Assembly: GCF_050920415.1 (NCBI RefSeq)
Contig: NZ_CP169309.1
Reading direction: 5' to 3' (one strand)
Length of the DNA stretch: 64,000 bases
Source: Escherichia coli
GTDB taxonomy: Bacteria > Pseudomonadota > Gammaproteobacteria > Enterobacterales > Enterobacteriaceae
The position numbers and the translations under genes are program-made. The notes below the pieces were generated by a model, which saw only the letters and a program-made list of their open reading frames with translations, searched no databases and was not told where the DNA came from. Numbering within the stretch: the first letter of the stretch is position 1; every line of letters starts with the position of its first letter. Below are positions 1 through 64,000 of this stretch, in pieces.

Positions 1-64
1 GCAGGCCGAACAGCTGGGGTGGGTGGAGACTCGCCCCATCAGGAATATTCAAGAGGTATAACAA

Positions 65-541
<477 letters not shown>

Positions 542-582
542 GAATTACCCAATACTCAAGATGTTGATGTATTGTAAAGAAA

Positions 583-612
583 GGAAAAAGGCCGCTATGC
601 GGCCTTTTATCA
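583..612. terminator. GC hairpin flanked by A/T runs between convergent greA and yhbY, probable bidirectional rho-independent terminator
   Basis: aaaaaggccgctatgcggccttttat inverted repeat. Confidence 0.6.
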
Positions 613-696
613 ACGAACAGAGCGTGGCATTTTGCTCTCCTGCCTGCGGAAAACCCCTCGTTTTACACAGCAAATGTGTGTAACTTTAGGATAATC

Positions 697-990
697 TTAG
701 CGCGGCAGCGAGATTTTACGTTCTTTAGTTGGGCGATAAAGCACCAGCGTTTTACCGATGACCTGTACATTACAGGCGCCGGTTTCGCGCACGATAGCTT
801 CCACGATCAAGGTTTTAGTTTCGCGATCTTCGGTGGCGATTTTCACCTTGATGAGTTCATGGTGCTCTAACGCTTGTTCAATCTCGGCCAGTACCCCTTC
901 GGTCAAACCATTACTGCCAAGCAGAACAACTGGCTTGAGCGGATGTGCCAGACCTTTCAGGTGCTGTTTTTGTTTAGTACTCAGATTCAT
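697..990 (-). CDS. yhbY: ribosome assembly RNA-binding protein YhbY (CRS1/YhbY domain)
   Basis: 97-aa ORF MNLSTKQKQHLKGLAHPLKPVVLLGSNGLTEG... Confidence 0.9.
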   Translation of the reverse strand: MNLSTKQKQHLKGLAHPLKPVVLLGSNGLTEGVLAEIEQALEHHELIKVKIATEDRETKTLIVEAIVRETGACNVQVIGKTLVLYRPTKERKISLPR

Positions 991-1013
991 CGTATTTTTT
1001 GCTTACGTTGGGA

Positions 1014-1041
1014 TTGAAAACGGGTCATTCTACCGCCATCT
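1014..1041 (+). promoter_or_regulatory. candidate sigma-32 heat-shock promoter of rlmE-ftsH
   Basis: TTGAAAA at 1014-1020 followed after about 12 nt by CCGCCATCT, resembling the sigma-32 consensus TTGAAA-N13-15-CCCCATNT; the operon is known to be heat-shock controlled. Confidence 0.4.
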
Positions 1042-1115
1042 CCCATATATCACCAAATAGGCGCGTAAAAATTTACGCAATTGGTTACGATGAGTTATCC
1101 CCATGGGAAAGTTAA

Positions 1116-1745
1116 ATGACAGGTAAGAAGCGTTCTGCCAGCTCCAGCCGCTGGCTTCAGGAACACTTTAGCGATAAATATGTTCAACAGGCACAGAAAA
1201 AGGGGTTACGTTCCCGTGCCTGGTTTAAACTTGATGAAATACAGCAAAGTGACAAACTCTTTAAACCGGGAATGACGGTTGTCGACCTTGGTGCTGCTCC
1301 GGGTGGTTGGTCACAATATGTGGTCACCCAAATTGGCGGCAAAGGCCGCATCATCGCTTGCGATCTTTTACCTATGGATCCTATCGTTGGTGTGGACTTT
1401 CTTCAGGGCGATTTTCGTGATGAACTGGTGATGAAAGCACTGCTGGAGCGCGTTGGCGACAGCAAAGTCCAGGTTGTCATGTCCGATATGGCACCAAACA
1501 TGAGCGGAACACCGGCGGTGGATATCCCCCGTGCCATGTATCTGGTGGAACTGGCGTTAGAAATGTGTCGTGATGTATTAGCGCCAGGTGGCAGTTTTGT
1601 AGTGAAGGTGTTCCAGGGCGAAGGTTTCGATGAGTATCTAAGGGAAATTCGCTCCCTGTTTACGAAGGTCAAAGTTCGTAAGCCGGACTCTTCTCGTGCA
1701 CGTTCGCGGGAAGTGTATATTGTAGCGACCGGGCGTAAACCCTAA
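1116..1745 (+). CDS. rlmE: 23S rRNA U2552 2'-O-methyltransferase RlmE (FtsJ/RrmJ)
   Basis: 209-aa ORF with SAM-binding motif [13 protein letters not shown]. Confidence 0.95.
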
Positions 1746-1844
1746 CCGGGAGATTTCAGACGAAAGTTTGAAAGATGCTGGATATAGAGTATCCTGACGC
1801 TGTTTTTAACACAGTTGTAATAAGAGGTTAATCCCTTGAGTGAC

Positions 1845-3779
1845 ATGGCGAAAAACCTAATACTCTGGCTGGTCATTGCCGTTGTGCTGATGTCAGTATT
1901 CCAGAGCTTTGGGCCCAGCGAGTCTAATGGCCGTAAGGTGGATTACTCTACCTTCCTACAAGAGGTCAATAACGACCAGGTTCGTGAAGCGCGTATCAAC
2001 GGACGTGAAATCAACGTTACCAAGAAAGATAGTAACCGTTATACCACTTACATTCCGGTTCAGGATCCGAAATTACTGGATAACCTGTTGACCAAGAACG
2101 TCAAGGTTGTCGGTGAACCGCCTGAAGAACCAAGCCTGCTGGCTTCTATCTTCATCTCCTGGTTCCCGATGCTGTTGCTGATTGGTGTCTGGATCTTCTT
2201 CATGCGTCAAATGCAGGGCGGCGGTGGCAAAGGTGCCATGTCGTTCGGTAAGAGCAAAGCGCGCATGCTGACGGAAGATCAGATCAAAACGACCTTTGCT
2301 GACGTTGCGGGCTGCGACGAAGCAAAAGAAGAAGTTGCTGAACTGGTTGAGTATCTGCGCGAGCCGAGCCGCTTCCAGAAACTCGGCGGTAAGATCCCGA
2401 AAGGCGTCCTGATGGTCGGTCCTCCGGGTACCGGTAAAACGCTGCTGGCGAAAGCGATTGCAGGCGAAGCGAAAGTTCCGTTCTTTACTATCTCCGGTTC
2501 TGACTTCGTAGAAATGTTCGTCGGTGTGGGTGCATCCCGTGTTCGTGACATGTTCGAACAGGCGAAGAAAGCGGCTCCGTGCATCATCTTTATCGATGAA
2601 ATCGACGCCGTAGGCCGCCAGCGTGGCGCAGGTCTGGGCGGTGGTCACGATGAACGTGAACAGACTCTGAACCAGATGCTGGTTGAGATGGATGGCTTCG
2701 AAGGTAACGAAGGTATCATCGTTATCGCTGCGACTAACCGTCCGGACGTTCTCGACCCGGCGCTGCTGCGTCCTGGCCGTTTCGACCGTCAGGTTGTGGT
2801 TGGCTTGCCAGATGTTCGCGGCCGTGAGCAGATTCTGAAAGTTCACATGCGTCGCGTACCATTGGCACCCGATATCGACGCGGCAATCATTGCCCGTGGT
2901 ACTCCTGGTTTCTCCGGTGCTGACCTGGCGAACCTGGTGAACGAAGCGGCACTGTTCGCTGCTCGTGGCAACAAACGTGTTGTGTCGATGGTTGAGTTCG
3001 AGAAAGCGAAAGACAAAATCATGATGGGTGCGGAACGTCGCTCCATGGTGATGACGGAAGCGCAAAAAGAATCGACTGCTTACCACGAAGCAGGTCACGC
3101 GATTATCGGTCGCCTGGTGCCGGAACACGATCCGGTGCACAAAGTAACGATTATCCCGCGCGGTCGTGCGCTGGGTGTGACCTTCTTCTTGCCTGAGGGC
3201 GACGCAATCAGCGCCAGCCGTCAGAAACTGGAAAGCCAGATTTCTACGCTGTACGGCGGTCGTCTGGCTGAAGAGATCATCTACGGGCCGGAACATGTTT
3301 CTACCGGGGCGTCCAACGATATTAAAGTTGCGACCAACCTGGCGCGTAACATGGTTACCCAGTGGGGCTTCTCTGAGAAACTCGGTCCGCTGCTGTATGC
3401 GGAAGAAGAAGGTGAAGTGTTCCTCGGTCGTAGCGTAGCGAAAGCGAAACATATGTCCGATGAAACGGCACGCATCATCGACCAGGAAGTGAAAGCACTG
3501 ATCGAGCGTAACTATAATCGTGCGCGTCAGCTTCTGACCGACAACATGGATATTCTGCATGCGATGAAAGATGCTCTCATGAAATATGAGACTATCGACG
3601 CACCGCAGATTGATGACCTGATGGCACGTCGCGATGTACGTCCGCCAGCGGGCTGGGAAGAACCAGGCGCTTCTAACAATTCTGGCGACAATGGTAGTCC
3701 AAAGGCTCCGCGTCCGGTTGATGAACCGCGTACGCCGAACCCGGGTAACACCATGTCAGAGCAGTTAGGCGACAAGTAA
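1845..3779 (+). CDS. ftsH: ATP-dependent zinc metalloprotease FtsH
   Basis: 644 aa from [10 protein letters not shown]; Walker [12 protein letters not shown] region, HEAGH zinc motif; track ORF starts 9 nt upstream at TTG. Confidence 0.95.
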
Positions 3780-3810
3780 GTTCCCGCATTAGATGACTGT
3801 ATTTGTACTG

Positions 3811-3844
3811 AAAACCCCGGGGCGTGCTCCGGGGTTTTTTCTTA
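3811..3844 (+). terminator. rho-independent terminator downstream of ftsH
   Basis: aaaaccccggggcgtgctccggggtttttt hairpin plus U tract. Confidence 0.7.
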
Positions 3845-3868
3845 TCAATTCATACCAGGGATAACATC

Positions 3869-4717
3869 ATGAAACTCTTTGCCCAGGGCACTTCACTGGA
3901 CCTTAGCCATCCTCACGTAATGGGGATCCTCAACGTTACGCCTGATTCCTTTTCGGATGGCGGCACGCATAACTCGCTGATAGATGCGGTGAAACATGCG
4001 AATCTGATGATTAACGCTGGCGCGACGATCATTGACGTTGGTGGCGAGTCCACGCGCCCAGGGGCGGCGGAAGTTAGCGTTGAAGAAGAGTTGCAACGTG
4101 TTATTCCTGTGGTTGAGGCAATTGCTCAACGCTTCGAAGTCTGGATCTCGGTAGATACTTCCAAACCAGAAGTCATCCGTGAGTCAGCGAAAGTTGGTGC
4201 TCACATTATTAACGATATTCGCTCCCTTTCCGAACCTGGCGCTCTGGAAGCTGCTGCAGAAACCGGTTTGCCAGTTTGCCTGATGCATATGCAGGGAAAT
4301 CCAAAAACCATGCAGGAAGCCCCGAAGTATGACGATGTCTTTGCGGAAGTGAATCGCTACTTTATTGAGCAAATAGCACGTTGCGAGCAGGCGGGTATCG
4401 CAAAAGAGAAATTGTTGCTCGACCCCGGATTCGGTTTCGGTAAAAATCTCTCCCATAACTATTCATTACTGGCGCGCCTGGCTGAATTTCACCATTTCAA
4501 CCTGCCGCTGTTGGTGGGTATGTCACGAAAATCGATGATTGGGCAATTGCTGAACGTGGGGCCGTCCGAGCGCCTGAGCGGTAGTTTGGCCTGTGCGGTC
4601 ATTGCCGCAATGCAAGGTGCGCACATCATTCGTGTTCATGACGTCAAAGAAACCGTAGAAGCGATGCGGGTGGTGGAAGCCACTCTGTCTGCAAAGGAAA
4701 ACAAACGCTATGAGTAA
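3869..4717 (+). CDS. folP: dihydropteroate synthase
   Basis: 282 aa from [32 protein letters not shown]. Confidence 0.95.
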
Positions 4718-6047
4718 TCGTAAATATTTCGGTACCGATGGGATTCGTGGTCGTGTAGGGGATGCGCCGATCACCCCTGATTTTGTACTTAAGTTGGGTT
4801 GGGCCGCCGGTAAAGTGCTGGCGCGCCACGGCTCGCGTAAGATCATTATTGGTAAAGACACGCGTATTTCTGGCTATATGCTGGAGTCAGCACTGGAAGC
4901 GGGTCTGGCGGCTGCGGGCCTTTCCGCACTCTTTACAGGCCCGATGCCTACACCTGCCGTGGCTTATCTGACGCGTACCTTCCGCGCAGAGGCCGGGATT
5001 GTAATTTCTGCATCGCATAACCCATTCTACGATAACGGCATTAAATTCTTTTCTATTGACGGTACTAAGCTGCCGGATGCAGTTGAAGAAGCCATCGAAG
5101 CGGAAATGGAAAAAGAGATCAGCTGTGTTGATTCGGCAGAACTGGGTAAAGCCAGCCGTATCGTTGATGCTGCGGGTCGCTATATCGAGTTTTGCAAAGC
5201 CACGTTCCCGAACGAACTTAGCCTCAGTGAACTGAAGATTGTGGTGGATTGCGCAAATGGCGCGACTTATCACATCGCGCCGAACGTGCTGCGTGAATTG
5301 GGGGCGAACGTTATCGCTATCGGTTGTGAGCCGAACGGCGTAAACATCAATGCCGAAGTGGGGGCAACTGATGTTCGTGCGTTACAGGCGCGCGTACTGG
5401 CTGAAAAAGCAGATCTTGGTATCGCCTTTGACGGTGACGGCGACCGTGTGATTATGGTTGACCATGAAGGCAATAAAGTCGATGGCGACCAGATTATGTA
5501 TATCATCGCGCGCGAAGGTCTGCGTCAGGGCCAACTGCGTGGTGGCGCGGTGGGTACATTGATGAGCAACATGGGGCTGGAACTGGCGCTGAAACAGTTA
5601 GGAATTCCATTTGCGCGCGCGAAAGTGGGTGACCGCTACGTACTGGAAAAAATGCAGGAGAAAGGCTGGCGTATCGGTGCAGAGAACTCTGGTCATGTGA
5701 TCCTGCTGGATAAAACCACAACCGGTGACGGCATCGTTGCTGGTTTGCAGGTGCTGGCGGCGATGGCGCGTAACCATATGAGCCTGCACGATCTTTGCAG
5801 CGGCATGAAAATGTTCCCGCAGATTCTGGTTAACGTGCGTTACACCGCAGGTAGTGGCGATCCGCTGGAGCATGAATCAGTCAAAGCCGTGACCGCAGAA
5901 GTTGAAGCGGCGCTGGGCAGCCGCGGACGTGTGCTGTTGCGTAAATCCGGCACCGAGCCATTAATTCGCGTGATGGTGGAAGGCGAAGACGAAGCGCAGG
6001 TGACTGAATTTGCACACCGCATCGCTGATGCAGTAAAAGCCGTTTAA
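4710..6047 (+). CDS. glmM: phosphoglucosamine mutase
   Basis: 445-aa ORF with active-site region [10 protein letters not shown]; overlaps folP stop by 8 nt. Confidence 0.95.
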
Positions 6048-6065
6048 AACAGTAGAAGGCTGGCT

Positions 6066-6092
6066 AAAAAGGCGGCGATTGTCGCCTTTTTT
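6066..6092 (+). terminator. rho-independent terminator after glmM
   Basis: aaaaaggcggcgattgtcgccttttttc. Confidence 0.7.
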
Positions 6093-6274
6093 CTCAGCGA
6101 ACACATCGGTTTTGCTGTTTTTTTCCGCAGTTGATACAATGCGATAAAATTGCCCTTGCGAAGGTCATTCGCTTTGGTTAGTATTCACACCCGCTTCAGT
6201 GGGAAAGATTAAAAACTCCCGCTTTATTGGTTGAAGCATTGGTACGCGGCAACTCCGCAAGGAACAGGTTGATT

Positions 6275-6607
6275 ATGTACGAAGCTCTTTTAGTAGTTTT
6301 CCTTATTGTGGCAATTGGCCTTGTTGGTCTGATCATGCTGCAGCAAGGTAAAGGCGCTGATATGGGAGCCTCCTTCGGAGCAGGCGCTTCCGCTACGCTG
6401 TTTGGTTCAAGTGGTTCTGGTAACTTCATGACCCGCATGACGGCGCTGCTGGCAACGTTATTCTTCATCATCAGTCTGGTGCTGGGTAACATCAATAGCA
6501 ACAAAACCAATAAAGGTAGTGAATGGGAAAACCTGAGTGCGCCGGCCAAAACCGAACAAACTCAGCCAGCTGCTCCGGCTAAGCCGACCAGCGATATCCC
6601 GAACTAA
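6275..6607 (+). CDS. secG: preprotein translocase subunit SecG
   Basis: 110 aa from MYEALLVVFLIVAIGLVGLIMLQQGKGADMGASFG. Confidence 0.95.
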   Translation: MYEALLVVFLIVAIGLVGLIMLQQGKGADMGASFGAGASATLFGSSGSGNFMTRMTALLATLFFIISLVLGNINSNKTNKGSEWENLSAPAKTEQTQPAAPAKPTSDIPN

Positions 6608-6621
6608 AAAGTAGTATCCGT

Positions 6622-6708
6622 GCCGAGGTGGTGGAATTGGTAGACACGCTACCTTGAGGTGGTAGTGCCCAATAGGGCTTACGGGTTCAAGTCCCGTCCT
6701 CGGTACCA
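6622..6708 (+). tRNA. leuU: tRNA-Leu (anticodon GAG)
   Basis: GCCGAGGTGGTGGAATTGGTAGACACGCTACCTTGAGGTGGTAG...GGTTCAAGTCCCGTCCTCGGTACCA, 87 nt with long variable arm and encoded CCA. Confidence 0.95.
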
Positions 6709-6721
6709 AATTCCAGAAAAG

Positions 6722-6746
6722 AGACGCTGAAAAGCGTCTTTTTTCG
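6722..6746 (+). terminator. rho-independent terminator after leuU
   Basis: agacgctgaaaagcgtcttttttcg. Confidence 0.75.
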
Positions 6747-7164
6747 TTTTGGTCCTGGTCTGAGGAATGGTTGTCAGGTATCTGTATCTCGTCCAGTTGC
6801 TTTACTCGTAGCTGGTTCTTTGAAACGATGGTGCCGGTACGCCTTAGTTATAAACTTTTCCCTACTGCTGACATAATTGGCACTTTATTGTGTCAACTCC
6901 AGTTCCGGTACGAATACGGATATGTTTACTTCTCGATAAACCATCCTGCTCCTGTCAGTATAACTACTGATGGCTACGTTCTGCGTAATGTTTAGAGACG
7001 CATTGATAATGTTATTTAATTACTGAGAACAATGGCCGCATCATTTAAAAAGAAAAAACTAACAGTGTTTCGGTCTGATATGGATCAGCGTTGAAAAACA
7101 TGTCTGATATAAAATTGAACATTGTTGATAATTGTTTATATTGGTTGTGAACTTGGATTTCTGG

Positions 7165-8037
7165 ATGACAGTATTCAACAAATTTGTTAGAAGTTTTAAA
7201 TCTCATTGGTTGTTGTATCTTTGTGTTATTGTTTTTGGTATTACGAACTTAGTCGCCTCTTCCGGAGCGCATATGGTTCAGCGATTGCTGTTCTTCGTTC
7301 TGACCATCCTGGTTGTTAAACGTATATCATCCCTTCCGCTTCGCCTGCTTGTTGCCGCATCATTTGTGTTACTGACAGCGGCAGACATGAGTATTAGCCT
7401 CTATTCATGGTGTACCTTTGGTACAACTTTCAATGATGGATTTGCGATTAGTGTGCTGCAGAGTGATCCGGATGAAGTTGTCAAAATGCTGGGGATGTAT
7501 ATCCCTTATCTATGTGCTTTTGCCTTTTTATCCCTTCTTTTTTTGGCAGTAATAATAAAATATGATGTTTCCTTGCCGACGAAAAAAGTGACAGGAATAT
7601 TATTGCTGATTGTCATTTCGGGCAGTTTATTTTCCGCTTGTCAATTTGCTTATAAAGATGCAAAAAATAAAAAAGCGTTCAGTCCATATATACTAGCGTC
7701 GCGATTTGCTACCTATACACCGTTTTTCAATCTCAATTATTTTGCTTTAGCAGCGAAAGAGCATCAAAGATTACTCTCAATTGCAAACACGGTGCCGAAT
7801 TTTCAATTATCAGTCAGGGATACAGGTATTGATACCTACGTGTTGATTGTGGGGGAGTCTGTACGTGTCGACAATATGTCTTTGTATGGATATACACGCT
7901 CTACGACACCGCAAGTCGAAGCACAAAGAAAACAGATCAAACTGTTTAATCAAGCAATAAGCGGTGCACCTTACACTGCGCTGTCGGTTCCCCTTTCTTT
8001 AACTGCTGATTCTGTTTTGAGTCATGACATTCATAAT
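7165..8037 (+). pseudogene. yhbX: yhbX 5' fragment (EptA/sulfatase-family phosphoethanolamine-transferase-like inner membrane protein), interrupted by IS insertion
   Basis: N-terminal membrane domain ORF (MTVFNKFVRSFKSHWLLYL...) that runs straight into the IS left end and stops 4 codons inside it. Confidence 0.85.
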
Positions 8038-8138
8038 TGTCAGCGCCAATGATATAAGACAGTAATTCACCATTTGGATTGTCCGCTCCACCCAACATGT
8101 TGTTTCCTTAAGGTTCCTACACCACAAAGGGAACACTC

Positions 8139-10104
<1,966 letters not shown>

Positions 10105-10161
10105 TGACCAATAGCGGACATTAAAAATGGCGAAAAACGGCCAATAATCTTGGCGTTGACA

Positions 10162-10918
10162 TAATTACCCGGACAACATTATTAATATGGCTAATCAAGC
10201 AGGATTTCAGACTTTCTGGCTAAGCTCGCAATCCGCTTTTCGGCAGAATGGTACAGCAGTTACCAGTATCGCCATGCGCGCCATGGAAACAGTCTATGTC
10301 AGAGGATTTGATGAATTGTTGTTGCCGCATTTATCGCAAGCGTTACAGCAAAAGACGCAGCAAAAGAAACTGATTGTTCTTCATTTAAATGGAAGCCATG
10401 AACCGGCTTGTAGCGCCTATCCGCAATCCAGCGCCGTGTTTCAACCACAGGACGATCAGGATGCCTGCTATGACAACTCCATTCATTACACAGATAGTTT
10501 GCTAGGTCAGGTTTTTGAATTATTAAAAGATCGCCGAGCCTCGGTCATGTATTTTGCCGACCATGGCCTGGAACGCGACCCGACGAAGAAGAACATTTAT
10601 TTTCATGGAGGCAGGGAGGCCAGCCAGCAGGCATATCATGTTCCGATGTTTATCTGGTATAGCCCCGTTCTTGGGGATGGCGTGGATCGCACAACGGAAA
10701 ACGATATCTTTTCCACTGCTTACAATAATTACCTTATTAATGCGTGGATGGGGGTAACAAAGCCGGAACAGCCGCAAACGCTGGAGGAAGTGATTGCACA
10801 CTATAAAGGAGATTCACGGGTTGTAGATGCAAACCATGATGTTTTCGATTTTGTGATGCTAAGAAAGGAGTTTACTGAGGATAAGCAAGGTAACCCCACC
10901 CCTGAAGGGCAGGGTTGA
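10162..10918 (+). pseudogene. yhbX: yhbX 3' fragment (sulfatase-like catalytic domain)
   Basis: Continues the 5' fragment in frame once the IS and one TAAT copy are removed (...SHDIHN/YPDNIINMANQAGFQTFWLSS...). Confidence 0.85.
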
Positions 10919-10925
10919 TGTCGAA

Positions 10926-12284
<1,359 letters not shown>

Positions 12285-12320
12285 TTAATTAACTGATGAT
12301 GAGCCTGGATTTCCGCTCTC

Positions 12321-12359
12321 ACTGAATTTTTATGCAAAATAAATGAGTTTTCATTTAAT
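12321..12359 (-). promoter_or_regulatory. tandem ARG boxes (ArgR operator) in argG control region
   Basis: acTGAATttttATgCAaa then 3 bp then aaTGAgTtttcATTtAat; fits the 18-bp ARG box consensus and the usual 3-bp spacing. Confidence 0.6.
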
Positions 12360-12494
12360 CATCTTTTATCGGTGACAGGAAGAGTTTAGTGTGTTTTTTG
12401 TAAAATAATGCGCTTAAGGAGGAGCAGTAGAGGGCAAAAGTATTCGACAAACGAAAGTGAACTGGATATTCATTCACGCGATTAGCAATAAATG

Positions 12495-12524
12495 TTGACA
12501 AAATGTGGCGTGGATCACTATAAT
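12495..12524 (+). promoter_or_regulatory. sigma-70 promoter upstream of metY
   Basis: TTGACA - 18 bp - TATAAT; a second possible promoter (TTGCAT-17-TAGAAT) lies at about 12573-12601. Confidence 0.55.
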
Positions 12525-12616
12525 GCCTGCAGATTTTACGTCCCGTCTCGGTACACCAAATCCCAGCAGTGTTTGCATTTTTTACCCAAAACGAGTAGAA
12601 TTTGCCACGTTTCAGG

Positions 12617-12693
<77 letters not shown>

Positions 12694-12815
12694 CTTTCCC
12701 TTAGAGTCCTTTTTCAAATATACTGTGAAGACTTCGGCCTTCGTAGTGGGATTTGAAAAAATCCTTCTGGAAAGTGCTCCAGACCGCAGTTGCGGTTATA
12801 GGGTTCAGTTATATA

Positions 12816-12885
12816 AAGCCCCGATTTATCGGGGTTTTTTGTTATCTGACTACAGAATAACTGGGCTTTAGGCCCTTTTTTTATG
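12816..12885 (+). terminator. two tandem hairpin-U tract terminators/attenuators between metY and rimP
   Basis: aaagccccgatttatcggggttttttg and gggctttaggcccttttttt. Confidence 0.65.
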
Positions 12886-12899
12886 TCTTGGGGGTGGGC

Positions 12900-13352
12900 T
12901 TGTCCACATTAGAGCAAAAATTAACAGAGATGATTACTGCGCCAGTTGAGGCCCTGGGTTTTGAACTGGTTGGCATCGAGTTTATTCGCGGTCGCACATC
13001 CACACTGCGCATCTATATTGATAGTGAAGATGGCATCAATGTTGATGATTGTGCTGATGTGAGCCACCAGGTAAGTGCTGTGCTGGATGTCGAAGATCCC
13101 ATCACCGTTGCTTATAACCTGGAAGTCTCCTCACCGGGTCTCGATCGCCCACTGTTCACGGCTGAACACTACGCCCGTTTCGTCGGAGAAGAGGTGACTC
13201 TGGTTCTCCGTATGGCGGTACAAAACCGTCGTAAATGGCAGGGCGTTATCAAAGCGGTAGACGGTGAAATGATCACAGTTACCGTCGAAGGTAAAGATGA
13301 AGTGTTCGCGCTGAGTAATATCCAGAAGGCGAACCTGGTTCCCCACTTTTAA
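12900..13352 (+). CDS. rimP: ribosome maturation factor RimP
   Basis: 150 aa from a TTG start ([28 protein letters not shown]...). Confidence 0.9.
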
Positions 13353-13379
13353 TAGTCTGGATGAGGTGAAAAGCCCGCG

Positions 13380-14867
<1,488 letters not shown>

Positions 14868-14891
14868 TAAACTGTAGCAGGAAGGAACAGC

Positions 14892-17564
14892 ATGACAGAT
14901 GTAACGATTAAAACGCTGGCCGCAGAGCGACAGACCTCCGTGGAACGCCTGGTACAGCAATTTGCTGATGCAGGTATCCGGAAGTCTGCTGACGACTCTG
15001 TGTCCGCACAAGAGAAACAGACTTTAATTGACCACCTGAATCAGAAAAATTCAGGCCCGGACAAATTAACGCTGCAACGTAAAACCCGCAGCACCCTTAA
15101 CATTCCTGGTACCGGTGGAAAAAGCAAATCGGTACAAATCGAAGTCCGCAAGAAACGCACCTTTGTGAAACGCGATCCGCAAGAGGCTGAACGCCTTGCT
15201 GCGGAAGAGCAGGCGCAGCGTGAAGCGGAAGAGCAAGCCCGTCGTGAGGCAGAAGAATCGGCCAAACGCGAGGCGCAACAAAAAGCTGAACGTGAGGCCG
15301 CAGAACAAGCTAAGCGTGAAGCCGCTGAACAAGCGAAACGTGAAGCTGCGGAAAAAGACAAAGTGAGCAATCAACAAGACGATATGACTAAAAACGCCCA
15401 GGCTGAAAAAGCCCGCCGTGAGCAGGAAGCTGCAGAGCTCAAGCGTAAAGCTGAAGAAGAAGCGCGTCGTAAACTCGAAGAAGAAGCACGTCGCGTTGCT
15501 GAAGAAGCACGTCGTATGGCGGAAGAAAACAAATGGACTGATAACGCGGAACCGACTGAAGATTCCAGCGATTATCACGTTACTACTTCTCAACATGCTC
15601 GCCAGGCAGAAGACGAAAGCGATCGTGAAGTCGAAGGCGGCCGTGGCCGTGGTCGTAACGCGAAAGCAGCGCGTCCGAAGAAAGGCAACAAACACTCTGA
15701 ATCAAAAGCTGATCGTGAAGAAGCACGCGCAGCAGTACGTGGCGGTAAAGGCGGAAAACGTAAAGGTTCTTCGCTGCAGCAAGGCTTCCAGAAGCCAGCT
15801 CAGGCCGTTAACCGTGACGTTGTGATTGGCGAAACCATCACCGTTGGTGAACTGGCGAACAAGATGGCGGTTAAAGGTTCTCAGGTCATCAAAGCGATGA
15901 TGAAACTGGGCGCAATGGCAACCATCAACCAGGTTATCGATCAGGAAACCGCACAGCTGGTTGCTGAAGAGATGGGCCACAAGGTTATCCTGCGTCGTGA
16001 AAACGAGCTGGAAGAAGCGGTAATGAGCGACCGTGACACAGGTGCTGCGGCTGAACCGCGCGCGCCGGTTGTGACCATCATGGGTCACGTTGACCACGGT
16101 AAAACCTCTTTGCTGGACTACATTCGTTCAACGAAAGTGGCCTCTGGCGAAGCGGGCGGCATTACCCAGCACATTGGTGCATACCACGTTGAAACTGAAA
16201 ACGGCATGATCACCTTCCTGGACACCCCGGGGCACGCCGCGTTTACTTCAATGCGTGCACGTGGTGCGCAGGCAACGGACATCGTAGTCCTGGTTGTTGC
16301 TGCCGACGACGGCGTAATGCCGCAGACCATCGAAGCAATTCAGCACGCGAAAGCGGCAGGCGTGCCGGTTGTGGTTGCAGTGAACAAGATCGACAAACCA
16401 GAAGCCGATCCAGATCGCGTTAAGAACGAACTCTCCCAGTACGGCATCCTGCCGGAAGAGTGGGGCGGTGAAAGCCAGTTCGTACACGTGTCTGCGAAAG
16501 CAGGTACCGGTATCGATGAACTGCTGGACGCTATCCTGTTGCAGGCAGAAGTTCTGGAACTGAAAGCGGTACGTAAAGGTATGGCGAGCGGTGCGGTTAT
16601 CGAATCCTTCCTCGATAAAGGTCGTGGTCCGGTTGCTACCGTTCTGGTACGTGAAGGTACTCTGCACAAGGGCGACATCGTTCTGTGTGGTTTCGAATAC
16701 GGTCGTGTTCGCGCAATGCGTAACGAAATGGGTCAGGAAGTGCTGGAAGCAGGTCCGTCCATTCCAGTTGAAATCCTTGGCTTGTCCGGTGTTCCGGCAG
16801 CGGGTGACGAAGTTACCGTAGTGCGTGACGAGAAGAAAGCACGTGAAGTTGCACTGTATCGTCAGGGCAAATTCCGTGAAGTTAAACTGGCACGTCAGCA
16901 GAAATCGAAACTCGAGAACATGTTCGCTAACATGACCGAAGGCGAAGTTCACGAAGTGAACATCGTTCTGAAGGCAGACGTTCAGGGTTCCGTGGAAGCG
17001 ATCTCCGACTCCTTGCTGAAACTGTCTACTGACGAAGTTAAAGTGAAGATCATCGGTTCTGGCGTAGGTGGTATCACCGAAACCGACGCTACCCTGGCTG
17101 CGGCGTCCAACGCCATCCTGGTTGGTTTCAACGTACGTGCTGATGCCTCTGCACGTAAAGTGATTGAAGCGGAAAGCCTGGATCTGCGTTACTACTCCGT
17201 CATCTATAACCTGATCGACGAAGTGAAAGCGGCGATGAGCGGTATGCTGTCTCCGGAACTGAAACAGCAGATTATCGGTCTGGCGGAAGTTCGTGATGTG
17301 TTCAAATCACCGAAATTTGGTGCCATCGCAGGTTGTATGGTTACTGAAGGTGTGGTTAAACGTCACAATCCGATCCGCGTTCTGCGCGACAACGTGGTTA
17401 TCTACGAAGGCGAGCTGGAGTCCCTGCGCCGCTTCAAAGATGACGTTAACGAAGTCCGTAACGGTATGGAATGTGGTATCGGCGTTAAGAACTACAACGA
17501 CGTCCGCACTGGCGATGTGATCGAAGTATTCGAAATCATCGAGATCCAACGTACCATCGCTTAA
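14892..17564 (+). CDS. infB: translation initiation factor IF-2
   Basis: 890-aa ORF with charged repeat-rich N-terminal region and GTPase domain ([21 protein letters not shown]). Confidence 0.95.
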
Positions 17565-17581
17565 GGTTTTTAGGGTTCTAT

Positions 17582-17650
17582 GCGGGATAAGGCGTTTACG
17601 CCGCATCCGGCATGGATTGCCTGATGCGACGCTGGCGCGTCTTATCAGGC
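17582..17650. repeat. REP (repetitive extragenic palindromic) elements
   Basis: gcgggataaggcgtttacgccgcatccggca and gcctgatgcgacgctggcgcgtcttatcaggc. Confidence 0.8.
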
Positions 17651-17685
17651 TACGTGAACAGCCCTTCTAACTGAAATTAATTTTA

Positions 17686-17712
17686 AAAAGGGGCTAACAG
17701 CCCCTTTTTTGT
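17686..17712 (+). terminator. hairpin-U tract (attenuator/terminator) upstream of rbfA
   Basis: aaaaaggggctaacagccccttttttg. Confidence 0.6.
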
Positions 17713-17726
17713 CAGGAGAATTTATT

Positions 17727-18128
17727 ATGGCGAAAGAATTTGGTCGCCCGCAGCGCGTAGCGCAGGAAATGCAAAAAGAGATCGCTCTCATCCTGCAACG
17801 CGAAATTAAAGATCCTCGTCTGGGCATGATGACCACCGTTTCCGGTGTCGAAATGTCTCGTGACCTGGCGTATGCAAAAGTATATGTGACGTTCCTTAAC
17901 GACAAAGATGAAGACGCGGTTAAAGCGGGCATCAAAGCGTTGCAGGAAGCTTCTGGTTTCATCCGCAGCCTGCTGGGGAAAGCGATGCGCCTGCGTATCG
18001 TGCCGGAACTGACCTTCTTCTACGACAACTCTCTGGTTGAAGGGATGCGCATGTCAAACCTGGTGACCAGCGTGGTCAAACATGACGAAGAACGTCGTGT
18101 TAACCCGGACGACAGCAAGGAGGACTAA
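17727..18128 (+). CDS. rbfA: ribosome-binding factor A
   Basis: 133 aa from [33 protein letters not shown]. Confidence 0.95.
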
Positions 18129-19072
18129 TGAGTCGTCCTCGTCGTCGCGGTCGCGACATTAACGGCGTTTTGTTGCTGGATAAACCGCAGGGGATGTCCA
18201 GCAACGATGCGCTGCAAAAAGTGAAACGGATTTATAACGCCAACCGTGCCGGGCATACCGGTGCGCTGGACCCGCTGGCGACCGGCATGCTGCCGATTTG
18301 CCTCGGGGAAGCCACCAAGTTTTCCCAGTATCTGCTGGACTCTGACAAACGCTATCGGGTGATTGCGCGTCTTGGACAGCGTACCGATACTTCTGATGCC
18401 GACGGACAAATCGTTGAAGAACGTCCGGTAACCTTTAGTGCAGAGCAACTGGCGGCGGCACTGGATACTTTCCGTGGTGATATCGAACAGATCCCATCGA
18501 TGTATTCAGCACTGAAATACCAGGGCAAAAAACTGTACGAATATGCGCGTCAGGGAATTGAAGTCCCGCGTGAAGCACGCCCGATTACCGTTTATGAATT
18601 GCTGTTTATTCGCCACGAAGGCAATGAACTGGAGCTGGAAATTCACTGCTCAAAAGGCACCTATATCCGCACTATCATTGACGATCTCGGCGAAAAACTC
18701 GGCTGTGGCGCGCATGTTATTTACCTGCGTCGCCTGGCTGTAAGTAAATATCCGGTTGAACGGATGGTGACTCTGGAACATCTGCGTGAACTGGTTGAGC
18801 AAGCCGAGCAGCAGGATATTCCGGCAGCGAAGTTACTTGATCCATTACTGATGCCAATGGACAGTCCAGCTTCGGACTATCCGGTGGTGAATCTTCCGTT
18901 AACGTCTTCTGTTTACTTCAAAAATGGTAACCCGGTTCGTACATCCGGTGCGCCGCTGGAAGGACTGGTTCGCGTTACAGAAGGTGAGAATGGCAAGTTT
19001 ATCGGTATGGGCGAAATTGACGATGAAGGCCGCGTTGCGCCTCGTCGCCTGGTGGTTGAATACCCGGCGTAA
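18128..19072 (+). CDS. truB: tRNA pseudouridine(55) synthase
   Basis: 314-aa ORF with catalytic motif [12 protein letters not shown]; start overlaps rbfA stop. Confidence 0.95.
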
Positions 19073-19124
19073 TGTTAACCGTCTTGCGATAACAAGTCGC
19101 TACGAGTAGAATACTGCCGCTTAA

Positions 19125-19490
<366 letters not shown>

Positions 19491-19506
19491 TTCTTGCGAG
19501 TTTCAG

Positions 19507-19534
19507 AAAAGGGGCCTGAGTGGCCCCTTTTTTC
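19507..19534 (+). terminator. rpsO rho-independent terminator
   Basis: aaaaggggcctgagtggccccttttttc. Confidence 0.8.
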
Positions 19535-19735
19535 AAACTGACGGCAGCAATTCACTGGAAACTAATGTATTGTTGCTATGAATGATCTTCCGTTGCAGAG
19601 GTTCGCGCGGCTAATGAGAGGCTTTACCCACATTGGGCTGGGTTAGGGTTGTCATTAGTCGCGAGGATGCGCAGAAGATCGGGTATTAACACCAGTGCCG
19701 TAAGGTGCTGTCTAAGAAAGAGAAAGGATATTACA

Positions 19736-21871
19736 TTGCTTAATCCGATCGTTCGTAAATTCCAGTACGGCCAACACACCGTGACTCTGGAAACCGGCAT
19801 GATGGCTCGTCAGGCTACTGCCGCTGTTATGGTTAGCATGGATGACACCGCGGTATTCGTTACCGTTGTTGGTCAGAAAAAAGCCAAACCAGGTCAGGAC
19901 TTCTTCCCGCTGACCGTTAACTATCAGGAGCGTACCTACGCTGCTGGTCGTATCCCGGGTAGCTTCTTCCGTCGTGAAGGCCGCCCAAGCGAAGGTGAAA
20001 CGCTGATCGCGCGTCTGATTGACCGCCCTATTCGCCCGCTGTTCCCGGAAGGCTTCGTCAACGAAGTTCAGGTTATCGCCACCGTGGTTTCTGTTAACCC
20101 GCAGGTTAACCCGGATATCGTTGCGATGATTGGTGCTTCCGCAGCACTTTCTCTGTCTGGTATTCCGTTCAATGGTCCGATTGGTGCTGCCCGCGTAGGT
20201 TACATCAATGACCAGTACGTACTGAACCCGACTCAGGACGAGCTGAAAGAGAGCAAACTGGACCTGGTTGTTGCCGGTACAGAAGCTGCCGTGCTGATGG
20301 TTGAATCTGAAGCTGAACTGCTGAGCGAAGACCAGATGCTGGGCGCAGTGGTGTTCGGTCATGAACAACAGCAGGTTGTTATTCAGAACATCAATGAACT
20401 GGTGAAAGAAGCCGGTAAACCGCGTTGGGATTGGCAGCCGGAGCCGGTAAACGAAGCGCTGAACGCGCGCGTTGCTGCGCTGGCTGAAGCTCGTCTGAGC
20501 GATGCTTATCGCATCACCGACAAACAAGAGCGTTATGCGCAGGTTGATGTCATCAAATCTGAAACCATCGCGACGCTGCTTGCTGAAGACGAAACCCTGG
20601 ACGAAAACGAACTGGGTGAAATTCTGCACGCTATCGAGAAAAATGTTGTTCGTAGCCGCGTACTGGCAGGCGAACCGCGTATCGACGGTCGTGAAAAAGA
20701 TATGATCCGTGGTCTGGATGTGCGTACTGGCGTGCTGCCGCGTACTCACGGTTCTGCGTTGTTCACCCGTGGTGAAACGCAGGCACTGGTTACCGCAACG
20801 CTGGGTACTGCACGTGACGCACAGGTTCTTGATGAACTGATGGGCGAACGTACTGACACCTTCCTGTTCCACTACAACTTCCCTCCGTATTCCGTAGGTG
20901 AAACTGGCATGGTCGGTTCTCCGAAGCGTCGTGAAATTGGTCACGGTCGTCTGGCGAAGCGCGGCGTGCTGGCAGTAATGCCGGATATGGACAAATTCCC
21001 GTACACCGTACGTGTAGTGTCTGAAATTACCGAATCCAACGGTTCTTCTTCTATGGCTTCCGTGTGCGGTGCGTCTCTGGCGCTGATGGACGCAGGTGTG
21101 CCAATCAAAGCTGCTGTTGCGGGTATCGCAATGGGTCTGGTGAAAGAAGGCGACAACTACGTTGTACTGTCTGACATTTTGGGCGACGAAGATCACCTGG
21201 GCGATATGGACTTCAAAGTTGCGGGTTCCCGCGACGGTATCTCTGCACTGCAGATGGATATCAAAATTGAAGGTATCACCAAAGAGATCATGCAGGTTGC
21301 GCTGAATCAAGCTAAAGGTGCGCGTCTGCATATCCTGGGCGTCATGGAGCAGGCGATCAACGCGCCGCGTGGTGATATCTCTGAGTTTGCACCGCGTATC
21401 CATACCATCAAGATCAATCCGGACAAGATCAAAGACGTTATCGGTAAAGGCGGTTCTGTTATCCGTGCCCTGACCGAAGAAACTGGCACCACCATCGAAA
21501 TCGAAGATGACGGTACTGTGAAGATCGCAGCGACCGACGGCGAGAAAGCGAAACACGCTATTCGTCGTATCGAAGAAATCACCGCAGAAATCGAAGTGGG
21601 TCGCGTCTACAATGGTAAAGTGACCCGTATCGTTGACTTTGGCGCGTTTGTTGCCATCGGCGGCGGTAAAGAAGGTCTGGTCCACATCTCTCAAATCGCC
21701 GACAAGCGTGTTGAGAAAGTGACCGACTACCTGCAGATGGGTCAGGAAGTACCGGTGAAAGTTCTGGAAGTCGATCGCCAGGGCCGTATCCGTCTGAGCA
21801 TTAAAGAAGCGACTGAGCAGTCTCAACCTGCTGCAGCACCGGAAGCTCCGGCTGCTGAACAGGGCGAGTAA
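19736..21871 (+). CDS. pnp: polynucleotide phosphorylase
   Basis: 711 aa from a TTG start ([26 protein letters not shown]...); RNase PH, KH and S1 domains. Confidence 0.95.
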
Positions 21872-21882
21872 GGTTGCCATTT

Positions 21883-21907
21883 GCCCTCCGCTGCGGCGGG
21901 GGGCTTT
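21883..21907 (+). terminator. terminator after pnp
   Basis: gccctccgctgcggcgggggggctttt. Confidence 0.6.
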
Positions 21908-21979
21908 TAACCGGGCAGGACGCCTTGTTAGCAACCGGGAACAGGACGTTCATTCAACCGTGGTCTTCGGGAGTGGGAA

Positions 21980-22864
21980 ATGAAGCCTTTTTTGCGCTGG
22001 TGTTTCGTTGCGACAGCACTTACGCTTGCAGGATGCAGTAATACTTCCTGGCGTAAAAGTGAAGTCCTCGCGGTACCATTGCAACCGACTTTGCAGCAGG
22101 AAGTGATTCTGGCACGTATGGAACAAATCCTTGCCAGTCGGGCTTTAACCGATGACGAACGCGCACAGCTTTTATATGAGCGCGGAGTGTTGTATGATAG
22201 TCTCGGTCTGAGGGCATTAGCGCGTAACGATTTTTCGCAAGCGCTGGCAATCCGACCGGATATGCCTGAAGTATTCAATTACTTAGGCATATATTTAACG
22301 CAGGCAGGCAATTTTGATGCTGCCTATGAAGCGTTTGATTCTGTACTTGAGCTTGATCCAACTTACAACTACGCGCACTTGAATCGCGGGATCGCATTAT
22401 ATTACGGCGGTCGTGACAAGTTAGCGCAAGATGATCTGCTGGCGTTTTATCAAGACGATCCCAATGATCCTTTCCGTAGTCTGTGGCTTTATCTCGCCGA
22501 GCAGAAGCTCGATGAGAAGCAGGCTAAAGAAGTGTTAAAACAGCACTTCGAAAAATCGGATAAGGAGCAGTGGGGATGGAACATTGTCGAGTTCTACCTG
22601 GGCAACATTAGCGAACAAACGTTAATGGAAAGGCTCAAGGCGGACGCAACGGATAACACCTCGCTCGCTGAGCATCTCAGTGAAACCAACTTCTATTTAG
22701 GTAAGTACTACCTAAGTCTGGGGGATTTGGACAGCGCCACGGCACTGTTCAAACTGGCGGTTGCCAACAACGTTCATAACTTTGTTGAGCACCGATACGC
22801 ATTGTTGGAATTATCGCTCCTGGGCCAGGACCAAGATGACCTGGCAGAATCGGACCAGCAATAG
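21980..22864 (+). CDS. nlpI: TPR-repeat lipoprotein NlpI
   Basis: 294-aa ORF with lipobox LTLAGC near the N-terminus. Confidence 0.95.
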
Positions 22865-23043
22865 CTGACGTACACATCAGCCCGTAATCTTTTTTGATTG
22901 CCATCACCTTAACGGGTGAGGGCGTTGTTGTTCGTTAATACACCTACTTTGAGCCGGTTCACACTTTTCAATGAAAATTGCTGATCAATTTCATGATGAG
23001 TTATGTAGACTGGCCGCCATTAATTTTGAGGCACACGTACTAC

Positions 23044-24933
23044 ATGGCTGAATTCGAAACCACTTTTGCAGATCTGGGCCTGAAGGCTCCTATCCTTGAA
23101 GCCCTTAACGATCTGGGTTACGAAAAACCATCTCCAATTCAGGCAGAGTGTATTCCACATCTGCTGAATGGCCGCGACGTTCTGGGTATGGCCCAGACGG
23201 GGAGCGGAAAAACTGCAGCATTCTCTTTACCTCTGCTGCAAAATCTTGATCCTGAGCTGAAAGCACCACAGATTCTGGTGCTGGCACCGACCCGCGAACT
23301 GGCGGTACAGGTTGCTGAGGCAATGACGGATTTCTCTAAACACATGCGCGGCGTAAACGTGGTTGCCCTGTACGGCGGCCAGCGTTATGACGTGCAATTA
23401 CGCGCCCTGCGTCAGGGGCCGCAGATCGTTGTCGGTACTCCTGGCCGTCTGCTGGATCACCTGAAACGTGGCACTCTGGACCTCTCTAAACTGAGCGGTC
23501 TGGTTCTGGATGAAGCTGACGAAATGCTGCGCATGGGCTTCATCGAAGACGTTGAAACCATTATGGCGCAGATCCCGGAAGGTCATCAGACCGCTCTGTT
23601 CTCTGCAACTATGCCGGAAGCGATTCGTCGCATTACCCGCCGCTTTATGAAAGAGCCGCAGGAAGTACGCATTCAGTCCAGCGTGACTACCCGTCCTGAC
23701 ATCAGCCAGAGCTACTGGACTGTGTGGGGGATGCGTAAAAACGAAGCGCTGGTACGTTTCCTGGAAGCGGAAGATTTTGATGCGGCGATTATCTTCGTTC
23801 GTACTAAAAACGCGACTTTGGAAGTGGCAGAAGCTCTTGAGCGTAACGGCTACAACAGCGCTGCACTGAACGGTGACATGAACCAGGCGCTGCGTGAGCA
23901 GACTCTGGAACGCCTGAAAGATGGTCGTCTGGATATCCTGATTGCGACCGACGTTGCGGCCCGTGGCCTGGACGTTGAGCGTATCAGCCTGGTAGTTAAC
24001 TACGATATCCCGATGGATTCTGAGTCTTACGTTCACCGTATTGGTCGTACCGGCCGTGCGGGGCGTGCTGGTCGCGCACTGCTGTTCGTTGAGAACCGCG
24101 AGCGTCGTCTGCTGCGCAACATTGAACGCACTATGAAGCTGACCATTCCGGAAGTAGAACTGCCGAACGCAGAGCTGCTGGGCAAACGCCGTCTGGAAAA
24201 ATTCGCCGCTAAAGTACAGCAGCAGCTGGAAAGCAGCGATCTGGATCAATACCGTGCACTGCTGAGCAAAATTCAGCCGACTGCAGAAGGTGAAGAGCTG
24301 GATCTCGAAACTCTGGCAGCCGCACTGCTGAAAATGGCACAGGGTGAACGTACTCTGATCGTGCCGCCAGATGCGCCGATGCGTCCGAAACGTGAATTCC
24401 GTGACCGTGATGACCGTGGTCCGCGCGATCGTAACGACCGTGGCCCGCGTGGCGGCCGTGAAGATCGTCCGCGTCGTGAACGTCGTGATGTTGGCGATAT
24501 GCAGCTGTACCGTATTGAAGTGGGCCGCGATGATGGTGTTGAAGTTCGTCATATCGTTGGCGCGATTGCTAACGAAGGCGACATCAGCAGCCGTTACATC
24601 GGTAACATCAAGCTGTTTGCTTCTCACTCCACCATCGAACTGCCGAAAGGTATGCCGGGTGAAGTGCTGCAACACTTTACGCGTACTCGCATTCTCAACA
24701 AGCCGATGAACATGCAGCTGCTGGGCGATGCACAGCCGCATACTGGTGGTGAGCGTCGTGGTGGTGGTCGTGGTTTCGGTGGCGAACGTCGTGAAGGCGG
24801 TCGTAACTTCAGCGGTGAGCGCCGTGAAGGTGGTCGTGGTGATGGTCGTCGTTTCAGCGGCGAACGTCGTGAAGGCCGCGCGCCGCGTCGTGATGACTCT
24901 ACTGGTCGTCGTCGTTTCGGTGGTGATGCGTAA
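23044..24933 (+). CDS. deaD: cold-shock DEAD-box RNA helicase DeaD (CsdA)
   Basis: 629 aa from [21 protein letters not shown]; motifs [25 protein letters not shown]; RG/RGG-rich C-terminal tail. Confidence 0.95.
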
Positions 24934-24972
24934 TTCGCTGACCCGCAGAACTCTGCCGTAAAGTAAAATATA

Positions 24973-25004
24973 CAGCCCCGATTTTAACAATCGGGGCTTT
25001 TTTT
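24973..25004 (+). terminator. deaD rho-independent terminator
   Basis: cagccccgattttaacaatcggggcttttttt. Confidence 0.8.
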
Positions 25005-25013
25005 CTGTCTTTT

Positions 25014-25033
25014 GTACTCGTGTACTGGTACAG
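25014..25033 (+). promoter_or_regulatory. candidate TrpR operator in mtr promoter
   Basis: GTACTCGTGTACTGGTACAG resembles the trp operator GTACTAGTTAACTAGTAC; mtr is a known TrpR/TyrR target. Confidence 0.5.
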
Positions 25034-25084
25034 TGCAATGCATAACAACGCAGTCGCACTATTTTTCACTGGAGAGAAGCCCTC

Positions 25085-26329
25085 ATGGCAACACTAACCA
25101 CCACCCAAACGTCACCGTCGCTGCTTGGCGGCGTGGTGATTATCGGCGGCACCATTATTGGCGCAGGGATGTTTTCTCTGCCTGTGGTCATGTCCGGGGC
25201 GTGGTTCTTCTGGTCAATGGCGGCGCTGATCTTTACCTGGTTCTGTATGCTGCATTCCGGCTTGATGATTCTGGAAGCTAACCTGAATTATCGAATCGGT
25301 TCGAGTTTTGACACCATAACCAAAGATTTGCTAGGCAAAGGCTGGAACGTGGTCAACGGCATTTCCATTGCCTTTGTGCTCTACATCCTGACTTACGCCT
25401 ATATTTCTGCCAGCGGTTCGATTCTGCATCACACCTTCGCGGAGATGTCGCTGAATGTTCCGGCACGAGCTGCAGGTTTTGGTTTTGCGCTACTGGTGGC
25501 GTTTGTGGTGTGGTTGAGCACCAAAGCCGTCAGCCGGATGACGGCGATTGTGCTGGGGGCGAAAGTTATTACCTTCTTCCTCACTTTCGGCAGTTTGCTG
25601 GGGCATGTGCAGCCTGCGACATTGTTTAACGTCGCGGAAAGCAATGCGTCTTATGCACCGTATCTGTTGATGACCCTGCCGTTCTGTCTGGCCTCATTTG
25701 GTTATCACGGTAACGTGCCGAGCCTGATGAAGTATTATGGCAAAGATCCGAAAACTATCGTGAAATGCCTGGTCTACGGTACGCTGATGGCGCTGGCGCT
25801 GTATACCATCTGGTTGCTGGCGACGATGGGCAACATCCCTCGTCCGGAGTTTATCGGCATCGCCGAGAAGGGCGGTAATATTGATGTGCTGGTACAGGCG
25901 TTAAGCGGCGTGCTGAACAGTCGTAGTCTGGATCTGCTACTGGTCGTGTTCTCAAACTTTGCGGTAGCGAGTTCGTTCCTCGGCGTAACGCTGGGTTTGT
26001 TTGACTATCTGGCAGATCTGTTTGGTTTTGACGACTCTGCCCTGGGCCGCTTTAAAACGGCGTTGCTGACCTTTGCACCGCCTGTCGTGGGTGGCCTGCT
26101 GTTCCCGAACGGATTCCTGTACGCTATTGGTTATGCTGGCTTAGCGGCTACCATCTGGGCGGCAATTGTTCCGGCGCTGTTGGCCCGCGCATCGCGTAAA
26201 CGCTTTGGCAGCCCGAAATTCCGTGTCTGGGGCGGCAAGCCGATGATTGCACTGATTCTGGTGTTTGGCGTTGGCAACGCACTGGTGCATATTTTATCGA
26301 GCTTTAATTTGCTGCCGGTGTATCAGTAA
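25085..26329 (+). CDS. mtr: tryptophan-specific permease Mtr
   Basis: 414-aa polytopic membrane [36 protein letters not shown]... Confidence 0.93.
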
Positions 26330-26332
26330 TCA

Positions 26333-26436
26333 GCGGTGCCTTATCCGACATTTCTGCTGCCTACACAATGCCTGATGTGCTTCGCTTATCAGGCCTAGGT
26401 AGGACAGCGTTGCCAGCTCGGATAAGGCTTCCCACG
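26333..26436. repeat. REP elements
   Basis: gcctgatgtgcttcgcttatcaggcctag and ggataagg palindromic units. Confidence 0.75.
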
Positions 26437-26446
26437 TTAAAACACA

Positions 26447-27454
26447 CTATCCCAGTAACTCTTCCTTAACATCCATCGCCAGCTCAAACGAATGCAGGCG
26501 CGCCTGGTGATCGAAAATCTGCCCGTTAACCATAATCTCATCCGCGTCGGTTTCGCGCAGGATCGACTGCAAACCATGACGCACTTTCGCTTTATCACCC
26601 ACCAGCGACATATTCAGCGCCTGCTGCACGCCATACTGCTCAGACGGTGACCAGAACTGATCCATATTTTGAATCGGTGGCGGCAGTTGCCCGGTTTCAC
26701 CGCGGCGCAGCTTCACAAAGGCTTGCTGCATTGAGGTAAACAGAAATTCAGCGTCGCGGTTGCTGTCGGCGGCGATAATATTGATGCACACCATCGCGTA
26801 CGGTTTCTCCAGCCGCGCTGACGGTTTGAAGTTACTGCGATAAAGATGCAGCGCCTGGAACAGCATATCCGGTGCGAAGTGTGAGGCAAACGCGAACGGC
26901 AGACCAAGCTGCGCCGCCAGTTGTGCACTGTAAAGACTGGAGCCTAATAACCACACGGGGATTTTCTCGCCATAGCCCGGTACAGGGCGCACATGCGGAT
27001 TGGGATCACGGGCGTCAAACCAGTCCACCAGCTCCGCGACATCGCGGGGGAAATTATCAATATCGCCGCTCATATGGCGACGTAGTGCCATCATTGTCCG
27101 TTGGTCACTACCTGGCGCACGACCCAGCCCCAAATCGATTCGCCCCGGATAGAGCGTATTGAGCGTACCGAACTGTTCGGCAATCACCAACGGTGAGTGG
27201 TTTGGTAACATCACGCCGCCAGACCCCAGATGCAGCGTGGTGGTATTTGCCGCCAGATAGCCAATCAATACTGATGTTGCAGCACTGGCAATGCCAGTCA
27301 TATTGTGGTGTTCCGCCAGCCAGTAGCGATGATAGCCGCGCTTTTCAGCCAGACGGGCGAGGTCGAGAGAGTGGGAGAACGCTTCTCGCGCTGAAGAACC
27401 TTCGGGGATGGGGGCCAGATCGAGTAGCGAAAACGCAATGGTTTTATCAGTCAT
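26447..27454 (-). CDS. yhbW: luciferase-like flavin-dependent monooxygenase family protein YhbW
   Basis: 335-aa [53 protein letters not shown]... Confidence 0.85.
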
Positions 27455-27534
27455 AACAGCTCACTTTGTTACCGATTAATCTTTAATACTGCATTAAAGG
27501 GTAGTTAAAGTTGTTAACAAAGTGAGCTATTTGC

Positions 27535-28413
27535 TTAGGCTTGCAGTTCCAGCCCAGCCAGCCGTCTCCAGTAGCCATTACAGTCGCTGTTTGCCGTCAA
27601 CGGGAGTGGTGCAGCGCCATTTTCATTAGCGCGGAAGGCGTCGAGCATCGCGAAAGTGTCAGTACCCTGCGGTGACAGGCGGACCACATCAACCAGCCCC
27701 TGCATGGATGCCAGCTCGTTACCGAGGTTGTACACGTAGCCGCTCATGGTCTGAATGCCATTGAGCACAAACACTTGTTGGTTTTCCTGCGACAGCACGT
27801 TGCGCCCGTTCGGATACTTAATGCAGCAGGTTTCACACTCATCTTTTGGGCGGTCTTCCGAACGCGCGGTAAAGCAGCGGGCGGAGTAGGCCAGCGGCAG
27901 ATGACCGTAGCTCAAGACTTCCACTTCAAACTGGTTGCGAATGCCCAGCTCATCGCACTGATTAAGCAGATTCACCAGCCAGTCGCGGGAAAGTTCCACC
28001 GGCATACACCAGCGCATCATTCCCTGTTTGAGCAATATTTTCAGCGTCACCGCGTTGTAGCAGTTCAGAGCGTGTCCGGCGACGAACGGCAGTTTGCGCT
28101 CAGCGCACATATTCACCACGCCGAGATCGCTGGCTTCAATCAGAAACTCACCGTTCTCAACATAGCGTTTCAGTTCGCCCAGTTCGGAGGATGCCTGCAC
28201 CAGCGCCAGCGTGGAGAGCACAATCTGCTTGCCACTTCCGGCGAGCGATTTTGCCATCTCCAGCCAGTCGCCAACTTTGGTTGCCCGGCGTTTGCTACAG
28301 ACCGCTTCACCGAGATAAATCACGTCTGCGCTGCTGGCGGCGGCCTGCTGATAAAAATCTTCCAGCGTCTCTTTTGGCCAGTACCACAGCACCGGCCCTA
28401 AGGAATATTTCAT
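27535..28413 (-). CDS. ubiV: U32-family protein UbiV (YhbV), O2-independent ubiquinone biosynthesis
   Basis: 292 aa from MKYSLGPVLWYWPKE; conserved cysteines (CxxxxxC...CC). Confidence 0.85.
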   Translation of the reverse strand: MKYSLGPVLWYWPKETLEDFYQQAAASSADVIYLGEAVCSKRRATKVGDWLEMAKSLAGSGKQIVLSTLALVQASSELGELKRYVENGEFLIEASDLGVVNMCAERKLPFVAGHALNCYNAVTLKILLKQGMMRWCMPVELSRDWLVNLLNQCDELGIRNQFEVEVLSYGHLPLAYSARCFTARSEDRPKDECETCCIKYPNGRNVLSQENQQVFVLNGIQTMSGYVYNLGNELASMQGLVDVVRLSPQGTDTFAMLDAFRANENGAAPLPLTANSDCNGYWRRLAGLELQA

Positions 28414-28421
28414 TACTTTTC

Positions 28422-29417
28422 TCACTGCCATTTACGGTGATACGCGCCAAGAGTGGTTTGTGTGCCTTCGGACATCGACCCGAGCGTCTCCATCCACGCG
28501 CTTTGCGGCACGAAGTTTTGCGGATCGGCCTTACAACGGTCGATAGCCTGACGCCAGACTTTCGCTACCTGGCTGACATACGCAGGGCTACGCTGGCGGC
28601 CTTCAATTTTCACCGAAGCGATATTCGCCGCCATTAACTCCGGCAGTAGCTCAAGGGTATTGAGACTGGTTGGTTCTTCCAGCGCATGATAGCGCTCGCC
28701 GTCCACCAGATAACGCCCTTTACACAGCGTCGGATAACCTGCGTTTTCGCCGTCCTGATAACGGTCGATCAGCACTTCGTTCAGGCGGGATTCCAGCCCC
28801 TGCGGCGTTTGCTGCCAGCGCACGAAACGGGCCGGAGAACATGCCCCCACGGTGTTGGGCGACTCACCCGTCAGATACGACGACAGATAGCAACGACCTT
28901 CCGACATAATGCACAGACTGCCGAAAGCGAACACTTCCAGCGGTACAGGCGTGACCCGCGCCAGTTGTTTCACCTGATGAATCGATAACACGCGCGGCAG
29001 CACCACGCGGGCAACGTCAAAATGGCGATGATAAAAGTGAATCGCCTCTTCATTGGTCGCCGAAGCCTGCACTGACACATGACGCTCAATATGCGGGTAT
29101 CGCTGGGCGGCGTACTCCAGCATGGCGAGGTCGGCGAGGATCAGCGCGTCGGCACCCAGCTGCGCCGCCATATCCACGGCGCGCTGCCAGCGGGCGTAAC
29201 CGTCCGGATGCGCAAAAGTGTTAATCGCGATGTGAAGTTTGCGGCGATGTTGATGGACAAAACTCACCGCTTCCTGCAATTTTTTCTCGGTAAAGTTAAG
29301 GCCGGCGAAGTGACGGGCATTGGTATCATCTTTTAGCCCGATATAAACAGCATCTGCGCCGTTTTCGATGGCCGCCTTAAGCGCCGGGAGATTTCCGGCA
29401 GGGCAGAGCAGCTCCAT
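28422..29417 (-). CDS. ubiU: U32-family protein UbiU (YhbU)
   Basis: 331 aa from MELLCPAGNLPALKAAIENGADAVYIG. Confidence 0.85.
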   Translation of the reverse strand: MELLCPAGNLPALKAAIENGADAVYIGLKDDTNARHFAGLNFTEKKLQEAVSFVHQHRRKLHIAINTFAHPDGYARWQRAVDMAAQLGADALILADLAMLEYAAQRYPHIERHVSVQASATNEEAIHFYHRHFDVARVVLPRVLSIHQVKQLARVTPVPLEVFAFGSLCIMSEGRCYLSSYLTGESPNTVGACSPARFVRWQQTPQGLESRLNEVLIDRYQDGENAGYPTLCKGRYLVDGERYHALEEPTSLNTLELLPELMAANIASVKIEGRQRSPAYVSQVAKVWRQAIDRCKADPQNFVPQSAWMETLGSMSEGTQTTLGAYHRKWQ

Positions 29418-29625
29418 AATTTTTCCTGAAGGGTGCGCTATCAAAACGCAAAAATGTTAACGAACTGGGATTTTAGTTAACCTTGCAGCGACAATTTTTG
29501 ATTTAAGGCAGTTAAAGTTGTATTGGTGGTAGCAGCAATTTCATATGGAATTGTTGATTTATACCGCTATGTTATTTTTCTGATATGGCAAAATAGGATG
29601 ATTGTTGAAACAGGGAGTAAAACTC

Positions 29626-30150
29626 GTGTTGGATAAACTGCGTTCCCGTATTGTGCATTTGGGGCCATCTCTGTTGAGTGTACCGGTAAAACTGACGCCA
29701 TTTGCGCTAAAACGCCAGGTTCTTGAGCAGGTCTTAAGCTGGCAATTCCGCCAGGCGCTGGATGATGGCGAGCTGGAGTTTCTTGAAGGCCGCTGGTTAA
29801 GTATTCATGTGCGTGATATTGACCTGCAATGGTTTACCTCGGTGGTGAATGGCAAACTGGTCGTTAGCCAGAACGCGCAAGCTGATGTGAGTTTTAGTGC
29901 CGACGCCAGCGATCTTCTGATGATTGCGGCGCGTAAACAAGATCCGGACACGCTCTTCTTCCAACGTCGGCTGGTGATTGAAGGCGATACGGAGCTGGGG
30001 TTATATGTGAAAAACCTGATGGACGCCATTGAATTGGAGCAAATGCCGAAAGCCTTACGCATGATGCTGCTGCAACTGGCGGATTTTGTTGAGGCGGGAA
30101 TGAAAACCGCGCCTGAAACCAAACAGACATCGGTAGGTGAACCATGCTAA
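29626..30150 (+). CDS. ubiT: SCP2-domain lipid-binding protein UbiT (YhbT)
   Basis: 174 aa from a GTG start (MLDKLRSRIVHLGPSLLSVP...), divergent from ubiUV. Confidence 0.8.
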   Translation: MLDKLRSRIVHLGPSLLSVPVKLTPFALKRQVLEQVLSWQFRQALDDGELEFLEGRWLSIHVRDIDLQWFTSVVNGKLVVSQNAQADVSFSADASDLLMIAARKQDPDTLFFQRRLVIEGDTELGLYVKNLMDAIELEQMPKALRMMLLQLADFVEAGMKTAPETKQTSVGEPC

Positions 30151-30647
30151 TTCGAGTAGAAATTCCCATTGATGCGCCGGGTATTGATGCCCTGCTGCGT
30201 CGTTCATTCGAAAGCGATGCGGAAGCGAAGCTGGTTCACGATCTGCGTGAAGATGGCTTTCTGACGCTGGGGCTGGTGGCGACAGATGACGAAGGTCAGG
30301 TCATTGGCTATGTGGCATTTAGTCCGGTTGATGTGCAGGGCGAAGACCTGCAATGGGTCGGCATGGCACCGCTGGCGGTAGATGAAAAATACCGTGGACA
30401 GGGGCTGGCACGCCAACTGGTCTATGAAGGACTCGATTCGCTTAATGAGTTCGGCTATGCCGCAGTGGTGACGCTGGGCGATCCGGCGCTGTACAGCCGT
30501 TTCGGCTTTGAACTGGCGGCGCATCACGATCTGCGTTGTCGTTGGCCGGGCACTGAAAGCGCCTTCCAGGTACATCGTTTAGCGGATGATGCGCTGAACG
30601 GCGTAACCGGTCTGGTTGAGTATCACGAACACTTCAATCGCTTTTAA
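30144..30647 (+). CDS. yhbS: GNAT-family N-acetyltransferase YhbS
   Basis: 167-aa ORF with acetyl-CoA binding motif [10 protein letters not shown]. Confidence 0.85.
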
Positions 30648-30936
30648 TCTCCGGGGTTTGCAGGCTGCTCAACAGTTCTGCAAACCCTGCGCCTTCCGCT
30701 ACCAGACGCTCTTTTTGCCGTTTGGTCAGTTGCTTGATGCGATATTCCATCCGTAACGCCAGCGAGCGGTCGCCCACTGGCGCGGAAAACGCCAGCGTCA
30801 GTTCTCCTTTCCCGCGCAGTGCTTTCGCCCCTTTTCCGCTTTGGTGCTGCTGATAGCGGCGTTCAACATCCGTGGTGATCCCGGTATAAAGCTTATTGTC
30901 GGCGGTACGGATCAAGTAAAGAAACCAGGGTGTCAT
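30634..30936 (-). CDS. yhbQ: GIY-YIG domain protein YhbQ
   Basis: 100 aa from [31 protein letters not shown]. Confidence 0.85.
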
Positions 30937-30986
30937 CGTCTGCGTCACATGTTAAGGTCAGGCCCACAGTATAAAAGAGAACAGCT

Positions 30987-31409
30987 ATGGAAACACTCAC
31001 CGCCATCAGCCGTTGGCTGGCAAAACAACATGTTGTCACCTGGTGTGTGCAGCAGGAAGGGGAATTGTGGTGCGCCAATGCCTTTTATCTTTTTGATGCA
31101 CAGAAAGTTGCCTTCTACATTTTGACGGAGGAAAAAACGCGTCACGCGCAGATGAGTGGGCCGCAGGCGGCAGTTGCTGGAACGGTAAACGGTCAGCCGA
31201 AAACGGTAGCGTTAATTCGCGGTGTGCAGTTTAAAGGTGAGATCCGCAGACTGGAAGGTGAGGAAAGCGACCTTGCGCGCAAGGCGTATAATCGTCGCTT
31301 TCCGGTTGCCAGAATGCTGTCGGCGCCGGTGTGGGAAATCCGGCTTGATGAAATCAAATTCACTGACAACACGCTGGGCTTTGGTAAAAAAATGATTTGG
31401 CTACGTAGC

Positions 31410-31430
<21 letters not shown>
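30987..31430 (+). CDS. yhbP: pyridoxamine 5'-phosphate oxidase-like protein YhbP
   Basis: 147-aa [37 protein letters not shown]... Confidence 0.85.
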
Positions 31431-31966
<536 letters not shown>

Positions 31967-31967
31967 T

Positions 31968-32018
<51 letters not shown>

Positions 32019-32045
32019 GGGAGCGCAAGGCAGACAATTCTGTAA

Positions 32046-32691
<646 letters not shown>

Positions 32692-32763
32692 TTATTCCCA
32701 AGAATTGATAGTGAGTGTAATATTCACGCGCTCAATTATCATAACTAATTCCTGGGGAATGCT

Positions 32764-33804
32764 ATGACTGGTCAGTCTTCATCTCAGGCGGCAACGCCCA
32801 TTCAGTGGTGGAAACCCGCGCTTTTCTTTCTCGTTGTCATTGCTGGTCTCTGGTATGTGAAATGGCAACCTTACTACGGCAAAGCGTTTACCGCCGCCGA
32901 AACTCACAACATCGGTAAATCAATACTCTCACAGGCGGATGCTAATCCGTGGCAGGCGGCGTTGGATTACGCGATGATCTATTTCCTCGCGGTATGGAAA
33001 GCGGCGGTGCTGGGAGTGATCCTCGGGTCGTTGATTCAGGTGCTGATCCCTCGTGACTGGCTGCTGCGTACGCTTGGGCAATCGCGCTTTCGCGGCACGC
33101 TGCTGGGAACGCTGTTTTCGCTGCCGGGCATGATGTGTACTTGCTGTGCGGCACCGGTCGCGGCGGGGATGCGTCGCCAACAGGTGTCGATGGGCGGGGC
33201 GCTGGCATTCTGGATGGGCAATCCGTTGTTAAATCCGGCGACGCTGGTGTTTATGGGTTTTGTCCTCGGCTGGGGCTTTGCGGCGATTCGTCTGGTGGCG
33301 GGACTGGTGATGGTGTTGCTGATTGCGACCCTGGTGCAAAAATGGGTGCGTGAAACACCGCAAACACAGGCACCGGTCGAAATTGATATGCCGGAAGTGC
33401 AGGGCGGATTCTTTAGCCGCTGGGGTAGGGCGCTATGGACGCTTTTCTGGAGTACGATCCCGGTATATATCCTTGCCGTACTGGCGTTGGGTGCCGCTCG
33501 CGTCTGGTTATTCCCCCATGCCGATGGTGCTGTCGATAACAGCCTGATGTGGGTGATTGCGATGGCGGTAGCGGGATGCTTGTTTGTCATTCCCACGGCA
33601 GCAGAAATTCCGATTGTACAAACGATGATGCTGGCAGGTATGGGAACCGCTCCGGCGCTGGCATTGTTGATGACGCTTCCTGCTGTAAGTTTGCCGTCGC
33701 TGATAATGTTGCGTAAAGCGTTCCCGGCGAAAGCCTTATGGCTGACGGGTGCGATGGTGGCGGTGTCTGGTGTGATTGTCGGCGGGCTGGCGCTGTTGTT
33801 CTGA
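32764..33804 (+). CDS. yraQ: permease-family inner membrane protein YraQ
   Basis: 346-aa polytopic membrane ORF with CxxCC motif (MCTCCAAPVAAGM). Confidence 0.85.
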   Translation: MTGQSSSQAATPIQWWKPALFFLVVIAGLWYVKWQPYYGKAFTAAETHNIGKSILSQADANPWQAALDYAMIYFLAVWKAAVLGVILGSLIQVLIPRDWLLRTLGQSRFRGTLLGTLFSLPGMMCTCCAAPVAAGMRRQQVSMGGALAFWMGNPLLNPATLVFMGFVLGWGFAAIRLVAGLVMVLLIATLVQKWVRETPQTQAPVEIDMPEVQGGFFSRWGRALWTLFWSTIPVYILAVLALGAARVWLFPHADGAVDNSLMWVIAMAVAGCLFVIPTAAEIPIVQTMMLAGMGTAPALALLMTLPAVSLPSLIMLRKAFPAKALWLTGAMVAVSGVIVGGLALLF

Positions 33805-33816
33805 TTTGAGGGAAAA

Positions 33817-33998
33817 CATGTCGGATGCGGCGTAAACGCCTTATCCGACCTACGGTTTGCATCGTTGCAGGCCTGATAAGACGCGGCAAGCGTCGCATCA
33901 GGCAACGGCAGTCGGATGCGGCGCAGGCGCCTTATCCGACCTACGGTTTGTGTCGTGTAGGCCTGATAAGACGCGGCAAGCGTCGCATCAGGCATTAC
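33817..33998. repeat. BIME/REP cluster (about 4 REP units)
   Basis: Alternating gtcggatgcggcg...cgccttatccgac and gcctgataagacgcggcaagcgtcgcatcaggc palindromes. Confidence 0.9.
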
Positions 33999-34007
33999 AA
34001 GGTGCTG

Positions 34008-34583
34008 CTATTTAATAAACGTAAACGCTGTGGTTACACGTTTTACGCCGCTCACCCGACTGGCAATATCTGCCGCCGCTTTCGCTTCACGTTCAGTCAC
34101 CAGCCCCATCAGGAACACTTCACCGTTTTCGGTGGTCACTTTCACGTTGGACGATTTCACCAGGTCGCTGGTTAAGAGCTGCGAACGCACTTTGGTGGTG
34201 ATCCACGTATCGTTAGACGCTTCGCCCAGACCAATCGGCTGGCCCTGACGAATCTCGTTATACACTTCGTTGGCACCGTCTACGCCCATAGCAATCTGTT
34301 TGGCGCGAGCCGAAAGTTCAGCGTTTGGTGACTGCCCAACCAGCAGCACTTTGCCCTGATAGGCCGTTACATTAATGCGTGCTTCTTTCTTGATTTGTTC
34401 GTCTTTCGACAATGCGCTGTTCACGCGCACTTCCAGGGTTCCATCATCCACCTGGGTGCCGACACTGCGTGGGTCAGTTGCGGCTTTTGTACCCACAGCC
34501 GCGGTGCCCACTACGGCGGCAGCAACGCAACCTTGCAACAGCAGTGCGGAAATAAGGACTGCGATTGGCGATAATGCCTTCAT
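34008..34583 (-). CDS. dolP: BON-domain outer membrane lipoprotein DolP (YraP)
   Basis: 191-aa ORF with signal peptide and lipobox LLQGC. Confidence 0.9.
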   Translation of the reverse strand: MKALSPIAVLISALLLQGCVAAAVVGTAAVGTKAATDPRSVGTQVDDGTLEVRVNSALSKDEQIKKEARINVTAYQGKVLLVGQSPNAELSARAKQIAMGVDGANEVYNEIRQGQPIGLGEASNDTWITTKVRSQLLTSDLVKSSNVKVTTENGEVFLMGLVTEREAKAAADIASRVSGVKRVTTAFTFIK

Positions 34584-34592
34584 GTATTCTCC

Positions 34593-35183
34593 TTAAACAT
34601 CCTGGTGAGGGAAAAGCGTGTTATCGATCAGATCGCACAAGCAATTTACCGTCAGCATATGCATTTCCTGAATGCGAGCACTACGATGCGAAGGAATGCG
34701 GATCTCCACATCCTGTGGCCCTAACAACCCTGCAAGTTCACCGCCGTCATAGCCAGTCAATGCCACAATGGTCATATCACGCGTAACAGCAGCTTCTACT
34801 GCTTTTACGATATCGCGGCTGTTGCCACGGGTGGAAATGGCTAACAACACATCTCCCGCATGCCCCAGCGCCCGCACTTGTTTTGCATACACTTCATCAT
34901 GTAAGCGATCGTTGGCAATCGCCGTTAAGACAACATTATCAGTATTTAGTGCAATGGCAGGTAAGCTGGGCCGCTCCGTTTCGAATCGGTTGATCATGCT
35001 GGCAGCAAAATGCTGTGCATTGGCAGCGGAAGTTCCATTACCACAACAGAGGATTTTGTTGCCATTGAGCAGAGACTGAACCAGCGTCATGGCTGCACGG
35101 GAGATGGCATCCGGAAGCGCCTCTGCTGCCGCAATTTGAGTTTGAATGCTTTCAGTGAAGCAAGCTTTAATTCGTTCTTGCAC
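34593..35183 (-). CDS. diaA: DnaA initiator-associating protein DiaA (SIS domain)
   Basis: 196-aa [53 protein letters not shown]... Confidence 0.92.
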
Positions 35184-35202
35184 GCTAATCCTTAAACCTT
35201 AA

Positions 35203-35598
35203 TTATGAGTGGTCATTAAAGGCATCCTTAATCCACTCAACTTCATTCCCGGTGAAGGCTACCACATCGAACCGGCAATCCACAGTATCAAAACTCCCAT
35301 TATGACGCGCGAGCCACAAGCGGGCAGTCTGTAATAATTTGTGTTGTTTGCTGCGGGTCACACTGGCTGCCGCACCACCGTAAAGGGCTGAGCGGCGGTA
35401 ACGCACCTCGACAAAAACGGTGGTCCTGCCTTCACGCATTATCAGATCGATCTCGCCGCCACGCTCGTTCACGTTAGCGGCGACAAACCGCAGTCCTTTG
35501 CTCTCCAGCCAGCGACGCGCTTGTGCCTCCCACGCATCGCCGGTCTGTTTAGTGGTTAACTGGCGGGGACTACCTGACCTTGTTGGTACTGTAGCCAT
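35203..35598 (-). CDS. yraN: UPF0102 family protein YraN
   Basis: 131-aa ORF; 5' end overlaps the 3' end of lpoA. Confidence 0.85.
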
Positions 35599-37592
35599 GA
35601 TAACTTCCTGTTAATTACGCAATCCGGGTTAGCCGTCAGACTTCCGGTATTACCGTTGATTTCGAAACCCTGAACCTGGCGCATCTGTGAGAAATGATTT
35701 GCCAACGACCAGGCATCAACGCCCATCGCATACATGCGAGCCAGCGAATAATCGTTATTCACCGCACTGAGCGCCTGCTGCATTAATGGCAGATTACCGC
35801 CCGCCAGCATCGGGATTTCGCTATATTGCAAACCTTCCATTTCCAGACGGAAATCCGGACCCGCGGTGCCTTGTGCGCTTCGGGAGCTTGCGTACAGCGT
35901 TGCACCGCTCTGGCTACCGTTACGCATGGCGATCATCGGTTTGATAAAAGCGATTTCACCCGGCGTTGCCACAATGTACACCGCATCGACACGACCGCCA
36001 TTATTGGTGAACTGGTCATCGGTTGGCGTGGTTTGCAGCGTTGGATTGTTGGTCGTCATGCCGGAGTCGGTTGTTTCTCTGGGAGTAATCGGGCTACCGG
36101 TTAAAGCGATACCAGAACCACCGTTAACTCCCGCGCGTAATTCGCTGGTGGAACCAAATTTTTGTTGCAGAACGGTGCCGCCGCCCAGCTTCTGCCACTC
36201 TTGCGCAAACGCATTGGCTACGCGATCGCCCAGCGAACTGCGAGGGATCAGCACCAGTGGCGCTTGTTTACCCTGGTCACGAATATGACGCGCTGCATCG
36301 CGCGCTTCGTCTTCCGGTGAAAGCGCGAAGTAACAAATATTGACGCGGTTTTCGATATTTTCTGGCTGGTTCAGTGCCAGCACGTTCAGCGGGGTGTTGC
36401 TTTTCAGTAACTCTTCAACGTTATTTTTCAGCAACGGACCGACCACAATACTCGCGCCATCCTGCTGAACCTGGTTGAGGATCTGGCTAAGCGGTTGTGA
36501 TGAGGTATCATAAATTTTCAGCTCTGCGGATGGATTCGCGGGGGCGCTTACCGCCGCAGTGTTTGCCGCCGGGGCGCTTACAGGCACTGGTTGAGCCGCG
36601 GTTTCTTCGCCTGTCAGATCGCTAACCGAGGCTTGTGCCGGGCTGGCAACGCCGTCAACAGTTTGCTGCTGGGGTTGTTCTGCAACGTCTGCGATTGGTG
36701 CGGCAGTTGCCTGTGCCGCCACTGGCTGAGTGCCGATATTTTTCGCCGCTTCAAAGCCTTGCTGAATAGTGCGGCCAAATACCGCTGCCTGGCCATTCAG
36801 TGGCAACAGCAGGGCTATTTTGTTGGTTGACGCTGGTTTAAATGCTTTTACGTTTACCAACTGCGTAGGCAGCATTTTCGCGCCCGGGTTGTTCGGATAA
36901 CGTTTCTGCCAGTCGGCGATCCCAGCTTTCATCATGTCGGGATCGTTACGGTTATCAAACCAGACGCGCTGCAGATCAAGCCAGCCTTGCAGAATATTTT
37001 CGTCGGCGTTGATCACCAGCGTATTCGCCTGGTCCTGAGTCATGGAGGAGAGTGCCTGCCATGTAGCATCAATATTCTGTTGCTTTTCTTTCGCGCCGAG
37101 CAGGGGTTCCTGAGCAATTAAGGCGCGCAGTAAATCAATGGAAGGACGCCCCTGACTGGCATCGATTTTTGCCTGCCAGTAACGCGCCTGCTGGTTTTGA
37201 TCTAAATCGGCAGGTGTGATTTTCGCCAGCAGGGTTTGTGCGCCAGCAAAATCTTTCTGCGCCAGCTTAATTTCTACTGCCAGAAGAGTTTTCTCGCGAC
37301 GCTGGTAATCGTTCAGTTCCTGCGGCAGCTGGTTAAACAGCTCCACCGCCTGCCCGGTTTTACCTTCTTTCACCAGTGCACGAATGGCGAGTAATTGCCA
37401 GTTGATCCTGGTATCATCAGCGCTTTGCTGCATCTGCTGAAGATAAAAGGCAGAATCAGCCTGCGCCGTGCCCTGCATATAGGCAGTGGACTGATCGGGA
37501 GTATGGGTGCCACAACCGGCGAAAATCAGGGCTGCCAGAACAACAGGCAGACAACGCGCGGCTTTCAAACGAGAAAATGTTGAGGGTACCAT
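35556..37592 (-). CDS. lpoA: penicillin-binding protein 1A activator LpoA
   Basis: 678 aa from [27 protein letters not shown] (lipobox); TPR-like N-terminal domain, Q/P/A-rich linker. Confidence 0.92.
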
Positions 37593-37656
37593 AATGTATC
37601 CAGTGATATTTTTTTTACGCAATGCTCAATATTAAATCGGCAATACGGACGACACA

Positions 37657-38520
37657 ATGAAACAACACCAATCGGCGGATAATTCTCAGGGCCAGCTTTA
37701 CATTGTACCGACGCCAATCGGCAATCTGGCAGATATCACCCAGCGTGCGTTGGAGGTTTTACAGGCCGTTGATCTGATTGCCGCCGAGGATACGCGTCAT
37801 ACCGGTTTACTGCTGCAACATTTTGGAATTAACGCCAGGTTGTTCGCCTTGCACGACCATAACGAACAACAGAAAGCCGAAACGTTACTGGCGAAGCTGC
37901 AGGAAGGGCAAAACATTGCGCTGGTGTCCGATGCCGGAACGCCACTGATTAACGATCCCGGCTATCATCTGGTGCGTACCTGCCGAGAAGCGGGGATTCG
38001 CGTGGTGCCACTACCGGGGCCGTGTGCTGCTATCACTGCATTAAGTGCTGCGGGTTTACCATCCGATCGTTTTTGTTATGAAGGCTTTTTACCTGCCAAA
38101 TCAAAAGGCCGCCGTGATGCGCTAAAAGCCATTGAAGCGGAGCCGCGCACGCTGATTTTTTATGAATCCACCCACCGTCTGTTAGATAGCCTGGAAGATA
38201 TCGTTGCTGTGCTGGGTGAGTCCCGTTACGTGGTGCTGGCGCGTGAGCTCACCAAAACCTGGGAAACCATTCACGGCGCGCCCGTTGGCGAGCTGCTGGC
38301 GTGGGTAAAAGAAGATGAAAACCGTCGCAAAGGCGAAATGGTGCTGATTGTTGAAGGCCATAAAGCGCAGGAAGAAGACTTACCCGCCGATGCCCTGCGC
38401 ACGCTGGCGCTGTTGCAGGCAGAACTGCCGCTGAAAAAAGCGGCGGCGCTGGCAGCAGAAATTCACGGCGTGAAGAAAAATGCGCTGTATAAGTATGCGC
38501 TGGAACAGCAGGGGGAGTGA
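37657..38520 (+). CDS. rsmI: 16S rRNA C1402 2'-O-methyltransferase RsmI
   Basis: 287-aa ORF with tetrapyrrole-methylase fold motifs ([10 protein letters not shown]). Confidence 0.92.
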
Positions 38521-38569
38521 TTACAGGCGTCGCAGCAAGAATAGAGCTGCAACGCCTACACCGGGCGAT

Positions 38570-39337
38570 TTAACGACGACACATCTCATCAATCATGCAT
38601 GTGAAATAGTTATGCAGCCATAAAAACGAAGCCGGGATAGCGGTAGAGACTTTAGCCGTGAGAAAACGTTCTGTCGCATCCTGCTTTCCTTCGCCAGTTA
38701 TCAGTAACAAAACTTCGCGGGCATTGAGAATATCCTTCAGGCCTAAAGTGATCCCACGAGTCACGGGACGGCCCGCGGTTTTTAACATCTCATGTTGTTG
38801 CGTTCTGGTATCAAGCTGGCTGATATGGCTTGCTGGTTGCAGACTTTCTCCCGGTTCGTTCAGCCCAAGATGGCCGTTTTTTCCCAATCCGAGAACGCAT
38901 AAATCCAGACCGCCTTTGCGCGCAATCAGGTTCGTTACCCGTTCGCACTCTGTCTCATTTATCTCTTCAGAGCGAAAGCTGATGAGCTGGTCTTCACGTA
39001 GCCCCAGCGGCTGCACGATATGCTGTTGAAGGAAAGTTTCGCAGGTGCCAGGCATTGTTAATGGCAGATCCACCCATTCGTCGAGCTTCACGAAGGTTAG
39101 TTGGCTGACATCAACCTGCTGCTGGTGGATTTTTTCTACCAGATAATGATACGTCAGTAATGGTGTGGCTCCGGTCGCCAGGCAAATCACGGCATCCGGT
39201 TTGCTACGGATCACGGCCAATAAATATTCGCTGGCACGTTCACTTAACGCCGTATAGTTTTCAACTTGTTGAAGGGTTTGCACAGGATGAAATTCCTTTA
39301 GTAAAGAGGCACCACCAGACGCAGTGCCTCGTTCCAT
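38570..39337 (-). CDS. agaI: galactosamine-6-phosphate deaminase/isomerase AgaI (NagB family)
   Basis: 255-aa ORF, NagB-like; true start may be a few codons downstream. Confidence 0.85.
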   Translation of the reverse strand: MERGTASGGASLLKEFHPVQTLQQVENYTALSERASEYLLAVIRSKPDAVICLATGATPLLTYHYLVEKIHQQQVDVSQLTFVKLDEWVDLPLTMPGTCETFLQQHIVQPLGLREDQLISFRSEEINETECERVTNLIARKGGLDLCVLGLGKNGHLGLNEPGESLQPASHISQLDTRTQQHEMLKTAGRPVTRGITLGLKDILNAREVLLLITGEGKQDATERFLTAKVSTAIPASFLWLHNYFTCMIDEMCRR

Positions 39338-40129
39338 TTACAAAATGCCGAATGCGGAACAAACAATAGAGAGCACAAAAGTCACGCCGATTAACAGCAC
39401 CGGATGCGCTTTTTTCACCCGCAGGAAGTAATACATCAACAGGGTGTAGGCCATCGGTAAAATGTTCGGGAAGACTTTATCGAAGAAATCCTGCTGCAGC
39501 GCGACGCTGTGGGTACTGTCGATGGCAAACGATGTCACCACGTTAATATGCACATACGAAGCGATCAGCCCGCCGATTACCGTGATCCCGAGGATGGTTG
39601 CCGAACGAGCAATCATCTGCGAGTTCTCTCGCACTTTATCGATCGCCTTCACGCCGACTGAATAACCGACGTGGGTCCAGCCGACGCGCAGGAAGAAGAT
39701 AAGCAGGTAAACGGCGAAAAATAGAATCGGCCCCAGCAGGTTTCCCTGACTGGCAAACGATGAGCAAATCCCCGCCATAATCGGCAACAAAGTAAACCAG
39801 AAAATCGCATCACCAATCCCGGCGATTGGGCCAAACAGCGCCACTTTGAGGCCTTTAATGGTGTCGCGGTTTTCTCCTTTTTCTTCCATCGAAATTAATA
39901 ACCCCATCAGGAATCCGACCAGATTCGGGTGAGTATTAATAAATTCGAGGTTATCTTTCATCGCCGCGCTTAGGCCCGGTTTGTCGTCCTTATAAATCTT
40001 TTTCAGGAGCGGCAACATCGCCCAGGTAAAACCGCCCGCCTGCATCCTTTCGTAGTTAAAGCTCGCTTGCAGGAGTGACGAACGAAAGCCCAGACGGGTG
40101 ATATCTTTTTTACTGATTTCAGATCCCAT
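39338..40129 (-). CDS. agaD: PTS mannose-family IID component (galactosamine-specific)
   Basis: 263 aa from MGSEISKKDITRLGFRSSLLQASFNYERMQA. Confidence 0.88.
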   Translation of the reverse strand: MGSEISKKDITRLGFRSSLLQASFNYERMQAGGFTWAMLPLLKKIYKDDKPGLSAAMKDNLEFINTHPNLVGFLMGLLISMEEKGENRDTIKGLKVALFGPIAGIGDAIFWFTLLPIMAGICSSFASQGNLLGPILFFAVYLLIFFLRVGWTHVGYSVGVKAIDKVRENSQMIARSATILGITVIGGLIASYVHINVVTSFAIDSTHSVALQQDFFDKVFPNILPMAYTLLMYYFLRVKKAHPVLLIGVTFVLSIVCSAFGIL

Positions 40130-40922
40130 TGCTGTAGTCCTCTTCTTCATTTTTACTGGCAACGGGCTGCGGTTGCGCTTGCTGCCGGGATTTCGCATTG
40201 AAAAACTCATACACCGCAAAGCCTGCGCCCAGTACGGCAACCGGCAACAGGTTGCTGACCTGGATGTAGCAAACAAACAGGAAACCGGCGATCAGGTAAG
40301 GGATATATTGCGCTTTGAACATTACGCGCAGCAGCAAGCCAAAACCAACGGCAGGCAGAATGCCGCCAGCCACTTCAAAGCCGTGGGTCAGCCAGGCGGG
40401 CATCGCTTTCACCAGCGCCTGCATCGCCCCTTGCGCCAGGTAAGTACAGAGGAAAGCAATCACCGCATACGCTGAAGCGACGATGAGCATCGTTGTCCAG
40501 TTAAGTCGGGAAAACGCTGCTGTATCCGCCTCTTTCGCACAATTATCAGCTTTGGTCATAAATAATGAGAATGCCGAATAGAAGAACAGAATGACGTACT
40601 GCATTAACAAACTAAACGGCAGACCAAGGCCAATTGCCGTTTTGGCATCGACGCCCGTAGACCATGCAATGACGGTAGTCATCAGACCCGCCATAATTGG
40701 GTTGGGCGGCTGTACACCACCTGCGGGGGTTAATCCGGCGAAAGCCAGTTCTGTTAGGCCACCGGTAATTAAGCCAGTCTGAATATCACCGAGAATAGCA
40801 CCTGTAAGGGTACAAACGATTATCGGGCGGAATAAAAATAAGGCTTCCAGCCAAAAATCAATCCCCAGAACGAAAACTAACGCCGCCAGGGATAATCCCT
40901 GAATTAGGGTTATTTCATGCAT
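40119..40922 (-). CDS. agaC: PTS mannose-family IIC component (galactosamine-specific)
   Basis: 267-aa membrane ORF MHEITLIQGLSLAALVFVLG... Confidence 0.88.
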   Translation of the reverse strand: MHEITLIQGLSLAALVFVLGIDFWLEALFLFRPIIVCTLTGAILGDIQTGLITGGLTELAFAGLTPAGGVQPPNPIMAGLMTTVIAWSTGVDAKTAIGLGLPFSLLMQYVILFFYSAFSLFMTKADNCAKEADTAAFSRLNWTTMLIVASAYAVIAFLCTYLAQGAMQALVKAMPAWLTHGFEVAGGILPAVGFGLLLRVMFKAQYIPYLIAGFLFVCYIQVSNLLPVAVLGAGFAVYEFFNAKSRQQAQPQPVASKNEEEDYSNGI

Positions 40923-40960
40923 TTTTATTACCTCAAACCAGTATTAAGGCGATTTTAAAT

Positions 40961-41437
40961 TTAGTCAGGGATTTGTTCTTTTTGATCGCCGGGGACGTCC
41001 TGAATAAAAATATTCACACCGCGTTGTTTAATAAAGCGTAAGTCCGTGAGATCCTGGTCATCGACATAAACTTTACTGCTGATTTGCTTTTTACCTTCCG
41101 AGAAATGCATATTGCCGACGTTGACATCTTTCAGGTCAATGCCACCTTCTATCAATTTACGTACCGTTTGTGGCGTACGGCAAATCAGGAAGATCTTCTG
41201 ATGCGGTGCAGCTTTGCCGATGACGTTAATGGTTTTTTCGATAGTAAAGAAACGAATGCCAAAGCCGTAGGTTTCCGCGGTAATACCCATTAATTTCTGT
41301 TGAATATCATCGTTAGCGACAACATCATCCACGACCACCAGCAGATTTGCACCGATGGTAGATGTCCAGGTCACACCAACCTGACCGTGAACCAGACGGT
41401 TATCAATACGGGTTAAGAGAATATTTGGACTGCTCAT
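40961..41437 (-). CDS. agaB: PTS mannose-family IIB component
   Basis: 158-aa ORF with phosphohistidine motif RIDNRLVHGQV. Confidence 0.88.
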   Translation of the reverse strand: MSSPNILLTRIDNRLVHGQVGVTWTSTIGANLLVVVDDVVANDDIQQKLMGITAETYGFGIRFFTIEKTINVIGKAAPHQKIFLICRTPQTVRKLIEGGIDLKDVNVGNMHFSEGKKQISSKVYVDDQDLTDLRFIKQRGVNIFIQDVPGDQKEQIPD

Positions 41438-41603
41438 TGTGTAATCCTCACCATAAAGTTGAATAATATAATTTTTTTAAATATATTATTGTTGCGATAT
41501 TTTACTGATGTATTTATTAAGGTTTAGTTATCTCCTTTACCATTAAGGCACTCCCCGATATTAATCGGGAAGTACATTGGGATAAATCATAAAAAACTAA
41601 TGA

Positions 41604-42476
<873 letters not shown>

Positions 42477-43631
42477 TTATGCCTGCCACGGATGAATGAT
42501 TACGCCTTGCACCACGCGGTTAACGGTGCCGCTGGCTGATGGGGTATCCGGCGTATTGCCCATGTGCAGCGATTGCATCAGTGCAAATGTCTGGGCGTAC
42601 ATCAGGAAGCAAAATGCCTGCTCAACGTCGATAAAGTGACGGGACGGCGGCAGGATGATATGTGGACCGGCGGTAATAACGTCGTTGCTTTCCGCGGCGA
42701 TAGCGATTACGCGCATTGCCTGGTTGTCACGGCGGAGTTCTGCCAGCAGATCAAGATCATACTGACGCGTATAGGGGTGGCTGGAGACAAACACCACCAC
42801 CAGCGTTTCGTCATCGACCAGTGATTTAGGCCCATGACGGAATCCGGTCGGGGAATCATAAAAGGCCGCCAGTTTACCCGCCGTTAGTTCAAGCACTTTC
42901 AGCGCCGACTCGCGTGCTGCACCCTGTAATCCACCACTGCCGAGATAAACGATCCGTTTCCACGGTGCGTAACCAAACACACCTTCGCTGAAATCGCCCA
43001 GTGAGGTCAGGATCGCCTGGCAACGATCCGCTACGTCGCGGAAGGTCTGGCTATTGATTGTCTCAGGTGCGAAAACCGCGAGGCAGCTGGCCATCATAGT
43101 GGTAATGCTGCTTGTCATCGCAAAGCCGCGATCGTGCGTTTCTGCGGGCATCAGCAGGGCAAACGCGTTGTCGCTGTTGATCGCGTTTTGGTAAAGAGCG
43201 CCCGCTTCGTTGCAGGTGATCGGCAGGTGATAGCATTCCGGTACAAACTGATTCGCCAGTTCCACGGCGGCGACGCTTTCCGGGCTGTTGCCGGATCGAC
43301 CGAAGGAGATCATCAGCAGCGGATGAGCTGGATTCAGGTAGTCCATCGGATTGGTGACCAGATCGGTGGTTGGTACGGCGCTGAAGTTTTTACCGGTATG
43401 GCTGGCGAGCCACGGCGCGATGATGTCACCGATAAATGCCGAGGTTCCGGCTCCGGTCAGGATGATCCGCAGATTCTCTTTGCGCAGTAACGGTTCAAGG
43501 AAGTTATTGAGCGCGGAACGTAGCGCGTCGATGTTGGTGAGTGAACGGATCCATGCGCGAGGCTGATGGCGGATCTCTTCTTCAGTCCATGTGCCGGTGG
43601 TGGCGGCCGCTGGGGTGTAATTTTCTGGCAT
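42477..43631 (-). CDS. agaS: SIS-domain sugar isomerase/deaminase AgaS
   Basis: 384-aa ORF with tandem SIS domains. Confidence 0.9.
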   Translation of the reverse strand: MPENYTPAAATTGTWTEEEIRHQPRAWIRSLTNIDALRSALNNFLEPLLRKENLRIILTGAGTSAFIGDIIAPWLASHTGKNFSAVPTTDLVTNPMDYLNPAHPLLMISFGRSGNSPESVAAVELANQFVPECYHLPITCNEAGALYQNAINSDNAFALLMPAETHDRGFAMTSSITTMMASCLAVFAPETINSQTFRDVADRCQAILTSLGDFSEGVFGYAPWKRIVYLGSGGLQGAARESALKVLELTAGKLAAFYDSPTGFRHGPKSLVDDETLVVVFVSSHPYTRQYDLDLLAELRRDNQAMRVIAIAAESNDVITAGPHIILPPSRHFIDVEQAFCFLMYAQTFALMQSLHMGNTPDTPSASGTVNRVVQGVIIHPWQA

Positions 43632-43679
43632 AACTCAATCCTTAGTCTGATGAACTTGACTTCCGGCATTGCAGGTTTC

Positions 43680-43800
43680 GCTTGCCTTTCGTTTCATTTC
43701 ACTTGGTGATTCGTTTCGTTGATTAAAATCTATAGAAAAGAAATCGAAAGTTCAATGGAGAAAAAAGAAATAAAACGAAATTTGTGATCGTTGAAAGAAA
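43680..43800 (-). promoter_or_regulatory. agaS promoter region with AgaR (DeoR-family) operator repeats
   Basis: CTTTCGTTTCATTTCACTTGG plus further TTCGTTTCGTT and AAACGAAAT repeats, matching the published AgaR operator pattern TTTCRTTTYRTTTY. Confidence 0.6.
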
Positions 43801-43982
43801 AGACAAGGGAAGATTAAAGGATTGCGTGATGACGTCGCTATGTGTACCGATTGCTGGAAGCGGCGTACCGTTAGAGCGGATAAGACGCGCCAGCGTCGCA
43901 TTCGACACCACTGCACAGATTAAAACGAAAGAAAAAGAAAGGCCTTACGGGGGAAGTGAAGGCCCAATAAAGGAGCAAATCA

Positions 43983-45116
43983 TCAAAACGAAGCTAATTG
44001 ACCCTGAATCCAGATTTGTTGCACATGCAGTCCGCTATCCAGCGCAACGACGCTGGCGCGTTTGCCCGGTTTAAGTGATCCCAAAACACCATCAACACCC
44101 AGCATTCGCGCCGGATGCAGCGACGCCATATGGATGGCTTCCGCTGGCGTTACGCCCGTCAGCTCGACCATATTGCGAACAGCCGCATCAACAGACAGCG
44201 TACTGCCCGCCAGTCCACCGGACGCGGTACGGACAACGCCGTCGTGCATCTGCACCTCTTCACCACATAACGTATAGCGACCATCCGGCATCCCGGCTGC
44301 CTGCATCGCGTCGGTGATGAGCACGATTCTCTCTTTCGCACAGCAACAACACAGCGACATCGCCGCCGGATGTACATGATGACCATCGGCTATCAGTTCC
44401 AGCCAGGCGCGCTTGTCCGTTAATCCTGCGCCAACCATTCCCGGTTCGCGGTGATGTAAACCTGTCATCCCGTTATAGCAATGCACCAGGCCGTCGGCAC
44501 CAGCGTCAAACGCGGCGCGGGTTTGTTGCCAGGTTGCTGCGCTATGTCCCAGCATTACCCGCACGTTCTGCTGTTTAAGATGACGAATGGCTTGTAACGC
44601 GCCCGTTTTTTCCGGTGCCAGCGCCACCACGCGCAAGGTATGCCGTGAAACAGCAATCAATTGATCCAGCTCGGCAATTTCCAGCTCGCGAAACAGCTCC
44701 GGCGGATGTGCGCCTTTATTCTGCGGCGTGAAGTACGGTCCTTCGAGATAACTCCCCAGCACTTGCGCACCAGGTCCACCGCGCTGGCAGCGTAGAGCAA
44801 TACGTTCCAGCGCCGCATGAATGGTATTAAGCGGCGCGGTTACGGTAGTCGGCAACCAACTGCCGACACCTTCCCGTGCCTTGTGCATTGCCAGCTTGTC
44901 GAGCACATCCGGCGCGTCATCCATAACATCAACGCCCGCACCACCGTGTACATGGGTATCGATATAAGCGGGGCAGAGCAGTTCCGCATCGCGTTCAGCC
45001 ACGCCCACTGGAATCGGTTCGATTGCTGCAATTACACCGTCAGCAATATGCAACTGATGATCATCAAGCCAGCCCTCCTCAGTCAGCAGCCTTCTGGCGC
45101 GCAGAACGTGTGTCAT
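43983..45116 (-). CDS. agaA: N-acetylgalactosamine-6-phosphate deacetylase AgaA (full length)
   Basis: 377 aa from MTHVLRARRLL; NagA-like amidohydrolase. Confidence 0.9.
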   Translation of the reverse strand: MTHVLRARRLLTEEGWLDDHQLHIADGVIAAIEPIPVGVAERDAELLCPAYIDTHVHGGAGVDVMDDAPDVLDKLAMHKAREGVGSWLPTTVTAPLNTIHAALERIALRCQRGGPGAQVLGSYLEGPYFTPQNKGAHPPELFRELEIAELDQLIAVSRHTLRVVALAPEKTGALQAIRHLKQQNVRVMLGHSAATWQQTRAAFDAGADGLVHCYNGMTGLHHREPGMVGAGLTDKRAWLELIADGHHVHPAAMSLCCCCAKERIVLITDAMQAAGMPDGRYTLCGEEVQMHDGVVRTASGGLAGSTLSVDAAVRNMVELTGVTPAEAIHMASLHPARMLGVDGVLGSLKPGKRASVVALDSGLHVQQIWIQGQLASF

Positions 45117-45547
45117 ATTCCTTCCTCGACCGGACATTCTTCATGGCAGCGGCCTAACTCGTCCACCAGACTGGTCAGCCCACGGTGTCCACTCTCCAGC
45201 GCCTGTACACGGAATTCTTCACCGCTTAACCCTTCGCGCTCCAGCACCATTTCCAGTAACAGTTGCAAATTGGTGCCGGTGATCACTTCATAGCCCGGTT
45301 TTTGCATCGCCAGCGTTGAAGCCACGCGAAACGGTGTGCCGCCCAGCAAATCTGTCAGAAAAACAATGCCGTCTTCACAATCCAGTTTGGCAATGGCTTC
45401 TTCAAGCTGCGATGTAAGCAGCGCAGTGCTTGAGGTTTCCGGAAAATCAATGGCGATAAACTGCGACTGCTCGCCGAGGATTTGCTTCATTGCTTTTTCC
45501 ATGCCGCTGGCAAATCCGCCATGCCCTGTCAAAATAATACTTAACAT
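45113..45547 (-). CDS. agaF: PTS mannose-family IIA component
   Basis: 144-aa ORF MLSIILTGHGGFASGMEKAMKQILGEQ... Confidence 0.88.
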   Translation of the reverse strand: MLSIILTGHGGFASGMEKAMKQILGEQSQFIAIDFPETSSTALLTSQLEEAIAKLDCEDGIVFLTDLLGGTPFRVASTLAMQKPGYEVITGTNLQLLLEMVLEREGLSGEEFRVQALESGHRGLTSLVDELGRCHEECPVEEGI

Positions 45548-45564
45548 CTAATACCTCATTGTAT

Positions 45565-46449
45565 TTAAAGGAAATGACAGAATTTACCGACGATGCCAAG
45601 AACCACGGTAACCGCAATCAGGCGCAGCGGACTCCAGCCGCGGCGTACCAGCCAGAACATGGTCAGGGTGTAGACCAGCGGTAAGAAGGCAGGCATCAGT
45701 TTGTCGATAACGTCAGCCTGCAGCTTAACCACTGCGTCGCCCGCCGTGATTTCCAGCGTGGTGCTTAAACGAACATAGGTTGCCACCAGCGCGCCGATCA
45801 CCGTCATCCCAACGATAGACGCTGCATGGCCGACTTTTTTGGTATTCGCTTTAATGAGTGGGATCGCCGCCACGCCCATGCGGTAAGCATAATGCGCCAG
45901 ACCAAAACGCAGCCCCAGGTGTACCACGTTGAACAGCACAATAAAGACGACTGCGCCAAGAATAGAGCCTTGCAATGCCAGACTGGCACCAATCCCGCCA
46001 CAAATCGGCAGTAACGTTAGCCAGAACATGGCATCGCCAATCCCGCCGAGCGGCGCACCGACGGCAATTTTGGTGCTCTGAATACTGTTAACGTCCTGCT
46101 TAGAACGCTCCATCGCGAGGATAATGCCAATAACAAACGTCACCAGAAATGGATGGGTATTGAAGAAACCCATATGTCCCTTCATGGCGCGCGCCAGGTC
46201 GCGTTTATTAGTGTGGATCTTTTTCAGAGCAGGCAGCAGACCGTACAACCAGCCGGAAGCCTGCATACGCTCGTAGTTAAAAGACGCTTGTAACAGCATG
46301 GAACGCCAGGCGACGCGGTTGATATCTTTTTTTGTTAGCTCCGCGCCAATGCTCTGATCTTCGTATACGTTTTCATTGACGCCTGTCAGTAGTGTCTCTT
46401 CATTTTCGCTGACGTTCGGCAGGGTGGTTTGATTAGATGCCATCTTCAA
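45565..46449 (-). CDS. agaE: PTS mannose-family IID component (N-acetylgalactosamine-specific)
   Basis: about 292-aa ORF, paralogous to agaD. Confidence 0.88.
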   Translation of the reverse strand: MKMASNQTTLPNVSENEETLLTGVNENVYEDQSIGAELTKKDINRVAWRSMLLQASFNYERMQASGWLYGLLPALKKIHTNKRDLARAMKGHMGFFNTHPFLVTFVIGIILAMERSKQDVNSIQSTKIAVGAPLGGIGDAMFWLTLLPICGGIGASLALQGSILGAVVFIVLFNVVHLGLRFGLAHYAYRMGVAAIPLIKANTKKVGHAASIVGMTVIGALVATYVRLSTTLEITAGDAVVKLQADVIDKLMPAFLPLVYTLTMFWLVRRGWSPLRLIAVTVVLGIVGKFCHFL

Positions 46450-47212
46450 ATTCCTCTTTCTGTGCCGCAGGTTGAGTCGGTTCAGGAGATTTACGCAGCA
46501 GGTCGATCAGCGCCATCGCCAGCGCGGCGGCAGCAATAGCCAGCACCGGTAACTTGAGCCAGGCGGCGGCAACGAAGCCCAGGATGAAGTAGGGGATATA
46601 GACGTTTTTCATCATGATTTTCAGCAGCACGGCAAAACCGATTGCTGGCATGATGCCGCCCGCGACGCCAAGGCCGTCGATTAACCGTTGCGGCAGGACA
46701 TCAATGATGGTTTTTGCATGCTCCGCGCCGAAGTAGATAGGCAGGAAAGCGCAGAGAAAATAGAACGTGCCGAGTGCCAGCAATGCCAGATAGTTCACGC
46801 GTTCAATGCCGCGAGTATCGGCGTTCTCCGCCATCCGGTCGCAGCGGGACATCACGCCAGACATCACCGAGAACAGGAAGGTAATCCCCATCTGTACTGC
46901 GACAGCGAAAGGTACGGCGACACCGACCGCGACATCCGGTTTCACACCAGTAGTAATGGCAAATGCCGTGCCGACGATAGTTCCGATAATCACGTTAGGC
47001 GGCTGTGCGCCCGCCAGTGGTGCCAGCCCCATCCACACCAGTTCCAGCGTACCGCCGGTTAAAATACCGGTATGCAGATCGCCAAGCACCAACCCAACTA
47101 ACGGGCCGAGGACCACCGGGCGGTGCATATGGGTCAAGCCGTTAAACATATCCAGGCCAGCGATAAAGGCGATAATGCCCAACGCAAATGCCTGCAACAG
47201 ACTGATTTCCAT
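46433..47212 (-). CDS. agaW: PTS mannose-family IIC component (N-acetylgalactosamine-specific), full length
   Basis: 259-aa membrane ORF, paralogous to agaC. Confidence 0.88.
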   Translation of the reverse strand: MEISLLQAFALGIIAFIAGLDMFNGLTHMHRPVVLGPLVGLVLGDLHTGILTGGTLELVWMGLAPLAGAQPPNVIIGTIVGTAFAITTGVKPDVAVGVAVPFAVAVQMGITFLFSVMSGVMSRCDRMAENADTRGIERVNYLALLALGTFYFLCAFLPIYFGAEHAKTIIDVLPQRLIDGLGVAGGIMPAIGFAVLLKIMMKNVYIPYFILGFVAAAWLKLPVLAIAAAALAMALIDLLRKSPEPTQPAAQKEEFEDGI

Positions 47213-47222
47213 AATGAATCCC

Positions 47223-47696
47223 TCAAAGTAATTTAAAGAGGTCCACAGCAGGTTCTGTCGGAACGCCCTGAACGAAGCATTCCACCCCAGCGGCTTTCAG
47301 GCCGTTAAATGCCGCGATATCGCTCGCATCCACAGAAACCGTTTTGGCAATTTGCTGCTTGCCATTGGCATAGTGCATGTTGCCAACGTTAATGCGACTC
47401 ACCGGGACCCCACCTTTAACCAGCGTCAGGAAATCGGCAGGTGTTTTACAAACCAGCAGAATTTTCTGCCGATCGGCGGCGCGGTGGATGTTGTCGATCA
47501 CTTTTTGCAGCGTCCAGAAACGTACGGCGATCCCTTCTGCCAGTACCATTTCCATCAGGTTTTGTTGTACCGGATCTTCGGCAACCTCGTCATTGGCTAC
47601 CAGCACCAGATTTGCCCCCGCGAATCCGACCCACTGAACGCCGACCTGACCGTGAATCAAGCGTTCATCAATCCGGCTTAAAACAATATTTGGCAT
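47223..47696 (-). CDS. agaV: PTS mannose-family IIB component
   Basis: 157 aa from MPNIVLSRIDERLIHGQV. Confidence 0.88.
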   Translation of the reverse strand: MPNIVLSRIDERLIHGQVGVQWVGFAGANLVLVANDEVAEDPVQQNLMEMVLAEGIAVRFWTLQKVIDNIHRAADRQKILLVCKTPADFLTLVKGGVPVSRINVGNMHYANGKQQIAKTVSVDASDIAAFNGLKAAGVECFVQGVPTEPAVDLFKLL

Positions 47697-47718
47697 AGCG
47701 TGTTCCTCTTTGTTTTGC

Positions 47719-48999
47719 TTATTGGCCTTCACAGGCTGTGTGGTACTGCGCCAGGATGTCCTGAATATGGTTGATAATGAGTTCCCGTGGCGTTGGCTGC
47801 AGCTCGCCGGAGCGAACTTTCACGTATTGCAGCGGCAGGTACTGACTGATGAGCGGCAGCGGAATCGGTGAATCCGCCAGATTACGAACCAGATGAGCGA
47901 AAGCGTCATCAATCTGGCTGTCCGGCCAGTAATAGCGCACGCGATCCGAGTAGCTATAACCACGCGCCAGGCGACGTGCGTTGCCGTCACCGTGGTAGTG
48001 GCTTTGCCAGTATTCCGGGCGGTCGAGCATCACGTTTTCCAGTACCTGACGCAGACCGGAACAGGCTTTCGCTGGCACCAGTTCTTCTTCAATCGCTGCC
48101 AGTGAAAACAGTGCTTCACGCAGGGCGAAGGTCAGCGCTGGGCCAACTTTCAGAATGGAAAAGTGGTCAATCACCAGCTGGCGCAGCGATTGCGGCGTTT
48201 GATAATCGGTAGAGTGCGCTTCGAAAATCAGCGTTTCGTAGTTTTCGACCATCTGGCTTAAGGCGGTCGCTTTAGCTGGCTGATAATCAATAACGTTGGT
48301 GTGATCGAATTCGACGCCGGGTTGTACCACCAGAGCAATGATGCGTGGCCAGATGGCATTCAGACCTTGCTTTTCAAAGGCGTGACGATGGGCTTCCAGC
48401 GTGGCGCGGGCGGCATCCGGCGTGGTGACCGCCAGCTCGCTTAAGGTTTCATGCGCGCCGCCAGGTACCGGCACTTCGGTACCAATGACATAGACCAGAT
48501 CGGCTTCGCCAAAGTGTTCACGGCAGGTTTCTTCCGCGACTTTAGCCAGTCGGGCGGCGCGTTCAGCCACGATGTCATCGGTTAAGGGAACCGGATCGTC
48601 CTGACAGGACATGCTGCAATCAAGGTGAATTTTTTTGAATCCTGCCGCCACGTAGCTTTTAATCAAATCATCGGCATTGGCCATCGCCTGAGCTGCAGGC
48701 AGGTTTTGCCAGCGGTTTGGCCCCAGATGATCACCACCCAGAATCAACGCGTCTTGTGGGAAATTCAATGAGTCGGCGAGCTGACAAACAAAGCCGCGAA
48801 AATCGGCGGGTGTCATTCCGGTATAACCGCCGAACTGGTCCACCTGATTGGATGTCGCTTCAATCAGTAACGGTGTTTGGTTTGCACTGGCGTAGCGGAT
48901 TGCAGCTTCCAGCACCAGCGGGTGTGCGGAACAAACGGCATAAATCCCATTTGTTTTGCCCTCTTTGTGCTGCCTCACCATTTCTGTCAGATGTTTCAC
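47719..48999 (-). CDS. kbaZ: tagatose-bisphosphate aldolase non-catalytic subunit KbaZ (AgaZ)
   Basis: 426 aa from a GTG start ([28 protein letters not shown]...). Confidence 0.9.
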
Positions 49000-49029
49000 T
49001 TTCCTCTCCAGTTCAGATTGCTGCGATAT

Positions 49030-49247
49030 TAATCTTTCGTTTTGTTTCAGTTGATACTGCGTCATGGTGAGATAAAAATAAAACGAAAGATAATAGTTTT
49101 CTGATCTGATTCACAAAAGAAACATAATGAAAGTCACTGAAACGAGAGTAGCTTGCGTCAATGGGCAAGGTGGGCTTGCATTTGCTCAATAGAAAGGCGT
49201 TAATAGACAAAACGAAATGAAACGAAAGTTTTACGAAAGGACTTACT
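49030..49247. promoter_or_regulatory. divergent kbaZ / agaR control region with AgaR operator repeats
   Basis: CTTTCGTTTTGTTTCAG (49034-49050), AAAACGAAAG (49077-49089), AAAACGAAATGAAACGAAAGTTTTACGAAAGG (49208-49240). Confidence 0.65.
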
Positions 49248-50057
49248 ATGAGTAATACCGACGCTTCAGGCGAGAAGCGAGTGACAGGCACCAGCGAGCG
49301 ACGAGAACAAATCATTCAGCGCCTGCGACAGCAAGGGAGTGTGCAGGTTAACGATCTGTCGGCATTGTATGGCGTATCTACTGTGACGATCCGCAACGAT
49401 CTGGCGTTTCTGGAAAAGCAGGGGATCGCTGTGCGGGCCTATGGCGGCGCGTTGATCTGCGATAGCACGACGCCGTCAGTCGAGCCATCAGTGGAAGATA
49501 AAAGCGCGCTGAACACTGCGATGAAACGCAGCGTTGCGAAAGCTGCCGTTGAGTTGATTCAGCCAGGTCATCGGGTGATCCTCGATTCCGGGACCACCAC
49601 TTTTGAGATTGCTCGTCTGATGCGCAAGCACACTGACGTAATTGCGATGACCAATGGTATGAACGTAGCCAATGCACTGCTGGAAGCAGAAGGCGTTGAA
49701 CTTCTTATGACCGGCGGGCATCTGCGGCGTCAGTCGCAATCTTTTTACGGCGATCAGGCTGAACAATCGCTACAAAATTACCACTTTGATATGCTTTTTC
49801 TCGGCGTAGATGCGATCGATCTGGAGCGCGGCGTCAGCACGCATAATGAAGATGAAGCCCGTTTAAACCGTCGGATGTGCGAAGTTGCGGAACGGATCAT
49901 TGTGGTCACCGATTCCAGTAAGTTCAACCGTTCCAGTTTACATAAGATCATTGATACTCAACGTATCGACATGATCATTGTTGATGAAGGCATTCCTGCG
50001 GATAGTCTGGAAGGACTGCGAAAGGCTGGGGTTGAAGTGATTCTGGTCGGGGAGTGA
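49248..50057 (+). CDS. agaR: DeoR-family transcriptional repressor AgaR
   Basis: 269-aa ORF with N-terminal HTH and DeoR C-terminal domain. Confidence 0.92.
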
Positions 50058-50111
50058 GAAAGGGGGCCCGCTGGTCAACACCAATGTGTTCGGCGGGCAT
50101 TGTGAACACCA

Positions 50112-50576
50112 TCAATGGTTTTCTTCTGTCTCTTGGGTGAGGCTTTCCCAGCCGGCAGGAGGATGTCCTCTTTTTAACATTTTACTGAATACGGTATAGG
50201 CATCTGTTTTTTTACCGTAGGTGCGCAGCGTGTTTTCATCGTTCATCCATCCCAGAATGATGACTTTCTCTTTTTCACTGTAACGAAAGAAGAGACGATA
50301 GCGACCAGCACCAAATTTTACCCGTGACCAGTCTTTATTTTTCCCAGAGCCTAACGACTTGCCATGACGGAATGCCGGTGATGATGGATTGACCGTGATA
50401 TGCTCCTCAATCACTTTATGGACCACCGCCAATAACTTTGTGGCAGCTTTTCTCTGATAATTTTCAGGATCTTTTCCCTTTAATGCCTCGACTTCGGCAA
50501 CTAAAGCATCGTAGGTTTCCTGAAAACAGGGATGAGCATATAGCGCCCAACCATTAACCCTTTGTGGAAAATCCAT
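50112..50576 (-). CDS. yhaV: type II toxin YhaV (ribosome-dependent mRNA interferase)
   Basis: 154-aa ORF MDFPQRVNGWALYAHPCFQETYDALVAEVEALKGKDPEN... Confidence 0.9.
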   Translation of the reverse strand: MDFPQRVNGWALYAHPCFQETYDALVAEVEALKGKDPENYQRKAATKLLAVVHKVIEEHITVNPSSPAFRHGKSLGSGKNKDWSRVKFGAGRYRLFFRYSEKEKVIILGWMNDENTLRTYGKKTDAYTVFSKMLKRGHPPAGWESLTQETEENH

Positions 50577-50911
50577 TATTCGTCGTCGCCAATCTCATCG
50601 TCAATGTTGACGTCCATGCCAGCGACAAGTTTCTTTCCTTGTTGAATGTCGAATGGACGAGTTTTTTGCGGGTTATTCTGGATATCTGCATCCAGAAAAC
50701 GCAAAAATGCATTCATAGTATGATCCTCCTGTTCATCTCCCAGTCGGCACATAAATACTTGCCCACCAGGCAGAATTTCGTAATGAATGCTGTCCAGGCC
50801 TGGCTTCAGTTTTAAGGCCTCACGCACTGGCGCGGGGATAGTTGTTTGTCCGCGTATCGTGACCTTTGATTCAGTGGTCAGTACAGCGTTAGAGCGAGCA
50901 TTAGCGGGCAT
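50576..50911 (-). CDS. prlF: antitoxin PrlF (SohA), AbrB/SpoVT-type
   Basis: 111-aa ORF with acidic C-terminus; stop overlaps yhaV start by 1 nt. Confidence 0.9.
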   Translation of the reverse strand: MPANARSNAVLTTESKVTIRGQTTIPAPVREALKLKPGLDSIHYEILPGGQVFMCRLGDEQEDHTMNAFLRFLDADIQNNPQKTRPFDIQQGKKLVAGMDVNIDDEIGDDE

Positions 50912-51059
50912 TATTTACTGTCCTTTTACAGCCTGTTTTCTGCTCAAATTATAAGCTTGAACTAAGGTAATGCAAATGCATTATTAATGGATGTGTGGAC
51001 TTTAAACAATAAAAACATGGCACTAAGGCCATGTTTTGCGAGGGACGTTCCAAAAGAAA

Positions 51060-52631
51060 TCAAGTCACCGGTGCCGGGTTAAACACCGCCAGCTGGTTAT
51101 GCAGTCCCCATTGATCTGAGAAGGTTTTCTTCTTCCCGCTGGCGACGTCGAGAATAAAATGGAACAATTTCCAGCCCACCTCTTCAATAGTTTCTTCGCC
51201 GGTAGCGATGGTGCCCGCATTAATATCCATTAAATCAAACCAGCGGTTCGCCAGCTCGGTGCGGGTCGCCATTTTAATGACGGGTACCGCCATCAGGCCG
51301 TACGGCGTACCACGGCCGGTCGTAAACACTTGCACGGTAATCCCCGAAGCCACCTGTTGCGTGCCACAGACAAAATCGCTGGCTGGCGTCGCAGCGTAAA
51401 TTAATCCGCGTTTAGTCGGGCGTTGACCGGGCGACAGCACTTCAACAATTGCACTTTTACCCGATTTAGCAATGGAGCCGAGCGCTTTCTCCACCACATT
51501 TGCCAGACCGCCTTTCTTGTTGCCCGGCGAAGGGTTGGCGCTGCGGTCGGTTTTTCCCATATTGAGATAGTTATCGTACCACTCCATCTCCTCCAGCAGC
51601 CGTTTGCCGACCTCTTCGTTCACTGCGCGCGGCGTCAGCAGATGGATCGCGTCACGCACTTCTGTGACTTCCGAGAACATCACCGTTGCACCGCAGCGCA
51701 CCAGTAGATCAGATGCATAACCCACGGCTGGATTTGCCGTTACGCCAGAAAACGCATCGCTGCCACCGCACTGCATGCCGACAACCAGTTCTGAAGCCGG
51801 ACAGGTTTCTCGCTGACGTTGATTCAGTTTTTGTAGATGGCGTTCGGCGACCTGCAAAATATCCTCGACCATGGACTGAAAACCGACATGCTTTTCATCC
51901 TGCAAACTGACAATGCTGGCGCTTTCTACTGGAATAGCTTGCACATCATCCGTTCCAGTCAGCAGGCGTTCAGGCTGCAACTTTTCACAACCCAGACCAA
52001 TCACCATTACTTCGCCGCCAAAGTTAGGGTTCAGCGAAATATTGTGAATGGTACGAATAGGCACAACTGCCGCCGGTGCGTTAATCGCCACGCCACAACC
52101 GTACAAATGATTCAGCCCCACCACGCCATCGACGTTCGGGTATTTCGGTAGCAGATCGCGTTCAATGATTTTTACTACATAGTCCACCACGCCTGCCACA
52201 CAGTGGACGCTGGTGGTGATGCCGAGCAGGTTTTTGGTGCCCACGCTGCCATCGGCATTGCGATAGCCCTCAAAGGTGTATCCTTCCAGTGGCGGTAAGG
52301 GGGCCGGGACTTTAGTTGCCAGTGGCAGCGTGTGTAACGGTGGCGCTTCCGGTAGTACAACCATTGATTCGTCGATCCAGCTTCCGCGTGGGATTGCGCG
52401 CACGGCGTAACCAATCACTTCACCATAACGAATAATTTCACCATTAGCCGGAATGTCCAGCAATGCGACTTTATGCCCCTGGGGAATATGTTCAATTAAT
52501 TCCAGCCCATCCGGAAAACGCGTTCCTGCTTTCAGGCCATTATCATTAACAATAATTGCCACATTATCTGTGTCGTGAACTTTTATATAAAACGCAGTTG
52601 GCGTTTCTTGTCTGATTTCGATGTTGGCCAT
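51060..52631 (-). CDS. garD: galactarate dehydratase
   Basis: 523-aa [40 protein letters not shown]... Confidence 0.93.
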
Positions 52632-53005
52632 TGTGCAATATTCTCCAGCCAGGGGTTATTAAAATGAGGACCTGGTCTCATTTAAAAATAAATGACTTCA
52701 TTGGGTGAAATAAGAATGTCAGGAGTTTAAACGCAGAAATGTGATCAATGTCAATCATTTCAGGGATTGCAGTGCCGCCCGGCAGGGTAAAGAGCAAATC
52801 TGTGCTTTAGCGCGCAACCTTATGTGCATATGCTCAAAATAATATTTAAATAGTAATAATTAAATTAGCATTTGCACAATGATTATTATTCTCTCGCTGC
52901 TTATACTAATTCCTGAGTTCATTGTCGTAACGGCATAAATAAAACTCATAAATAACACCTTCCCCATAATAATAAAAATCAGCATAAGTACCCGAGGTAA
53001 ATAAA

Positions 53006-54340
53006 ATGATTCTGGACACCGTTGACGTAAAAAAGAAAGGCGTGCATACCCGCTATTTAATATTACTGATTATTTTTATTGTTACCGCCGTTAACTACGC
53101 CGATCGTGCAACGCTGTCTATTGCTGGTACCGAAGTGGCAAAAGAGTTGCAGTTAAGTGCGGTTTCGATGGGTTACATCTTTTCTGCTTTTGGCTGGGCC
53201 TACTTGCTGATGCAAATCCCCGGCGGCTGGCTGCTTGATAAGTTTGGCTCGAAAAAAGTTTACACCTACAGCCTCTTTTTCTGGTCGCTATTCACCTTCC
53301 TGCAAGGCTTTGTTGATATGTTCCCGCTGGCCTGGGCAGGGATCTCCATGTTCTTTATGCGCTTTATGCTCGGCTTCTCGGAAGCGCCATCATTCCCGGC
53401 GAACGCCCGTATTGTCGCCGCCTGGTTCCCGACGAAAGAACGTGGTACTGCCTCCGCCATCTTTAACTCGGCGCAATATTTCTCGCTGGCGCTCTTTTCG
53501 CCTCTGCTTGGCTGGCTGACTTTCGCCTGGGGATGGGAGCACGTCTTTACCGTTATGGGGGTGATTGGTTTTGTGCTGACGGCGCTGTGGATCAAGTTGA
53601 TTCATAACCCGACAGATCACCCACGTATGTCTGCGGAAGAGCTGAAGTTTATATCTGAAAATGGCGCGGTGGTCGATATGGACCACAAAAAGCCGGGCAG
53701 CGCGGCAGCAAGCGGTCCCAAACTGCATTACATCAAGCAATTGCTCTCTAACCGCATGATGTTGGGCGTATTTTTCGGACAATATTTTATCAACACCATC
53801 ACCTGGTTCTTCCTCACCTGGTTCCCGATTTATCTGGTGCAGGAAAAAGGCATGTCGATTCTGAAAGTGGGTCTGGTCGCCTCGATTCCGGCACTGTGTG
53901 GTTTTGCGGGCGGCGTGCTGGGAGGTATCTTCTCGGATTATCTGATCAAACGCGGTTTGTCCCTGACCCTGGCACGTAAGCTACCGATTGTGCTGGGAAT
54001 GTTGCTGGCTTCCACCATCATCTTATGTAACTACACCAATAACACCACGCTGGTGGTCATGCTGATGGCGCTGGCCTTCTTTGGCAAAGGATTTGGCGCG
54101 CTGGGCTGGCCGGTGATTTCTGACACCGCGCCGAAAGAGATAGTTGGCCTCTGCGGCGGCGTCTTTAACGTCTTTGGAAATGTTGCCTCCATTGTCACTC
54201 CACTGGTGATTGGCTACCTGGTAAGTGAACTGAACTCCTTCAATGCAGCACTGGTTTTCGTGGGATGTTCAGCGCTGATGGCGATGGTCTGCTACCTCTT
54301 CGTAGTTGGCGACATTAAACGTATGGAATTGCAGAAATAA
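53006..54340 (+). CDS. garP: galactarate/glucarate MFS transporter
   Basis: 444-aa MFS ORF. Confidence 0.9.
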   Translation: MILDTVDVKKKGVHTRYLILLIIFIVTAVNYADRATLSIAGTEVAKELQLSAVSMGYIFSAFGWAYLLMQIPGGWLLDKFGSKKVYTYSLFFWSLFTFLQGFVDMFPLAWAGISMFFMRFMLGFSEAPSFPANARIVAAWFPTKERGTASAIFNSAQYFSLALFSPLLGWLTFAWGWEHVFTVMGVIGFVLTALWIKLIHNPTDHPRMSAEELKFISENGAVVDMDHKKPGSAAASGPKLHYIKQLLSNRMMLGVFFGQYFINTITWFFLTWFPIYLVQEKGMSILKVGLVASIPALCGFAGGVLGGIFSDYLIKRGLSLTLARKLPIVLGMLLASTIILCNYTNNTTLVVMLMALAFFGKGFGALGWPVISDTAPKEIVGLCGGVFNVFGNVASIVTPLVIGYLVSELNSFNAALVFVGCSALMAMVCYLFVVGDIKRMELQK

Positions 54341-54355
54341 GCAAAGGTATAAGCG

Positions 54356-55126
54356 ATGAATAACGATGTTTTCCCGAATAAATTCAAAGCCGCACTGGCT
54401 GCGAAACAGGTACAAATTGGTTGCTGGTCAGCACTCTCTAACCCGATTAGCACTGAAGTTCTTGGTTTGGCTGGGTTTGACTGGCTGGTGCTGGATGGCG
54501 AACATGCGCCAAACGATATCTCCACGTTTATTCCGCAGTTAATGGCCCTGAAAGGCAGCGCCAGCGCGCCAGTAGTGCGAGTGCCGACCAACGAGCCGGT
54601 AATTATAAAGCGTCTTCTGGATATCGGTTTCTATAACTTCCTGATTCCTTTTGTAGAAACAAAAGAGGAAGCAGAGCAGGCGGTGGCATCAACCCGTTAT
54701 CCACCGGAAGGCATTCGCGGCGTCTCCGTTTCTCACCGCGCCAATATGTTTGGCACCGTGGCGGATTATTTCGCTCAGTCGAACAAGAACATCACCATTC
54801 TGGTCCAGATAGAAAGTCAGCAGGGCGTAGATAACGTCGATGCCATTGCCGCTACCGAAGGTGTAGACGGTATCTTCGTCGGCCCCAGCGATCTGGCTGC
54901 GGCATTAGGCCATCTCGGCAATGCCTCGCACCCGGATGTACAAAAAGCAATCCAGCATATTTTTAACCGTGCCAGTGCGCACGGCAAACCCAGCGGTATC
55001 CTCGCGCCGGTCGAAGCCGATGCGCGTCGTTATCTGGAATGGGGCGCGACGTTTGTGGCTGTCGGCAGCGATCTCGGCGTCTTCCGCTCTGCCACTCAGA
55101 AACTGGCTGATACCTTTAAAAAATAA
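54356..55126 (+). CDS. garL: 5-keto-4-deoxy-D-glucarate aldolase
   Basis: 256-aa [36 protein letters not shown]... Confidence 0.93.
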
Positions 55127-55161
55127 CCACCACCGCAACAAGAGAGATGATTGATATGACT

Positions 55162-56046
55162 ATGAAAGTTGGTTTTATTGGCCTGGGGATTATGGGTAAA
55201 CCAATGAGTAAAAACCTTCTGAAAGCAGGTTACTCGCTGGTGGTTGCTGACCGTAACCCAGAAGCTATTGCTGACGTGATTGCAGCAGGTGCAGAAACAG
55301 CTTCTACGGCTAAAGCGATCGCTGAACAGTGCGACGTCATCATAACCATGCTGCCAAACTCCCCTCATGTGAAAGAGGTGGCGCTGGGTGAGAATGGCAT
55401 TATTGAAGGCGCGAAGCCAGGTACGGTATTGATCGATATGAGTTCTATTGCACCGCTGGCAAGCCGTGAAATAAGCGAAGCGCTGAAAGCGAAAGGCATT
55501 GATATGCTGGACGCCCCGGTGAGCGGCGGTGAACCGAAAGCCATCGACGGTACGCTGTCAGTGATGGTGGGCGGCGACAAGGCTATTTTCGACAAATACT
55601 ATGATTTGATGAAAGCGATGGCGGGTTCCGTGGTGCATACCGGGGAAATCGGTGCAGGTAACGTCACCAAACTGGCAAATCAGGTCATTGTGGCGCTGAA
55701 TATTGCCGCGATGTCAGAAGCGTTAACGCTGGCAACCAAAGCGGGCGTTAACCCGGATCTGGTGTATCAGGCAATTCGCGGTGGACTGGCGGGCAGTACC
55801 GTGCTGGATGCCAAAGCGCCGATGGTGATGGACCGCAACTTCAAGCCGGGCTTCCGTATTGATCTGCATATTAAGGATCTGGCAAATGCGCTGGATACTT
55901 CCCACGGCGTCGGCGCGCAACTGCCGCTCACAGCTGCGGTTATGGAGATGATGCAGGCACTGCGTGCCGATGGTTTAGGAACGGCGGATCATAGCGCCCT
56001 GGCGTGCTACTACGAAAAACTGGCGAAAGTCGAAGTTACTCGCTAA
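55162..56046 (+). CDS. garR: tartronate semialdehyde reductase
   Basis: 294 aa from MTMKVGFIGLGIMGKPM (NAD-binding GxGxxG). Confidence 0.93.
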   Translation: MKVGFIGLGIMGKPMSKNLLKAGYSLVVADRNPEAIADVIAAGAETASTAKAIAEQCDVIITMLPNSPHVKEVALGENGIIEGAKPGTVLIDMSSIAPLASREISEALKAKGIDMLDAPVSGGEPKAIDGTLSVMVGGDKAIFDKYYDLMKAMAGSVVHTGEIGAGNVTKLANQVIVALNIAAMSEALTLATKAGVNPDLVYQAIRGGLAGSTVLDAKAPMVMDRNFKPGFRIDLHIKDLANALDTSHGVGAQLPLTAAVMEMMQALRADGLGTADHSALACYYEKLAKVEVTR

Positions 56047-56142
56047 TGACGTCGTGCCCGGATGGCGTATTGCAATCCGGGCCTGGAATCCAGGCCGAAT
56101 AAGAGAAACGCCCTCCGGCGTCATGTGGTAACAGGCATAGGT

Positions 56143-57288
56143 ATGAAAATCGTAATCGCCCCAGACTCTTATAAAGAAAGTTTATCTGCCAGCGAGGTTG
56201 CGCAGGCCATAGAAAAAGGATTTCGGGAAATTTTTCCTGATGCACAGTATGTTTCCGTTCCGGTTGCCGACGGTGGTGAAGGAACGGTGGAAGCCATGAT
56301 TGCAGCCACCCAGGGGGCTGAACGTCACGCCTGGGTTACAGGGCCGCTGGGCGAGAAAGTGAATGCCAGTTGGGGGATCTCCGGCGATGGCAAAACCGCG
56401 TTTATCGAAATGGCGGCGGCCAGTGGGCTGGAACTGGTACCTGCGGAAAAACGCGATCCACTTGTGACCACTTCACGCGGTACTGGCGAGTTAATCCTGC
56501 AGGCGCTGGAGAGCGGCGCGACAAACATTATTATCGGCATTGGCGGCAGCGCCACCAACGACGGCGGCGCAGGCATGGTGCAGGCGCTGGGGGCGAAATT
56601 ATGCGATGCCAACGGCAATGAAATTGGTTTTGGCGGCGGTAGCCTTAATACTCTGAATGATATTGATATTTCCGGCCTCGATCCGCGCTTAAAAGATTGT
56701 GCTATTCGCGTCGCTTGTGATGTCACCAATCCGCTGGTGGGCGATAACGGCGCATCGCACATCTTTGGCCCACAAAAGGGAGCCAGTGAAGCGATGATTG
56801 TCGAGCTGGACAATAACCTCTCTCACTATGCCGATGTCATTAAAAAAGCGCTGCATGTTGATGTGAAAGATGTCCCCGGCGCAGGAGCTGCGGGCGGTAT
56901 GGGCGCGGCGCTGATGGCGTTTCTTGGTGCGGAACTGAAAAGTGGTATTGAAATCGTCACGACGGCGCTGAATCTGGAGGAACATATTCACGATTGTACG
57001 CTGGTGATCACCGGTGAAGGGCGTATTGACAGCCAGAGTATACACGGCAAGGTTCCGATTGGCGTCGCAAACGTGGCGAAAAAGTACCATAAACCGGTGA
57101 TTGGCATTGCGGGTAGCCTGACCAATGATGTTGGCGTTGTACATCAGCATGGCATTGATGCGGTCTTCAGCGTATTGACCAGTATTGGTACGTTGGACGA
57201 AGCATTCCGCGGGGCTTATGACAATATTTACCGTGCTTCACGTAATATCGCCGCGACACTGGCGATTGGAATGCGCAACGCGGGGTGA
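56143..57288 (+). CDS. garK: glycerate 2-kinase
   Basis: 381 aa from MKIVIAPDSYKESLSASEVAQAIEKGF. Confidence 0.9.
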   Translation: MKIVIAPDSYKESLSASEVAQAIEKGFREIFPDAQYVSVPVADGGEGTVEAMIAATQGAERHAWVTGPLGEKVNASWGISGDGKTAFIEMAAASGLELVPAEKRDPLVTTSRGTGELILQALESGATNIIIGIGGSATNDGGAGMVQALGAKLCDANGNEIGFGGGSLNTLNDIDISGLDPRLKDCAIRVACDVTNPLVGDNGASHIFGPQKGASEAMIVELDNNLSHYADVIKKALHVDVKDVPGAGAAGGMGAALMAFLGAELKSGIEIVTTALNLEEHIHDCTLVITGEGRIDSQSIHGKVPIGVANVAKKYHKPVIGIAGSLTNDVGVVHQHGIDAVFSVLTSIGTLDEAFRGAYDNIYRASRNIAATLAIGMRNAG

Positions 57289-57313
57289 CAAGGGCGCGCA
57301 AACCCTCTATACT
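57285..57313 (+). promoter_or_regulatory. rnpB promoter
   Basis: GTGACA - 17 bp - TATACT, with the -10 ending 7 nt before the mature 5' end; overlaps the garK stop codon. Confidence 0.6.
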
Positions 57314-57320
57314 GCGCGCC

Positions 57321-57697
<377 letters not shown>

Positions 57698-57704
57698 CTT
57701 CAAC

Positions 57705-57742
57705 GAAAACCCGCCAGTGCAAACTGGCGGGTTTTTGCTTTT
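57705..57742 (+). terminator. rnpB rho-independent terminator
   Basis: aaacccgccagtgcaaactggcgggtttttgctttt. Confidence 0.85.
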
Positions 57743-57968
57743 GAGGAGGGTGGTCGGAAAGATGAACGTCTTATCTGGCCTACAAAACAACGAAAATTTA
57801 ATATATTGCACAGAGGAAATGTAGGCCTGATAAGCGTAGCGCCTCAGGCAATTTTGTGTTTATCATCAGTCTCGAACCTGCTTCGGCAAGCTTTTACTTT
57901 TGGTGCAGACGGAAAGATGAACGAGTATCTAAGCTATTAATAATAGACTTTGCAAGAAATCATTACAT

Positions 57969-59138
57969 TTATATTTCATTTAAAAGATCGTAATCATACG
58001 TATATTCTTTGCTAATAAAACGACACTCGTTGAAGCTAAATTCATCGTCTGAAAAGGAATTGTCAACAGAATCTCTCTCTTCCTCCAGGCTATTATCTGA
58101 AAGCAAGTCGTTTGAGTTAGTGTAATCTAGGTTGTAATCGACAGTATAATTAATTTCTGGATCGGTTTGGTAATCATTTTTTTTGACGCAATCATATTCT
58201 TCAATAATTTTGTCGATATAATCATATGCTTTTTCTAATGAGAAGTTTTTCATCTCTGGTAATTTAACTTTGCTCAAATAATTATTAATTTTTGAGGAAT
58301 TTTTATATATGCTTTTTGTTAATTCTTTTTCTAATTTGTCTGTTATATTTGCTGTTGGTATGGATTTTATAATCGCATATCTCATGATTTTTAATTGATC
58401 TTCGGTTAAATCTCCAAGCTCATTTAAACAACTTTCGACAAAGTTGATTTTTTCTCTGGAATAATCATCGCTGATACTTGTTAACGCTGGGGTGATTTTT
58501 AATAAAGAATTCCATGAGATAGTACCATTGTGTGTCGAACGCATAAAATTTATATTGTACATATTGGTTTTAGTAAACTTTGTTGCAAACAATGTAAAGG
58601 GATCTAAAGTCGCGTAAGCCATATGTTTATTTGAAAAATCATAACCAGTTAAATCGACGTTATGCAAGTCCAGATAGGATAAATCTATTACGTCGCCTGC
58701 TCCAGAGCTAAAGATTACATTTAGTCTTCTGATTTCATTATAAATTTCCTTTAATGAACAATTTATGTTCATGATGTCTGTTGAAATTTTTTTGTTATTT
58801 AACGGTTCACAAATTATAAGTTCGCAAGTATTGTCTGATCGTTGCGTTATTTGGGCATTATAACCTAAAAAGTCTATGCGAAGAGACGAGTTATTATAAA
58901 GTATTACATTTTTTAAGTATGCTAATTCTTGTTGAAAATCACCATCGATAATACATGTTCCACCTGGTTGCAACGCGCAGATTAACGTGAGCATTTGATT
59001 AGAAGTCTGTTTTAGTTTTACTACACCTGGTGCTAGTGCTTTGAGGTCATTTATTATGGGGGTTTCAGGAATGTCATTCATTTTTATACGTACTAAATCA
59101 TTACCTAAGTCATTACCTATTGATGAAACCGGGAACAT
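57969..59138 (-). CDS. yhaC: uncharacterised protein YhaC (pentapeptide-repeat region, acidic C-terminus), AT-rich
   Basis: 389-aa ORF MFPVSSIGNDLGNDLVRIKMNDIPETPIINDLKA...; codon usage atypical for the neighbourhood. Confidence 0.75.
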   Translation of the reverse strand: MFPVSSIGNDLGNDLVRIKMNDIPETPIINDLKALAPGVVKLKQTSNQMLTLICALQPGGTCIIDGDFQQELAYLKNVILYNNSSLRIDFLGYNAQITQRSDNTCELIICEPLNNKKISTDIMNINCSLKEIYNEIRRLNVIFSSGAGDVIDLSYLDLHNVDLTGYDFSNKHMAYATLDPFTLFATKFTKTNMYNINFMRSTHNGTISWNSLLKITPALTSISDDYSREKINFVESCLNELGDLTEDQLKIMRYAIIKSIPTANITDKLEKELTKSIYKNSSKINNYLSKVKLPEMKNFSLEKAYDYIDKIIEEYDCVKKNDYQTDPEINYTVDYNLDYTNSNDLLSDNSLEEERDSVDNSFSDDEFSFNECRFISKEYTYDYDLLNEI

Positions 59139-59159
59139 TATTTTATCCTTTTTAAATAA

Positions 59160-59720
59160 TCAATGAGAATCATGATTAAAATGATCTGGTGAAAAAAAGA
59201 GAATTTGCCAACAATCTGAAACATTGTCAGTTTTATTAAAATGATTAAATTCCGTTAAGATAACTTCTTTTTGCGTGAACTTTGCGCAAAACTTAAAAAT
59301 TGTCTCCTTGATACACTCCAGATCTTTTCTATTGATGGCTGAACAAGTACATTTTTCGCCAAAAGGTGAAAATGTGCCTACATCTAAAGTTTGTATTATA
59401 TAATCATCATTTACTCCTGTAGAAATATCTATGATGAATGGACTTCTATTTTCCGGTTGGATTCGGATCATTACAGAAGAAACATCACCTTTATAGACAT
59501 TCAATGCAGTAATCGCAGATAATATTCTCCGCAATTCATTGCTTATGCTGTAAATTTCATTAACGTCATTTGTCGATATAATCTCGGCAAATTTTATTTT
59601 TACCTTCCAATAATCAATGTTTCTATTATAAGTGTTAACAGTTTCGTACATTGGTGGTATCGAAGGGGGTAAAAAATGTGAAACCGAATAACCTTTCATT
59701 GATGCCTGCCTTGTCTTCAT
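59160..59720 (-). CDS. yhaB: uncharacterised protein YhaB, AT-rich
   Basis: about 186-aa ORF (track ORF 189 aa); start assigned to MKTRQASMKGYSV. Confidence 0.65.
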   Translation of the reverse strand: MKTRQASMKGYSVSHFLPPSIPPMYETVNTYNRNIDYWKVKIKFAEIISTNDVNEIYSISNELRRILSAITALNVYKGDVSSVMIRIQPENRSPFIIDISTGVNDDYIIQTLDVGTFSPFGEKCTCSAINRKDLECIKETIFKFCAKFTQKEVILTEFNHFNKTDNVSDCWQILFFSPDHFNHDSH

Positions 59721-59937
59721 GACAAACAATAATCAATGCTTATTTTCCTTGCACGGTTCGCTCACAACTATCAAAAAACGCTCAATTACCCGGCATTACA
59801 GTCAACGAAGCAAAATTCTGTGGTCTACAACGATGTAAAGCACAACGAAAATCCTCCTTGTTCTCTTATTCTGATCGTATAGCGATGAACATCAATTATT
59901 CGTTTTGTGATCCTCAACACAAAATGCTATTTAGTAA

Positions 59938-60312
59938 CTATGGTGACAGTAGAAACGAGGGGAAACGATTGCATTCACAAAATGACGTCCTGTAAGAAGG
60001 GTGAAAGTTGATGTTAATCAATTGTTCGAGATGATCAATATCTGTATTCGAAATTTTAAAACATTGATAAAATAAATGTTTGCCCTCCAACAAATAGCGA
60101 GAAAAAATGTGACGTGCCGCATTATTTATCGCTGAAAATGATTTATTTATAATAAAATTTGATAACTTGCTCATAAAATTTAACTCAAAATTTGCCTGGT
60201 AATTATCCGCTAATTGCTTGAAATATGGTCGCGGCTGCTTTTTTTTATTAACCACATAACGAATGATGTTATCGCCATAAAATATGGTTATCCCTGTCAT
60301 TTTTTTTGACAA
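59938..60312 (-). CDS. tdcR: putative tdc operon regulator TdcR-like small protein
   Basis: 124-aa AT-rich ORF divergent from tdcA at the position where tdcR is expected; exact start uncertain. Confidence 0.55.
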   Translation of the reverse strand: MSKKMTGITIFYGDNIIRYVVNKKKQPRPYFKQLADNYQANFELNFMSKLSNFIINKSFSAINNAARHIFSRYLLEGKHLFYQCFKISNTDIDHLEQLININFHPSYRTSFCECNRFPSFLLSP

Positions 60313-60488
60313 AAATCAGGGTTTATGCTGATTTATATACTTTAACTTATTGATATATAAAAGAATTTAATTGATACAGTGATATCCAGAAAAGTATTGA
60401 AAGTTAATTTGTGAGTGGTCGCACATATCCTGTTCATTTCATTTTGATACACTTCATGCCGTCAATGAGGTTATTAACGTAGGTAGTT

Positions 60489-61427
60489 ATGAGCACTATT
60501 CTTCTTCCGAAAACGCAGCATCTGGTAGTCTTTCAGGAAGTCATTAGAAGTGGCTCTATCGGCTCGGCTGCAAAAGAATTAGGGTTAACTCAACCCGCCG
60601 TCAGTAAAATCATTAACGATATTGAAGACTATTTTGGTGTGGAATTAGTGGTGCGGAAAAATACCGGTGTAACATTAACACCTGCCGGTCAATTGTTACT
60701 CTCCCGTTCCGAATCCATTACCCGTGAAATGAAAAATATGGTTAATGAGATAAGCGGTATGTCTTCTGAGGCGGTGGTGGAAGTCTCATTCGGTTTTCCT
60801 TCATTGATTGGTTTTACTTTTATGTCCGGGATGATCAACAAGTTCAAAGAGGTGTTTCCGAAAGCGCAGGTTTCTATGTATGAAGCGCAACTGTCTTCGT
60901 TCTTACCGGCAATCCGCGACGGTCGACTGGATTTTGCGATTGGTACGTTAAGCGCAGAAATGAAGCTTCAGGATTTACATGTTGAGCCGCTGTTCGAGTC
61001 CGAGTTTGTGTTGGTAGCCAGTAAGTCCCGAACATGCACCGGCACCACCACGCTGGAGTCGTTGAAGAACGAACAGTGGGTGTTGCCACAAACCAATATG
61101 GGGTACTACAGCGAGCTGCTCACCACGTTACAAAGAAATGGCATCAGTATTGAAAACATCGTTAAAACCGACTCAGTTGTGACAATTTATAATCTTGTTC
61201 TCAATGCTGATTTCTTAACTGTAATTCCTTGTGATATGACATCACCTTTTGGTTCAAATCAATTTATTACTATTCCGGTTGAAGAAACATTACCTGTGGC
61301 ACAATATGCCGCGGTATGGTCGAAAAATTATCGTATTAAAAAAGCAGCATCGGTTTTGGTGGAATTAGCCAAAGAGTATTCATCTTATAATGGGTGTAGA
61401 CGAAGGCAATTAATTGAAGTTGGTTAG
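60489..61427 (+). CDS. tdcA: LysR-type transcriptional activator TdcA
   Basis: 312-aa ORF with N-terminal HTH (SIGSAAKELGLTQPAVSKIINDIE). Confidence 0.93.
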   Translation: MSTILLPKTQHLVVFQEVIRSGSIGSAAKELGLTQPAVSKIINDIEDYFGVELVVRKNTGVTLTPAGQLLLSRSESITREMKNMVNEISGMSSEAVVEVSFGFPSLIGFTFMSGMINKFKEVFPKAQVSMYEAQLSSFLPAIRDGRLDFAIGTLSAEMKLQDLHVEPLFESEFVLVASKSRTCTGTTTLESLKNEQWVLPQTNMGYYSELLTTLQRNGISIENIVKTDSVVTIYNLVLNADFLTVIPCDMTSPFGSNQFITIPVEETLPVAQYAAVWSKNYRIKKAASVLVELAKEYSSYNGCRRRQLIEVG

Positions 61428-61525
61428 TTATTTGTTTTTATTTAAACATAAATAATCCACCTGTCTGTTTTGCAGGTGTCGGTTACGGTTACCTACATAT
61501 TTAATTCAGGCTAAGAGGTTTTATA

Positions 61526-62515
61526 ATGCATATTACATACGATCTCCCGGTTGCTATTGATGACATCATTGAAGCAAAACAACGACTGGCTGGGCGAATT
61601 TATAAAACAGGCATGCCTCGCTCCAACTATTTTAGTGAACGTTGCAAAGGTGAAATATTCCTCAAATTCGAAAACATGCAGCGTACCGGTTCATTTAAAA
61701 TTCGTGGCGCATTTAATAAATTAAGTTCACTGACCGATGCGGAAAAACGTAAAGGTGTAGTGGCCTGCTCTGCGGGCAACCATGCGCAAGGGGTCTCGCT
61801 CTCCTGCGCGATGCTGGGTATCGACGGTAAAGTGGTGATGCCAAAAGGCGCGCCGAAATCCAAAGTAGCGGCAACGTGCGACTACTCCGCTGAAGTTGTT
61901 CTGCACGGCGACAACTTTAACGACACTATCGCTAAAGTGAGCGAAATTGTCGAAACGGAAGGCCGTATTTTTATCCCACCTTATGATGATCCGAAAGTGA
62001 TTGCCGGTCAGGGAACGATTGGCCTGGAAATTATGGAAGATCTCTATGATGTCGATAATGTGATTGTGCCAATTGGCGGTGGCGGTTTAATTGCTGGTAT
62101 TGCGGTAGCGATTAAATCAATTAACCCGACTATTCGTGTTATTGGCGTACAGTCAGAAAACGTTCACGGCATGGCGGCTTCTTTCCACTCCGGAGAAATA
62201 ACCACGCACCGAACTACCGGCACCCTGGCGGATGGTTGTGATGTCGCCCGCCCGGGTAATTTAACTTACGAAATCGTTCGTGAATTAGTCGATGACATCG
62301 TGCTGGTCAGCGAAGACGAAATCAGAAACAGTATGATTGCCTTAATTCAGCGCAATAAAGTCGTCACCGAAGGCGCAGGCGCTCTGGCATGTGCTGCATT
62401 ATTAAGCGGTAAATTAGACCAATATATTCAAAACAGAAAAACCGTCAGTATTATTTCCGGCGGCAATATCGATCTTTCTCGCGTCTCTCAAATCACCGGT
62501 TTCGTTGACGCTTAA
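61526..62515 (+). CDS. tdcB: catabolic threonine dehydratase (PLP-dependent)
   Basis: 329-aa ORF with PLP lysine motif (SFKIRGA). Confidence 0.95.
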
Positions 62516-62533
62516 TTAATTCGTTGAGGATAG

Positions 62534-63868
<1,335 letters not shown>

Positions 63869-63893
63869 TCCGTAACTCAGGATGAGAAAAGAG

Positions 63894-64000
63894 ATGAATG
63901 AATTTCCGGTTGTTTTGGTTATTAACTGTGGTTCGTCTTCGATTAAGTTTTCCGTGCTCGATGCCAGCGACTGTGAAGTATTAATGTCAGGTATTGCCGA
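63894..64000 (+). CDS. tdcD: propionate/acetate kinase TdcD, 5' partial (runs off window end)
   Basis: [35 protein letters not shown]..., acetate-kinase family N-terminus. Confidence 0.85.

What the first reader, a model, noticed from the sequence alone, without database searches (positions are those of the whole stretch)
19491..19735. rpsO-pnp intergenic region: terminator, pnp leader and expected antisense sRNA (SraG)
After the rpsO terminator hairpin (19507-19534), a 200-nt leader precedes the TTG start of pnp (19736). In E. coli this leader forms the long RNase III-cleaved stem that autoregulates pnp, and an antisense sRNA (SraG/PsrN) is transcribed from this spacer on the opposite strand. 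I can see the hairpin and the unusual start codon, but not the sRNA boundaries.
Basis: partly seen in the sequence, partly recalled or inferred. Interest (0 to 1): 0.25.

Follow-up and report, generated by a model that had tools for sequence, protein, structure and literature searches.

The report
E. coli rpsO-pnp spacer with SraG
This is the well-studied spacer between the E. coli genes for ribosomal protein S15 and the RNA-degrading enzyme PNPase, holding a two-way terminator, the self-regulating pnp leader hairpin and the known antisense small RNA SraG, so it is correct but ordinary.

Summary
The window is E. coli. Positions 19491-19735 are exactly the rpsO-pnp spacer.

Parts found:
- Hairpin 19505-19533 is the rpsO terminator T1 (-24.6 kcal/mol). 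It also folds on the minus strand, where it ends SraG.
- pnp starts at TTG 19736, a start codon kept in 80/80 Enterobacterales sampled.
- The leader holds a 68-nt hairpin, 19601-19668. This is the RNase III substrate "R" of the literature.
- It is 96% paired across 55 distinct sequences and has compensatory changes in its upper part.

Rfam matches SraG on the minus strand at 19677->19506 (160.8 bits, cut-off 50). Mapping the K-12 annotation (b4449, the 216-nt primary transcript of Fontaine 2016) gives SraG = 19721->19507, 215 nt. Its -10 box, TAATAT, lies at 19733->19728, between the pnp ribosome-binding site and the TTG.

Corrections:
- The alias is PsrO, not PsrN.
- The P2-initiated leader is about 156-158 nt. 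The 201 nt applies only to read-through transcripts.

One modest addition: hairpin R is more stable on the pnp strand in 80/80 species. Selection therefore acts on the leader, and SraG's 5' hairpin is its weaker mirror.

Verdict: already known, low interest.

The parts
19221..19490 (+). rpsO (ribosomal protein S15) coding sequence. Context only; its stop codon defines the left edge of the spacer.
   Evidence: ORF list. 100% identical to E. coli records annotated rpsO. K-12 annotation.
19505..19533 (.). Bidirectional Rho-independent terminator: T1 for rpsO on the + strand and the SraG terminator on the - strand. GC core 19511-19516 / 19522-19527, loop 19517-19521, flanked by an A run and a T run.
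   Evidence: Folds at -24.6 kcal/mol on + (z -5.5) and -23.0 on - (z -4.7). It is the 3' hairpin of the Rfam SraG model. [quoted passage not shown] The window lacks one base of the stem relative to K-12.
19568..19580 (+). Inferred pnp promoter P2 core: candidate -10 TATTGT at 19568-19573 and transcription start at about 19578-19580.
   Evidence: Inference only. The paper places the RNase III cuts 39 and 77 nt downstream of the P2 start. The hairpin geometry (every pair sums to 39269), with a 2-nt 3' overhang and 38-nt spacing, puts the cuts after 19616 and 19654, which places the start at about 19578. My recollection of a 37-nt 5' fragment in Jarrige 2001 (paper not held) would give 19580. The block TGTATTGTTGCT is conserved across many genera. 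The promoter scan did not call it.
19601..19668 (+). Hairpin R of the pnp leader, the RNase III substrate that starts autoregulated decay. Apical loop 19631-19638. Inferred cuts after 19616 and after 19654.
   Evidence: The MFE of 19590-19680 is -39.2 kcal/mol, the same as the K-12 allele. 96.2% of cells are paired over 23 pairs in 55 distinct sequences, against 33-50% in slid controls, and 5 pairs change on both sides. The hairpin is more stable on the + strand than on the - strand in 80/80 species. RNase III cleavage itself comes from the literature and was not tested here.
19665..19667 (+). First of only two GGA motifs downstream of the distal RNase III cut. It is buried in the 3' arm of hairpin R and is a candidate CsrA site, exposed only after processing.
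   Evidence: Read directly from the sequence. The GCGAGGATG block is nearly invariant in 81 sequences. The statement that CsrA binds two sites after RNase III/PNPase processing comes from PMC5029454 citing Park 2015. The exact sites could not be checked because that paper is not held.
19693..19710 (+). Small hairpin in the pnp leader (CAGUGCC-GUAA-GGUGCUG). It contains the 19707 difference from K-12 (G here, A in K-12). That base pairs with U in both alleles on the + strand, but gives a C-A mismatch on the SraG strand.
   Evidence: Fold at -9.9 kcal/mol, not significant on its own (z -1.4). Difference list.
19724..19738 (+). pnp translation-initiation region: Shine-Dalgarno AAGGA at 19724-19728 (which holds the second GGA, the candidate CsrA site overlapping the SD) and the TTG start at 19736-19738.
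   Evidence: K-12 pnp start mapped by alignment. TTG in 80/80 Enterobacterales loci and AAGG nearly invariant. The UUG start and toe-print are in PMC5029454.
19507..19721 (-). sraG primary transcript, 215 nt here against 216 in K-12. +1 is the T complementary to 19721; the 3' end lies in the T run after the terminator, at 19507. Antisense to the P2 pnp leader over about 19579-19721.
   Evidence: K-12 ncRNA sraG b4449, 3311183..3311398, mapped onto the window: 4 substitutions and one 1-nt deletion. The ends were determined by cRT-PCR in PMC5029454. Rfam RF00082 covers 19677->19506 at 160.8 bits.
19506..19679 (-). The shorter SraG form as first annotated (Argaman 2001, 174 nt; 'SraG-S'). It corresponds to the extent of the Rfam model. 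It lacks the 42-nt 5' part needed to repress pnp.
   Evidence: Rfam match 19677->19506. The paper puts the true start 42 nt upstream of the old 5' end and shows that SraG-S does not block the toe-print.
19728..19733 (-). SraG promoter -10 box, TAATAT on the minus strand, 6 nt upstream of +1. It lies between the pnp SD and the TTG. The -35 was not identified.
   Evidence: Sequence identical to K-12 from 19765 down to 19708. Position deduced from +1. The paper reports that a mutation in the -10 abolishes the 216-nt SraG. Its figure with the underlined boxes is not held. The promoter scan did not call it.

Best explanation
The interval is the E. coli rpsO-pnp intergenic control region. It carries overlapping signals on both strands.

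On the + strand:
- Transcripts from the rpsO promoter either stop at hairpin T1 (19505-19533) or read through.
- A second promoter, P2 (start inferred at about 19578-19580), makes pnp-only mRNA.
- Both mRNAs contain hairpin R (19601-19668). RNase III cuts both arms of it.
- PNPase then removes the small 5' arm fragment.
- This exposes the leader to CsrA binding (GGA at 19665 and at the Shine-Dalgarno, 19726) and to RNase E.
- PNPase synthesis from the weak UUG start (19736) is therefore held down in proportion to PNPase activity.

On the - strand:
- SraG starts at 19721, only 3 nt from the pnp Shine-Dalgarno, and ends at the same hairpin T1 used in reverse (19507).
- By pairing with about 143 nt of the pnp leader, it blocks 30S binding and creates new RNase III sites. 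This adds a modest extra layer of repression.

Shown here: the identity of the locus, all coordinates, the folds, the conservation and covariation of R, and the Rfam and K-12 identity of sraG.

Taken from the literature: RNase III cleavage, PNPase autoregulation, CsrA binding, SraG expression and its effect.

Inferred: the exact P2 start, the cut positions and the CsrA motifs.
For: - Identity: 19150-19800 is 100% identical to many E. coli chromosomes and is found in 5425 of 5426 genomes.
- K-12 annotates pnp, sraG, rpsO and truB in this order. The spacer differs from K-12 at 5 positions only.
- Rfam: SraG at 160.8 bits on the minus strand and the S15 leader at 117.6 bits upstream of rpsO.
- Folds: T1 z -5.5 on + and z -4.7 on -; leader z -3.9; SraG z -4.5; R at -39.2 kcal/mol.
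- Comparative: TTG start in 80/80 loci. SraG model hit in 20/20 genera sampled. R is 96.2% paired with 32 doubly changed cells, and 0/500 shuffles reach this.
- Mechanism from PMC5029454: bidirectional terminator, P1 and P2, and RNase III, PNPase, RNase E and CsrA. The 216-nt SraG and its promoter. RNase III sites at +39 and +77 and new cuts in the duplex. Toe-print inhibition by full-length SraG only. A -10 mutation raises pnp mRNA and PNPase.
Against: - Nothing in the sequence contradicts this reading.
- No expression data exist for this particular strain. The window's sraG has 5 differences from K-12. One of them (19707) turns a U-A pair into a C-A mismatch in the 5' part of SraG.
- The two simple scanners found neither P2, PSraG nor T1.
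- According to the authors, SraG is poorly expressed and its overexpression gives no growth phenotype. Its physiological weight is therefore small.
- The primary papers on P2, RNase III mapping and CsrA sites were not available. Those coordinates are therefore inferred.
Confidence: 0.95

Rival explanations
1. In evolutionary terms, the minus-strand 'SraG' signal is only the mirror image of elements selected on the plus strand (rpsO terminator and pnp leader). On this view, antisense transcription is a weak, lineage-restricted by-product of an A/T-rich promoter-like sequence in the pnp initiation region, not a conserved regulator.
For: - Hairpin R is more stable on the + strand in 80/80 species (mean -35.3 against -21.1 kcal/mol). 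It has 4.5 G-U pairs per hairpin on + and 0.19 on -.
- 96.2% of cells are paired on + against 78.9% on -, and G-U cells number 222 against 3.
- The TAATAT -10 at the E. coli position is exact in only 22 of 81 sequences.
- SraG is poorly expressed, shows no phenotype on overexpression, and has no other targets in E. coli.
Against: - In E. coli, mutating the SraG -10 box on the chromosome raises pnp mRNA and PNPase, and full-length SraG blocks the 30S toe-print in vitro. The RNA therefore does act on pnp in this species.
- The window's promoter and +1 region are identical to K-12.
- Strand asymmetry shows which strand's hairpin is selected. It does not show that the antisense RNA is useless, because a perfect-complement antisense needs no structure of its own.
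- The species are related, so counts such as 80/80 are not independent events.
Confidence: 0.3
2. SraG's main role is in trans on unrelated mRNAs, and its overlap with pnp is incidental.
For: [quoted passage not shown]
Against: The E. coli study looked for other targets by computation and by transcriptomics and found none. The Yersinia target genes have no homologues outside that genus. No trans target was searched for here.
Confidence: 0.08
3. The long minus-strand ORF that ends inside the interval (19712..21934, 740 codons) is a real antisense gene, and the 'SraG' region is its 3' end.
For: The ORF list shows a stop-free minus-strand frame exactly as long as pnp, ending at 19712, 9 nt inside SraG. 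The paper mentions a predicted longer antisense transcript starting 339 nt upstream of PSraG.
Against: The frame is in the same codon register as pnp, so its openness simply means that pnp uses no TTA, CTA or TCA codons (0 of 712). In the first ~520 codons (fewer in some loci) of pnp in 80 other species, the frame is open in only 12, all close relatives or GC-richer genomes. This is a codon-bias shadow ORF.
Confidence: 0.01

Closest known systems
SraG (alias PsrO; Rfam RF00082; E. coli K-12 b4449)
   Same: - Same place and strand: between rpsO and pnp, antisense to the pnp leader.
- Full-length model match at 160.8 bits.
- Promoter and +1 region identical to K-12, and the same shared terminator.
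- 211 of the 216 K-12 positions are unchanged in the window.
   Different: Four substitutions (19707, 19636, 19634, 19537) and one 1-nt deletion in the terminator stem, so 215 nt rather than 216. Two of the substitutions lie in the apical loop of the R mirror hairpin. None changes the predicted energy of R.
pnp leader RNase III hairpin and PNPase autoregulation (Portier, Regnier, Robert-Le Meur, Jarrige, Carzaniga; summarised in PMC5029454)
   Same: A long imperfect hairpin about 70-135 nt upstream of a UUG start. Its lower stem is nearly invariant across Enterobacterales. A GGA motif lies in the 3' arm and another in the SD.
   Different: No difference in kind. This is the E. coli element itself, as a common non-K-12 allele.
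Bidirectional intrinsic terminators shared by convergent transcripts
   Same: A GC-rich stem flanked by an A run on one side and a T run on the other, so either strand reads as a hairpin followed by a U tract. The paper states this explicitly for T1/T.
   Different: Here the second user is a 215-nt antisense sRNA rather than a convergent protein-coding gene.
RliD (Listeria) and ref41 (Enterococcus), antisense RNAs at pnpA
   Same: sRNAs located at or opposite the pnp locus in Firmicutes (mentioned).
   Different: No sequence similarity to SraG according to the authors. Not examined here.

Membership tests
SraG sRNA (RF00082) | Scores above the curated Rfam gathering threshold over the full model | tested here: met
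   160.8 bits against a gathering score of 50, model positions 1-177 of 177, minus strand 19677->19506.
SraG sRNA (RF00082) | Lies in the rpsO-pnp spacer, transcribed opposite to both genes | tested here: met
   rpsO at 19221-19490 (+), pnp from 19736 (+), match on the - strand. The same arrangement holds in 20/20 other genera sampled.
SraG sRNA (RF00082) | Primary transcript boundaries and promoter as mapped in K-12 (216 nt, +1 15 nt from the pnp TTG, -10 box) | tested here: met
   K-12 b4449 mapped to 19721->19507. The sequence from 19765 down to 19708, which includes the -10 and +1, is identical to K-12. The ends come from cRT-PCR in PMC5029454.
SraG sRNA (RF00082) | Rho-independent terminator at the 3' end | tested here: met
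   The minus-strand fold of 19496-19545 is -23.0 kcal/mol, z -4.7, and is followed by UUUUC.
SraG sRNA (RF00082) | The RNA is actually made in this strain | not testable with these tools
   No expression data. Inferred from the promoter being identical to K-12.
pnp autoregulatory leader (RNase III hairpin R) | Long stable hairpin in the 5' leader upstream of pnp | tested here: met
   Hairpin 19601-19668. The segment 19590-19680 folds at -39.2 kcal/mol. The whole leader has z -3.9.
pnp autoregulatory leader (RNase III hairpin R) | Structure conserved in evolution on the mRNA strand | tested here: met
   96.2% of cells paired, against 33-50% in slid controls. 5 pairs change on both sides, and 0/500 shuffles reach the covariation score. 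The + strand is favoured in 80/80 species. Caveats: the structure was derived from the window sequence, and the species are related.
pnp autoregulatory leader (RNase III hairpin R) | Cleaved by RNase III at two staggered sites, with PNPase-dependent decay afterwards | not testable with these tools
   From the literature only. The cut positions after 19616 and 19654 are inferred from geometry.
pnp autoregulatory leader (RNase III hairpin R) | Non-canonical UUG start codon of pnp | tested here: met
   TTG at 19736 corresponds to the K-12 start. TTG in 80/80 loci.
Intrinsic (Rho-independent) terminator, rpsO T1 | GC-rich hairpin immediately followed by a U tract, just downstream of the stop codon | tested here: met
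   GGGGCC-TGAGT-GGCCCC followed by TTTTTT, 17 nt after the rpsO stop. -24.6 kcal/mol, z -5.5. It was missed by the simple scan.
CsrA-regulated leader | Two GGA motifs, one overlapping the Shine-Dalgarno | tested here: inconclusive
   Exactly two GGA motifs lie between the distal cut and the TTG, at 19665-67 and 19726-28, and both are conserved. Whether these are the mapped binding sites could not be checked, because Park 2015 is not held.

The most novel reading that the evidence does not exclude
The antisense layer is an evolutionary add-on. Selection in Enterobacterales acts on the pnp-leader strand, where G-U pairs are tolerated only on that strand and the lower stem is nearly invariant. 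The SraG promoter is present only in some lineages. If so, SraG-mediated control of PNPase would be a lineage-specific exploitation of a pre-existing leader, and the broad Rfam 'SraG' family would largely be annotating the mirror image of the pnp leader and the rpsO terminator.
Probability: 0.35. Interest if true: 0.3.

Novelty: already known. Interest (0 to 1): 0.08.

Why it matters
This changes little. The region is one of the classic examples of post-transcriptional autoregulation in E. coli, and SraG has been annotated since 2001 and given a function in 2016.

Practical value here:
- A reminder that automatic (PGAP) annotation of E. coli genomes usually lists only rpsO and pnp here, although the sRNA is present.
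- A small comparative point: the conserved hairpin is selected on the mRNA strand. This cautions against reading Rfam antisense-sRNA hits in other genera as evidence of a functional sRNA.

Tried and rejected
- The consensus promoter and terminator scan found none of the three known signals (P2, PSraG, T1). I did not take this as evidence against them, because folding, the Rfam model and the literature support them.
- I tried to read the primary papers for exact positions of P2, the RNase III sites and the CsrA sites: Park 2015 (PMC4652041), Jarrige 2001 (PMC125756), Carzaniga 2009 (PMC2648360) and Portier 1984 (PMC320059). None is held. The supplement of Fontaine 2016 is not held either. Those coordinates therefore remain inferred.
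- Alternative P2 -10 candidates (ACTAAT at 19561-66, TAATGT at 19563-68) were considered and rejected. They would put the published +39/+77 cuts 6-10 nt out of register with a 2-nt-overhang cut across the stem.
- The 740-codon minus-strand ORF over pnp was considered as a possible antisense gene and rejected as a codon-usage shadow.
- A first regular expression for the end of S15 failed and was corrected.
- The general MAFFT alignment of the leader was too gappy in the apical part of R for pair counting. I replaced it with an alignment anchored on the two invariant arms. This excludes 4 species with large insertions and one (L077) in which the arm anchors were not matched.

Full report
**What is at the coordinates**

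The window is Escherichia coli. The stretch 19150-19800 is 100% identical to many E. coli chromosomes and occurs in 5425 of 5426 complete genomes, under features annotated rpsO and pnp.

- The rpsO ORF is 19221-19490.
- The pnp ORF taken from TTG 19736 to 21871 is 711 codons.
- Aligned with K-12 MG1655, TTG 19736 is the annotated pnp start, 3311168.
- The reported interval 19491-19735 is therefore exactly the 245-nt rpsO-pnp spacer.

**The observation**

The hairpin AAAAGGGGCC-TGAGT-GGCCCCTTTTTT lies at 19507-19533, with one or two more pairs possible from 19505.

- On the + strand it folds at -24.6 kcal/mol (z = -5.5; 0 of 200 shuffles as stable).
- On the - strand it folds at -23.0 kcal/mol (z = -4.7), because an A run precedes it and a T run follows it.
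- The simple terminator scan did not list it. The likely reason is that the stem extension uses up the T run its rule requires. I did not check this and treat it as a limit of the scan.

The 201 nt between the hairpin and the TTG fold better than shuffles (-76.7 kcal/mol, z = -3.9). One long imperfect hairpin, 19601-19668, dominates the fold. The segment 19590-19680 has an MFE of -39.2 kcal/mol, identical to the K-12 allele.

**The antisense sRNA and its boundaries**

A scan of the whole window against Rfam gives a full-length match to SraG (RF00082) on the minus strand, 19677->19506. It scores 160.8 bits against a gathering score of 50.

K-12 annotates ncRNA sraG (b4449) at 3311183..3311398, 216 nt. 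This is the primary transcript determined by circular RT-PCR in Fontaine et al. 2016 (PMC5029454). That study moved the start 42 nt upstream of the 174-nt form first described, and confirmed the promoter by a -10 mutation.

Mapped onto the window, SraG runs from 19721 (+1, a T on the minus strand) to 19507.

- It is 215 nt long. It differs from K-12 by four substitutions (19707, 19636, 19634, 19537) and a one-base deletion in the terminator stem.
- The old 5' end corresponds to 19679.
- The -10 box TAATAT lies at 19733->19728, between the pnp Shine-Dalgarno (AAGGA, 19724-19728) and the TTG.
- The sequence from 19765 down to 19708 is identical to K-12, so the promoter is intact.
- I could not identify a convincing -35.

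**How it works**

The following steps come from the literature; none was tested here. According to PMC5029454 and the work it reviews:

1. Transcription from P1 upstream of rpsO ends at T1 or reads through. A second promoter, P2, downstream of T1 makes monocistronic pnp mRNA.
2. RNase III cleaves stem-loop R at two sites, 39 and 77 nt from the P2 start.
3. PNPase then degrades the processed 5' end, RNase E attacks, and CsrA binds two sites, one of which overlaps the Shine-Dalgarno. Together these lower PNPase synthesis.
4. SraG pairs with the leader, induces new RNase III cuts in the duplex and prevents 30S binding.
5. Only the full-length form does this. The form lacking the first 42 nt does not.
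6. A chromosomal -10 mutation raises pnp mRNA and PNPase.
7. T1 and the SraG terminator are the same bidirectional element.

**Inferred coordinates**

- In hairpin R every predicted pair (i, j) has i + j = 39269.
- Two cuts 38 nt apart that leave 2-nt 3' overhangs must then fall after 19616 and after 19654.
- This puts the P2 start at about 19578.
- My recollection that Jarrige 2001 describes a 37-nt 5' fragment would give 19580. In that case TATTGT (19568-19573) sits at the canonical -10 distance. That paper was not available, so this is marked as recollection.
- The P2 leader is therefore about 156-158 nt, not 200.
- SraG overlaps the P2 leader over about 143 nt. The last ~72 nt of SraG are complementary only to read-through transcripts. 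This fits the paper's remark that the terminator cut lies outside the duplex.
- Exactly two GGA motifs lie between the distal cut and the TTG. One is at 19665-19667 in the 3' arm of R, the other at 19726-19728 in the Shine-Dalgarno. They are the obvious candidates for the two CsrA sites, but I could not check this.

**Related sequences**

A search with the first 120 residues of PNPase fetched 80 loci from different Enterobacterales species.

- All 80 start pnp with TTG.
- The spacers range from 201 to 353 nt.
- Rfam finds SraG on the minus strand of the spacer in all 20 genera sampled, from Escherichia albertii to Budvicia and Arsenophonus, at 83-191 bits.
- In an alignment of the leaders, the two lower arms of R (TTCGCGCGGCTAATGAGAG and TTGTCATTAGTCGCGAGGATG) are nearly invariant, while the upper part varies.
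- On an alignment anchored on the two arms (76 sequences, 55 distinct, 23 pairs), 96.2% of cells form a standard pair, against 33-50% when the partner is slid.
- In the same alignment, five pairs show changes on both sides (32 cells), and no shuffle of 500 reaches the observed covariation score.

**Which strand is selected**

A Rfam hit on the minus strand cannot by itself separate an sRNA from the mirror image of a conserved leader, so I compared the two strands.

| Measure | + strand (pnp mRNA) | - strand (SraG) |
|---|---|---|
| Mean MFE of R, 80 species | -35.3 kcal/mol | -21.1 kcal/mol |
| Species in which this strand is more stable | 80 of 80 | 0 of 80 |
| G-U pairs per hairpin | 4.5 | 0.19 |
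| Cells paired in the fixed structure | 96.2% | 78.9% |
| G-U cells in the fixed structure | 222 | 3 |

- Most of the variation in the lower stem is G-U to A-U or G-C to G-U. Such changes keep the pair on the mRNA strand only.
- The window's own difference at 19707 behaves the same way: U-G here, U-A in K-12, but C-A on the SraG strand.
- The hairpin is therefore maintained as part of the pnp leader. SraG's 5' hairpin, which RNase III also cuts in vitro at mirror sites, is its weaker reflection.
- The TAATAT -10 at the E. coli position is exact in only 22 of 81 sequences. Other lineages have other A/T-rich hexamers whose activity is unknown.
- The species are related, so these counts are not independent events. 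The asymmetry does not argue against SraG acting on pnp in E. coli, where the genetics are direct.

- The alias given, PsrN, is not supported. An open paper writes 'SraG (PsrO)' and lists PsrN as a different sRNA.
- The '200-nt leader' applies to read-through transcripts only.

**Verdict**

This is an already known, well-characterised locus, correctly recognised. Its parts are now placed to the base, with P2, the RNase III cuts and the CsrA motifs inferred rather than shown. Interest is low.

The only reading with some novelty is that the antisense layer is a lineage-specific add-on to a leader selected on the mRNA strand. I consider this possible but unproven.

Noticed in passing
window 19712-21934 (-): A 740-codon stop-free ORF on the strand opposite to pnp, as long as pnp itself and ending 9 nt inside SraG. 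It is in the same codon register as pnp, and pnp has no TTA, CTA or TCA codons (0 of 712). In the first ~520 codons (fewer in some loci) of pnp in 80 other species, the frame is open in only 12. This is a codon-bias shadow ORF, not a gene.
   Followed up: yes
window 19163-19277 (+): Rfam S15 leader (RF00114, 117.6 bits). This is the pseudoknot/hairpin through which S15 represses its own translation, just upstream of and into rpsO. It is found in all 20 other genera sampled.
   Followed up: partly
window 17581-17651 (+) and 33870-33941 (-): Two matches to Rfam naRNA4 (RF02564, 75.6 and 70.7 bits; gathering score 59.5), the REP-derived 'nucleoid-associated' RNA family. The first lies just after the 890-codon ORF that ends at 17564.
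   Followed up: no
window 12617-12690 (+), 12782-12882 (+), 6622-6705 (+), 57321-57697 (+): Other Rfam hits in the window: a tRNA directly upstream of a rimP leader (RF01770, 102 bits), a second tRNA at 6622-6705, and RNase P RNA class A (319 bits).
   Followed up: no
E. coli genome collection: Of 5426 complete E. coli genomes, one has no match to the rpsO-pnp spacer query, one has two copies, and one copy lies on a plasmid record. PGAP-annotated records list only rpsO and pnp under the match, so sraG is not annotated there although it is in K-12.
   Followed up: no
L035 (Enterobacter sp. BIGb0383), L052 (Dickeya oryzae), L048, L078, L080: Some species have enlarged spacers (up to 353 nt in L035) or large insertions in the apical part of hairpin R (R segment of 91-117 nt in L052, L048, L078 and L080, against 59-77 nt elsewhere). 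The paper mentions an insertion element in this spacer in Yersinia pestis.
   Followed up: no
window 19544-19576 (+): The leader fold predicts a further hairpin (GCAGCAAUUCACUGGAAACUAAUGUAUUGUUGC) between T1 and R. It overlaps the inferred P2 promoter, so it would exist only in read-through rpsO-pnp transcripts and, mirrored, in the 3' half of SraG. Its significance was not tested.
   Followed up: no

Follow-up and report, generated by a model that had tools for sequence, protein, structure and literature searches.

Arg/Gly-rich C-terminal region of DeaD and charged repeats of IF2 in an Escherichia coli genome: canonical repeat numbers and rare in-frame length variation

The cold-shock DEAD-box RNA helicase DeaD (CsdA) of Escherichia coli K-12 has RNA-dependent ATPase and helicase activity and is needed at low temperature, and its C-terminal extension has been proposed to house both an ATP-independent annealing activity and a second RNA-binding site that lacks specificity (PMC3590231, PMC1616957). 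Like DeaD, the helicases RhlE, SrmB and RhlB and the P. aeruginosa proteins RhlE1 and RhlE2 carry basic, disordered and non-conserved C-terminal extensions (PMC11260450, PMC1616957), and in related bacterial helicases such disordered extensions affect how the protein binds and unwinds RNA and how it phase-separates (PMC11260450). Part of the DEAD-box literature cited in PMC11260450 points to a possible promotion of condensation by RGG/RG-like tails.

A second described system is IF2, the product of infB. Its domain I (aa 1-157) is present only in IF2-alpha, where it comprises a compact NusA-binding N1 subdomain and a flexible linker (PMC12297416). Lamotrigine selection in the laboratory readily yields domain-II mutations that keep the reading frame, namely deletions and a duplication (PMC4371806, PMC10486304), and one such resistance deletion, of aa 176-192, overlaps the domain-II repeats described below (PMC10486304).

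The window, that is, the whole stretch of 64,000 nucleotides of E. coli DNA analysed here, contains both genes:

14892..17564, + strand: infB coding sequence (IF2-alpha), 890 aa plus stop
23044..24933, + strand: deaD (csdA) coding sequence, an open reading frame of 629 aa plus stop

These two assignments, made in a first-pass annotation of the window, are borne out by NCBIfam, TIGR and Pfam matches and by the K-12 gene order, which is kept collinearly (rimP-nusA-infB-rbfA-truB-rpsO-pnp-nlpI-yrbN-deaD-mtr); the nlpI-yrbN-deaD-mtr setting is collinear with the annotated regions of both K-12 and E. coli MFDS1022581. DeaD scores 1395.6 bits against the NCBIfam equivalog NF008642 (cut-off 989), with residues 1-629 aligned to profile positions 1-628 of 628. 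Its five Pfam domains, all above their gathering scores, follow in the order PF00270 DEAD (residues 30-196), PF00271 Helicase_C (232-340), PF25399 DeaD_dimer (374-443), PF03880 DbpA (489-558) and PF12343 DeaD_C (568-629). Similarly, IF2 reaches 987.5 bits against the TIGR00487 equivalog (cut-off 424.4) over residues 306-889, and Pfam recognizes IF2_N twice, IF2_assoc, GTP_EFTU and IF-2. By every criterion tested by sequence, DeaD and IF2 are members of their families, and nothing contradicts the gene assignment. TIGR00487 leaves the N-terminal 305 residues of IF2, which bear the repeats, uncovered. A match that begins at residue 306 fits a lineage-specific N-terminal region of IF2.

Our findings indicate that the window almost certainly carries the DeaD C-terminal region and the charged IF2 linker with canonical repeat numbers, subject to rare in-frame slippage, and that the additional open reading frames overlapping deaD are mechanical by-products. 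The features themselves are already known, having been described previously in two heavily studied genes, and are present here in their canonical form. Their discovery value is small, as they are textbook features of deaD and infB.

Translation and Pfam matches divide the interval 24360-24933, which is the 3' end of deaD, into three parts, namely a linker, a DbpA-type domain and a tail of 62 aa, the last of which begins with an imperfect tandem array:

24373..24507, + strand: linker rich in Arg and Asp (aa 444-488), located between DeaD_dimer and DbpA and containing two R(D/N)DRGPR units
24508..24717, + strand: DbpA-type RNA-binding domain, aa 489-558 (Pfam PF03880, E = 1.3e-20)
24745..24930, + strand: Arg/Gly-rich, probably disordered C-terminal tail, aa 568-629 (Pfam PF12343 DeaD_C)
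24745..24840, + strand: imperfect tandem array of a 33-bp (11-aa) unit in 2.9 copies (Tandem Repeats Finder, 73% matches, score 115)

The C-terminal protein sequence read in the first-pass annotation was reproduced on translating 23044-24930, both in the linker (aa 451-482) and in the tail (aa 568-629). The DbpA-type domain, although it falls inside the interval flagged as low-complexity, is a folded domain. Arg accounts for 33% and Asp for 18% of the linker, in which DRGPR occurs at aa 457 and 465. The tail consists of 32% Gly and 31% Arg, whereas the helicase core has 6% Gly and 9% Arg; the tail has a net charge of +8, contains four GERR motifs, and matches PF12343 DeaD_C with 45.6 bits (cut-off 23.3), residues 568-629 spanning profile positions 1-62 of 62.

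The order within these segments was compared with controls in which codons were shuffled 5000 times within each segment, so that composition stayed fixed. At lags chosen beforehand, the identity of the tail at lag 33 (0.53, shuffle mean 0.42) was reached by 32 of the 5000 shuffles, and that of the linker at lag 24 (0.57, shuffle mean 0.37) by 6 of 5000. When the best lag was left free, the corresponding counts were 520/5000 for the tail and 284/5000 for the linker, which is not clearly significant. Because the periodicity is weak once the lag is free, compositional bias accounts for most of the pattern in the DeaD regions and tandem order for little of it, and calling them repeats is a slight overstatement.

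The earlier description of the tail as an RG/RGG region is accurate as to its richness in Arg and Gly, but RGG is a loose label, since the literal RGG triplet occurs once in the tail and GGR three times. A regular-expression search of DeaD found no di-RGG or tri-RGG; it returned a lone RGG at aa 572 in the tail and another at aa 469 in the linker, and the only di-RG matches were RGPRG and RGGGRG. The canonical RGG box, as Thandapani et al. 2013 are said to define it, consists of RGG repeated with 0-4 residues between (at least two triplets). The DeaD tail is Arg/Gly-rich, but it lies outside this canonical class.

Like the eukaryotic RGG/RG boxes of FUS, nucleolin and the Ded1/DDX3 tails, the tail is an extension of an RNA-binding protein or helicase that is rich in Arg and Gly, positively charged overall and probably disordered, and non-specific RNA binding is presumed. 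It is unlike them in having a single RGG and no di- or tri-RGG spacing, and acidic residues are interspersed in the unit that recurs in it, GERREGGR. The DeaD tail is also bacterial, and it is not known to undergo arginine methylation. DEAD-box condensates are reportedly the subject of work by Hondele et al. 2019, which PMC11260450 lists as its reference 21.

In DeaD the RecA-like pair of domains and the dimerisation domain are followed by the auxiliary region, made up of a probably flexible linker, the DbpA-type domain and the probably disordered tail. In comparison with extensions of the RhlE, SrmB and RhlB type, DeaD adds the dimerisation domain and a DbpA-like folded domain ahead of the tail. 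Among the best 60 PDB matches, the chains deposited as E. coli DeaD cover only residues 6-210 and 218-445, and coverage ending at residue 445 fits a flexible region beyond that point. That the tail binds RNA and is disordered is suggested by its composition, by the name of its Pfam family and by the literature. Read in the light of that literature, the tail is most likely a non-specific electrostatic RNA-binding appendage, which may tether the helicase core to RNA or to pre-ribosomal substrates and aid strand annealing.

In infB, the corresponding features lie in the part of the gene that encodes domains I and II:

15201..15357, + strand: IF2 domain-I 8-aa repeats (AEEQA(Q/R)RE twice, REAAEQAK twice), period 24, in IF2-alpha only
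15363..15365, + strand: GTG codon 158, predicted internal start of IF2-beta, read from the sequence (position per PMC10486304, PMC12297416)
15384..15386, + strand: ATG codon 165, predicted internal start of IF2-gamma (beta2), read from the sequence (position per PMC10486304, PMC12297416)
15444..15527, + strand: repeats of IF2 domain II, periods 24 and 21, in all isoforms; EEARR occurs at aa 189, 197 and 204

Charged tandem repeats had been reported from the N-terminal part of IF2 at about 15170-15540, and both Tandem Repeats Finder and the shuffle control support that report. The region 15170-15540 is rich in Glu, Ala, Arg and Lys, is built of 8-aa repeats and brackets the starts of IF2-beta and IF2-gamma; Tandem Repeats Finder places its 24-bp (8-aa) units at 15201-15256, 15283-15357 and 15444-15507. 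Domain I has an identity of 0.71 at lag 24, where shuffling gives 0.375 on average; none of 5000 codon shuffles reached 0.71, and the periodicity here far exceeds what composition gives. The presence of GTG158 and ATG165 in frame predicts the alpha, beta and gamma isoforms of IF2. The domain-I repeats (15201-15357) would represent the flexible linker known from IF2-alpha, ending just before these two codons, and the charged 8-residue linker of domains I and II may join the NusA-binding N1 subdomain to the remainder of the factor.

An alignment with K-12 DeaD and IF2, proposed in the first-pass annotation as a way of detecting differences in repeat number, revealed none and yielded one and three substitutions, respectively. 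DeaD and K-12 DeaD/CsdA (WP_001295553.1) are both 629 aa long and identical at 628 of 629 positions, the sole substitution being D471G, and the domain order, repeat numbers and genomic neighbours are as in K-12. IF2, with 890 aa in each strain, differs by A269S, Q490G and L613M, all outside the repeats, while its repeat region and its GTG158 and ATG165 starts are identical to those of K-12. This protein is the common Escherichia allele IF2_ESCF3, recorded on at least 1000 contigs. The window accordingly carries the canonical K-12 repeat numbers for both proteins. A difference in repeat number from K-12 was rejected on the equal lengths of DeaD and IF2.

The one residue at which DeaD departs from K-12 lies in the linker:

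24454..24456, + strand: codon 471, GGC (Gly), where K-12 and the nearest genome, MFDS1022581, have GAC (Asp)

The change is an A-to-G SNP at 24455, which turns RGPRGD into RGPRGG within the Arg/Asp-rich linker. It is one of only 3 differences between the window and MFDS1022581, which are 99.988% identical over 24.7 kb. Just one contig, of 5.31 Mb, has a record of the exact DeaD protein with D471G, and the SNP is a private one.

At the nucleotide level, deaD differs from K-12 at 52 positions (48 of them third codon positions, and 1 of the 52 amino-acid-changing), and infB at 77, of which 70 are third codon positions. Both frames are under ordinary purifying selection. The 3' end of deaD is an uncommon nucleotide sequence: 24300-25000 is at least 99% identical in only 2 of 5,425 genomes, most standing at 95-96%, whereas the infB repeat region reaches at least 99% identity in 1,683 genomes. 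Such rarity might reflect a horizontally imported or otherwise unusual allele. However, the whole 23.7 kb around deaD is about 96.8% identical to K-12, which indicates background divergence of the lineage; deaD shows an even distribution of differences over its length, with 0-8 in each 150 bp; and these are concentrated at third positions, the protein being that of K-12 except for D471G. An imported deaD segment was rejected on these grounds, namely the match to the strain background and the even, nearly all third-position differences, and we regard import as very unlikely. Background divergence of the lineage is the preferred reading of the deaD 3' end.

To describe length variation in the repeats, 5,426 complete E. 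coli genomes were searched with short queries (counts are given per 5,425) and outliers were fetched; further variants came from members of 90%-identity protein clusters. The following alleles were recovered:

DeaD, 633 aa: +4 aa (+REGG), in MZ1211 and B1.H1.18
DeaD, 639 aa: +10 aa (two additional GGERR), in A1.S1.160
DeaD, 618 aa: -11 aa, in cluster member P0012
DeaD, 607 aa: -22 aa, in 14EC047
DeaD, 603 aa: -26 aa, in EC0026B, a laboratory-derived isolate
IF2, 898 aa: +AEEQAQRE, in BS74R-D
IF2, 898 aa: +REAAEQAK, in cluster member P0020
IF2, 906 aa: two additional REAAEQAK, in OkiPb01695
IF2, 883 aa: -EEARRVA, in cluster member P0021
IF2, 882 aa: -EEEARRKL, in cluster member P0025

All aligned length variants are in frame. 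Those of DeaD found in E. coli fall within 24745-24840, and those of IF2 lie inside the repeat arrays, with gains of 8 or 16 aa in domain I and losses of 7 or 8 aa in domain II. With the variant allele as query, the 633-aa DeaD allele was found in about 189 of 5,425 genomes (approximately 3.5%), and the IF2 allele of 898 aa that duplicates AEEQAQRE in about 8 of 5,425. The DeaD alleles of 603, 607, 618 and 639 aa are single examples each, and the IF2 alleles of 882, 883, 898 and 906 aa each account for well below 1%. Canonical length is retained in more than 95% of the 5,425 E. coli genomes. Of the roughly 189 copies of the 633-aa DeaD allele, 184 share at least 99% identity with the 161-bp test query, which suggests that this allele traces back to a single inherited event. 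Salmonella DeaD also has 629 aa and the same repeat numbers; Salmonella IF2, of 892 aa, has two single-residue insertions outside the repeats, and its repeat numbers are likewise the same.

The statement in the first-pass annotation that these regions are prone to length variation is therefore right in that in-frame repeat indels exist, but the rarity of such indels, the predominance of the canonical length and the unchanged repeat numbers of Salmonella tell against a pronounced tendency. Mechanistically, both regions have direct repeats that are short, imperfect and in frame (33 bp and 24 bp), at which replication slippage or unequal recombination would occasionally insert or delete whole units, and selection would preserve the reading frame and the canonical length in nearly all strains.

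A more dynamic interpretation would make the repeats a contingency (phase-variable) locus, in which frequent slippage switches or tunes DeaD or IF2. In keeping with it, the natural E. coli length alleles differ by multiples of short repeated segments, one variant (EC0026B) comes from a laboratory-derived isolate, and lamotrigine readily selects indels in IF2 domain II (PMC4371806, PMC10486304). However, since the aligned variants are all in frame, none of them switches the protein off, and the units, at 12-33 bp, are long and, with 73-82% matches, imperfect, unlike the homopolymer and short-unit tracts of known contingency loci. The near-uniformity of the +12-bp DeaD allele fits a single inherited event better than recurrent switching, and the canonical length in more than 95% of the genomes and the repeat numbers shared with Salmonella point in the same direction. 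Across the aligned variants and the 5,425 genomes, we did not find the frequent repeat change, shifting the frame or the promoter spacing, that characterizes a contingency locus. Phase variation is extremely improbable on this evidence, and rare slippage that leaves the frame intact remains the reading we adopt.

It is also unlikely, if somewhat less so than either import or phase variation, that the natural repeat alleles of these two cold-adaptation factors, DeaD (603-639 aa) and IF2 (domains I and II, 882-906 aa), are functionally meaningful rather than neutral. If they were, DeaD alleles might tune RNA binding or condensation, and IF2 alleles ribosome maturation or lamotrigine sensitivity; the natural 882- and 883-aa IF2 alleles would then belong to the same class as the laboratory lamotrigine-resistance deletions. 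The window, with its canonical alleles, would represent the reference state only, and D471G would amount to no more than a small change of charge. As a by-product, the survey offers a population picture in which the arrays do change length in nature, in frame where examined and rarely, and are stable between E. coli and Salmonella.

Three further open reading frames overlap deaD:

24371..24709, + strand: second +1-frame ORF, 112 aa, frame offset +1 to deaD, by-product
24728..24961, + strand: poly-Val ORF, 77 aa, frame offset +1 to deaD, by-product of CGT/GGT codons
23398..25059, - strand: antisense ORF, 553 aa, codon-complementary to deaD, codon-usage by-product

The Arg and Gly codons of the tail comprise 17 CGT, 16 GGT, 4 GGC and 2 CGC, and the poly-Val product arises because codons of the CGT/GGT type, read one base later, become GTG, GTC or GTT, all of which encode Val. 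For a stop to appear in the +1 frame, a codon ending in TA or TG must be followed by a suitable base. No Arg or Gly codon of the tail has such an ending and no Leu codon was read in the tail sequence, so the +1 frame is open automatically. The antisense frame has a different origin: its codons pair with those of deaD, so that antisense stops would lie opposite TTA, CTA and TCA. CTA and TCA are absent from deaD and TTA occurs twice, the later copy, at 23398, closing the antisense ORF, which stays open because deaD lacks all three codons after that position. This ORF reflects codon bias, not low complexity. The earlier proposal that low complexity explains the spurious ORFs consequently applies to the poly-Val and the other +1-frame ORF, but not to the long antisense ORF, which depends on the absence of TTA, CTA and TCA.

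Open frames of 77, 112 and 553 aa are long enough to raise the question of a real overlapping gene inside deaD, and both +1-frame ORFs are open in K-12 too. Against this, the differences from K-12 change the amino acids of these ORFs nearly every time (6 of 6 for 24371-24709, 8 of 8 for the poly-Val ORF and 44 of 47 for the antisense ORF), compared with 1 of 52 for DeaD; within the interval 24361-24933, 1 of 17 differences changes the deaD frame. The K-12 version of the antisense ORF contains 2 internal stops, a search of the three alternative-frame and antisense ORFs returned no Pfam match, and their openness follows from codon content. Substitution patterns, the K-12 stops and the absence of family matches led us to reject these ORFs as genes, and the chance that any of them is real is close to nil. 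Substitution patterns show that, among the frames considered, only those of deaD and infB are conserved. For annotation purposes, codon composition suffices to account for the Val-rich +1-frame ORFs and for the antisense ORF of 553 aa, all of which can be set aside, in line with the mechanical origin given above.

An Rfam gathering scan of the whole window gave no structured RNA between 19677 and 33870, a span that includes the DeaD tail and its surroundings. Downstream of deaD, the sequence has the form of a terminator:

24974..25005, + strand: terminator-like hairpin and T-run, 3' of deaD (6 of the 10 stem pairs are G-C, the loop has 5 nt, and TTTTTTT follows)

In DeaD, the RNA helicase encoded at 23044-24933 (+), a private A-to-G SNP at position 24455 produces the substitution D471G, by which RGPRGD becomes RGPRGG within the Arg/Asp-rich linker. 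The SNP is present neither in K-12 nor in the nearest complete genome, MFDS1022581, the two genomes compared, and the exact D471G protein is recorded from one 5.31-Mb contig only.

Nucleotide differences from K-12 in infB, the IF2 gene (14892-17564, +), are nearly all synonymous. When counted in 150-bp bins, they are bunched in the 3' half of the gene, at 16242-16990, with 10, 15, and 10 differences in the bins starting at 16242, 16692, and 16842, respectively, vs 0-6 per 150 bp in the rest of infB. This clustering suggests a mosaic or recombinant history inside the gene. An ORF antisense to infB (15041-15370, -) carries six nucleotide differences from K-12 and no amino-acid differences. Its third codon positions fall on those of infB, so the absence of amino-acid changes is expected and is no sign of coding.

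Natural in-frame losses from the domain-II repeats occur in two other E. coli IF2 proteins, taken from a 90%-identity protein cluster: P0021 (883 aa) lacks EEARRVA, and P0025 (882 aa) lacks EEEARRKL. At the sequence level, these deletions resemble in kind the laboratory-selected deletions that confer lamotrigine resistance (PMC4371806, PMC10486304).

Relative to K-12, the window carries approximately 2.1 kb of extra sequence at 8039-10159, which cuts yhbX into two halves (7132-8052 and 10187-10918) and contains two ORFs:

8139-9185, IstA-like ORF, seemingly truncated as judged by eye
9307-10104, IstB-like ORF, ORF translation inspected

From inspection of the ORF translations alone, we read this segment as a putative IS21-family insertion.

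A unit of approximately 85 bp is present in two adjoining copies at 33820-33994, vs one in K-12. Rfam matches to naRNA4/CssrE were obtained at this site and beside infB:

33870-33941 (-), naRNA4/CssrE match
17581-17651 (+), naRNA4/CssrE match, directly 3' of infB

The elements at 33820-33994 and 17581-17651 look like REP-type repeats whose copy number differs from that in K-12.

The Rfam search of the window also recovered expected known RNAs:

12782-12882, rimP leader
19163-19277, S15 leader
19506-19677 (-), SraG, an sRNA lying antisense within rpsO-pnp
57321-57697, RNase P RNA

Follow-up and report, generated by a model that had tools for sequence, protein, structure and literature searches.

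yhbW and ubiUV, which adjoin one another on the same strand in Escherichia coli, are very probably two independent transcription units and chance neighbours in Enterobacteriaceae, with yhbW playing no role in O2-independent ubiquinone synthesis. Since yhbW is separately controlled and its adjacency to ubiUV is limited to one bacterial family, we interpret the arrangement as an ordinary accident of gene order. The locus was analysed within a 64,000-nucleotide stretch of E. coli contig NZ_CP169309.1 (hereafter the window), for which an initial annotation had raised a functional link between yhbW and ubiUVT. The gene identities, orientations and caution about adjacency given there stand. The link does not: we find neither co-conservation nor, in the literature, co-regulation, the pair of absences that the annotation had named in advance as grounds for rejecting it.

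Gene identities and layout of the locus

The genes lie in the order mtr, yhbW, ubiV, ubiU, ubiT and yhbS, with yhbW, ubiV and ubiU facing mtr on one side and diverging from ubiT and yhbS on the other, and all match curated models (Table 1). UbiU (NF047963, 560 bits against a cut-off of 440), UbiV (NF047965, 364 bits against 275) and UbiT (NF047962, 153 bits against 47) score above the curated equivalog cut-offs, and the ubiT product matches PF02036 with E = 8.7e-20. Open reading frames, annotation and these cut-offs confirm yhbW, ubiV, ubiU and ubiT as originally named, and the divergence of ubiT and the position of yhbW directly 3′ of ubiV are likewise as described. The conserved Cys clusters attributed to the two U32 proteins are real: Cys169, Cys176, Cys193 and Cys232 of UbiU and Cys39, Cys180, Cys193 and Cys197 of UbiV, the experimentally defined [4Fe-4S] ligands (PMC6747719), are present here and conserved in 13–14 of 14 distant loci. 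Published work identifies prephenate as the oxygen donor of the UbiU-UbiV [4Fe-4S] hydroxylase.

The yhbS and ubiT reading frames overlap by 7 nt at the ubiT stop, and the two genes are reported to be co-operonic (PMC10470549). On the opposite side, 80 nt separate the ubiV stop from the yhbW start on the same strand. Across 26300-30700 the window shows 100% identity to E. coli NZ_CP169399.1, and of 5426 complete E. coli genomes, 5421 carry this region at an identity of at least 95%. The initial caveat that adjacency by itself proves no functional link was correct.

Table 1 Genes and sequence elements of the yhbW–ubiT locus, in window coordinates
Feature	Position	Strand	Description
yhbW	26447-27454	(-)	335 aa; luciferase-like (LLM) TIM-barrel flavoprotein, MsnO8 subfamily; ORF, RefSeq annotation
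Inverted-repeat 3′ arm TAACAAAGTGAGCTGTT	27455-27471	(-)	Last 17 nt before the yhbW ATG; ribosome-binding region
ubiV–yhbW spacer, 80 nt	27455-27534	(-)	Predicted yhbW promoter and 5′ UTR
Inner inverted repeat CTTTAATGCAGTATTAAAG	27481-27499	(-)	8-bp inner hairpin; -10-like CAGTAT (27486-27491) and TATTAA (27483-27488)
Marbox-like site ATAGCTCACTTTGTTAACAA	27511-27530	(-)	Putative site; overlaps the inverted-repeat 5′ arm, contains palindrome TTGTTAACAA
Inverted-repeat 5′ arm AATAGCTCACTTTGTTA	27515-27531	(-)	One arm of the 17-bp repeat; 5′ end of spacer
ubiV	27535-28413	(-)	292 aa; U32-family [4Fe-4S] subunit of O2-independent ubiquinone hydroxylase; annotation, NF047965
ubiU	28422-29417	(-)	331 aa; U32-family [4Fe-4S] partner of UbiV; NF047963
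Fnr site F1 TTGATTTAAGGCAG	29498-29511	(+)	Controls ubiUVp; published 14-mer present verbatim
Fnr site F2 TTGATTTATACCGC	29554-29567	(+)	Controls ubiTp2; published 14-mer present verbatim
ubiT	29626-30150	(+)	174 aa; SCP2 lipid-binding accessory factor, divergent from ubiUV; annotation, PF02036, NF047962
yhbS	30144-30647	(+)	GNAT acetyltransferase; ORF, domain match, annotation

Distribution and regulation of yhbW and ubiUVT

Every Enterobacteriaceae locus of sufficient length preserves the gene order of a block of about 9 kb, deaD-mtr-yhbW-ubiVU/ubiT-yhbS-yhbQ-yhbP(-yhbO). Because the whole deaD-to-yhbO block is collinear, the yhbW-ubiUV adjacency within this family reflects shared descent and is uninformative. 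Synteny is restricted to Enterobacteriaceae: no YhbW-like sequence lies within 7–8 kb of ubiUV at any of 14 loci from other families, and no U32 or SCP2 gene neighbours yhbW-family genes in any of eight contexts outside Enterobacteriaceae, a small sample drawn partly from megaplasmids and chromids. The 14 ubiUV(T) loci come from Proteus, Duffyella, Aeromonas, Pseudomonas, Thiothrix, Aquabacterium, Cupriavidus, Ralstonia, Azospirillum, Labrenzia, Acidithiobacillus, Sinorhizobium, Paracoccus and Agrobacterium. Proteus keeps yhbP-yhbQ-yhbS-ubiT and the divergent ubiU-ubiV, including the yhbS-ubiT adjacency, followed by a convergent fimbrial operon; the 4.09-Mb P. mirabilis records contain ubiU and no YhbW match at 60% identity or above. 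The yhbW gene of Providencia, 86% identical, sits in another neighbourhood and not 3′ of ubiV. Where yhbW and ubiUV share a replicon, they are 1.1 Mb apart in Aeromonas caviae, 1.46 Mb in C. metallidurans CH34, 0.63 Mb in C. campinensis and 0.22 Mb in Ideonella.

The YhbW family also extends well beyond these organisms. Homologues of 47–55% identity occur in Flavobacterium, Hymenobacter, Peribacillus, Paenibacillus, Deinococcus and Nonomuraea, others are found in Bryobacteraceae, and the 185 matches at E <= 1e-40 include Streptomyces, Priestia, Rhodococcus, Haloferax and Haloarcula. To our knowledge, Firmicutes, Actinobacteria, Deinococcus, Bacteroidota and haloarchaea are ubiquinone-free groups. 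Judged from these taxa and from that established knowledge of ubiquinone absence, the phyletic range of YhbW is not confined to ubiquinone producers. The distribution of ubiTUV is reported to be restricted to ubiquinone producers, and co-occurrence among ubiT, ubiU and ubiV was described by Pelosi et al. That published analysis does not mention yhbW, and the ubiUVT papers are not among the 21 found to name yhbW. In P. aeruginosa, ubiUVT alone are reported to be essential for anaerobic UQ9.

Published regulation also sets the genes apart. The operon described for ubiUV has two genes, depends on Fnr and is activated anaerobically, and mutation of the F1 site abolishes anaerobic UbiV production (PMC10470549). 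yhbW is assigned to the MarA/SoxS/Rob/RamA regulon: in vitro, RamA binds its promoter and activates it (PMC4310594), deletion of ramA in Salmonella lowers yhbW threefold together with mdaB, nfsA, acrAB and tolC, and the gene is listed among the members of the Rob and SoxS regulons. Vanillin raises YhbW 77-fold, and yhbW is co-expressed with azoR, nfsA, nfsB and fpr. The searchable literature contains no mapped yhbW marbox or transcription start, and no quinone profile of a yhbW mutant was found in it. We considered yhbW as a third ubiUV cistron and rejected this on the 75–351-nt junction, the promoter-like module inside it, the RamA-activated promoter and the description of the operon as ubiUV.

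In the model that we favour, Fnr turns on two divergent operons, ubiU-ubiV and ubiT-yhbS, at low O2, leading to the UbiU-UbiV hydroxylase. yhbW would be read from its own activator-dependent promoter within the 80-nt spacer, with a predicted marbox at 27511-27530, a -10 element near 27486-27491 and transcription starting near 27479. Published work shows that, under xenobiotic or oxidative stress, MarA, SoxS and Rob (RamA in Klebsiella and Salmonella) turn on yhbW along with nfsA, nfsB, mdaB and acrAB. YhbW would then oxygenate a small molecule with O2 and with FMNH2 supplied by an NAD(P)H:flavin reductase encoded elsewhere; this reductase could plausibly be NfsA, NfsB or Fre, of which NfsA and NfsB are co-regulated with yhbW.

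The ubiV–yhbW spacer and alternative readings

Across 77 Enterobacteriaceae loci the spacer measures 75–351 nt, and its lineage-specific insertions fall only outside a promoter-like module, either between the ubiV stop and the module (1–278 nt, some REP-like) or between the module and the ribosome-binding site (28–147 nt). GCTCAC in the 5′ arm is exactly 30 nt from the -10-like motif TTTAATGCAnTATTAA in 67 of the 67 loci that matched all three motif patterns, and TTTAATGCAnTATTAA itself is conserved across loci with a variable central base. This invariant spacing of marbox-like and -10-like elements supports a putative functional module, in which the inner inverted repeat CTTTAATGCAGTATTAAAG would form the yhbW -10 region. 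The marbox-like site matches the consensus AYnGCACnnWnnRYYAAAYn at 3 mismatches, a stringency that is unspecific, the window yielding 139 matches where 136 are expected. It lies 19 bp from CAGTAT, a distance that fits the class II marbox/-10 spacing rule reportedly set out by Martin et al. in 1999. No intrinsic terminator was found in the spacer, so Fnr-driven read-through into yhbW could still occur.

The spacer further contains a conserved 17-bp inverted repeat that pairs its 5′ end with the yhbW ribosome-binding site, a detail that is previously unreported. The stem has a minimum free energy (MFE) of -27 kcal/mol (z = -3.4; one shuffle in 200 folds equally well) and ends at the base preceding the yhbW AUG. 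Both arms are invariant across genera and pair in the MFE structure of all 75 distinct Enterobacteriaceae sequences, even with 83–147 nt inserted between them. The repeat could keep yhbW from being translated on RNA that reads through from ubiUV, as an insulator left by the adjacency. Fnr-driven read-through RNA would carry both arms, and the stem would bury the ribosome-binding site so that no YhbW is made anaerobically; transcripts from yhbW’s own promoter would begin between the two arms and, without the 5′ arm, be translated. This reading is compatible with independent transcription units, and besides the strength, reach and universal pairing of the stem it is favoured by the missing terminator and by Providencia. 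There, with yhbW not beside ubiV, the core AAAGTGAGCCGTT-ATG is retained and the complementary 5′ arm is absent (best duplex -10.2 kcal/mol versus -24.0 in E. coli). One-sided arm substitutions mostly retain pairing as well (A-U to G-U; U-A and U-G), with 22 sequence-by-pair cells compatible and 1 broken in the short-spacer alignment. However, none of the 13 and 33 predicted pairs scored for covariation shows a compensatory change; such double changes are absent because the core stem is invariant, and because covariation is lacking we treat the translation block as a candidate. One Kosakonia sequence has two unpaired stem positions and a further sequence an A-C mismatch, and conservation of the arms may reflect only activator binding at the 5′ arm and ribosome binding at the 3′ arm. 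On balance we rate such an insulator as possible, though unlikely. No Rfam family was found at the repeat, the sole match, mir-1285 (26.6 bits; gathering score 56), being spurious. Less probable again is a role at the DNA level, in which two inverted marbox-like or operator half-sites AGCTCACTTTGTTA would flank the core promoter and be bound by a MarA-family or dimeric regulator. The resemblance of the 5′ arm to the marbox consensus, a reverse-orientation match at 3 mismatches in the ribosome-binding-proximal element of Providencia, the perfect palindrome TTGTTAACAA and the invariance of both arms point this way. Yet an arm-to-arm distance ranging from about 45 to >160 nt is hard to fit to an operator with two phased sites, activators of the MarA family bind as monomers, activation is impossible from a site abutting the ATG, and marbox matches at 3 mismatches are at chance level.

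That YhbW acts with UbiUVT in ubiquinone metabolism, as an electron acceptor or oxidant partner or as a back-up hydroxylase that uses O2 when cells pass between aerobic and anaerobic conditions, appears very improbable. Such a role draws on the redox flavoprotein nature of YhbW and on a same-strand, terminator-free adjacency to ubiV that recurs in every informative Enterobacteriaceae locus and in the 5421 E. coli genomes; it also draws on the UbiUV mechanism, which still has no named electron acceptor and so leaves the place of redox partner formally vacant. It is opposed by the absence of yhbW from all 14 ubiUV loci outside Enterobacteriaceae, P. aeruginosa included, by the spread of the family through groups not known to make ubiquinone, and by a regulatory logic that is opposite, Fnr and anaerobiosis versus oxidative and xenobiotic stress. 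The silence of the co-occurrence analysis on yhbW counts against it too, and the predicted stem would conceal the yhbW ribosome-binding site on ubiUV read-through RNA. We give marginally less credence still to a recruitment confined to Enterobacteriaceae, in which YhbW would serve as the UbiU-UbiV redox partner via Fnr read-through and other lineages would use another partner; if true, YhbW might, for example, accept the two electrons taken from the aromatic ring in prephenate-dependent hydroxylation. Independent transcription units with a chance adjacency remain our preferred explanation.

YhbW and related systems

Residues 8-302 of YhbW match PF00296 (140 bits against a cut-off of 27.9, E = 1.3e-40), its only Pfam match, and all NCBIfam matches are to LLM or luciferase families, led by the equivalog NF007802 (732 bits, cut-off 540) and the MsnO8-family LLM model TIGR03558 (444 bits, cut-off 167). 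We rejected an F420-dependent LLM oxidoreductase, as every F420 subfamily scores 18–50 bits against cut-offs of 167–470. Family membership makes an FMNH2-dependent, MsnO8-type two-component monooxygenase the most likely activity. Purified YhbW was negative for FMNH2/O2 activity with vanillin in one published assay.

The closest solved structure is MsnO8 itself (PDB 4US5; E = 5e-50, residues 7-328), with which YhbW shares a near full-length alignment, the TIGR03558 subfamily and the Bac_luciferase TIM-barrel domain. MsnO8 is an epoxidase encoded in the mensacarcin polyketide cluster of Streptomyces and is paired with a flavin reductase of its own, whereas yhbW is a solitary stress-regulon gene with neither a biosynthetic cluster nor an adjacent reductase. 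YhbW belongs to the same Pfam family as the two-component LLM monooxygenases of the LuxAB/SsuD type, has weak N-terminal matches to LuxA and LuxB, and would be expected to depend on a separate flavin reductase as they do, but scores far under the cut-offs of all these family models. NfsA and NfsB, which we take to be homologues of the Vibrio reductases Frp and FRase I that feed bacterial luciferase, are encoded in the regulon (nfsA, nfsB, mdaB, acrAB and tolC) with which yhbW co-varies in E. coli, Salmonella and Klebsiella.

The idea of a flavin monooxygenase as a natural ubiquinone partner also has a weak basis. UbiI, UbiH and UbiF resemble YhbW in being flavin-dependent enzymes that use O2. 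They are class A FAD monooxygenases with a single-component FAD/NAD(P)H Rossmann fold and are unrelated to YhbW, a TIM-barrel protein predicted to accept FMNH2, with another fold and cofactor logic. With the UbiU-UbiV-UbiT system, yhbW has in common just chromosomal position and strand; unlike those proteins, YhbW lacks U32 and SCP2 domains as well as any Fe-S cysteine motif, contains a single Cys, is regulated differently and is not co-localised with them outside Enterobacteriaceae.

Gene order and distribution of yhbW and ubiUVT

The window derives from an E. coli chromosome, its positions 26300-30700 showing 100% identity to NZ_CP169399.1 and recurring at at least 95% identity in 5421 of 5426 complete E. 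coli genomes. ORF calling and RefSeq annotation agree on the layout and curated models confirm the identity of every protein, so the gene identities, the gene order, and the adjacency of yhbW with ubiUV and ubiT were correct in the initial annotation. The cysteines that hold the two [4Fe-4S] clusters of UbiU and UbiV, defined experimentally (PMC6747719), are found here and kept in distant homologs. The GNAT acetyltransferase gene yhbS overlaps the ubiT stop by 7 nt (window 30144-30150), and the two genes are reported to form one operon (PMC10470549 Fig. S8). REP/BIME-like palindromic units occupy the convergent mtr-yhbW gap (window 26330-26446).

Positions of genes and elements discussed; L numbers denote loci from other genomes compared with the window
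Feature	Record	Position	Strand	Basis, sequence or further loci
mtr	window	25085-26329	+	ORF calling + RefSeq annotation
yhbW	window	26447-27454	-	ORF calling + RefSeq annotation
Outer repeat 3' arm (yhbW ribosome-binding region)	window	27455-27471	-	TAACAAAGTGAGCTGTT
Outer repeat 5' arm	window	27515-27531	-	AATAGCTCACTTTGTTA
ubiV	window	27535-28413	-	ORF calling + RefSeq annotation
ubiU	window	28422-29417	-	ORF calling + RefSeq annotation
ubiT	window	29626-30150	+	ORF calling + RefSeq annotation
yhbS	window	30144-30647	+	ORF calling + RefSeq annotation
Small protein after ubiV	L106	8875-9261
Small protein after ubiV	L108	8917-9363
Small protein after ubiV	L110	8919-9302
DGC-domain protein	L104	10359-10769
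DGC-domain protein	L103	5893-6342
Extra spacer insert	L010 (Klebsiella)	9930-10010		same site in L003, L009-L014, L017, L020, L023, L027, L030, L032, L044, L050, L057, L061, L064, L070

Within-family synteny was taken from a scan of genome contigs with E. coli UbiU, the best 80 of 318 matches all being Enterobacteriaceae. The order deaD-mtr-yhbW-ubiV-ubiU/ubiT-yhbS-yhbQ-yhbP(-yhbO) is collinear in every Enterobacteriaceae locus of sufficient length, and yhbW adjoins ubiUV in all loci examined from this family. Because the whole surrounding block is equally collinear, this adjacency tells no more than shared descent.

The matches listed in a protein homolog search with UbiT all belonged to Escherichia, Shigella, Salmonella, or Citrobacter; a wider sample was drawn from a plasmid collection that includes megaplasmids, chromids, and mislabelled chromosomes. 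The 4-5 Mb PLSDB “plasmid” records NZ_OL790812.1, NZ_AP026896.1, NZ_CP141089.1, and CP125156.1 are evidently whole chromosomes, and such records (P. mirabilis, A. caviae, E. coli, and K. pneumoniae) served as genome-level controls. The initial annotation had raised a possible functional tie between yhbW and ubiUVT. The genes are not co-conserved: none of 14 ubiUV loci from other families carries a YhbW-like sequence within 7-8 kb (tblastn, E ≤ 1e-3), and adjacency is confined to Enterobacteriaceae. Proteus mirabilis retains yhbP-yhbQ-yhbS-ubiT/ubiU-ubiV followed by a convergent fimbrial operon, and its chromosome-sized records contain ubiU and no YhbW match at 60% identity or above. With the yhbS-ubiT pairing kept in Proteus (locus L097, 6761-7785) and yhbW not, yhbS is the better-conserved neighbor of the locus. 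The next gene is fhuE in Duffyella, while a TPR protein gene and secDF follow in Aeromonas; the P. aeruginosa order, moa-ubiU-ubiV-ubiT-alkaline phosphatase, agrees with the published account.

ubiU-ubiV is accompanied by ubiT on either side in Thiothrix, Aquabacterium, Cupriavidus, Ralstonia, Azospirillum, Labrenzia, Acidithiobacillus, Sinorhizobium, Paracoccus, and Agrobacterium, and most of the loci in these ten genera lie among Crp/Fnr, NnrS, nar/nor/nos, nrdDG, or ubiD-ubiX genes. The non-Enterobacterales ubiUVT loci sampled from megaplasmids and chromids (L101-L110) usually have anaerobic-respiration genes around them (nar, nor, nos, nrdDG, NnrS/NnrU, and Crp/Fnr regulators), a much stronger signal of context than any for yhbW. 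The recurrent neighbors include Crp/Fnr regulators, NnrS, denitrification genes, nrdDG, and ubiD-ubiX, together with a DGC-domain zinc-binding protein and, in Alphaproteobacteria, a small Cys-containing protein. The latter (127-148 aa; Labrenzia, Sinorhizobium, and Agrobacterium) has a start codon overlapping the ubiV stop, lacks a Pfam match, and conserves a CxC motif in three copies that otherwise resemble one another only weakly (identity to the first, 18-19%). In the same three loci, ubiD-ubiX is divergent from and adjoins ubiT-ubiU-ubiV. The putative zinc-binding DGC-domain protein (PF08859) adjoins ubiU-ubiV-ubiT in Ralstonia solanacearum and Cupriavidus necator pHG1.

The comparison was also run from the yhbW side. 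A Providencia ortholog (86% identical) has a DUF1508 gene on one side and a LysR regulator on the other. Homologs of 47-54% identity occur on a Bryobacteraceae metagenome contig, a Bacillus-like contig, and a gamma- or beta-proteobacterial contig, as well as in Serratia (with a LanM-like gene alongside), Gemmobacter, and Inquilinus, and none has a U32 or SCP2 neighbor in the contexts examined. Replicons containing both a yhbW homolog and ubiU separate them by 0.2-1.5 Mb. The family is common in groups not known to make ubiquinone, namely Deinococcus, Streptomyces, Rhodococcus, Priestia/Peribacillus, Hymenobacter, Flavobacterium, and haloarchaea. ubiTUV has been reported solely from ubiquinone producers, and a published analysis describes the co-occurrence of ubiT, ubiU, and ubiV with yhbW unmentioned.

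Regulation and probable activity of YhbW

The literature places yhbW in the RamA, Rob, and SoxS regulons, whereas ubiUV is under Fnr. The Klebsiella yhbW promoter is shifted by purified RamA and activated 6.9-fold in vitro (PMC4310594), and deletion of ramA in Salmonella lowers yhbW 3-fold alongside mdaB, nfsA, acrAB, and tolC. yhbW is counted in both the Rob and SoxS regulons, its product is among the strongest-induced proteins of the Mar/Sox/Rob regulon and the most induced protein in vanillin-stressed E. coli (77-fold), and its expression clusters with azoR, nfsA, nfsB, and fpr. ubiUV is described as an operon of two genes that is switched on between 0.1% O2 and anoxia, and mutation of F1, the Fnr site governing its promoter, abolishes expression (PMC10470549). 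The genes, like the pathway, were known beforehand, and published work covers how both units are regulated.

Profile matches identify YhbW as a full-length Bac_luciferase TIM-barrel of the MsnO8 subfamily, with 4US5 as the nearest solved structure and scores far under the cut-offs of the F420-dependent branches. By analogy with its family, YhbW probably relies on a distinct NAD(P)H:flavin reductase for FMNH2 and oxygenates a small molecule with O2. NfsA or NfsB is a reasonable guess for this reductase, as both are co-regulated with yhbW and are homologs of the reductases that supply luciferase in Vibrio. Vanillin was negative as an in vitro substrate, although a yhbW knockout grows slightly more poorly on it; overexpression of yhbW lifts the essentiality of sigma-E.

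A 51% identical homolog in Serratia marcescens directly follows a LanM-like lanthipeptide synthetase gene with DUF4135 and LANC_like domains (L092/L093, 4149-7990), which suggests that some family members act in tailoring peptide natural products. The 539-residue NCBI protein P0056, 99% identical to YhbW across 87% of the query, fuses it to FAD_binding_1/NAD_binding_1 reductase domains (PF00667, PF00175) and is a natural flavin-reductase fusion or else a chimera that arose in assembly or annotation.

Neither synteny nor distribution nor regulation supports the proposed tie. An enzyme that is predicted to need O2 and responds to oxidative and xenobiotic stress is unlikely to act in a pathway whose purpose is to avoid O2, and the sole formal opening, that YhbW is the missing electron acceptor of UbiUV, is highly improbable. 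A false lead is thereby cleared, and position gives no ground for treating yhbW as a candidate for the O2-independent ubiquinone pathway.

The ubiV-yhbW spacer

yhbW starts 80 nt past the ubiV stop. A terminator scan found no intrinsic terminator in this spacer, so read-through from ubiUV into yhbW is possible as far as sequence can tell. We compared the spacer in 77 Enterobacteriaceae loci and scored spacing in the 67 where all three motif patterns matched. A conserved marbox-like element, GCTCACTTTGTTA, and a conserved -10-like element, TTTAATGCAnTATTAA, are exactly 30 nt apart in 67/67, while 1-278 nt separate the ubiV stop from the first element (REP-like and other insertions) and the second element lies 28-30 nt or 83-147 nt from the ribosome-binding region. 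The spacer resembles a promoter region, fixed spacing inside and free insertion outside being expected of an activator site and core promoter. The first element fits the marbox consensus with 3 mismatches (ATAGCTCACTTTGTTAACA), a match given little weight on its own because the consensus occurs at chance frequency (139 matches in the window, where 136 are expected; 64 against 54 in locus L002). The searchable literature yielded neither a mapped start site for yhbW transcription nor a mapped marbox.

Several loci of Citrobacter, Salmonella, and Pseudocitrobacter have REP/BIME-like units inserted ahead of this module, after the ubiV stop and before the 5' arm (L021, L029, L038, L047, L055, L067, L073, and L079); the E. 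albertii spacer (L006) reaches 351 nt. In Klebsiella, Raoultella, Kluyvera, Kosakonia, Phytobacter, and Franconibacter, an insert of ~65 nt, reaching ~120 nt in some Kluyvera, lies between the -10-like motif and the ribosome-binding site. Its base, TTCTGGCC...GGCTGGAA, is conserved beneath a hairpin with a variable tip, as is its tail, GAAGACCTTCAATCTGATGACnATGCTGTA, which includes a mini-ORF of 4 codons. The insert has no Rfam match, and a dispersed repeat was rejected since it is present once per locus, at this site only, among the loci compared.

The 80-nt spacer is also a nested palindrome (27455-27531, minus strand), a published description of which was not found in the searchable literature. 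As RNA, the outer arms are predicted to form a 17-bp stem whose last base immediately precedes the yhbW AUG (MFE -27 kcal/mol, z = -3.4), and an inner 8-bp repeat spans the -10-like region. Both arms are invariant over ~75 Enterobacteriaceae loci, and the arm-to-arm stem appears in the minimum-energy fold of 75/75 distinct sequences, including those with 83-147 nt insertions between the arms. Providencia retains the ribosome-binding core, AAAGTGAGCCGTT-ATG, with no complementary arm. An Rfam search of the spacer gave nothing real. The stem was rejected as an intrinsic terminator of ubiUV, as no U-tract follows it and the loop is at least 43 nt.

One tentative reading is that the stem hides the yhbW ribosome-binding site on ubiUV read-through RNA, shielding yhbW from Fnr-driven transcription. 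Promoter geometry suggests that yhbW transcription starts between the arms, in which case both arms would be present, and the site buried, only on the read-through RNA. Serious caveats stand against this: the core stem is invariant and covariation analysis accordingly finds no compensatory changes, two lineages carry uncompensated mismatches, and each arm has a separate reason to be kept, one as activator site and the other as ribosome-binding site. A DNA-level, two-site reading of the repeat is less likely still. We do not claim an RNA element, given the absence of compensatory changes, and regard the inverted repeat as a small, testable side observation. Should the stem behave as predicted, it would show in compact form how adjacent, oppositely regulated genes can be insulated without a terminator.

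Follow-up and report, generated by a model that had tools for sequence, protein, structure and literature searches.

In this stretch of Escherichia coli DNA, yraQ and dolP converge on a spacer that holds a BIME-2 made of two Y-Z2 pairs of REP units, which probably works mainly at the RNA level as a two-way 3'-end hairpin element and which probably represents the ancestral two-pair state. REP and BIME elements have been described since the 1980s. In the 64,000-nt stretch of DNA that was analysed, referred to below as the window, the permease gene yraQ lies at 32764-33804 on the plus strand, according to both the list of open reading frames and the RefSeq annotation of a near-identical record. 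It is faced on the minus strand by dolP (yraP) at 34008-34583, identified by NCBIfam NF008247 with 324.6 bits against a cutoff of 184 and by RefSeq. The gene names were taken from the annotation of that record, NZ_CP169399.1 (E. coli MFDS1022581), in which 2 of 44,001 bases differ from the window. Beyond dolP, the RefSeq annotation gives diaA, yraN and lpoA in this order, and DiaA was also named by NCBIfam.

The array extends from 33820 to 33993 and contains four REP units in the order Y(+), Z2(-), Y(+), Z2(-), forming two tandem Y-Z2 pairs of 91 and 90 nt that fill the 203-nt spacer. Units were typed by scoring them against the Y, Z1 and Z2 consensus sequences of Durrant et al. 2024 (PMC11208160). 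Unit 1 (33820-33853, plus strand, GTCGGATGCGGCGTAAACGCCTTATCCGACCTAC) is of Y type with 33 of 35 consensus positions; its 13-bp stem includes a G:T pair and a C/T mismatch, its loop is TAAA, and the hairpin (33820-33849) is followed by a CTAC tail. A 13-nt linker, GGTTTGCATCGTT (33854-33866), joins units 1 and 2 at their CTAC/GTAG-proximal ends. Unit 2 (33867-33903, minus strand, GCCTGATGCGACGCTTGCCGCGTCTTATCAGGCCTGC) matches the Z2 consensus at 34 of 37 positions and has a 14-bp stem with the G:T pair and the C/T mismatch, a TTGCC loop, and GCAG in place of GTAG. The two pairs meet head to head at a 7-nt junction, AACGGCA (33904-33910), which is missing in one-pair alleles. The second pair starts with a Y unit (unit 3, 33911-33944, plus strand, 29 of 35 positions) carrying a CAGG loop and a CTAC tail. 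A 12-nt linker, GGTTTGTGTCGT (33945-33956), leads to unit 4 (33957-33993, minus strand), a Z2 unit with GTAG that matches the consensus at 35 of 37 positions and the search pattern without mismatch.

Stems of 13-14 bp are thus found in all four units, which share the G:T pair and C/T mismatch at stem positions 8-9, and the GTAG/CTAC foot is present in three of them (units 1, 3 and 4), the GCAG of unit 2 being a one-base variant. The first-pass annotation had described a BIME array of about four units between yraQ and dolP at 33817-33998; the consensus matches and the alternating orientation bear this out, its limits falling within 3-5 nt of the unit boundaries. The pattern search and REP consensus alignment that it had proposed as a check revealed palindromic structure in the array and aligned all four units. 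Allowing up to 3 mismatches, the REP-style patterns matched the window only at this array and at a site downstream of infB, with 0 matches expected from 100 shuffles. Tandem Repeats Finder returned the array as the top-scoring one of the window (score 301, period 91, 1.9 copies, 91% matches), and the two pairs show about 7 differences from each other. One strand is predicted to fold at -101.4 kcal/mol and the other at -92.6 kcal/mol, both well below shuffled controls (z -5.7 and -6.35, respectively). Related sequences are dispersed, since the REP part of an 801-nt query finds 9 matching places in the median E. coli genome.

The consensus matches, the GTAG/CTAC foot, the stem mismatch, the extragenic position and the dispersed genomic copies place the units among REPs. 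Both the stem mismatch and GTAG are needed for binding by the REP-associated tyrosine transposase (RAYT) (PMC3333891). BIME-2 elements were defined by alternating Y and Z2 units, short linkers and tandem copies whose number varies between strains (Ton-Hoang et al. 2012, PMC3333891). The array is a BIME-2, an already catalogued and ordinary kind of element, because its Y and Z2 units alternate in inverse orientation, its linkers measure 13, 7 and 12 nt, and its pairs occur in tandem; the linkers lack the L motif and the copy number varies among strains. Compared with the BIME-2 family in the Gilson/Bachellier/Hofnung classification, nothing of substance differs, two copies being at the small end of the range.

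The first-pass annotation had also proposed comparing the copy number at this site among strains, and the locus indeed turned out to be polymorphic, with one pair, two pairs or none. We surveyed 5,426 complete E. coli genomes with a junction-spanning query and a strict E-value, as BLAST coverage alone cannot count pairs (a single pair matches both halves of the query, giving 99% coverage over a 711-bp span). A spacer with REP, whatever the number of pairs, was found in 4,996 of the 5,426 genomes (92.1%), and two or more pairs in 321 (5.9%), which by subtraction leaves about 4,675 genomes (about 86%) with one pair. A filler query detected a non-REP sequence, at one place per genome, in 429 of 5,426 (7.9%), and REP itself is thus dispensable at this locus. 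With a query made of the flanks only, 5,400 of 5,424 genomes showed a single joined match, with spans of about 523, 531 and 613 bp corresponding to the three alleles; no three-pair span appeared among the 59 rows of this query that were sampled. The exact allele of the window is rare, with 4 records at least 99% identical over 801 bp.

Individual strains illustrate these alleles. One Y-Z2 pair is present in K-12 MG1655, where the site is catalogued as REP240, and in NCTC9022 (112-nt spacer), while two pairs are found in the window and in strain 4012. REP240 shares with the window the locus, the flanks, the Y and Z2 units and a locus-specific GTCGG...CCGAC/CTGAC stem variant, but it has one pair in a 113-nt spacer, whereas the 203-nt spacer of the window holds two pairs, the AACGGCA junction, the CAGG loop in the second Y unit and GCAG in unit 2. 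Strain Z0117EC0032 carries no REP at the locus, and a 121-nt unrelated filler (positions 606-726 of locus sequence L004) occupies the spacer, with a hairpin made of CCCCTCTCCCC, a TTT loop and GGGGAGAGGG, followed by GGGTGAGGGG. This single-copy filler allele, also present in locus sequence L058, replaces the last codons of yraQ and dolP as well.

The K-12 pair corresponds exactly to pair 1 of strain 4012, whose two Z2 units have the same sequence. A deletion between these Z2 direct repeats in the 4012 form therefore yields exactly the K-12 allele, while the reverse route must invent the 7-nt junction. In a DNA-pattern scan of species representatives, E. whittamii and Escherichia SCPM-O-B-8794 (labelled E. 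coli) both showed two pairs with the AACGGCA junction of the window, and the two-pair form is probably old because these two lineages have it, junction included, in common. Taken together, the sequences moderately favour a two-pair state ancestral in Escherichia, from which the one-pair allele would have been derived by deletion between the identical Z2 repeats, a polarity that rests on few sequences and leaves out E. albertii, whose locus sequence stops before dolP. In SCPM-O-B-8794, lineage-specific substitutions (loop TTAA, CCGATCTACAGTTTGCG) are found in both pairs, and only 2 substitutions separate one pair from the other, which suggests concerted evolution or gene conversion between tandem pairs.

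The same slot was then compared in 35 Enterobacteriaceae outside Escherichia that have convergent yraQ and dolP, with spacers of 41-214 nt. A hairpin of at least 8 net pairs occurs in 91% of these spacers and in 21% of shuffles, and a hairpin of at least 10 pairs in 60% and 4%, respectively. The sequences that form these hairpins are diverse. In Kosakonia, Huaxiibacter and some Enterobacter, the slot holds a bidirectional terminator organised as A-tract, GC stem and T-tract; about 6 such terminator-like hairpins were picked by eye in the relatives, as their A and T tracts pair with each other and merge into the stems. Some spacers of Enterobacter, Pseudescherichia, Citrobacter amalonaticus and Klebsiella carry a REP type proper to the genus, with a foot resembling CTAC. 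Hairpins of the CCCTCTCCC/GGGAGAGGG type, resembling the E. coli filler, were found in Enterobacter sp. ENT03, Phytobacter massiliensis and Franconibacter helveticus. We also observed that in Enterobacteriaceae bacterium RIT714 the spacer reaches 1,309 nt, compared with the usual 50-200 nt or so, and contains an apparent AT-rich coding insert with CCCTCTCCC-type hairpins on its flanks.

Like the bidirectional intrinsic terminators, the array lies between convergent genes, but its REP hairpins have no U-tract, and canonical intrinsic termination is thus unlikely. Neither promoters nor T-run terminators were detected in the array when both strands were scanned; three weak terminator-like calls fall within the end of yraQ. 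A canonical intrinsic terminator was rejected, the REP hairpins being devoid of flanking A or T tracts. In K-12, REP240 nevertheless figures as no. 263 among the bidirectional terminators listed for log and stationary phase, and lies between convergent genes (10.64898/2026.03.23.713779, supplement). The hairpin of this entry is the Z2 unit, which has no U-tract, and the entry may mark a processed or protected 3' end and not true termination. The same work associates REPs located between convergent genes with a higher expression of both and describes REP325 as a terminator and mRNA stabiliser (10.64898/2026.03.23.713779); REP effects on half-life and termination are reported as context-dependent.

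From the properties of the REP class and of the K-12 counterpart, which is a one-pair allele, we infer that the array works mainly as RNA, and its likeliest role is that of a two-way 3'-end hairpin element. Transcripts reading through the end of yraQ or of dolP would end in stable REP hairpins without a U-tract. These hairpins could make the polymerase pause or favour a partly Rho-dependent termination, and they would block 3'-to-5' exonucleases. As an outcome, convergent read-through would be limited and the yraQ and dolP mRNAs would both be stabilised.

The hairpins could in addition act on translation. The TGA stop of yraQ is separated from unit 1 by 15 nt, and the stop of dolP from the stem of unit 4 by 14 nt. 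Because both stops lie within the reported 15-nt range, the first hairpin on either side may dampen translation termination too, stalling the terminating ribosomes and lowering the amounts of YraQ and DolP. Such a damper would be compatible with the 3'-end role, and it is in line with the reported downregulation of translation by REPs closer than 16 nt to a stop (Liang et al. 2015, summarised in PMC12306157). However, both gaps fall right at the reported threshold, and dolP is well expressed in K-12 RNA-seq (published supplement, baseMean 2264), so that we consider this additional effect tentative and rather doubtful.

Another explanation could be that the array is a purely selfish or neutral repeat, placed and amplified by RAYT or by recombination and tolerated without any local function. 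The variation in pair number (one or two), the 429 genomes with unrelated filler, the dispersal of REPs over a median of 9 matching places per genome and the ability of RAYT to cleave and recombine BIMEs in vitro (PMC3333891) are all consistent with this explanation. However, the presence of a strong hairpin in 91% of the spacers of other genera and in the E. coli filler argues for selection on the hairpin irrespective of where it came from, and in K-12 a bidirectional terminator has been reported at this site (10.64898/2026.03.23.713779). A repeat without local function is thus unlikely, and the two-way 3'-end hairpin element remains our preferred reading of the locus.

The array also gives a match to the Rfam family naRNA4 (RF02564) at 33870-33941 on the minus strand, covering a Y hairpin, the junction and a Z2 hairpin, with 70.7 bits against a gathering threshold of 59.5. 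Since naRNA4 was described from a Y/Z2 array, REP325 (PMC4550694), the array could be viewed as a naRNA4-like sRNA gene whose Y-junction-Z2 transcript would bind HU and contribute to nucleoid organisation. The RF02564 alignment shows that the model itself joins a Y hairpin to a Z2 hairpin through a linker, so it describes simply a Y-Z2 REP pair, and the pair found after infB scores likewise. The Y-linker-Z2 unit is common to REP325/naRNA4 and the window, but the junction linker is 7 nt in the window against about 13 nt in the Rfam model, and REP325 comprises six pairs inside an operon whereas the window has two pairs between convergent genes. The match needs the head-to-head junction; it is present in the window and in strain 4012 and absent from the filler allele and from the one-pair allele carried by 86% of E. 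coli. Moreover, REP325 and naRNA4 do not compact the nucleoid according to a 2026 preprint (10.64898/2026.03.23.713779). An independent sRNA gene was rejected, the promoter scan showing no promoter-like site nearby. The naRNA4 match is a REP-class match and does not count as evidence for a separate sRNA gene, and a nucleoid-organising RNA made from this array is highly improbable.

The first-pass annotation had stated that such arrays bind gyrase and IHF, and the second half of this statement does not hold here. BIME-1 elements associate Y and Z1 units across a long L linker, often with an IHF site, and are single-copy (PMC3333891). The window array has in common with them a Y REP and an extragenic position. 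It differs by the absence of Z1, of the L linker and of an IHF site, and by not being single-copy: the partner units are of Z2 type (34-35 of 37 positions), the linkers, at 7-13 nt, fall far short of the length of an L motif, and the IHF consensus WATCAANNNNTTR has no match within 26 kb of the array, the 3 matches in the window being at chance level. An IHF-binding BIME-1 (RIB/RIP element), a reading that comes solely from the general statement that BIMEs bind IHF and that nothing found locally favours, therefore deserves practically no credence. As the first-pass annotation had already concluded from the lack of unique spacers, the array is not a short CRISPR or a degenerate CRISPR remnant: despite its palindromic repeats and regular spacing, the units alternate in orientation and type and fit the REP consensus, the 7-13-nt linkers are themselves repeated, and the neighbours are housekeeping genes with no cas genes nearby.

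The gyrase half of the statement stands as a property of the class. Gyrase cleavage sites are enriched in BIME-2, with a preference for Y units (PMC6379681); the part of the gyrase Topo-Seq supplement text that was searched (PMC6379681) does not mention the names yraQ or yraP. By analogy with the class, the array is likely a preferential site for gyrase at the DNA level; the REP-associated tyrosine transposase would also use it as a substrate, and IS1397 and IS621 as a target. In unit 4, ATCAGGCCTAC at 33957-33967 on the minus strand is the natural target of IS621 (sequence taken from PMC11208160), and unit 2 has a one-base variant of it. In about 24 of the 5,424 genomes examined with the flanks-only query, the yraQ and dolP flanks are separated by something large; the insertion was identified in one of these strains, Z1323HEC0300, where an IS1397-family IS3 element (locus sequence L127, positions 2450-3996) sits in the Z2 loop of a one-pair allele with duplication of GCAA. 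The description of such arrays as IS insertion hotspots is thus confirmed at the yraQ-dolP locus itself.

Four REP sites were found in the window, and the yraQ-dolP array is the largest REP cluster among them, in line with the first-pass annotation. This annotation had further pointed to smaller REP sites after infB and mtr; both are real, and it had missed a third one after rnpB. The site 3' of infB (17578-17655) consists of a Y unit on the minus strand (17578-17612) and a Z2 unit on the plus strand (17619-17655), arranged head to head, and is a naRNA4 match too. Between the convergent mtr and yhbW genes lies a Z1-like single REP (26370-26399, plus strand, 27 of 30 consensus positions), which corresponds to the 29-nt REP241 catalogued in K-12 at the mtr/yhbW site (10.64898/2026.03.23.713779, supplement). 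Two 12-nt inverted arms, GCCTTATCCGAC and CTCGGATAAGGC, which resemble half-Y units, enclose this REP, and the whole segment (26338-26430) folds as a single long composite hairpin (-47.6 kcal/mol, z -5.2). The missed site is a Z1 single REP located about 120 nt 3' of rnpB (57820-57853, minus strand), which carries ATCAGGCCTAC. Just upstream of it, a half-REP remnant, GAACGTCTTATCTGGCCTAC (57764-57783, plus strand), was also absent from the earlier annotation.

Other repeats and structured RNAs of the window are of ordinary kinds. Rfam matches at gathering level were obtained at 6622-6705, 12617-12690, 12782-12882, 19163-19277, 19506-19677 and 57321-57697; they correspond to two tRNAs, the rimP leader, the S15 leader, SraG and RNase P RNA, as expected in a K-12-like region. 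In-frame tandem repeats of 24 and 21 nt within infB (15201-15527) and a 33-nt repeat of the GGTGGTGAGCGTCGTGAAGG type within deaD (24745-24840), which codes for an RGG-like tail, are ordinary coding repeats.

For annotation, the array should be recorded as a BIME-2, neither as an sRNA gene despite its naRNA4 match nor with IHF binding credited to it. Beyond this correct annotation the significance is small, the K-12 locus being already catalogued as REP240, and the allelic series is mildly interesting. It is decidedly unlikely, though conceivable, that dolP and yraQ expression or convergent read-through differs in level between the two-pair, one-pair and filler alleles, or that the two-pair form yields an HU-binding RNA. 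If true, allele-dependent expression would amount to natural variation in the regulation of an envelope-stress lipoprotein gene whose coding and promoter sequences stay unchanged. At this locus, natural alleles form a small series (no REP, one pair, two pairs and IS1397-disrupted), which could offer a ready test of the effects of REPs located between convergent genes on transcript ends and expression.

Follow-up and report, generated by a model that had tools for sequence, protein, structure and literature searches.

In Escherichia coli K-12, the operon for the cryptic Yra chaperone-usher fimbriae, yraHIJK, lies between the core genes rsmI and agaI, whereas in the 64-kb stretch of E. coli DNA analysed in this work (the window) the two genes converge directly across a short spacer containing an imperfect hairpin. 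Two questions are raised by this locus: whether the fimbrial operon has been precisely lost from the site or the site is an ancestral, empty one, and whether the hairpin could serve as a bidirectional transcription terminator, as proposed in the first-pass annotation of the sequence.

In earlier work, yra was regarded as accessory and linked to A/B1 isolates (PMC4128348, PMC11184843). Its expression was seen only in A/B1-type urinary isolates (PMC4128348); it served as one of the accessory adhesins that define clusters (PMC11184843), and a comparison of the fimbrial loci of laboratory strains lists it as well (PMC3032704). The main text of Wurpel et al. 2013 (PMC3559732) carries no Yra-specific statement, the distribution being given in the figures.

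Anatomy of the rsmI-agaI junction

The window is identical to positions 577020-641019 of E. coli MFDS1022581 (NZ_CP169399.1), for which the RefSeq annotation gives the same ORF calls. The features of the locus are collected in Table 1. The 287-aa ORF has an equivalog-level match to NF011570, 16S rRNA (cytidine1402-2'-O)-methyltransferase (E = 8e-190), and the 255-aa ORF matches NF007291, galactosamine-6-phosphate isomerase (E = 4.5e-141); AgaD and AgaC are also supported by NCBIfam matches. The TGA stop codon of rsmI occupies positions 38518-38520 and the TAA stop codon of agaI, on the minus strand, positions 38570-38572, leaving a spacer of exactly 49 bp and confirming the direct convergence at about this distance that had been noted at first. 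Homologous spacers were found in E. albertii, Escherichia sp. E1V33, and E. coli E69, NC101 and other E. coli strains. Transcription coming from the aga/kba cluster upstream of agaI would stop at the hairpin.

Table 1. Coordinates of the features at and around the rsmI-agaI junction in the window
Feature	Position	Strand	Description	Basis
lpoA	35556..37592	-	core gene, left flank, divergent from rsmI	tblastn, 97.3% amino acid identity to K-12 LpoA; RefSeq annotation
rsmI	37657..38520	+	16S rRNA C1402 2'-O-methyltransferase, 287 aa, ends in QQGE	NF011570; annotation
spacer	38521..38569		49 bp, convergent; empty allele of the rsmI-agaI insertion site	sequence; homologues in other Escherichia
stem-loop	38523..38559		hairpin within the spacer	folding; pair counts
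divergent stretch	38515..38612		no blastn-detectable K-12 homology	blastn; side-by-side sequences
agaI	38570..39337	-	galactosamine-6-phosphate isomerase, 255 aa, ends in FTCMIDEMCRR	NF007291
remainder of aga/kba	39338..47696	-	agaD, agaC, agaB, kbaY, agaS, nagA/agaA, agaF, agaE, agaW, agaV	annotation

The position of yraHIJK in K-12, as given in the first-pass annotation, proved to be correct: the K-12 strain C600, checked for the direct agaI-rsmI adjacency that had been named beforehand as speaking against it, has the gene order rsmI, yraK, yraJ, yraI, yraH, agaI. A tblastn search with the K-12 Yra proteins (E<=1e-3) detected no Yra homologue in the whole 64-kb window, from which the usher, chaperone and subunit genes (yraJ, yraI and yraH/K) are thus all absent, and blastn against K-12 detected no island-derived sequence at the junction. 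The junction is therefore clean, as had been claimed.

In the blastn comparison with K-12, homology breaks at window positions 38514/38515 and 38612/38613. The 98 bp between the breaks (38515-38612) stand against 5483 bp in K-12 (yraK-J-I-H and their flanks). Besides the spacer, they include the two final codons of rsmI and the ~14 final codons of agaI. Both proteins end differently in the two strains: RsmI ends in QQGE in the window and in QQG in K-12, and AgaI ends in WLHNYFTCMIDEMCRR in the window and in WLHSNFICLINT in K-12 (in short, DEMCRR and FICLINT). Residual codon-by-codon similarity between the window and K-12 runs on into the divergent stretch. Since this similarity persists and the breaks are located inside the coding 3' ends, the two arrangements are alternative haplotypes and not the products of a simple indel between identical flanks. 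The GC content is 45% in the yra island, 27% in the yraH-agaI intergenic region, and 51% in the window; the island looks foreign and AT-rich.

Polarity of the yra polymorphism

The outgroup survey took one genome per species and then the genomic context of AgaI homologues at a greater distance; the species recovered by the scan did not include E. fergusonii, E. marmotae, or E. ruysiae. In Citrobacter farmeri, Lelliottia amnigena, and Klebsiella sp. I138, the agaD-agaI genes converge directly on rsmI-lpoA-yraN-diaA-dolP, the spacer measuring 52, 39, and 85 bp, respectively, and direct adjacency of agaI and rsmI was also observed in Trabulsiella odontotermitis, E. albertii, Escherichia sp. E1V33, and E. 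coli E69. The E. albertii locus is built as in the window: RsmI ends in QQGE, a 49-bp spacer contains the same hairpin, and AgaI ends in DEMCRR. The E. albertii spacer is identical to that of the window at 42 of 49 positions and to that of E. coli ZH063 at 48 of 49.

The window thus shares its gene adjacency with outgroups, has orthologues of its spacer and gene ends in a sister species, and retains none of the K-12-type flanks expected of a deletion scar (RsmI ending in QQG, AgaI ending in CLINT, and the AT-rich region upstream of yraH). Because a deletion from the K-12 form could not recreate ends and a spacer of the E. albertii type, we conclude that the window very probably represents the ancestral state, without an insert, of a small integration hotspot bounded by the core genes rsmI and agaI. 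We take the direction of the polymorphism, with yra as the gain, to be shown by these comparisons, as are the anatomy of the junction and the frequencies given below.

The most probable history is as follows. The common ancestor that Escherichia shares with other Enterobacteriaceae already had rsmI and agaI in direct convergence across a short hairpin-bearing spacer. The yraHIJK operon entered at a later time, in the genus Escherichia, between agaI and the hairpin next to rsmI, and the last codons of agaI were rewritten. The empty and occupied alleles have coexisted since then, and were most likely exchanged between lineages via homologous recombination in the flanking core genes.

Distribution and other occupants of the site

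The contiguous empty junction is present in 1835 of 5426 complete E. coli genomes, or ~34% (1821 with a shorter query). DNA of the K-12 yra island was detected in 3523 of the 5426 genomes (~65%), 3264 of which contain at least 80% of the island. The difference between empty and yra-bearing junctions is a common, already recognised gene-content polymorphism and not a deletion. The site is empty, for example, in NC101, a strain of phylogroup B2, and occupied in K-12, B, O157:H7, and O55:H7; what can be said of phylogroups is based on these named strains and on the literature cited above.

Several other inserts were identified. In XJ6-3 (a state seen in 13 genomes), an 851-bp cassette of a RelE/ParE toxin and an HTH antitoxin replaces the hairpin; in GF4-3, an MBL-fold hydrolase and a LysR regulator are found at the site; in O145:H28 RM12581 and N96, the MBL hydrolase and LysR genes, together with a malX/malY-like module, take the place of agaBCDI. 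Edges of 66 bp and ~122 bp are common to the toxin-antitoxin and MBL/LysR islands. Inserts other than yra occur at the site in rare genomes. Since several different inserts share one site, the rsmI-agaI junction is an ordinary multi-allelic integration hotspot.

Age of the alleles and possible recombination at the junction

In E. whittamii, yraHIJK is found at the same site, its products being 83-90% identical to those of K-12 at the amino acid level, and in Escherichia sp. MOD1-EC7003 the site contains a much more divergent four-gene fimbrial operon (53-65% amino acid identity). Divergence between K-12 and E. whittamii at fourfold-degenerate sites is 43-45% for the yra genes vs 20-32% for the flanking core genes. 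This makes the occupied allele old as well, and the two states have long existed side by side within Escherichia. As E. whittamii and MOD1-EC7003 have a yra or yra-like operon at the site, yra may have been gained before the radiation of E. coli and then replaced in some lineages, as an alternative to vertical retention of the empty allele. In addition, the E. albertii spacer is closer to that of E. coli (98%) than are its flanks (91-94%), and its likeness could reflect interspecies exchange instead of shared ancestry of that exact sequence.

Possible signs of recombination were also observed at the junction of the window itself. The N96 genome, the closest relative elsewhere in the window, is 99.9% identical to it at 5-8 kb and 98.7% identical over 31521-38521, that is, up to one base past the rsmI stop codon; beyond position 38521 its content differs from that of the window until kbaY. 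Mismatches between the two are tightly clustered in the last 320 bp of rsmI. The spacer allele of the window is unique among the 5426 genomes, with at most 88% identity to other empty alleles. These observations allow a reading in which the lineage once had an insert and later took up both an ancestral-type empty allele and a divergent aga region through homologous recombination with an unsampled donor: the near relative N96 has the MBL/LysR/malX island at this site, its homology to the window ceases 1 nt past the rsmI stop codon, the rsmI 3' end bears the clustered mismatches, and the spacer has no close match. The direction of the exchange is ambiguous, however, N96 being equally possible as the recombinant, and no donor closer than 94-96% was found; we regard such secondary emptiness as possible, if somewhat doubtful.

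A bolder and improbable reading is that the empty, Yra-type, and other alleles form a trans-species balanced polymorphism with the stem-loop as a selected insulator. If so, the alleles would be old on both sides, and E. coli, E. albertii, E. whittamii, and the cryptic clades would have them in common; any incoming cassette would have to bring or keep a stem-loop after rsmI; and long-term selection that depends on the niche would act on whether Yra fimbriae are present.

Of the two options that the first-pass annotation had left side by side, the ancestral empty site is upheld by the outgroup adjacency and the E. albertii allele. The other one, precise loss of the 5.5-kb operon from a K-12-like yra-bearing ancestor by clean excision or short-repeat recombination, would account for a junction without ORF remnants in a species where the yra-bearing state is in the majority (and also occurs in E. 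whittamii), but is extremely improbable given that both gene ends and the spacer are unlike those of K-12, match those of E. albertii and cannot be regenerated by deletion, that four further genera have the two genes next to each other in this way, and that the genuine decay of yra actually seen in E. coli consists of IS1/IS3 insertions and partial deletions.

The stem-loop between rsmI and agaI

The hairpin consists of the core arms 38526-38536 (ggcgtcgcagc) and 38546-38556 (gctgcaacgcc), separated by a 9-nt loop (38537-38545); the stem comprises up to 14 pairs, 38523-38536 with 38546-38559, and its core arms contain one C.A mismatch on the plus strand that corresponds to a G.U pair on the minus strand. 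RNA folding yields -18.7 kcal/mol (z -2.8) for the plus strand and -26.2 kcal/mol (z -4.3) for the minus strand, both beyond chance. The 11-14 bp stem with its 9-nt loop has the shape of an intrinsic-terminator stem (GC-rich, at least 5 bp, short loop). Neither strand has a T-run in the 8 nt downstream of the stem or an A-tract in front of it: after the 14-pair stem the plus strand reads ACCGGGCG and the minus strand AATCACTC. A terminator consensus scan returned 0 sites, and a search of positions 38200-38900 against Rfam at permissive thresholds yielded no family, all matches having E>6 and lying far below the gathering thresholds.

REP elements have a consensus of the type GCCGGATG...CATCCGGC. 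When the two were compared by eye only, no resemblance of the window hairpin (GGCGTCGCAGC...GCTGCAACGCC) to it was apparent. Membership in the REP/BIME family was rejected on copy number, a 151-bp query giving a median of 1 match per genome, as for a single-copy sequence. Among the 120 stretches picked up in a metagenome scan with the 14-mer GAGTGATTACAGGC, a pattern too short for a collection of that kind, there was no rsmI-agaI junction.

Within Escherichia, the 14-pair stem is well preserved: across nine distinct empty-site alleles, 90.5% of the pairs are kept on the plus strand and 96.0% on the minus strand, vs 17-53% in slid controls. One compensatory change, from G-C to A-U, was identified in E69. 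Covariation over the nine alleles is not significant relative to shuffles, nor is the better pairing of the minus (agaI-sense) strand, with 4 vs 2 substitution events. The divergence of the spacer (9.75% vs 10-12% at third-codon positions of the flanks) reveals no extra constraint on it, and within the spacer stem positions diverge like non-stem positions.

The better argument for a function of the hairpin is positional recurrence. A stem-loop is located just past rsmI in every genus and allele examined, despite turnover of the sequence, with z-scores for the rsmI-sense strand of -2.7 to -5.5 across taxa and alleles, apart from E. whittamii (-1.1, indistinguishable from shuffles). Between the stop codons, Citrobacter has the stem-loop ACACGCTGCAG-AAATA-CTGCAGCGTGT (z -4.8 and -5.5) and Lelliottia has GCCGGGCAA...TTGCCCGGC (z -2.8 and -3.2); that of Klebsiella is of the Lelliottia type, with folding energies of -34.8 and -29.2 kcal/mol taken without a shuffle control. 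All occupied Escherichia alleles have a stem-loop directly after the rsmI stop codon. K-12 and E. whittamii keep the empty-site core GCGTTGC...GCAACGC at this place, followed by a T-run, which suggests that yra entered between agaI and a hairpin that already existed at the 3' end of rsmI.

This recurrence suggests that the stem-loop may be a barrier at, or a stabiliser of, transcript 3' ends, and a non-canonical 3'-end role is plausible. Most likely, the converging transcripts, from rsmI and from the aga operon, have their 3' ends defined and shielded by the stem-loop, which would block 3'-to-5' exonucleases and/or act as a partial, possibly Rho-assisted, terminator, and would limit read-through into the opposing gene. 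Such a role would resemble that of U-tract-less REP hairpins, which were reported to be partly Rho-dependent terminators and mRNA stabilisers in 3'UTRs and, when located between convergent genes, to be correlated with higher expression of both (bioRxiv 10.64898/2026.03.23.713779).

Two other explanations of the hairpin were considered. The stem-loop could have no function of its own and be a neutral relic, such as a decayed REP-like palindrome, which persists through low divergence. The equal rates of spacer and third-codon positions and of stem and non-stem positions agree with this, as do the absence of significant covariation and the Trabulsiella spacer, which contains at the same place a pair of palindromes that look by eye to be of the REP type (the sole REP-like spacer). 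A relic is nevertheless unlikely in view of the non-homologous, equally strong stem-loops at the same position in Citrobacter, Lelliottia, Klebsiella, and the occupied Escherichia alleles; moreover, the window hairpin is single-copy per genome and hence not of the REP family, and wobble-preserving transitions predominate alongside the one compensatory change. The canonical bidirectional intrinsic terminator of the first-pass annotation is very improbable: the imperfect hairpin that it described is there, with the quoted arms, a GC-rich 11-14 bp stem between convergent stop codons, and a relative in yra-bearing alleles that is followed by TTCTTTT, but the empty allele has neither the T-run nor the flanking A-tract of that class and no terminator-like site was detected in it.

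Implications

Beyond correct annotation the importance of these results is slight, as the difference is already known in kind. Strains without Yra fimbriae, B2 examples such as NC101 included, have undergone no detectable operon loss at this site and keep the original arrangement, and for evolutionary and adhesin-repertoire analyses the direction is set, with yra as a gain. The rsmI-agaI site provides a compact, well-bounded example of an insertion hotspot that lacks an integrase and has at least five alleles; its stem-loop, which is conserved between convergent genes in position and not in sequence, could be used to test the role of U-tract-less hairpins at mRNA 3' ends.

Comparison with known systems

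Like bidirectional intrinsic terminators, the window stem-loop is stable and centred between converging stop codons; unlike them, it has no U-tract with a complementary A-tract, and a T-run on the rsmI side is present in the K-12-type allele. With REP elements and other U-tract-less 3'UTR hairpins it shares a GC-rich imperfect palindrome, a 3' intergenic location between convergent genes, and the lack of a U-tract, whereas it differs from REP elements in being single-copy and in having no apparent likeness to their consensus, as judged by eye. With respect to the Yra fimbriae of K-12, the operon that fills the rsmI-agaI site in K-12, O157:H7, and ~65% of the complete genomes is wholly absent from the window, which very probably presents the pre-insertion state.

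Integration hotspots that lack integrases and lie between fixed core genes were described in E. coli, and spread of their contents via homologous recombination in the flanks was proposed (Touchon et al. 2009, PMC2617782). The rsmI-agaI site is similar to them in two respects: it has five occupancy states (empty, yraHIJK, the divergent fimbrial operon, the toxin-antitoxin pair, and MBL-LysR with or without malX/malY); and the loci examined have no annotated tRNA gene or integrase at their edges. In the flanking core genes, clustered mismatches, an abrupt loss of homology vs N96, and a locally divergent allele may be signs of recombination. It differs from them in being small, with a cargo of 0-6 kb, and in that most genomes contain one and the same old insert, yra, so that the site is not a fast-turnover set of rare genes.

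Inserts at the rsmI/agaI site

In E. coli XJ6-3, the site between rsmI and agaI is occupied by an 851-bp toxin-antitoxin cassette, which encodes a toxin of the RelE/ParE family together with an HTH antitoxin. The cassette begins directly 3' of the rsmI stop codon and replaces the hairpin; in full length it is present in 13 of the 5426 complete E. coli genomes searched. Other strains carry a different cargo at this position: an MBL-fold metallo-hydrolase and a LysR regulator in GF4-3, and the same pair of functions together with a malX/malY-like PTS module, which stands in place of agaBCDI, in both O145:H28 RM12581 and N96, a near relative of the window strain. The MBL/LysR inserts and the toxin-antitoxin cassette have common edges (66 bp on the left and ~122 bp on the right), so one cargo has been exchanged for another between shared borders.

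Features at and around the rsmI/agaI site (L handles denote comparison loci of other genomes, each in its own coordinates)
Genome (locus)	Coordinates	Feature
Window	5000-8000	stretch close to ordinary E. coli
Window	30500-41500	divergent region
Window	38208-38235, 38410-38481	mismatch clusters, rsmI 3' end
Window	38521-38562	site equivalent to the XJ6-3 cassette
Window	38526-38556	Escherichia stem
Window	38570-47696	aga/kba cluster
Window	39290-39337	agaI 5' end
XJ6-3 (L135)	3158-4008	toxin-antitoxin cassette
GF4-3 (L138)	4700-7122	MBL/LysR insert
O145:H28 RM12581 (L137)	7001-12200	MBL/LysR and PTS module
N96 (L136)	7001-12200	MBL/LysR and PTS module
S. enterica CP040601.1 (L139)	6470-7720	orphan agaI, RsmI fragment
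Trabulsiella odontotermitis (L009)	9700-9810	agaI/rsmI spacer
Citrobacter farmeri (L141)	7721-7772	stem
Escherichia sp. MOD1-EC7003 (L008)	10137-15149	chaperone-usher operon

Sequence divergence around the site

Across the region surrounding the site, the window shares only 94-97% identity with K-12 and with NC101, an E. coli strain with the empty site; these two strains are 97.5% identical to each other there. Window 5000-8000 shows 97.8-99.9% identity to ordinary E. coli, and the 151 bp around the spacer reach at most 92.7% identity to any other complete genome. The region is a locally divergent allele, probably recombinant and derived from an unsampled donor. At the 3' end of rsmI, mismatches to N96, which is otherwise 98.7% identical from 31521 to 38521, form tight, synonymous-looking clusters; such clusters are typical of short recombination mosaics beside a hotspot.

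The junction in other genera

Between the stem of Citrobacter farmeri (CGCTGCAG...CTGCAGCG) and that of Escherichia (CGTTGCAG...CTGCAACG), the difference resembles a compensatory T-A to C-G change, which hints that the two hairpins are homologous across genera. In the Trabulsiella spacer, the Escherichia hairpin is replaced by two inverted palindromes (GCCGGATAAG... and ...TTATCCGGC) that appear REP-like by eye. Salmonella enterica possesses an orphan agaI (72% amino acid identity) adjoining a 58-aa C-terminal fragment of RsmI, with a galactitol (gat) operon upstream and Rhs/T6SS genes adjacent; this locus has the appearance of what remains of the agaI-rsmI junction after a rearrangement.

The aga/kba cluster and the agaI start

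The aga/kba cluster of the window is complete (agaV, W, E, F, nagA/agaA, agaS, kbaY, agaB, C, D and I). In K-12, agaW and agaA are affected by a deletion, and the strain is unable to utilise N-acetylgalactosamine. The NCBIfam AgaI profile starts at residue 17 of the 255-aa agaI ORF, and AgaI proteins of other genera are 236-239 aa long; the start codon annotated in E. coli may be placed ~16 codons too far 5', or the Escherichia protein may have an N-terminal extension.

A divergent fimbrial operon

In Escherichia sp. MOD1-EC7003, the rsmI/agaI site holds a four-gene chaperone-usher operon, the products of which share only 53-65% amino acid identity with YraH, YraI, YraJ and YraK. This operon is either a very old yra allele or a related operon acquired independently.

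Follow-up and report, generated by a model that had tools for sequence, protein, structure and literature searches.

What does the 351-bp spacer between agaA and agaS hold, and what controls agaS? The spacer (43632-43982 in the ORF list) lies in 64,000 nucleotides of Escherichia coli DNA, the whole stretch that we analysed and that we refer to as the window. A sequence-only reading had placed the spacer between agaA and agaS and had seen in it AgaR operators with an internal PagaS promoter, a partial REP and a probably spurious open reading frame; all four claims hold, and the reading was silent on the minus-strand direction of the genes and promoter and on a terminator just past agaA. In transcription order, the spacer consists of a terminator, a decayed REP and the PagaS control region. 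It is an ordinary control region that is already known and that matches the published account, and we put at roughly 90% the probability that it forms the boundary of two AgaR-repressed operons, with a terminator, a passenger REP and PagaS bracketed by AgaR operators. Positions, motif strength and conservation were computed here, while AgaR binding and the inducibility of the agaS promoter (Ps) come from the literature.

AgaR is reported to repress two operons, kbaZ-agaVWEFA and agaS-kbaY-agaBCDI (PMC10101011). Ps has been described as a promoter of its own, with AgaR binding stated at the agaS promoter (PMC3668189), and is induced by GalNAc, 20-fold for a Ps-lacZ fusion and ~500-fold by qRT-PCR in O157 (PMC3668189; also PMC4694137). 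For the PagaS region, PMC3668189 and PMC4694137 both cite Ray & Larson 2004 (Mol Microbiol 51:813).

The placement of the spacer between agaA and agaS is agreed by the ORFs, the RefSeq annotation and NCBIfam, and both genes run on the minus strand in the ORF list:

43983-43985, minus strand: agaA stop codon, end of the kbaZ-agaVWEFA operon (ORF 43983-45137; RefSeq)
43629-43631, minus strand: agaS start codon, ATG (ORF 42477-43631; RefSeq annotation)

The upstream gene encodes a nagA-type GalNAc-6-P deacetylase (NCBIfam nagA equivalog, 286 bits) and the downstream gene belongs to the TIGR02815 agaS family (632 bits). The spacer is 100% identical to that of E. coli MFDS1022581, in which RefSeq places a nagA-type agaA and agaS on either side. 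It sits inside a complete 13-gene aga/gam cluster, whose order in the annotated match is agaR / kbaZ-agaVWEFA / agaS-kbaY-agaBCDI, with no gene missing. The repressor gene itself lies at 49248-50057 (NCBIfam AgaR equivalog, 465 bits), and its product is identical to K-12 AgaR at 269/269 residues (100%).

Identity of the spacer to most E. coli is 85-92%, and we considered whether this marks it as exceptional, using the following regions:

35556-37592, 42477-45137 and 51060-52631: regions compared for identity to E. coli genomes

We rejected the idea, as the flanking genes and lpoA, a distant gene, are likewise 90-96% identical: agaS is ~95-96% and agaA ~94% identical to most E. coli genomes, and lpoA is 90-95% identical to 5348/5424 of them. 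Genomes at least 99% identical number 1-3 at agaS, agaA or lpoA, 15 at the spacer and 37 at garD. Since agaS, agaA and lpoA are similarly divergent, the whole strain belongs to a divergent lineage.

The 24-nt AgaR consensus, which Ray and Larson are said to have given in 2004, reads WRMMTTTCRTTTYRTTTYNYTTKK. We also built an independent position weight matrix (PWM); its 19 training sites came from the agaR-kbaZ region and the aga loci of other genera, with the Escherichia agaA-agaS spacer excluded, so AgaR scoring does not depend on that consensus. Allowing up to three mismatches, the consensus matched five times in 64 kb, compared with 0.20 expected, and all five matches fall in two aga control regions: two in the agaA-agaS spacer and three in the agaR-kbaZ spacer. 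Those in the agaA-agaS spacer, together with an adjoining run, are:

43761-43784, minus strand: AgaR operator O-up CAAATTTCGTTTTATTTCTTTTTT, in direct orientation, spanning about -64 to -41 relative to the predicted start
43707-43722, plus strand: extra half-site-like run TTCGTTTCGTT adjoining O-down, in a form specific to the lineage of the window
43683-43706, plus strand: AgaR operator O-down TGCCTTTCGTTTCATTTCACTTGG, the site picked out by the sequence-only reading, inverted relative to agaS and at about +15 to +38 of the predicted start

O-down matches the consensus WRMMTTTCRTTTYRTTTYNYTTKK without mismatch and scores 35.7 bits, the first rank among ~128,000 window positions, so that a matrix scan makes the operator proposed from sequence the best match of the whole window. 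The operator string as originally proposed, CTTTCGTTTCATTTCACTTGG, occurs once, on the plus strand at 43686-43706; it was given a start of 43685, one base off. O-up has one consensus mismatch and ranks fifth with 22.2 bits, and the PWM maximum over 20 shuffles was 14.0 bits. Half-sites of the form TTTCGTTT/AAACGAAA occur nine times in the window, three of them in the spacer (43687-94, 43773-80 and 43923-30) and four in the agaR-kbaZ region.

Both operators are identical in K-12, and across five genera both O-down and the O-up core TCGTTTTATTTC hardly vary. O-up and O-down lie 78 bp apart here and 77-78 bp apart in every genus compared. Searching one genome from each of 100,044 species for the 17-mer operator core CCTTTCGTTTCATTTCA revealed 83 matches, and all 14 in Enterobacterales fall in an aga control region, either ahead of agaS or in the agaR-kbaZ spacer; these genomes belong to Escherichia spp., Klebsiella sp., Cedecea, Buttiauxella and Yersinia. 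The sites combine the motif, a genome that encodes AgaR with agaS downstream, identity to K-12 and cross-genus conservation. Beside O-down, the window reads AACGAAACGAAT whereas other E. coli read AACGAAAGACAT, and the run there is not kept outside Escherichia.

To describe the promoter, we took ten sequences from five genera and aligned the 180 bp that precede agaS in each; conservation was limited to discrete blocks, with the sequence between them varying freely:

43783-43789, minus strand: conserved block GATCAC(R), GATCACA in the window, adjoining O-up
Within 43761-43784, minus strand: O-up alignment block TTTCGTTTTATTTC
43750-43755, minus strand: predicted -35 TTGAAC; TTGAnC is invariant in the ten sequences from five genera
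43735-43750, minus strand: O-mid, a TTTC-repeat block CTTTCGATTTCTTTTC with the pattern CTTTCnnTTTCyTTTC that fills the spacer between -35 and -10
43727-43732, minus strand: predicted -10 TAGATT; in all five genera TAnATT follows the -35 after exactly 17 bp
43683-43706, plus strand: O-down alignment block, inverted, GTGAAATGAAACGAAAG
43639-43643, minus strand: agaS ribosome-binding site AAGGA; CTAAGGA is invariant in five genera, 7 nt before the ATG

The second operator and the -35 and -10 elements, conserved upstream of agaS across five genera, bear out the internal PagaS promoter that had been suggested. The -10 reads TAAATT in Klebsiella sp. The hexamers of the window match the sigma-70 consensus at 8/12 positions only, which explains why a simple promoter scan (at least 9/12 matches needed) called no promoter in the spacer. 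From the position of these elements, agaS transcription would start near 43719-43720; a search of published SMRT-Cappable-seq and Cappable-seq data for this start gave no hits.

The O-mid pattern is kept in 9/10 sequences, with Cedecea carrying CTTACACTTTCCTTTC. By the gapless PWM, O-mid scores low in Escherichia (3-5 bits), and sites that overlap it a few bases downstream, across the -10, reach 13.6-15.2 bits in Klebsiella sp. and Cedecea. O-mid is probably an additional AgaR contact. Next to O-up, all five genera share GATC, and AC(R) after it hardly varies, and the GATCACA block contains TCACA in gene orientation (TGTGA on the plus strand), which is one perfect CRP half. A full CRP site of the form TGTGA-N6-TCACA at this place matches at only 7/10 core positions, a level too common to be distinctive, since ~0.3% of window positions match as well. 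GATCACA is a possible CRP half-site, through which CRP might act at PagaS.

A natural variant that could probe the role of the GATCACA block is found in Escherichia sp. MOD1-EC7003 (locus L077, ~6395-6410), where a 7-nt deletion takes ACAAATT, comprising the end of GATCACA and the 5' edge of O-up, so that O-up drops from 22.2 to 15.1 bits. Downstream of the start, we considered a structured agaS 5' leader and rejected it: shuffled sequences fold as well as the leader does (z = -0.5), and a small window-specific hairpin near 43660-43682 is not conserved. On the minus strand at 43655-43682, the leader carries eight substitutions within ~25 nt relative to all other Escherichia sequences, and these create the small lineage-specific hairpin (GGCA-AGCG-AAACC-UGC-AA-UGCC).

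At the other end of the spacer, directly after agaA, we identified the elements of a terminator:

43940-43965, minus strand: predicted terminator hairpin GGGCCUUCAC-UUCCCCC-GUAAGGCCU, with 9 pairs, one bulge and a 7-nt loop
43922-43939, minus strand: T-rich tail UUCUUUUUCUUUCGUUUU, directly after the hairpin and interrupted by C residues
43921-43944, minus strand: candidate distal AgaR-like site GGCCTTTCTTTTTCTTTCGTTTTA, overlapping the tail and of uncertain status

The hairpin begins 18 nt past the agaA stop and its fold is modest (-10.2 kcal/mol, z = -2.3), and a simple terminator scan did not call it, owing to the bulge. The stretch is invariant in six Escherichia lineages. Klebsiella sp., Cedecea, Buttiauxella and Yersinia have a 9-10-bp hairpin at the equivalent place, built from unrelated stems (z = -3.1 to -8.6), and a tail like CCUUUyyUUUyCUUUC is present in all five genera. 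Structure that is kept while the stem sequence changes is the signature expected of a real intrinsic terminator, and with its hairpin, U-rich tract and conserved structure we predict that this element is the intrinsic terminator that closes the kbaZ-agaVWEFA operon. The simple scan also called two plus-strand 'terminators' (43594-43613 and 43671-43685), which we attribute to chance, as they are antisense to agaS and at least the latter is not conserved.

The tail of the terminator resembles an AgaR site. With 15.9 bits it comes eighth among ~128,000 positions and exceeds the shuffle maximum, and no other T-rich 24-mer of the window that lies outside the aga control regions passes 8 bits. In Buttiauxella and Yersinia the corresponding tail reaches 14.6-18.2 bits, in Klebsiella sp. 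and Cedecea less than 5 bits. That the tail at 43921-43944 doubles as a fourth, distal AgaR operator, acting by a loop to O-up or as a roadblock, seems doubtful. If it did, AgaR bound there could loop to O-up ~160 bp downstream, or its roadblock could reinforce a weak terminator, and termination of the upstream operon would be coupled to repression of the downstream one.

Between the terminator and PagaS lies the REP material:

43870-43906, minus strand: degenerate REP (palindromic unit) GTCGAATGCGACGCTGGCGCGTCTTATCCGCTCTAAC, identified by core match, copy number and orthologous intact units
43850-43866, minus strand: second, inverted REP, right arm only, ACGCCGCTTCCAGCAAT, identified by alignment of spacer alleles

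The string GAGCGGATAAGACGCGCCAGCGTCGCATTC occurs once in the window, at 43874-43903, within the region of about 43860-43910 where a partial REP-like palindrome had been noticed. That description proved apt. The 23-nt core ATGCGACGCTGGCGCGTCTTATC recurs unchanged in a canonical REP of the window (17624-17646), and a 45-nt REP segment occurs at 40 or more places per genome in 5425/5426 E. coli genomes; 'partial' fits a copy that in this strain has lost its outer stem (GTCGAAT / ATCCGCT versus GTCGGAT / ATCCGAC). The copy is extragenic, in the spacer between convergent-free gene ends. Its fold is no more stable than those of shuffled copies (z = +0.14) and is not the canonical hairpin, so that by descent it is a REP, but a degenerate one whose structure is no longer intact. 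The palindrome GTCGGATGCGACGCTAACGCGTCTTATCCGACCTAC is still whole in other E. coli lineages, and the AR0067 copy folds canonically at -19.9 kcal/mol. A permissive Rfam scan of the spacer returned no known RNA family, its weak match to the REP-derived naRNA4 (20.8 bits, E = 0.4) falling below the threshold of 59.5 bits. The canonical REP of the window belongs to a two-unit BIME at 17580-17655 (gcgggataaggcgtttacgccgcatccggca / gcctgatgcgacgctggcgcgtcttatcaggctac), just past the stop of an 890-aa ORF (14892-17564), and a separate hairpin and T-run follow this BIME at ~17690-17710.

Comparison of spacer alleles shows their relationship. In E. coli E69, unit 1 is joined by a linker to an inverted unit 2, beyond which comes another stretch of 29 nt. 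It is these 29 nt after unit 2 that K-12 and O157 have lost, keeping unit 2 complete, while the window, W, AR0067 and E. whittamii have lost a different 29 nt that includes the left half of unit 2, so that the window holds no BIME pairing with a complete inverted second unit. With two independent 29-nt deletions and an IS1397 insertion among E. coli, the REP is the most variable part of the spacer, and it is absent from the agaA-agaS spacer in Klebsiella sp., Cedecea, Buttiauxella and Yersinia. The REP piece is genuine but decaying, and most likely a passenger.

Two E. coli loci deserve separate mention. E69 (a GTDB species representative; locus L036, 3406-3887) has no agaA match upstream of agaS in its 5.9-kb locus, indicating that its aga cluster is rearranged, and its spacer retains a complete BIME and PagaS block. 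REP loops are the specific target of IS1397, and in L1PEag1 (locus L006, 1003-2440) an IS3-like element of the IS1397 family occupies the loop of REP unit 1. It lies between the agaA terminator and PagaS, is flanked by a 4-bp TAAT duplication, and shows that REP-targeted insertion has occurred naturally here.

One mechanical reading frame crosses much of the spacer:

43784-44074, plus strand: 96-aa ORF with a GTG start, from the ORF list; judged not a gene

Four elements are covered in antisense by this frame: the agaA 3' end, the terminator, the REP and O-up. Pfam offers no family for it, and the residues of its N-terminal third are unrelated in the K-12/O157 allele. RefSeq records among the matches listed of 5312 matching genomes carry no annotated feature in the spacer. 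The ORF is spurious, as the sequence-only reading had suspected.

Other explanations of the spacer have to be weighed against these observations. REPs in general can stabilise upstream mRNA, and the unit here lies just downstream of the terminator and keeps its palindrome in other E. coli lineages, so it might work in regulation as a stabiliser of the agaA mRNA 3' end or as a protein-binding spacer. We regard this as highly unlikely given that four other genera manage without a REP here, that no other part of the spacer varies as much, that the unit has lost both its outer stem and any fold beyond that of shuffles in the window, and that most transcripts would exclude a REP placed beyond the terminator. 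Just as unlikely is the idea that agaS has no separate promoter and depends on read-through from PagaZ, the TTTC sites being AgaR roadblocks or chance T-rich sequence. The weak hexamers (8/12), which the scan did not call, and the modest terminator in Escherichia would suit such an arrangement, but TTGAnC-17-TAnATT is kept in five genera while its flanks drift, and the hairpin and T-tract after agaA are likewise kept in all five. E. coli E69, without agaA upstream, still keeps the whole promoter block, and a Ps-lacZ fusion has already been reported for K-12 as active, inducible by GalNAc and dependent on AgaR (PMC3668189).

The chance that the spacer codes for a small protein, either through the plus-strand ORF 43784-44074 or through minus-strand ORFs of 54-62 aa, is close to nil. 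The plus-strand frame is open for 84-92 codons in seven other Escherichia lineages, but this probably reflects a purine-rich strand and is not by itself evidence for a gene. What the frame reads is the terminator, REP and operator in antisense; there is no Pfam family or annotation among the matches listed of the 5312 genomes, no conserved start and no homology in the N-terminal third between spacer alleles. In addition, the region is not conserved outside Escherichia, and 29-nt indels shift the minus-strand ORFs.

We therefore favor the spacer as an operon boundary, which would work as follows. Transcription of kbaZ-agaVWEFA would stop at the intrinsic terminator, 18-62 nt past the agaA stop, and the decaying REP/BIME copy that comes next would most likely be a passenger. 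The final ~160 bp of the spacer make up the PagaS control region already described, with a weak sigma-70 promoter (TTGAAC-17-TAGATT) flanked by O-up, direct and just upstream of the -35, and by O-down, inverted and in the early transcribed region. AgaR, a DeoR/GlpR-family repressor encoded 5.6 kb away in the same cluster, would occlude PagaS from these sites and probably bridges O-up and O-down, possibly by looping. Growth on GalNAc or GalN would lift repression, so that agaS-kbaY-agaBCDI would be transcribed with a leader of ~88 nt.

Identity of the operators and of AgaR to K-12, together with the published work on PagaS, makes the sequence-only reading the established one. The PagaS architecture of K-12 is thus unchanged in a divergent E. 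coli lineage whose aga/gam cluster is complete, and K-12 regulatory data should carry over to this lineage. The five-genus footprint also provides a compact, reusable description of an AgaR-controlled promoter, with base-level coordinates for all elements.

At the same locus in K-12 (MG1655), O-up, O-down, the -35, the spacer length, the -10 and AgaR are all identical to those described here. The differences lie around them: K-12 carries the truncating agaW'/agaA' deletion whereas the cluster of this strain is complete, O-mid differs by single bases (CGATTTC here, CAGTTTC in K-12), and the sequence next to O-down is AACGAAACGAAT here and AACGAAAGACAT in K-12. The 5' leader has ~8 clustered substitutions relative to K-12, and the BIME allele also differs.

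Within the window, the closest relative of PagaS is the PagaZ/PagaR region (~49000-49247), which shares the 24-nt AgaR motif:

49031-54, 49069-92, 49113-36 and 49208-31: four AgaR sites of the PagaZ/PagaR region, located by consensus and PWM

Like PagaS, PagaZ/PagaR has a promoter set between two operators, one direct and one inverted. Unlike PagaS, which has a half-site matching 7/10 core positions, PagaZ has a strong CRP site, TTTTGTGAATCAGATCAGAAAA, that matches at 9/10, and it has neither the REP nor the terminator that are both present in the PagaS spacer. This CRP-like sequence, at 49097-49118 on the minus strand in the agaR-kbaZ region, is one of four such sites in the window and abuts the AgaR site at 49113-49136. 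The AgaR-like site at 49069-49092, with a score of 21.8 bits, makes a sixth.

Compared with the E. coli REP/BIME family, the unit in the window shares the core ATGCGACGCTGGCGCGTCTTATC, its extragenic position and a high repeat number, and the orthologous unit in L1PEag1 has been hit by IS1397; it differs in that its outer stem is broken and its partner unit is reduced to a right arm. Finally, the operators of GlpR, DeoR and SrlR resemble those of AgaR, a member of the same family, in being multiple and in lying around and downstream of the promoter. What would set AgaR apart from other DeoR/GlpR-family repressors is its recognition sequence, which appears from these sites to be an AgaR-specific TTTC repeat phased at 5 nt.

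Follow-up and report, generated by a model that had tools for sequence, protein, structure and literature searches.

The divergent kbaZ/agaR control region of an Escherichia coli aga regulon and its candidate AgaR operators

The short gap between the divergently transcribed genes kbaZ and agaR in Escherichia coli contains a series of T-rich repeats, which raises the question of whether these repeats are operators of the repressor encoded next to them, elements kept for some other function, or simply low-complexity DNA. The gap studied here covers positions 49000 to 49247 (248 bp, 36% GC) of a 64,000-nt stretch of E. coli DNA (RefSeq assembly GCF_050920415.1, contig NZ_CP169309.1), referred to below as the window. 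The original prediction, made from the sequence alone, described this gap as a divergent kbaZ/agaR control region, and the gene boundaries on both sides agree with the open reading frames and with the annotation of an identical database record. The kbaZ product, encoded by the first gene of the kbaZ-agaVWEFA operon, matches the Pfam family GatZ_KbaZ-like (E = 3e-203), and the agaR product matches HTH_DeoR (E = 2e-21) and DeoRC (E = 3e-55). A DeoR-family repressor, AgaR, is encoded directly beside its candidate operators. Taken together, the evidence presented below makes it very likely that the gap corresponds to the divergent control region already known from the E. coli N-acetylgalactosamine (GalNAc)/galactosamine (aga) regulon, with the T-rich repeats serving as AgaR operators. 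The features discussed are collected in Table 1.

TABLE 1 Features of the kbaZ/agaR control region and related boxes upstream of agaS (window coordinates)
Feature	Position	Strand	Basis
kbaZ (agaZ) coding sequence	47719..48999	-	GTG start at 48999; open reading frame list and translation, PGAP annotation of identical record, Pfam
kbaZ Shine-Dalgarno GGAGAGG (- strand)	49003..49009	-	Sequence reading; nearly invariant in 77 orthologous regions
Candidate AgaR operator O1, AATCTTTCGTTTTGTTTCAGTTGA	49031..49054	+	14-nt core with 0 mismatches; 3 mismatches to 24-nt consensus; PWM 26.3 bits; conserved
Putative kbaZ -10 element CAGTAT	49054..49059	-	Conserved block ATACTG and geometry relative to CRP-like site
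Candidate AgaR operator O2, core CTTTCGTTTTATTTT	49070..49093	-	14-nt core with 0 mismatches; top PWM match, 29.3 bits; inverted repeat of O1
CRP-like site, core TCTGATCTGATTCACA at 49100-49115	49097..49118		One mismatch to TGTGAN6TCACA; almost invariant in 77 species
Candidate AgaR operator O3, TGACTTTCATTATGTTTCTTTTGT	49113..49136	-	One mismatch to 24-nt consensus; PWM 24.7 bits; conserved
Sequence-variable spacer between kbaZ-promoter and agaR-promoter modules	49137..49171		Column identity mostly 10-40%
agaR promoter -35 element TTGCAT	49176..49181	+	-35 box GGCTTGCAT in PMC2760140; conserved block
AgaR-like half-site CCTTTCTATTG (CCTTTCTTTT in most species)	49187..49197	-	Conserved; inside agaR promoter spacer; putative AgaR binding
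agaR -10-like element GTTAAT/TTAATA, weak	49199..49205	+	Conserved block GTTAATAG 17 bp after TTGCAT; placed from mapped start
agaR transcription start	49209 (about ±1 nt)	+	PMC2760140; transferred from K-12, identical here except base 49207
AgaR operator O4, AAACTTTCGTTTCATTTCGTTTTG (tandem pair of the original prediction)	49208..49231	-	0 mismatches to 24-nt consensus; PWM 28.4 bits; conserved
Extra CTTTCG unit, Escherichia-specific	49234..49239	-	Seen in window; unconserved outside Escherichia
agaR coding sequence, DeoR-family repressor, 269 aa	49248..50057	+	ATG start at 49248; annotation of identical record
agaS-upstream boxes	43684-703, 43764-83, 43924-43	+, -, -	PWM 25.3, 23.8, and 20.8 bits; 24-nt consensus with 0 and 1 mismatch
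Weaker agaS-upstream box	43733-52	-	PWM 15.1 bits

A 451-bp query across the site (48900 to 49350) was found in 5,317 of 5,426 complete E. coli genomes and was 100% identical to E. coli strain MFDS1022581, in which the flanking genes are named kbaZ and agaR. At least 99% identity to the same stretch was seen in just 14 of 5,321 E. coli records, nearly all others falling between 95 and 99%; at the kbaZ/agaR locus, the window therefore represents an allele or lineage that has been sequenced less often. Compared with K-12 MG1655, 244 of the 248 gap bases are identical. Since the four differences (at 49020, 49095, 49187, and 49207) spare the repeat cores, experiments performed in K-12 transfer directly to this strain. 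A window position subtracted from 3327913 gives the K-12 coordinate (NC_000913.3), which puts O1 at 3278859-3278882, O2 at 3278820-3278843, the CRP-like site at 3278795-3278816, O3 at 3278777-3278800, O4 at 3278682-3278705, the agaR start at about 3278704, and the putative kbaZ start at about 3278867. Unlike K-12, the strain has the complete agaZVWEFASYBCDI cluster: agaW, agaE, agaF, and agaA are intact at 43983 to 47212, whereas only agaW and agaA pseudogene remnants are left in MG1655. The agaA gene is called "nagA" by PGAP in the identical record. agaR is followed directly by the prlF-yhaV type II toxin-antitoxin pair (50112 to 50911), which is encoded on the other strand. A 100-aa open reading frame on the minus strand (49013 to 49315) runs across the entire control region, antisense to the start of agaR; composed mostly of operator and promoter sequence and unannotated in the identical record, it is probably spurious.

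The repeats themselves are not what base composition would produce. Four exact copies of AAACGAAA/TTTCGTTT occur in the gap, at 49035-42 (-), 49081-88 (+), 49210-17 (+), and 49220-27 (+). Since the gap is A/T rich, chance was assessed locally, with 5,000 dinucleotide-preserving shuffles of the 248-bp gap itself. None of the 5,000 reached four copies of AAACGAAA (mean, 0.06). Repeats had been predicted at 49034-49050, 49077-49089, and 49208-49240, and the exact copies bear this out. Over the whole window, AAACGAAA occurs nine times, four of them in the kbaZ/agaR gap and three more upstream of agaS. A longer 14-nt core, TTTCRTTTYRTTTY, has exact matches at 49035, 49075, 49209, and 49214 and a single-mismatch match at 49119, so that the CTTTC-headed core is perfect at O1, O2, and O4 and one mismatch away at O3. 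A repeat finder run on the same sequence paired 49032-47 with 49076-91 as an inverted repeat (16 nt, 94% complementary, 28 nt between arms) and returned 49076-89 as a direct repeat of 49215-28 and 49120-32 as a direct repeat of 49210-22.

Two motif scans covered the window. The first used a 24-nt sequence, WRMMTTTCRTTTYRTTTYNYTTKK, which we take to be the AgaR consensus published by Ray and Larson. Five matches with three or fewer mismatches were obtained (0.2 expected), all in the kbaZ/agaR or agaS control regions. O4 and an agaS site (43683 to 43706) match this sequence perfectly, and O2 has five mismatches to it, all outside its perfect 14-nt core. The second scan used a position weight matrix (PWM) trained solely on non-Escherichia orthologous copies of O1 to O4. 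Its seven best matches were, in order, O2, O4, O1, 43684-703, O3, 43764-83, and 43924-43, with scores from 29.3 down to 20.8 bits; the best score elsewhere in the window was 12.6 bits, and the maximum in shuffled windows was 18.0 bits. All three of the top seven that lie outside the kbaZ/agaR gap are in the agaA/agaS gap, which took no part in the training. Within 64 kb, AgaR-type boxes are thus confined to the kbaZ/agaR gap (49031 to 49231) and the agaA/agaS gap (43684 to 43943). The original prediction had proposed a motif scan as a check; the scans recovered its boxes and added a further site at 49113 to 49136, here called O3.

The agaA/agaS gap (43632 to 43982) is the known agaS promoter region, and the box closest to agaS points the opposite way from the rest. 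Weak AgaR-box look-alikes, GTTCATTTCATTTT, scoring about 7 bits, are also present in the tdcR/tdcA promoter region (60386 to 60450). The tdc matches are probably due to chance, their scores being below the shuffle maximum. The same promoter region contains a good CRP-type palindrome, TGTGAGTGGTCGCACA, at 60410-25.

To follow the repeats beyond E. coli, a scan with the AgaR protein, taking one genome per species, yielded 80 Enterobacterales loci, including Escherichia, Klebsiella, Citrobacter, Enterobacter, Salmonella arizonae/diarizonae, Yersinia, Serratia, Buttiauxella, Cedecea, and Mixta. kbaZ is divergent from agaR in all 78 loci in which both gene starts could be aligned. The gap is 245 to 251 bp long in 75 of 78 extracted regions, even though about 35 bp in its center are unconserved in sequence. 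An alignment of the 77 distinct gaps served as a phylogenetic footprint. In window order, the conserved blocks are the kbaZ ribosome-binding site, O1, ATACTG (49054-59), O2, the CRP-like site, and O3, followed, after the unconserved spacer (49137 to 49171), by GCTTGCAT (49174-81), the half-site (49187-97), GTTAATAG (49199-206), and O4. All four operators are conserved together with agaR across the 77 distinct gaps. The 12-mer CTTTCRTTWYRT has a density of 13.3 per kb in the orthologous gaps versus 0.015 per kb in the flanks (~900-fold), and exactly four such boxes are present in 43 of 76 gaps.

Spacing between the blocks is conserved as well, in a particular pattern. O1 and O2 are 55 bp apart in 70 of 77 species and O2 and O3 are 44 bp apart in 77 of 77, while on the agaR side 75 of 77 keep 32 bp between the half-site and the CTTTC of O4. 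The distance from O3 to the half-site, in comparison, varies between 59 and 66 bp among the 77 species. Spacing is fixed within each promoter half and variable between the halves.

These results bear on an alternative in which AgaR plays no part: the repeats would be A/T-rich, low-complexity sequence arisen by chance, or they would be bound by some other protein (a nucleoid-associated protein or another sugar regulator, for example). The composition of the gap (36% GC) and the weak look-alikes in other A/T-rich promoter regions, e.g., those of about 7 bits at tdc (60386 to 60448), are compatible with such an origin. However, no local shuffle in 5,000 matched the observed count, the 64-kb window has the motif in its two aga control regions alone, 77 species conserve it together with agaR, and binding and repression by AgaR have been published. 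We consider this alternative extremely improbable.

Direct evidence for AgaR at this locus comes from several studies. AgaR binds the agaR, kbaZ, and agaS promoters; GalNAc induces Pz 5-fold and Ps 20-fold; deletion of agaR leads to constitutive agaA and agaS in E. coli C; and the likely inducer is GalNAc-6-P, for which the evidence is indirect (PMC3668189). AgaR has also been described as an autoregulator that represses agaZ and agaS by direct binding (PMC4694137); on these points, both papers refer to Ray and Larson 2004. A RegulonDB-derived AgaR matrix gives 12-mers such as CTTTCTTTTTAT (PMC2760140), which are the same type of box as the operators in the gap. Table S3 of PMC8667592 gives CTTTCGTTTCATTTTCGTTT (CTTTCGTTTCATTT(T)CGTTT), described there as "from PkbaZ," as the sequence bound by AgaR. 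This sequence corresponds to O4, read on the minus strand from 49228 to 49209 (CTTTCGTTTCATTTCGTTTT): the first 14 nt are identical, and then one T differs. The position of that T in CTTTCGTTTCATTTTCGTTT compared with the genomic CTTTCGTTTCATTTCGTTTT reflects either an intended change or a copying error in the supplementary table. In a synthetic promoter, the site conferred AgaR-dependent repression from +1 or from -61, but never above about 10-fold (PMC8667592); occupancy of a single site alone may be insufficient for native repression. A full-text literature search for AgaR operator strings, promoter names, and ChIP-exo or DAP-seq data returned nothing useful, largely because the word "agar" swamps the matches, and a PDB search returned no DNA complex of AgaR's family, the sole solved relative of AgaR that it yielded being the DeoR C-terminal domain (7L6L).

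The original prediction that AgaR represses both its own gene and the kbaZ operon is therefore well supported by published binding and repression, conservation in 77 regions, and recurrence of the box upstream of agaS. Its count of "at least three" operators was correct but low, since the gap holds four full operators and a half-site. The AgaR operator is a box of ~20 to 24 bp in which TTTYR units recur every 5 bp, CTTTC stands at the head, and another TTTC/TTTT follows 10 bp later. The boundaries given for each of O1 to O4, and contact of the protein with each unit, are predicted from this pattern.

On the kbaZ side, O1 overlaps the putative kbaZ transcription start, O2 overlaps the putative -35 region, and the two together form an inverted repeat around the putative core promoter. 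O3, which was missing from the original prediction, abuts the CRP-like site. The agaZ promoter reportedly requires cAMP-CRP. Across the whole window, TGTGAN6TCACA-type matches are no commoner than expected by chance. The conserved CAGTAT on the minus strand, a plausible -10 element, would imply a kbaZ start near 49046, which would put the CRP-like site at about -61.5, a class I position. No kbaZ start site was found in the published maps consulted: the supplements of Kim 2012 are without aga entries, and Mendoza-Vargas 2009 gives the agaR start alone. The start, -10, and -35 elements of kbaZ are accordingly given as putative, as is any interplay with CRP. Within the otherwise variable spacer, 10 bp upstream of the CTTTC of O3, lies TGAAACGAGAGT (49138 to 49149), an Escherichia-specific partial AgaR box that is 92% identical to 49218-29.

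The overlap of operators with promoter elements also allows a reading in which only a subset of the repeats, for example O4 and O1, are true AgaR sites, with O2 and O3 kept as promoter or UP-like elements or as flanks of the CRP site. O2 coincides with the putative -35 region and O3 with the flank of the CRP-like site, so their conservation could have other causes, and O2 is a poor match to the presumed 24-nt consensus outside its core. Against this, O2 is the top PWM match and a 94% inverted repeat of O1, O3 is one mismatch from the 24-nt consensus, and the same type of box is found three to four times upstream of agaS, in a different promoter context. We regard it as quite unlikely that O2 and O3 are conserved for reasons other than AgaR.

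For the agaR promoter, the evidence is fairly direct. The transcription start of agaR was placed 39 nt upstream of the start codon (-39) by 454 sequencing (frequency, 3), no more than 1 nt from that of the known promoter agaRp, whose -35 box is GGCTTGCAT (PMC2760140, Table S1). With the start at about 49209, O4 covers -1 to +23 of agaR. Two plus-strand promoters called by a consensus scan at 49051-79 and 49067-94 are ruled out as the agaR promoter by the mapped start; they are look-alikes inside A/T-rich operator DNA. O4 is the conserved part (49208 to 49231) of what had been predicted to be a tandem pair reaching 49240, and this part of the claim holds; the last CGAAAG (49234 to 49239) is unconserved outside Escherichia. 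The corresponding CTTTCG unit overlaps the agaR Shine-Dalgarno sequence AAAGGA (49236 to 49241). We know of no previous description of the conserved half-site in the agaR promoter spacer. An Rfam scan of the gap for structured RNA gave subthreshold noise alone (MIR5298 and Phe_leader, far below gathering scores).

This arrangement suggests how repression might work. The kbaZ side would present AgaR with three operators at fixed spacing together with a CRP-like site. AgaR on O1 would cover the putative kbaZ start (about -8 to +16), and on O2, inverted with respect to O1, it would cover the -35 region, while O3 would abut the upstream edge of the CRP-like site. With operators placed over the kbaZ start, the -35 region, and the CRP flank, bound AgaR would exclude RNA polymerase and would probably hamper CRP. 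On the agaR side, AgaR on O4 would block initiation or escape, resulting in negative autoregulation, and the half-site between the -35 and -10 elements may have a role as well. The inducer, thought to be GalNAc-6-phosphate, would release AgaR from these sites.

It is possible, though on the doubtful side, that this scheme extends further, with AgaR oligomers bridging the two modules (O4 and the half-site with O1 to O3) by a DNA loop that couples autoregulation to operon repression. DeoR (an octamer) and GlpR (a tetramer) act through multiple operators and looping. Several operators lie 95 to 195 bp apart within the one gap, whose length is held at 245 to 251 bp in 75 of 78 regions despite an unconserved middle, and an isolated site represses weakly (PMC8667592). 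On the other hand, the distance between modules ranges from 59 to 66 bp among species, a difference of up to two-thirds of a helical turn, and neither the oligomeric state nor the cooperativity of AgaR was found in the literature search. In E. coli, the core centers of O1, O3, and O4 are 84 and 95 bp apart, near whole helical turns. Strict helical phasing between modules was rejected as a requirement, since the variable distance across species leaves phasing unsupported. A more specific form of the idea has two rigid modules (O1/-10/O2/CRP/O3 and -35/half-site/-10/O4) separated by a spacer under no sequence constraint and with a loose limit on its length, with one AgaR oligomer bridging them and the half-site serving as an extra contact; we consider it unlikely. 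If bridging does occur, agaR autoregulation and kbaZ repression would switch together.

The analysis shows the control region of this strain's aga regulon to be intact and normally wired. AgaR operators of the aga regulon were already known, and the region is an ordinary case of textbook-type gene control. The refinements made here (the fourth operator O3, the half-site, the lack of conservation of the last CGAAAG, the position of O4 at +1 of agaR, and the two-module architecture) are useful for annotation and unsurprising. A map derived from conservation, on which the agaR promoter, the CRP-like site, the four operators, and the half-site are placed, could guide motif-based annotation of the AgaR regulon in other Enterobacterales, and fixed modules joined by a flexible spacer represent a modest, testable refinement.

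The closest known system is the set of aga regulon operators of K-12 (PZ, PR, and PS; Ray & Larson, Mol Microbiol 2004), with the same locus, repressor gene, divergent layout, and agaRp start. The control region itself is not different; the difference is that agaW-agaE-agaF-agaA, lost in K-12, is intact here. GlpR likewise is a DeoR-family, sugar-phosphate-responsive repressor with several ~20-bp tandem operators, including some at divergent promoters, that acts along with CRP. However, GlpR operators are described as palindromic half-sites, whereas AgaR boxes are direct repeats of TTTYR with a 5-bp period and CTTTC at the head. The deo operon likewise has multiple promoter-overlapping operators for an oligomer of the DeoR family, but the DeoR operator is generally known as a 16-bp palindrome with long-range looping among three operators, in contrast to the spacing between AgaR modules, which is not strictly phased. 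UlaR, at ulaG/ulaA-F, is similarly known as a DeoR-family repressor that acts with CRP on the divergent region of a phosphotransferase system (PTS) sugar regulon; there, the operator has another sequence, the gene for the repressor lies outside the divergent pair, and IHF takes part.
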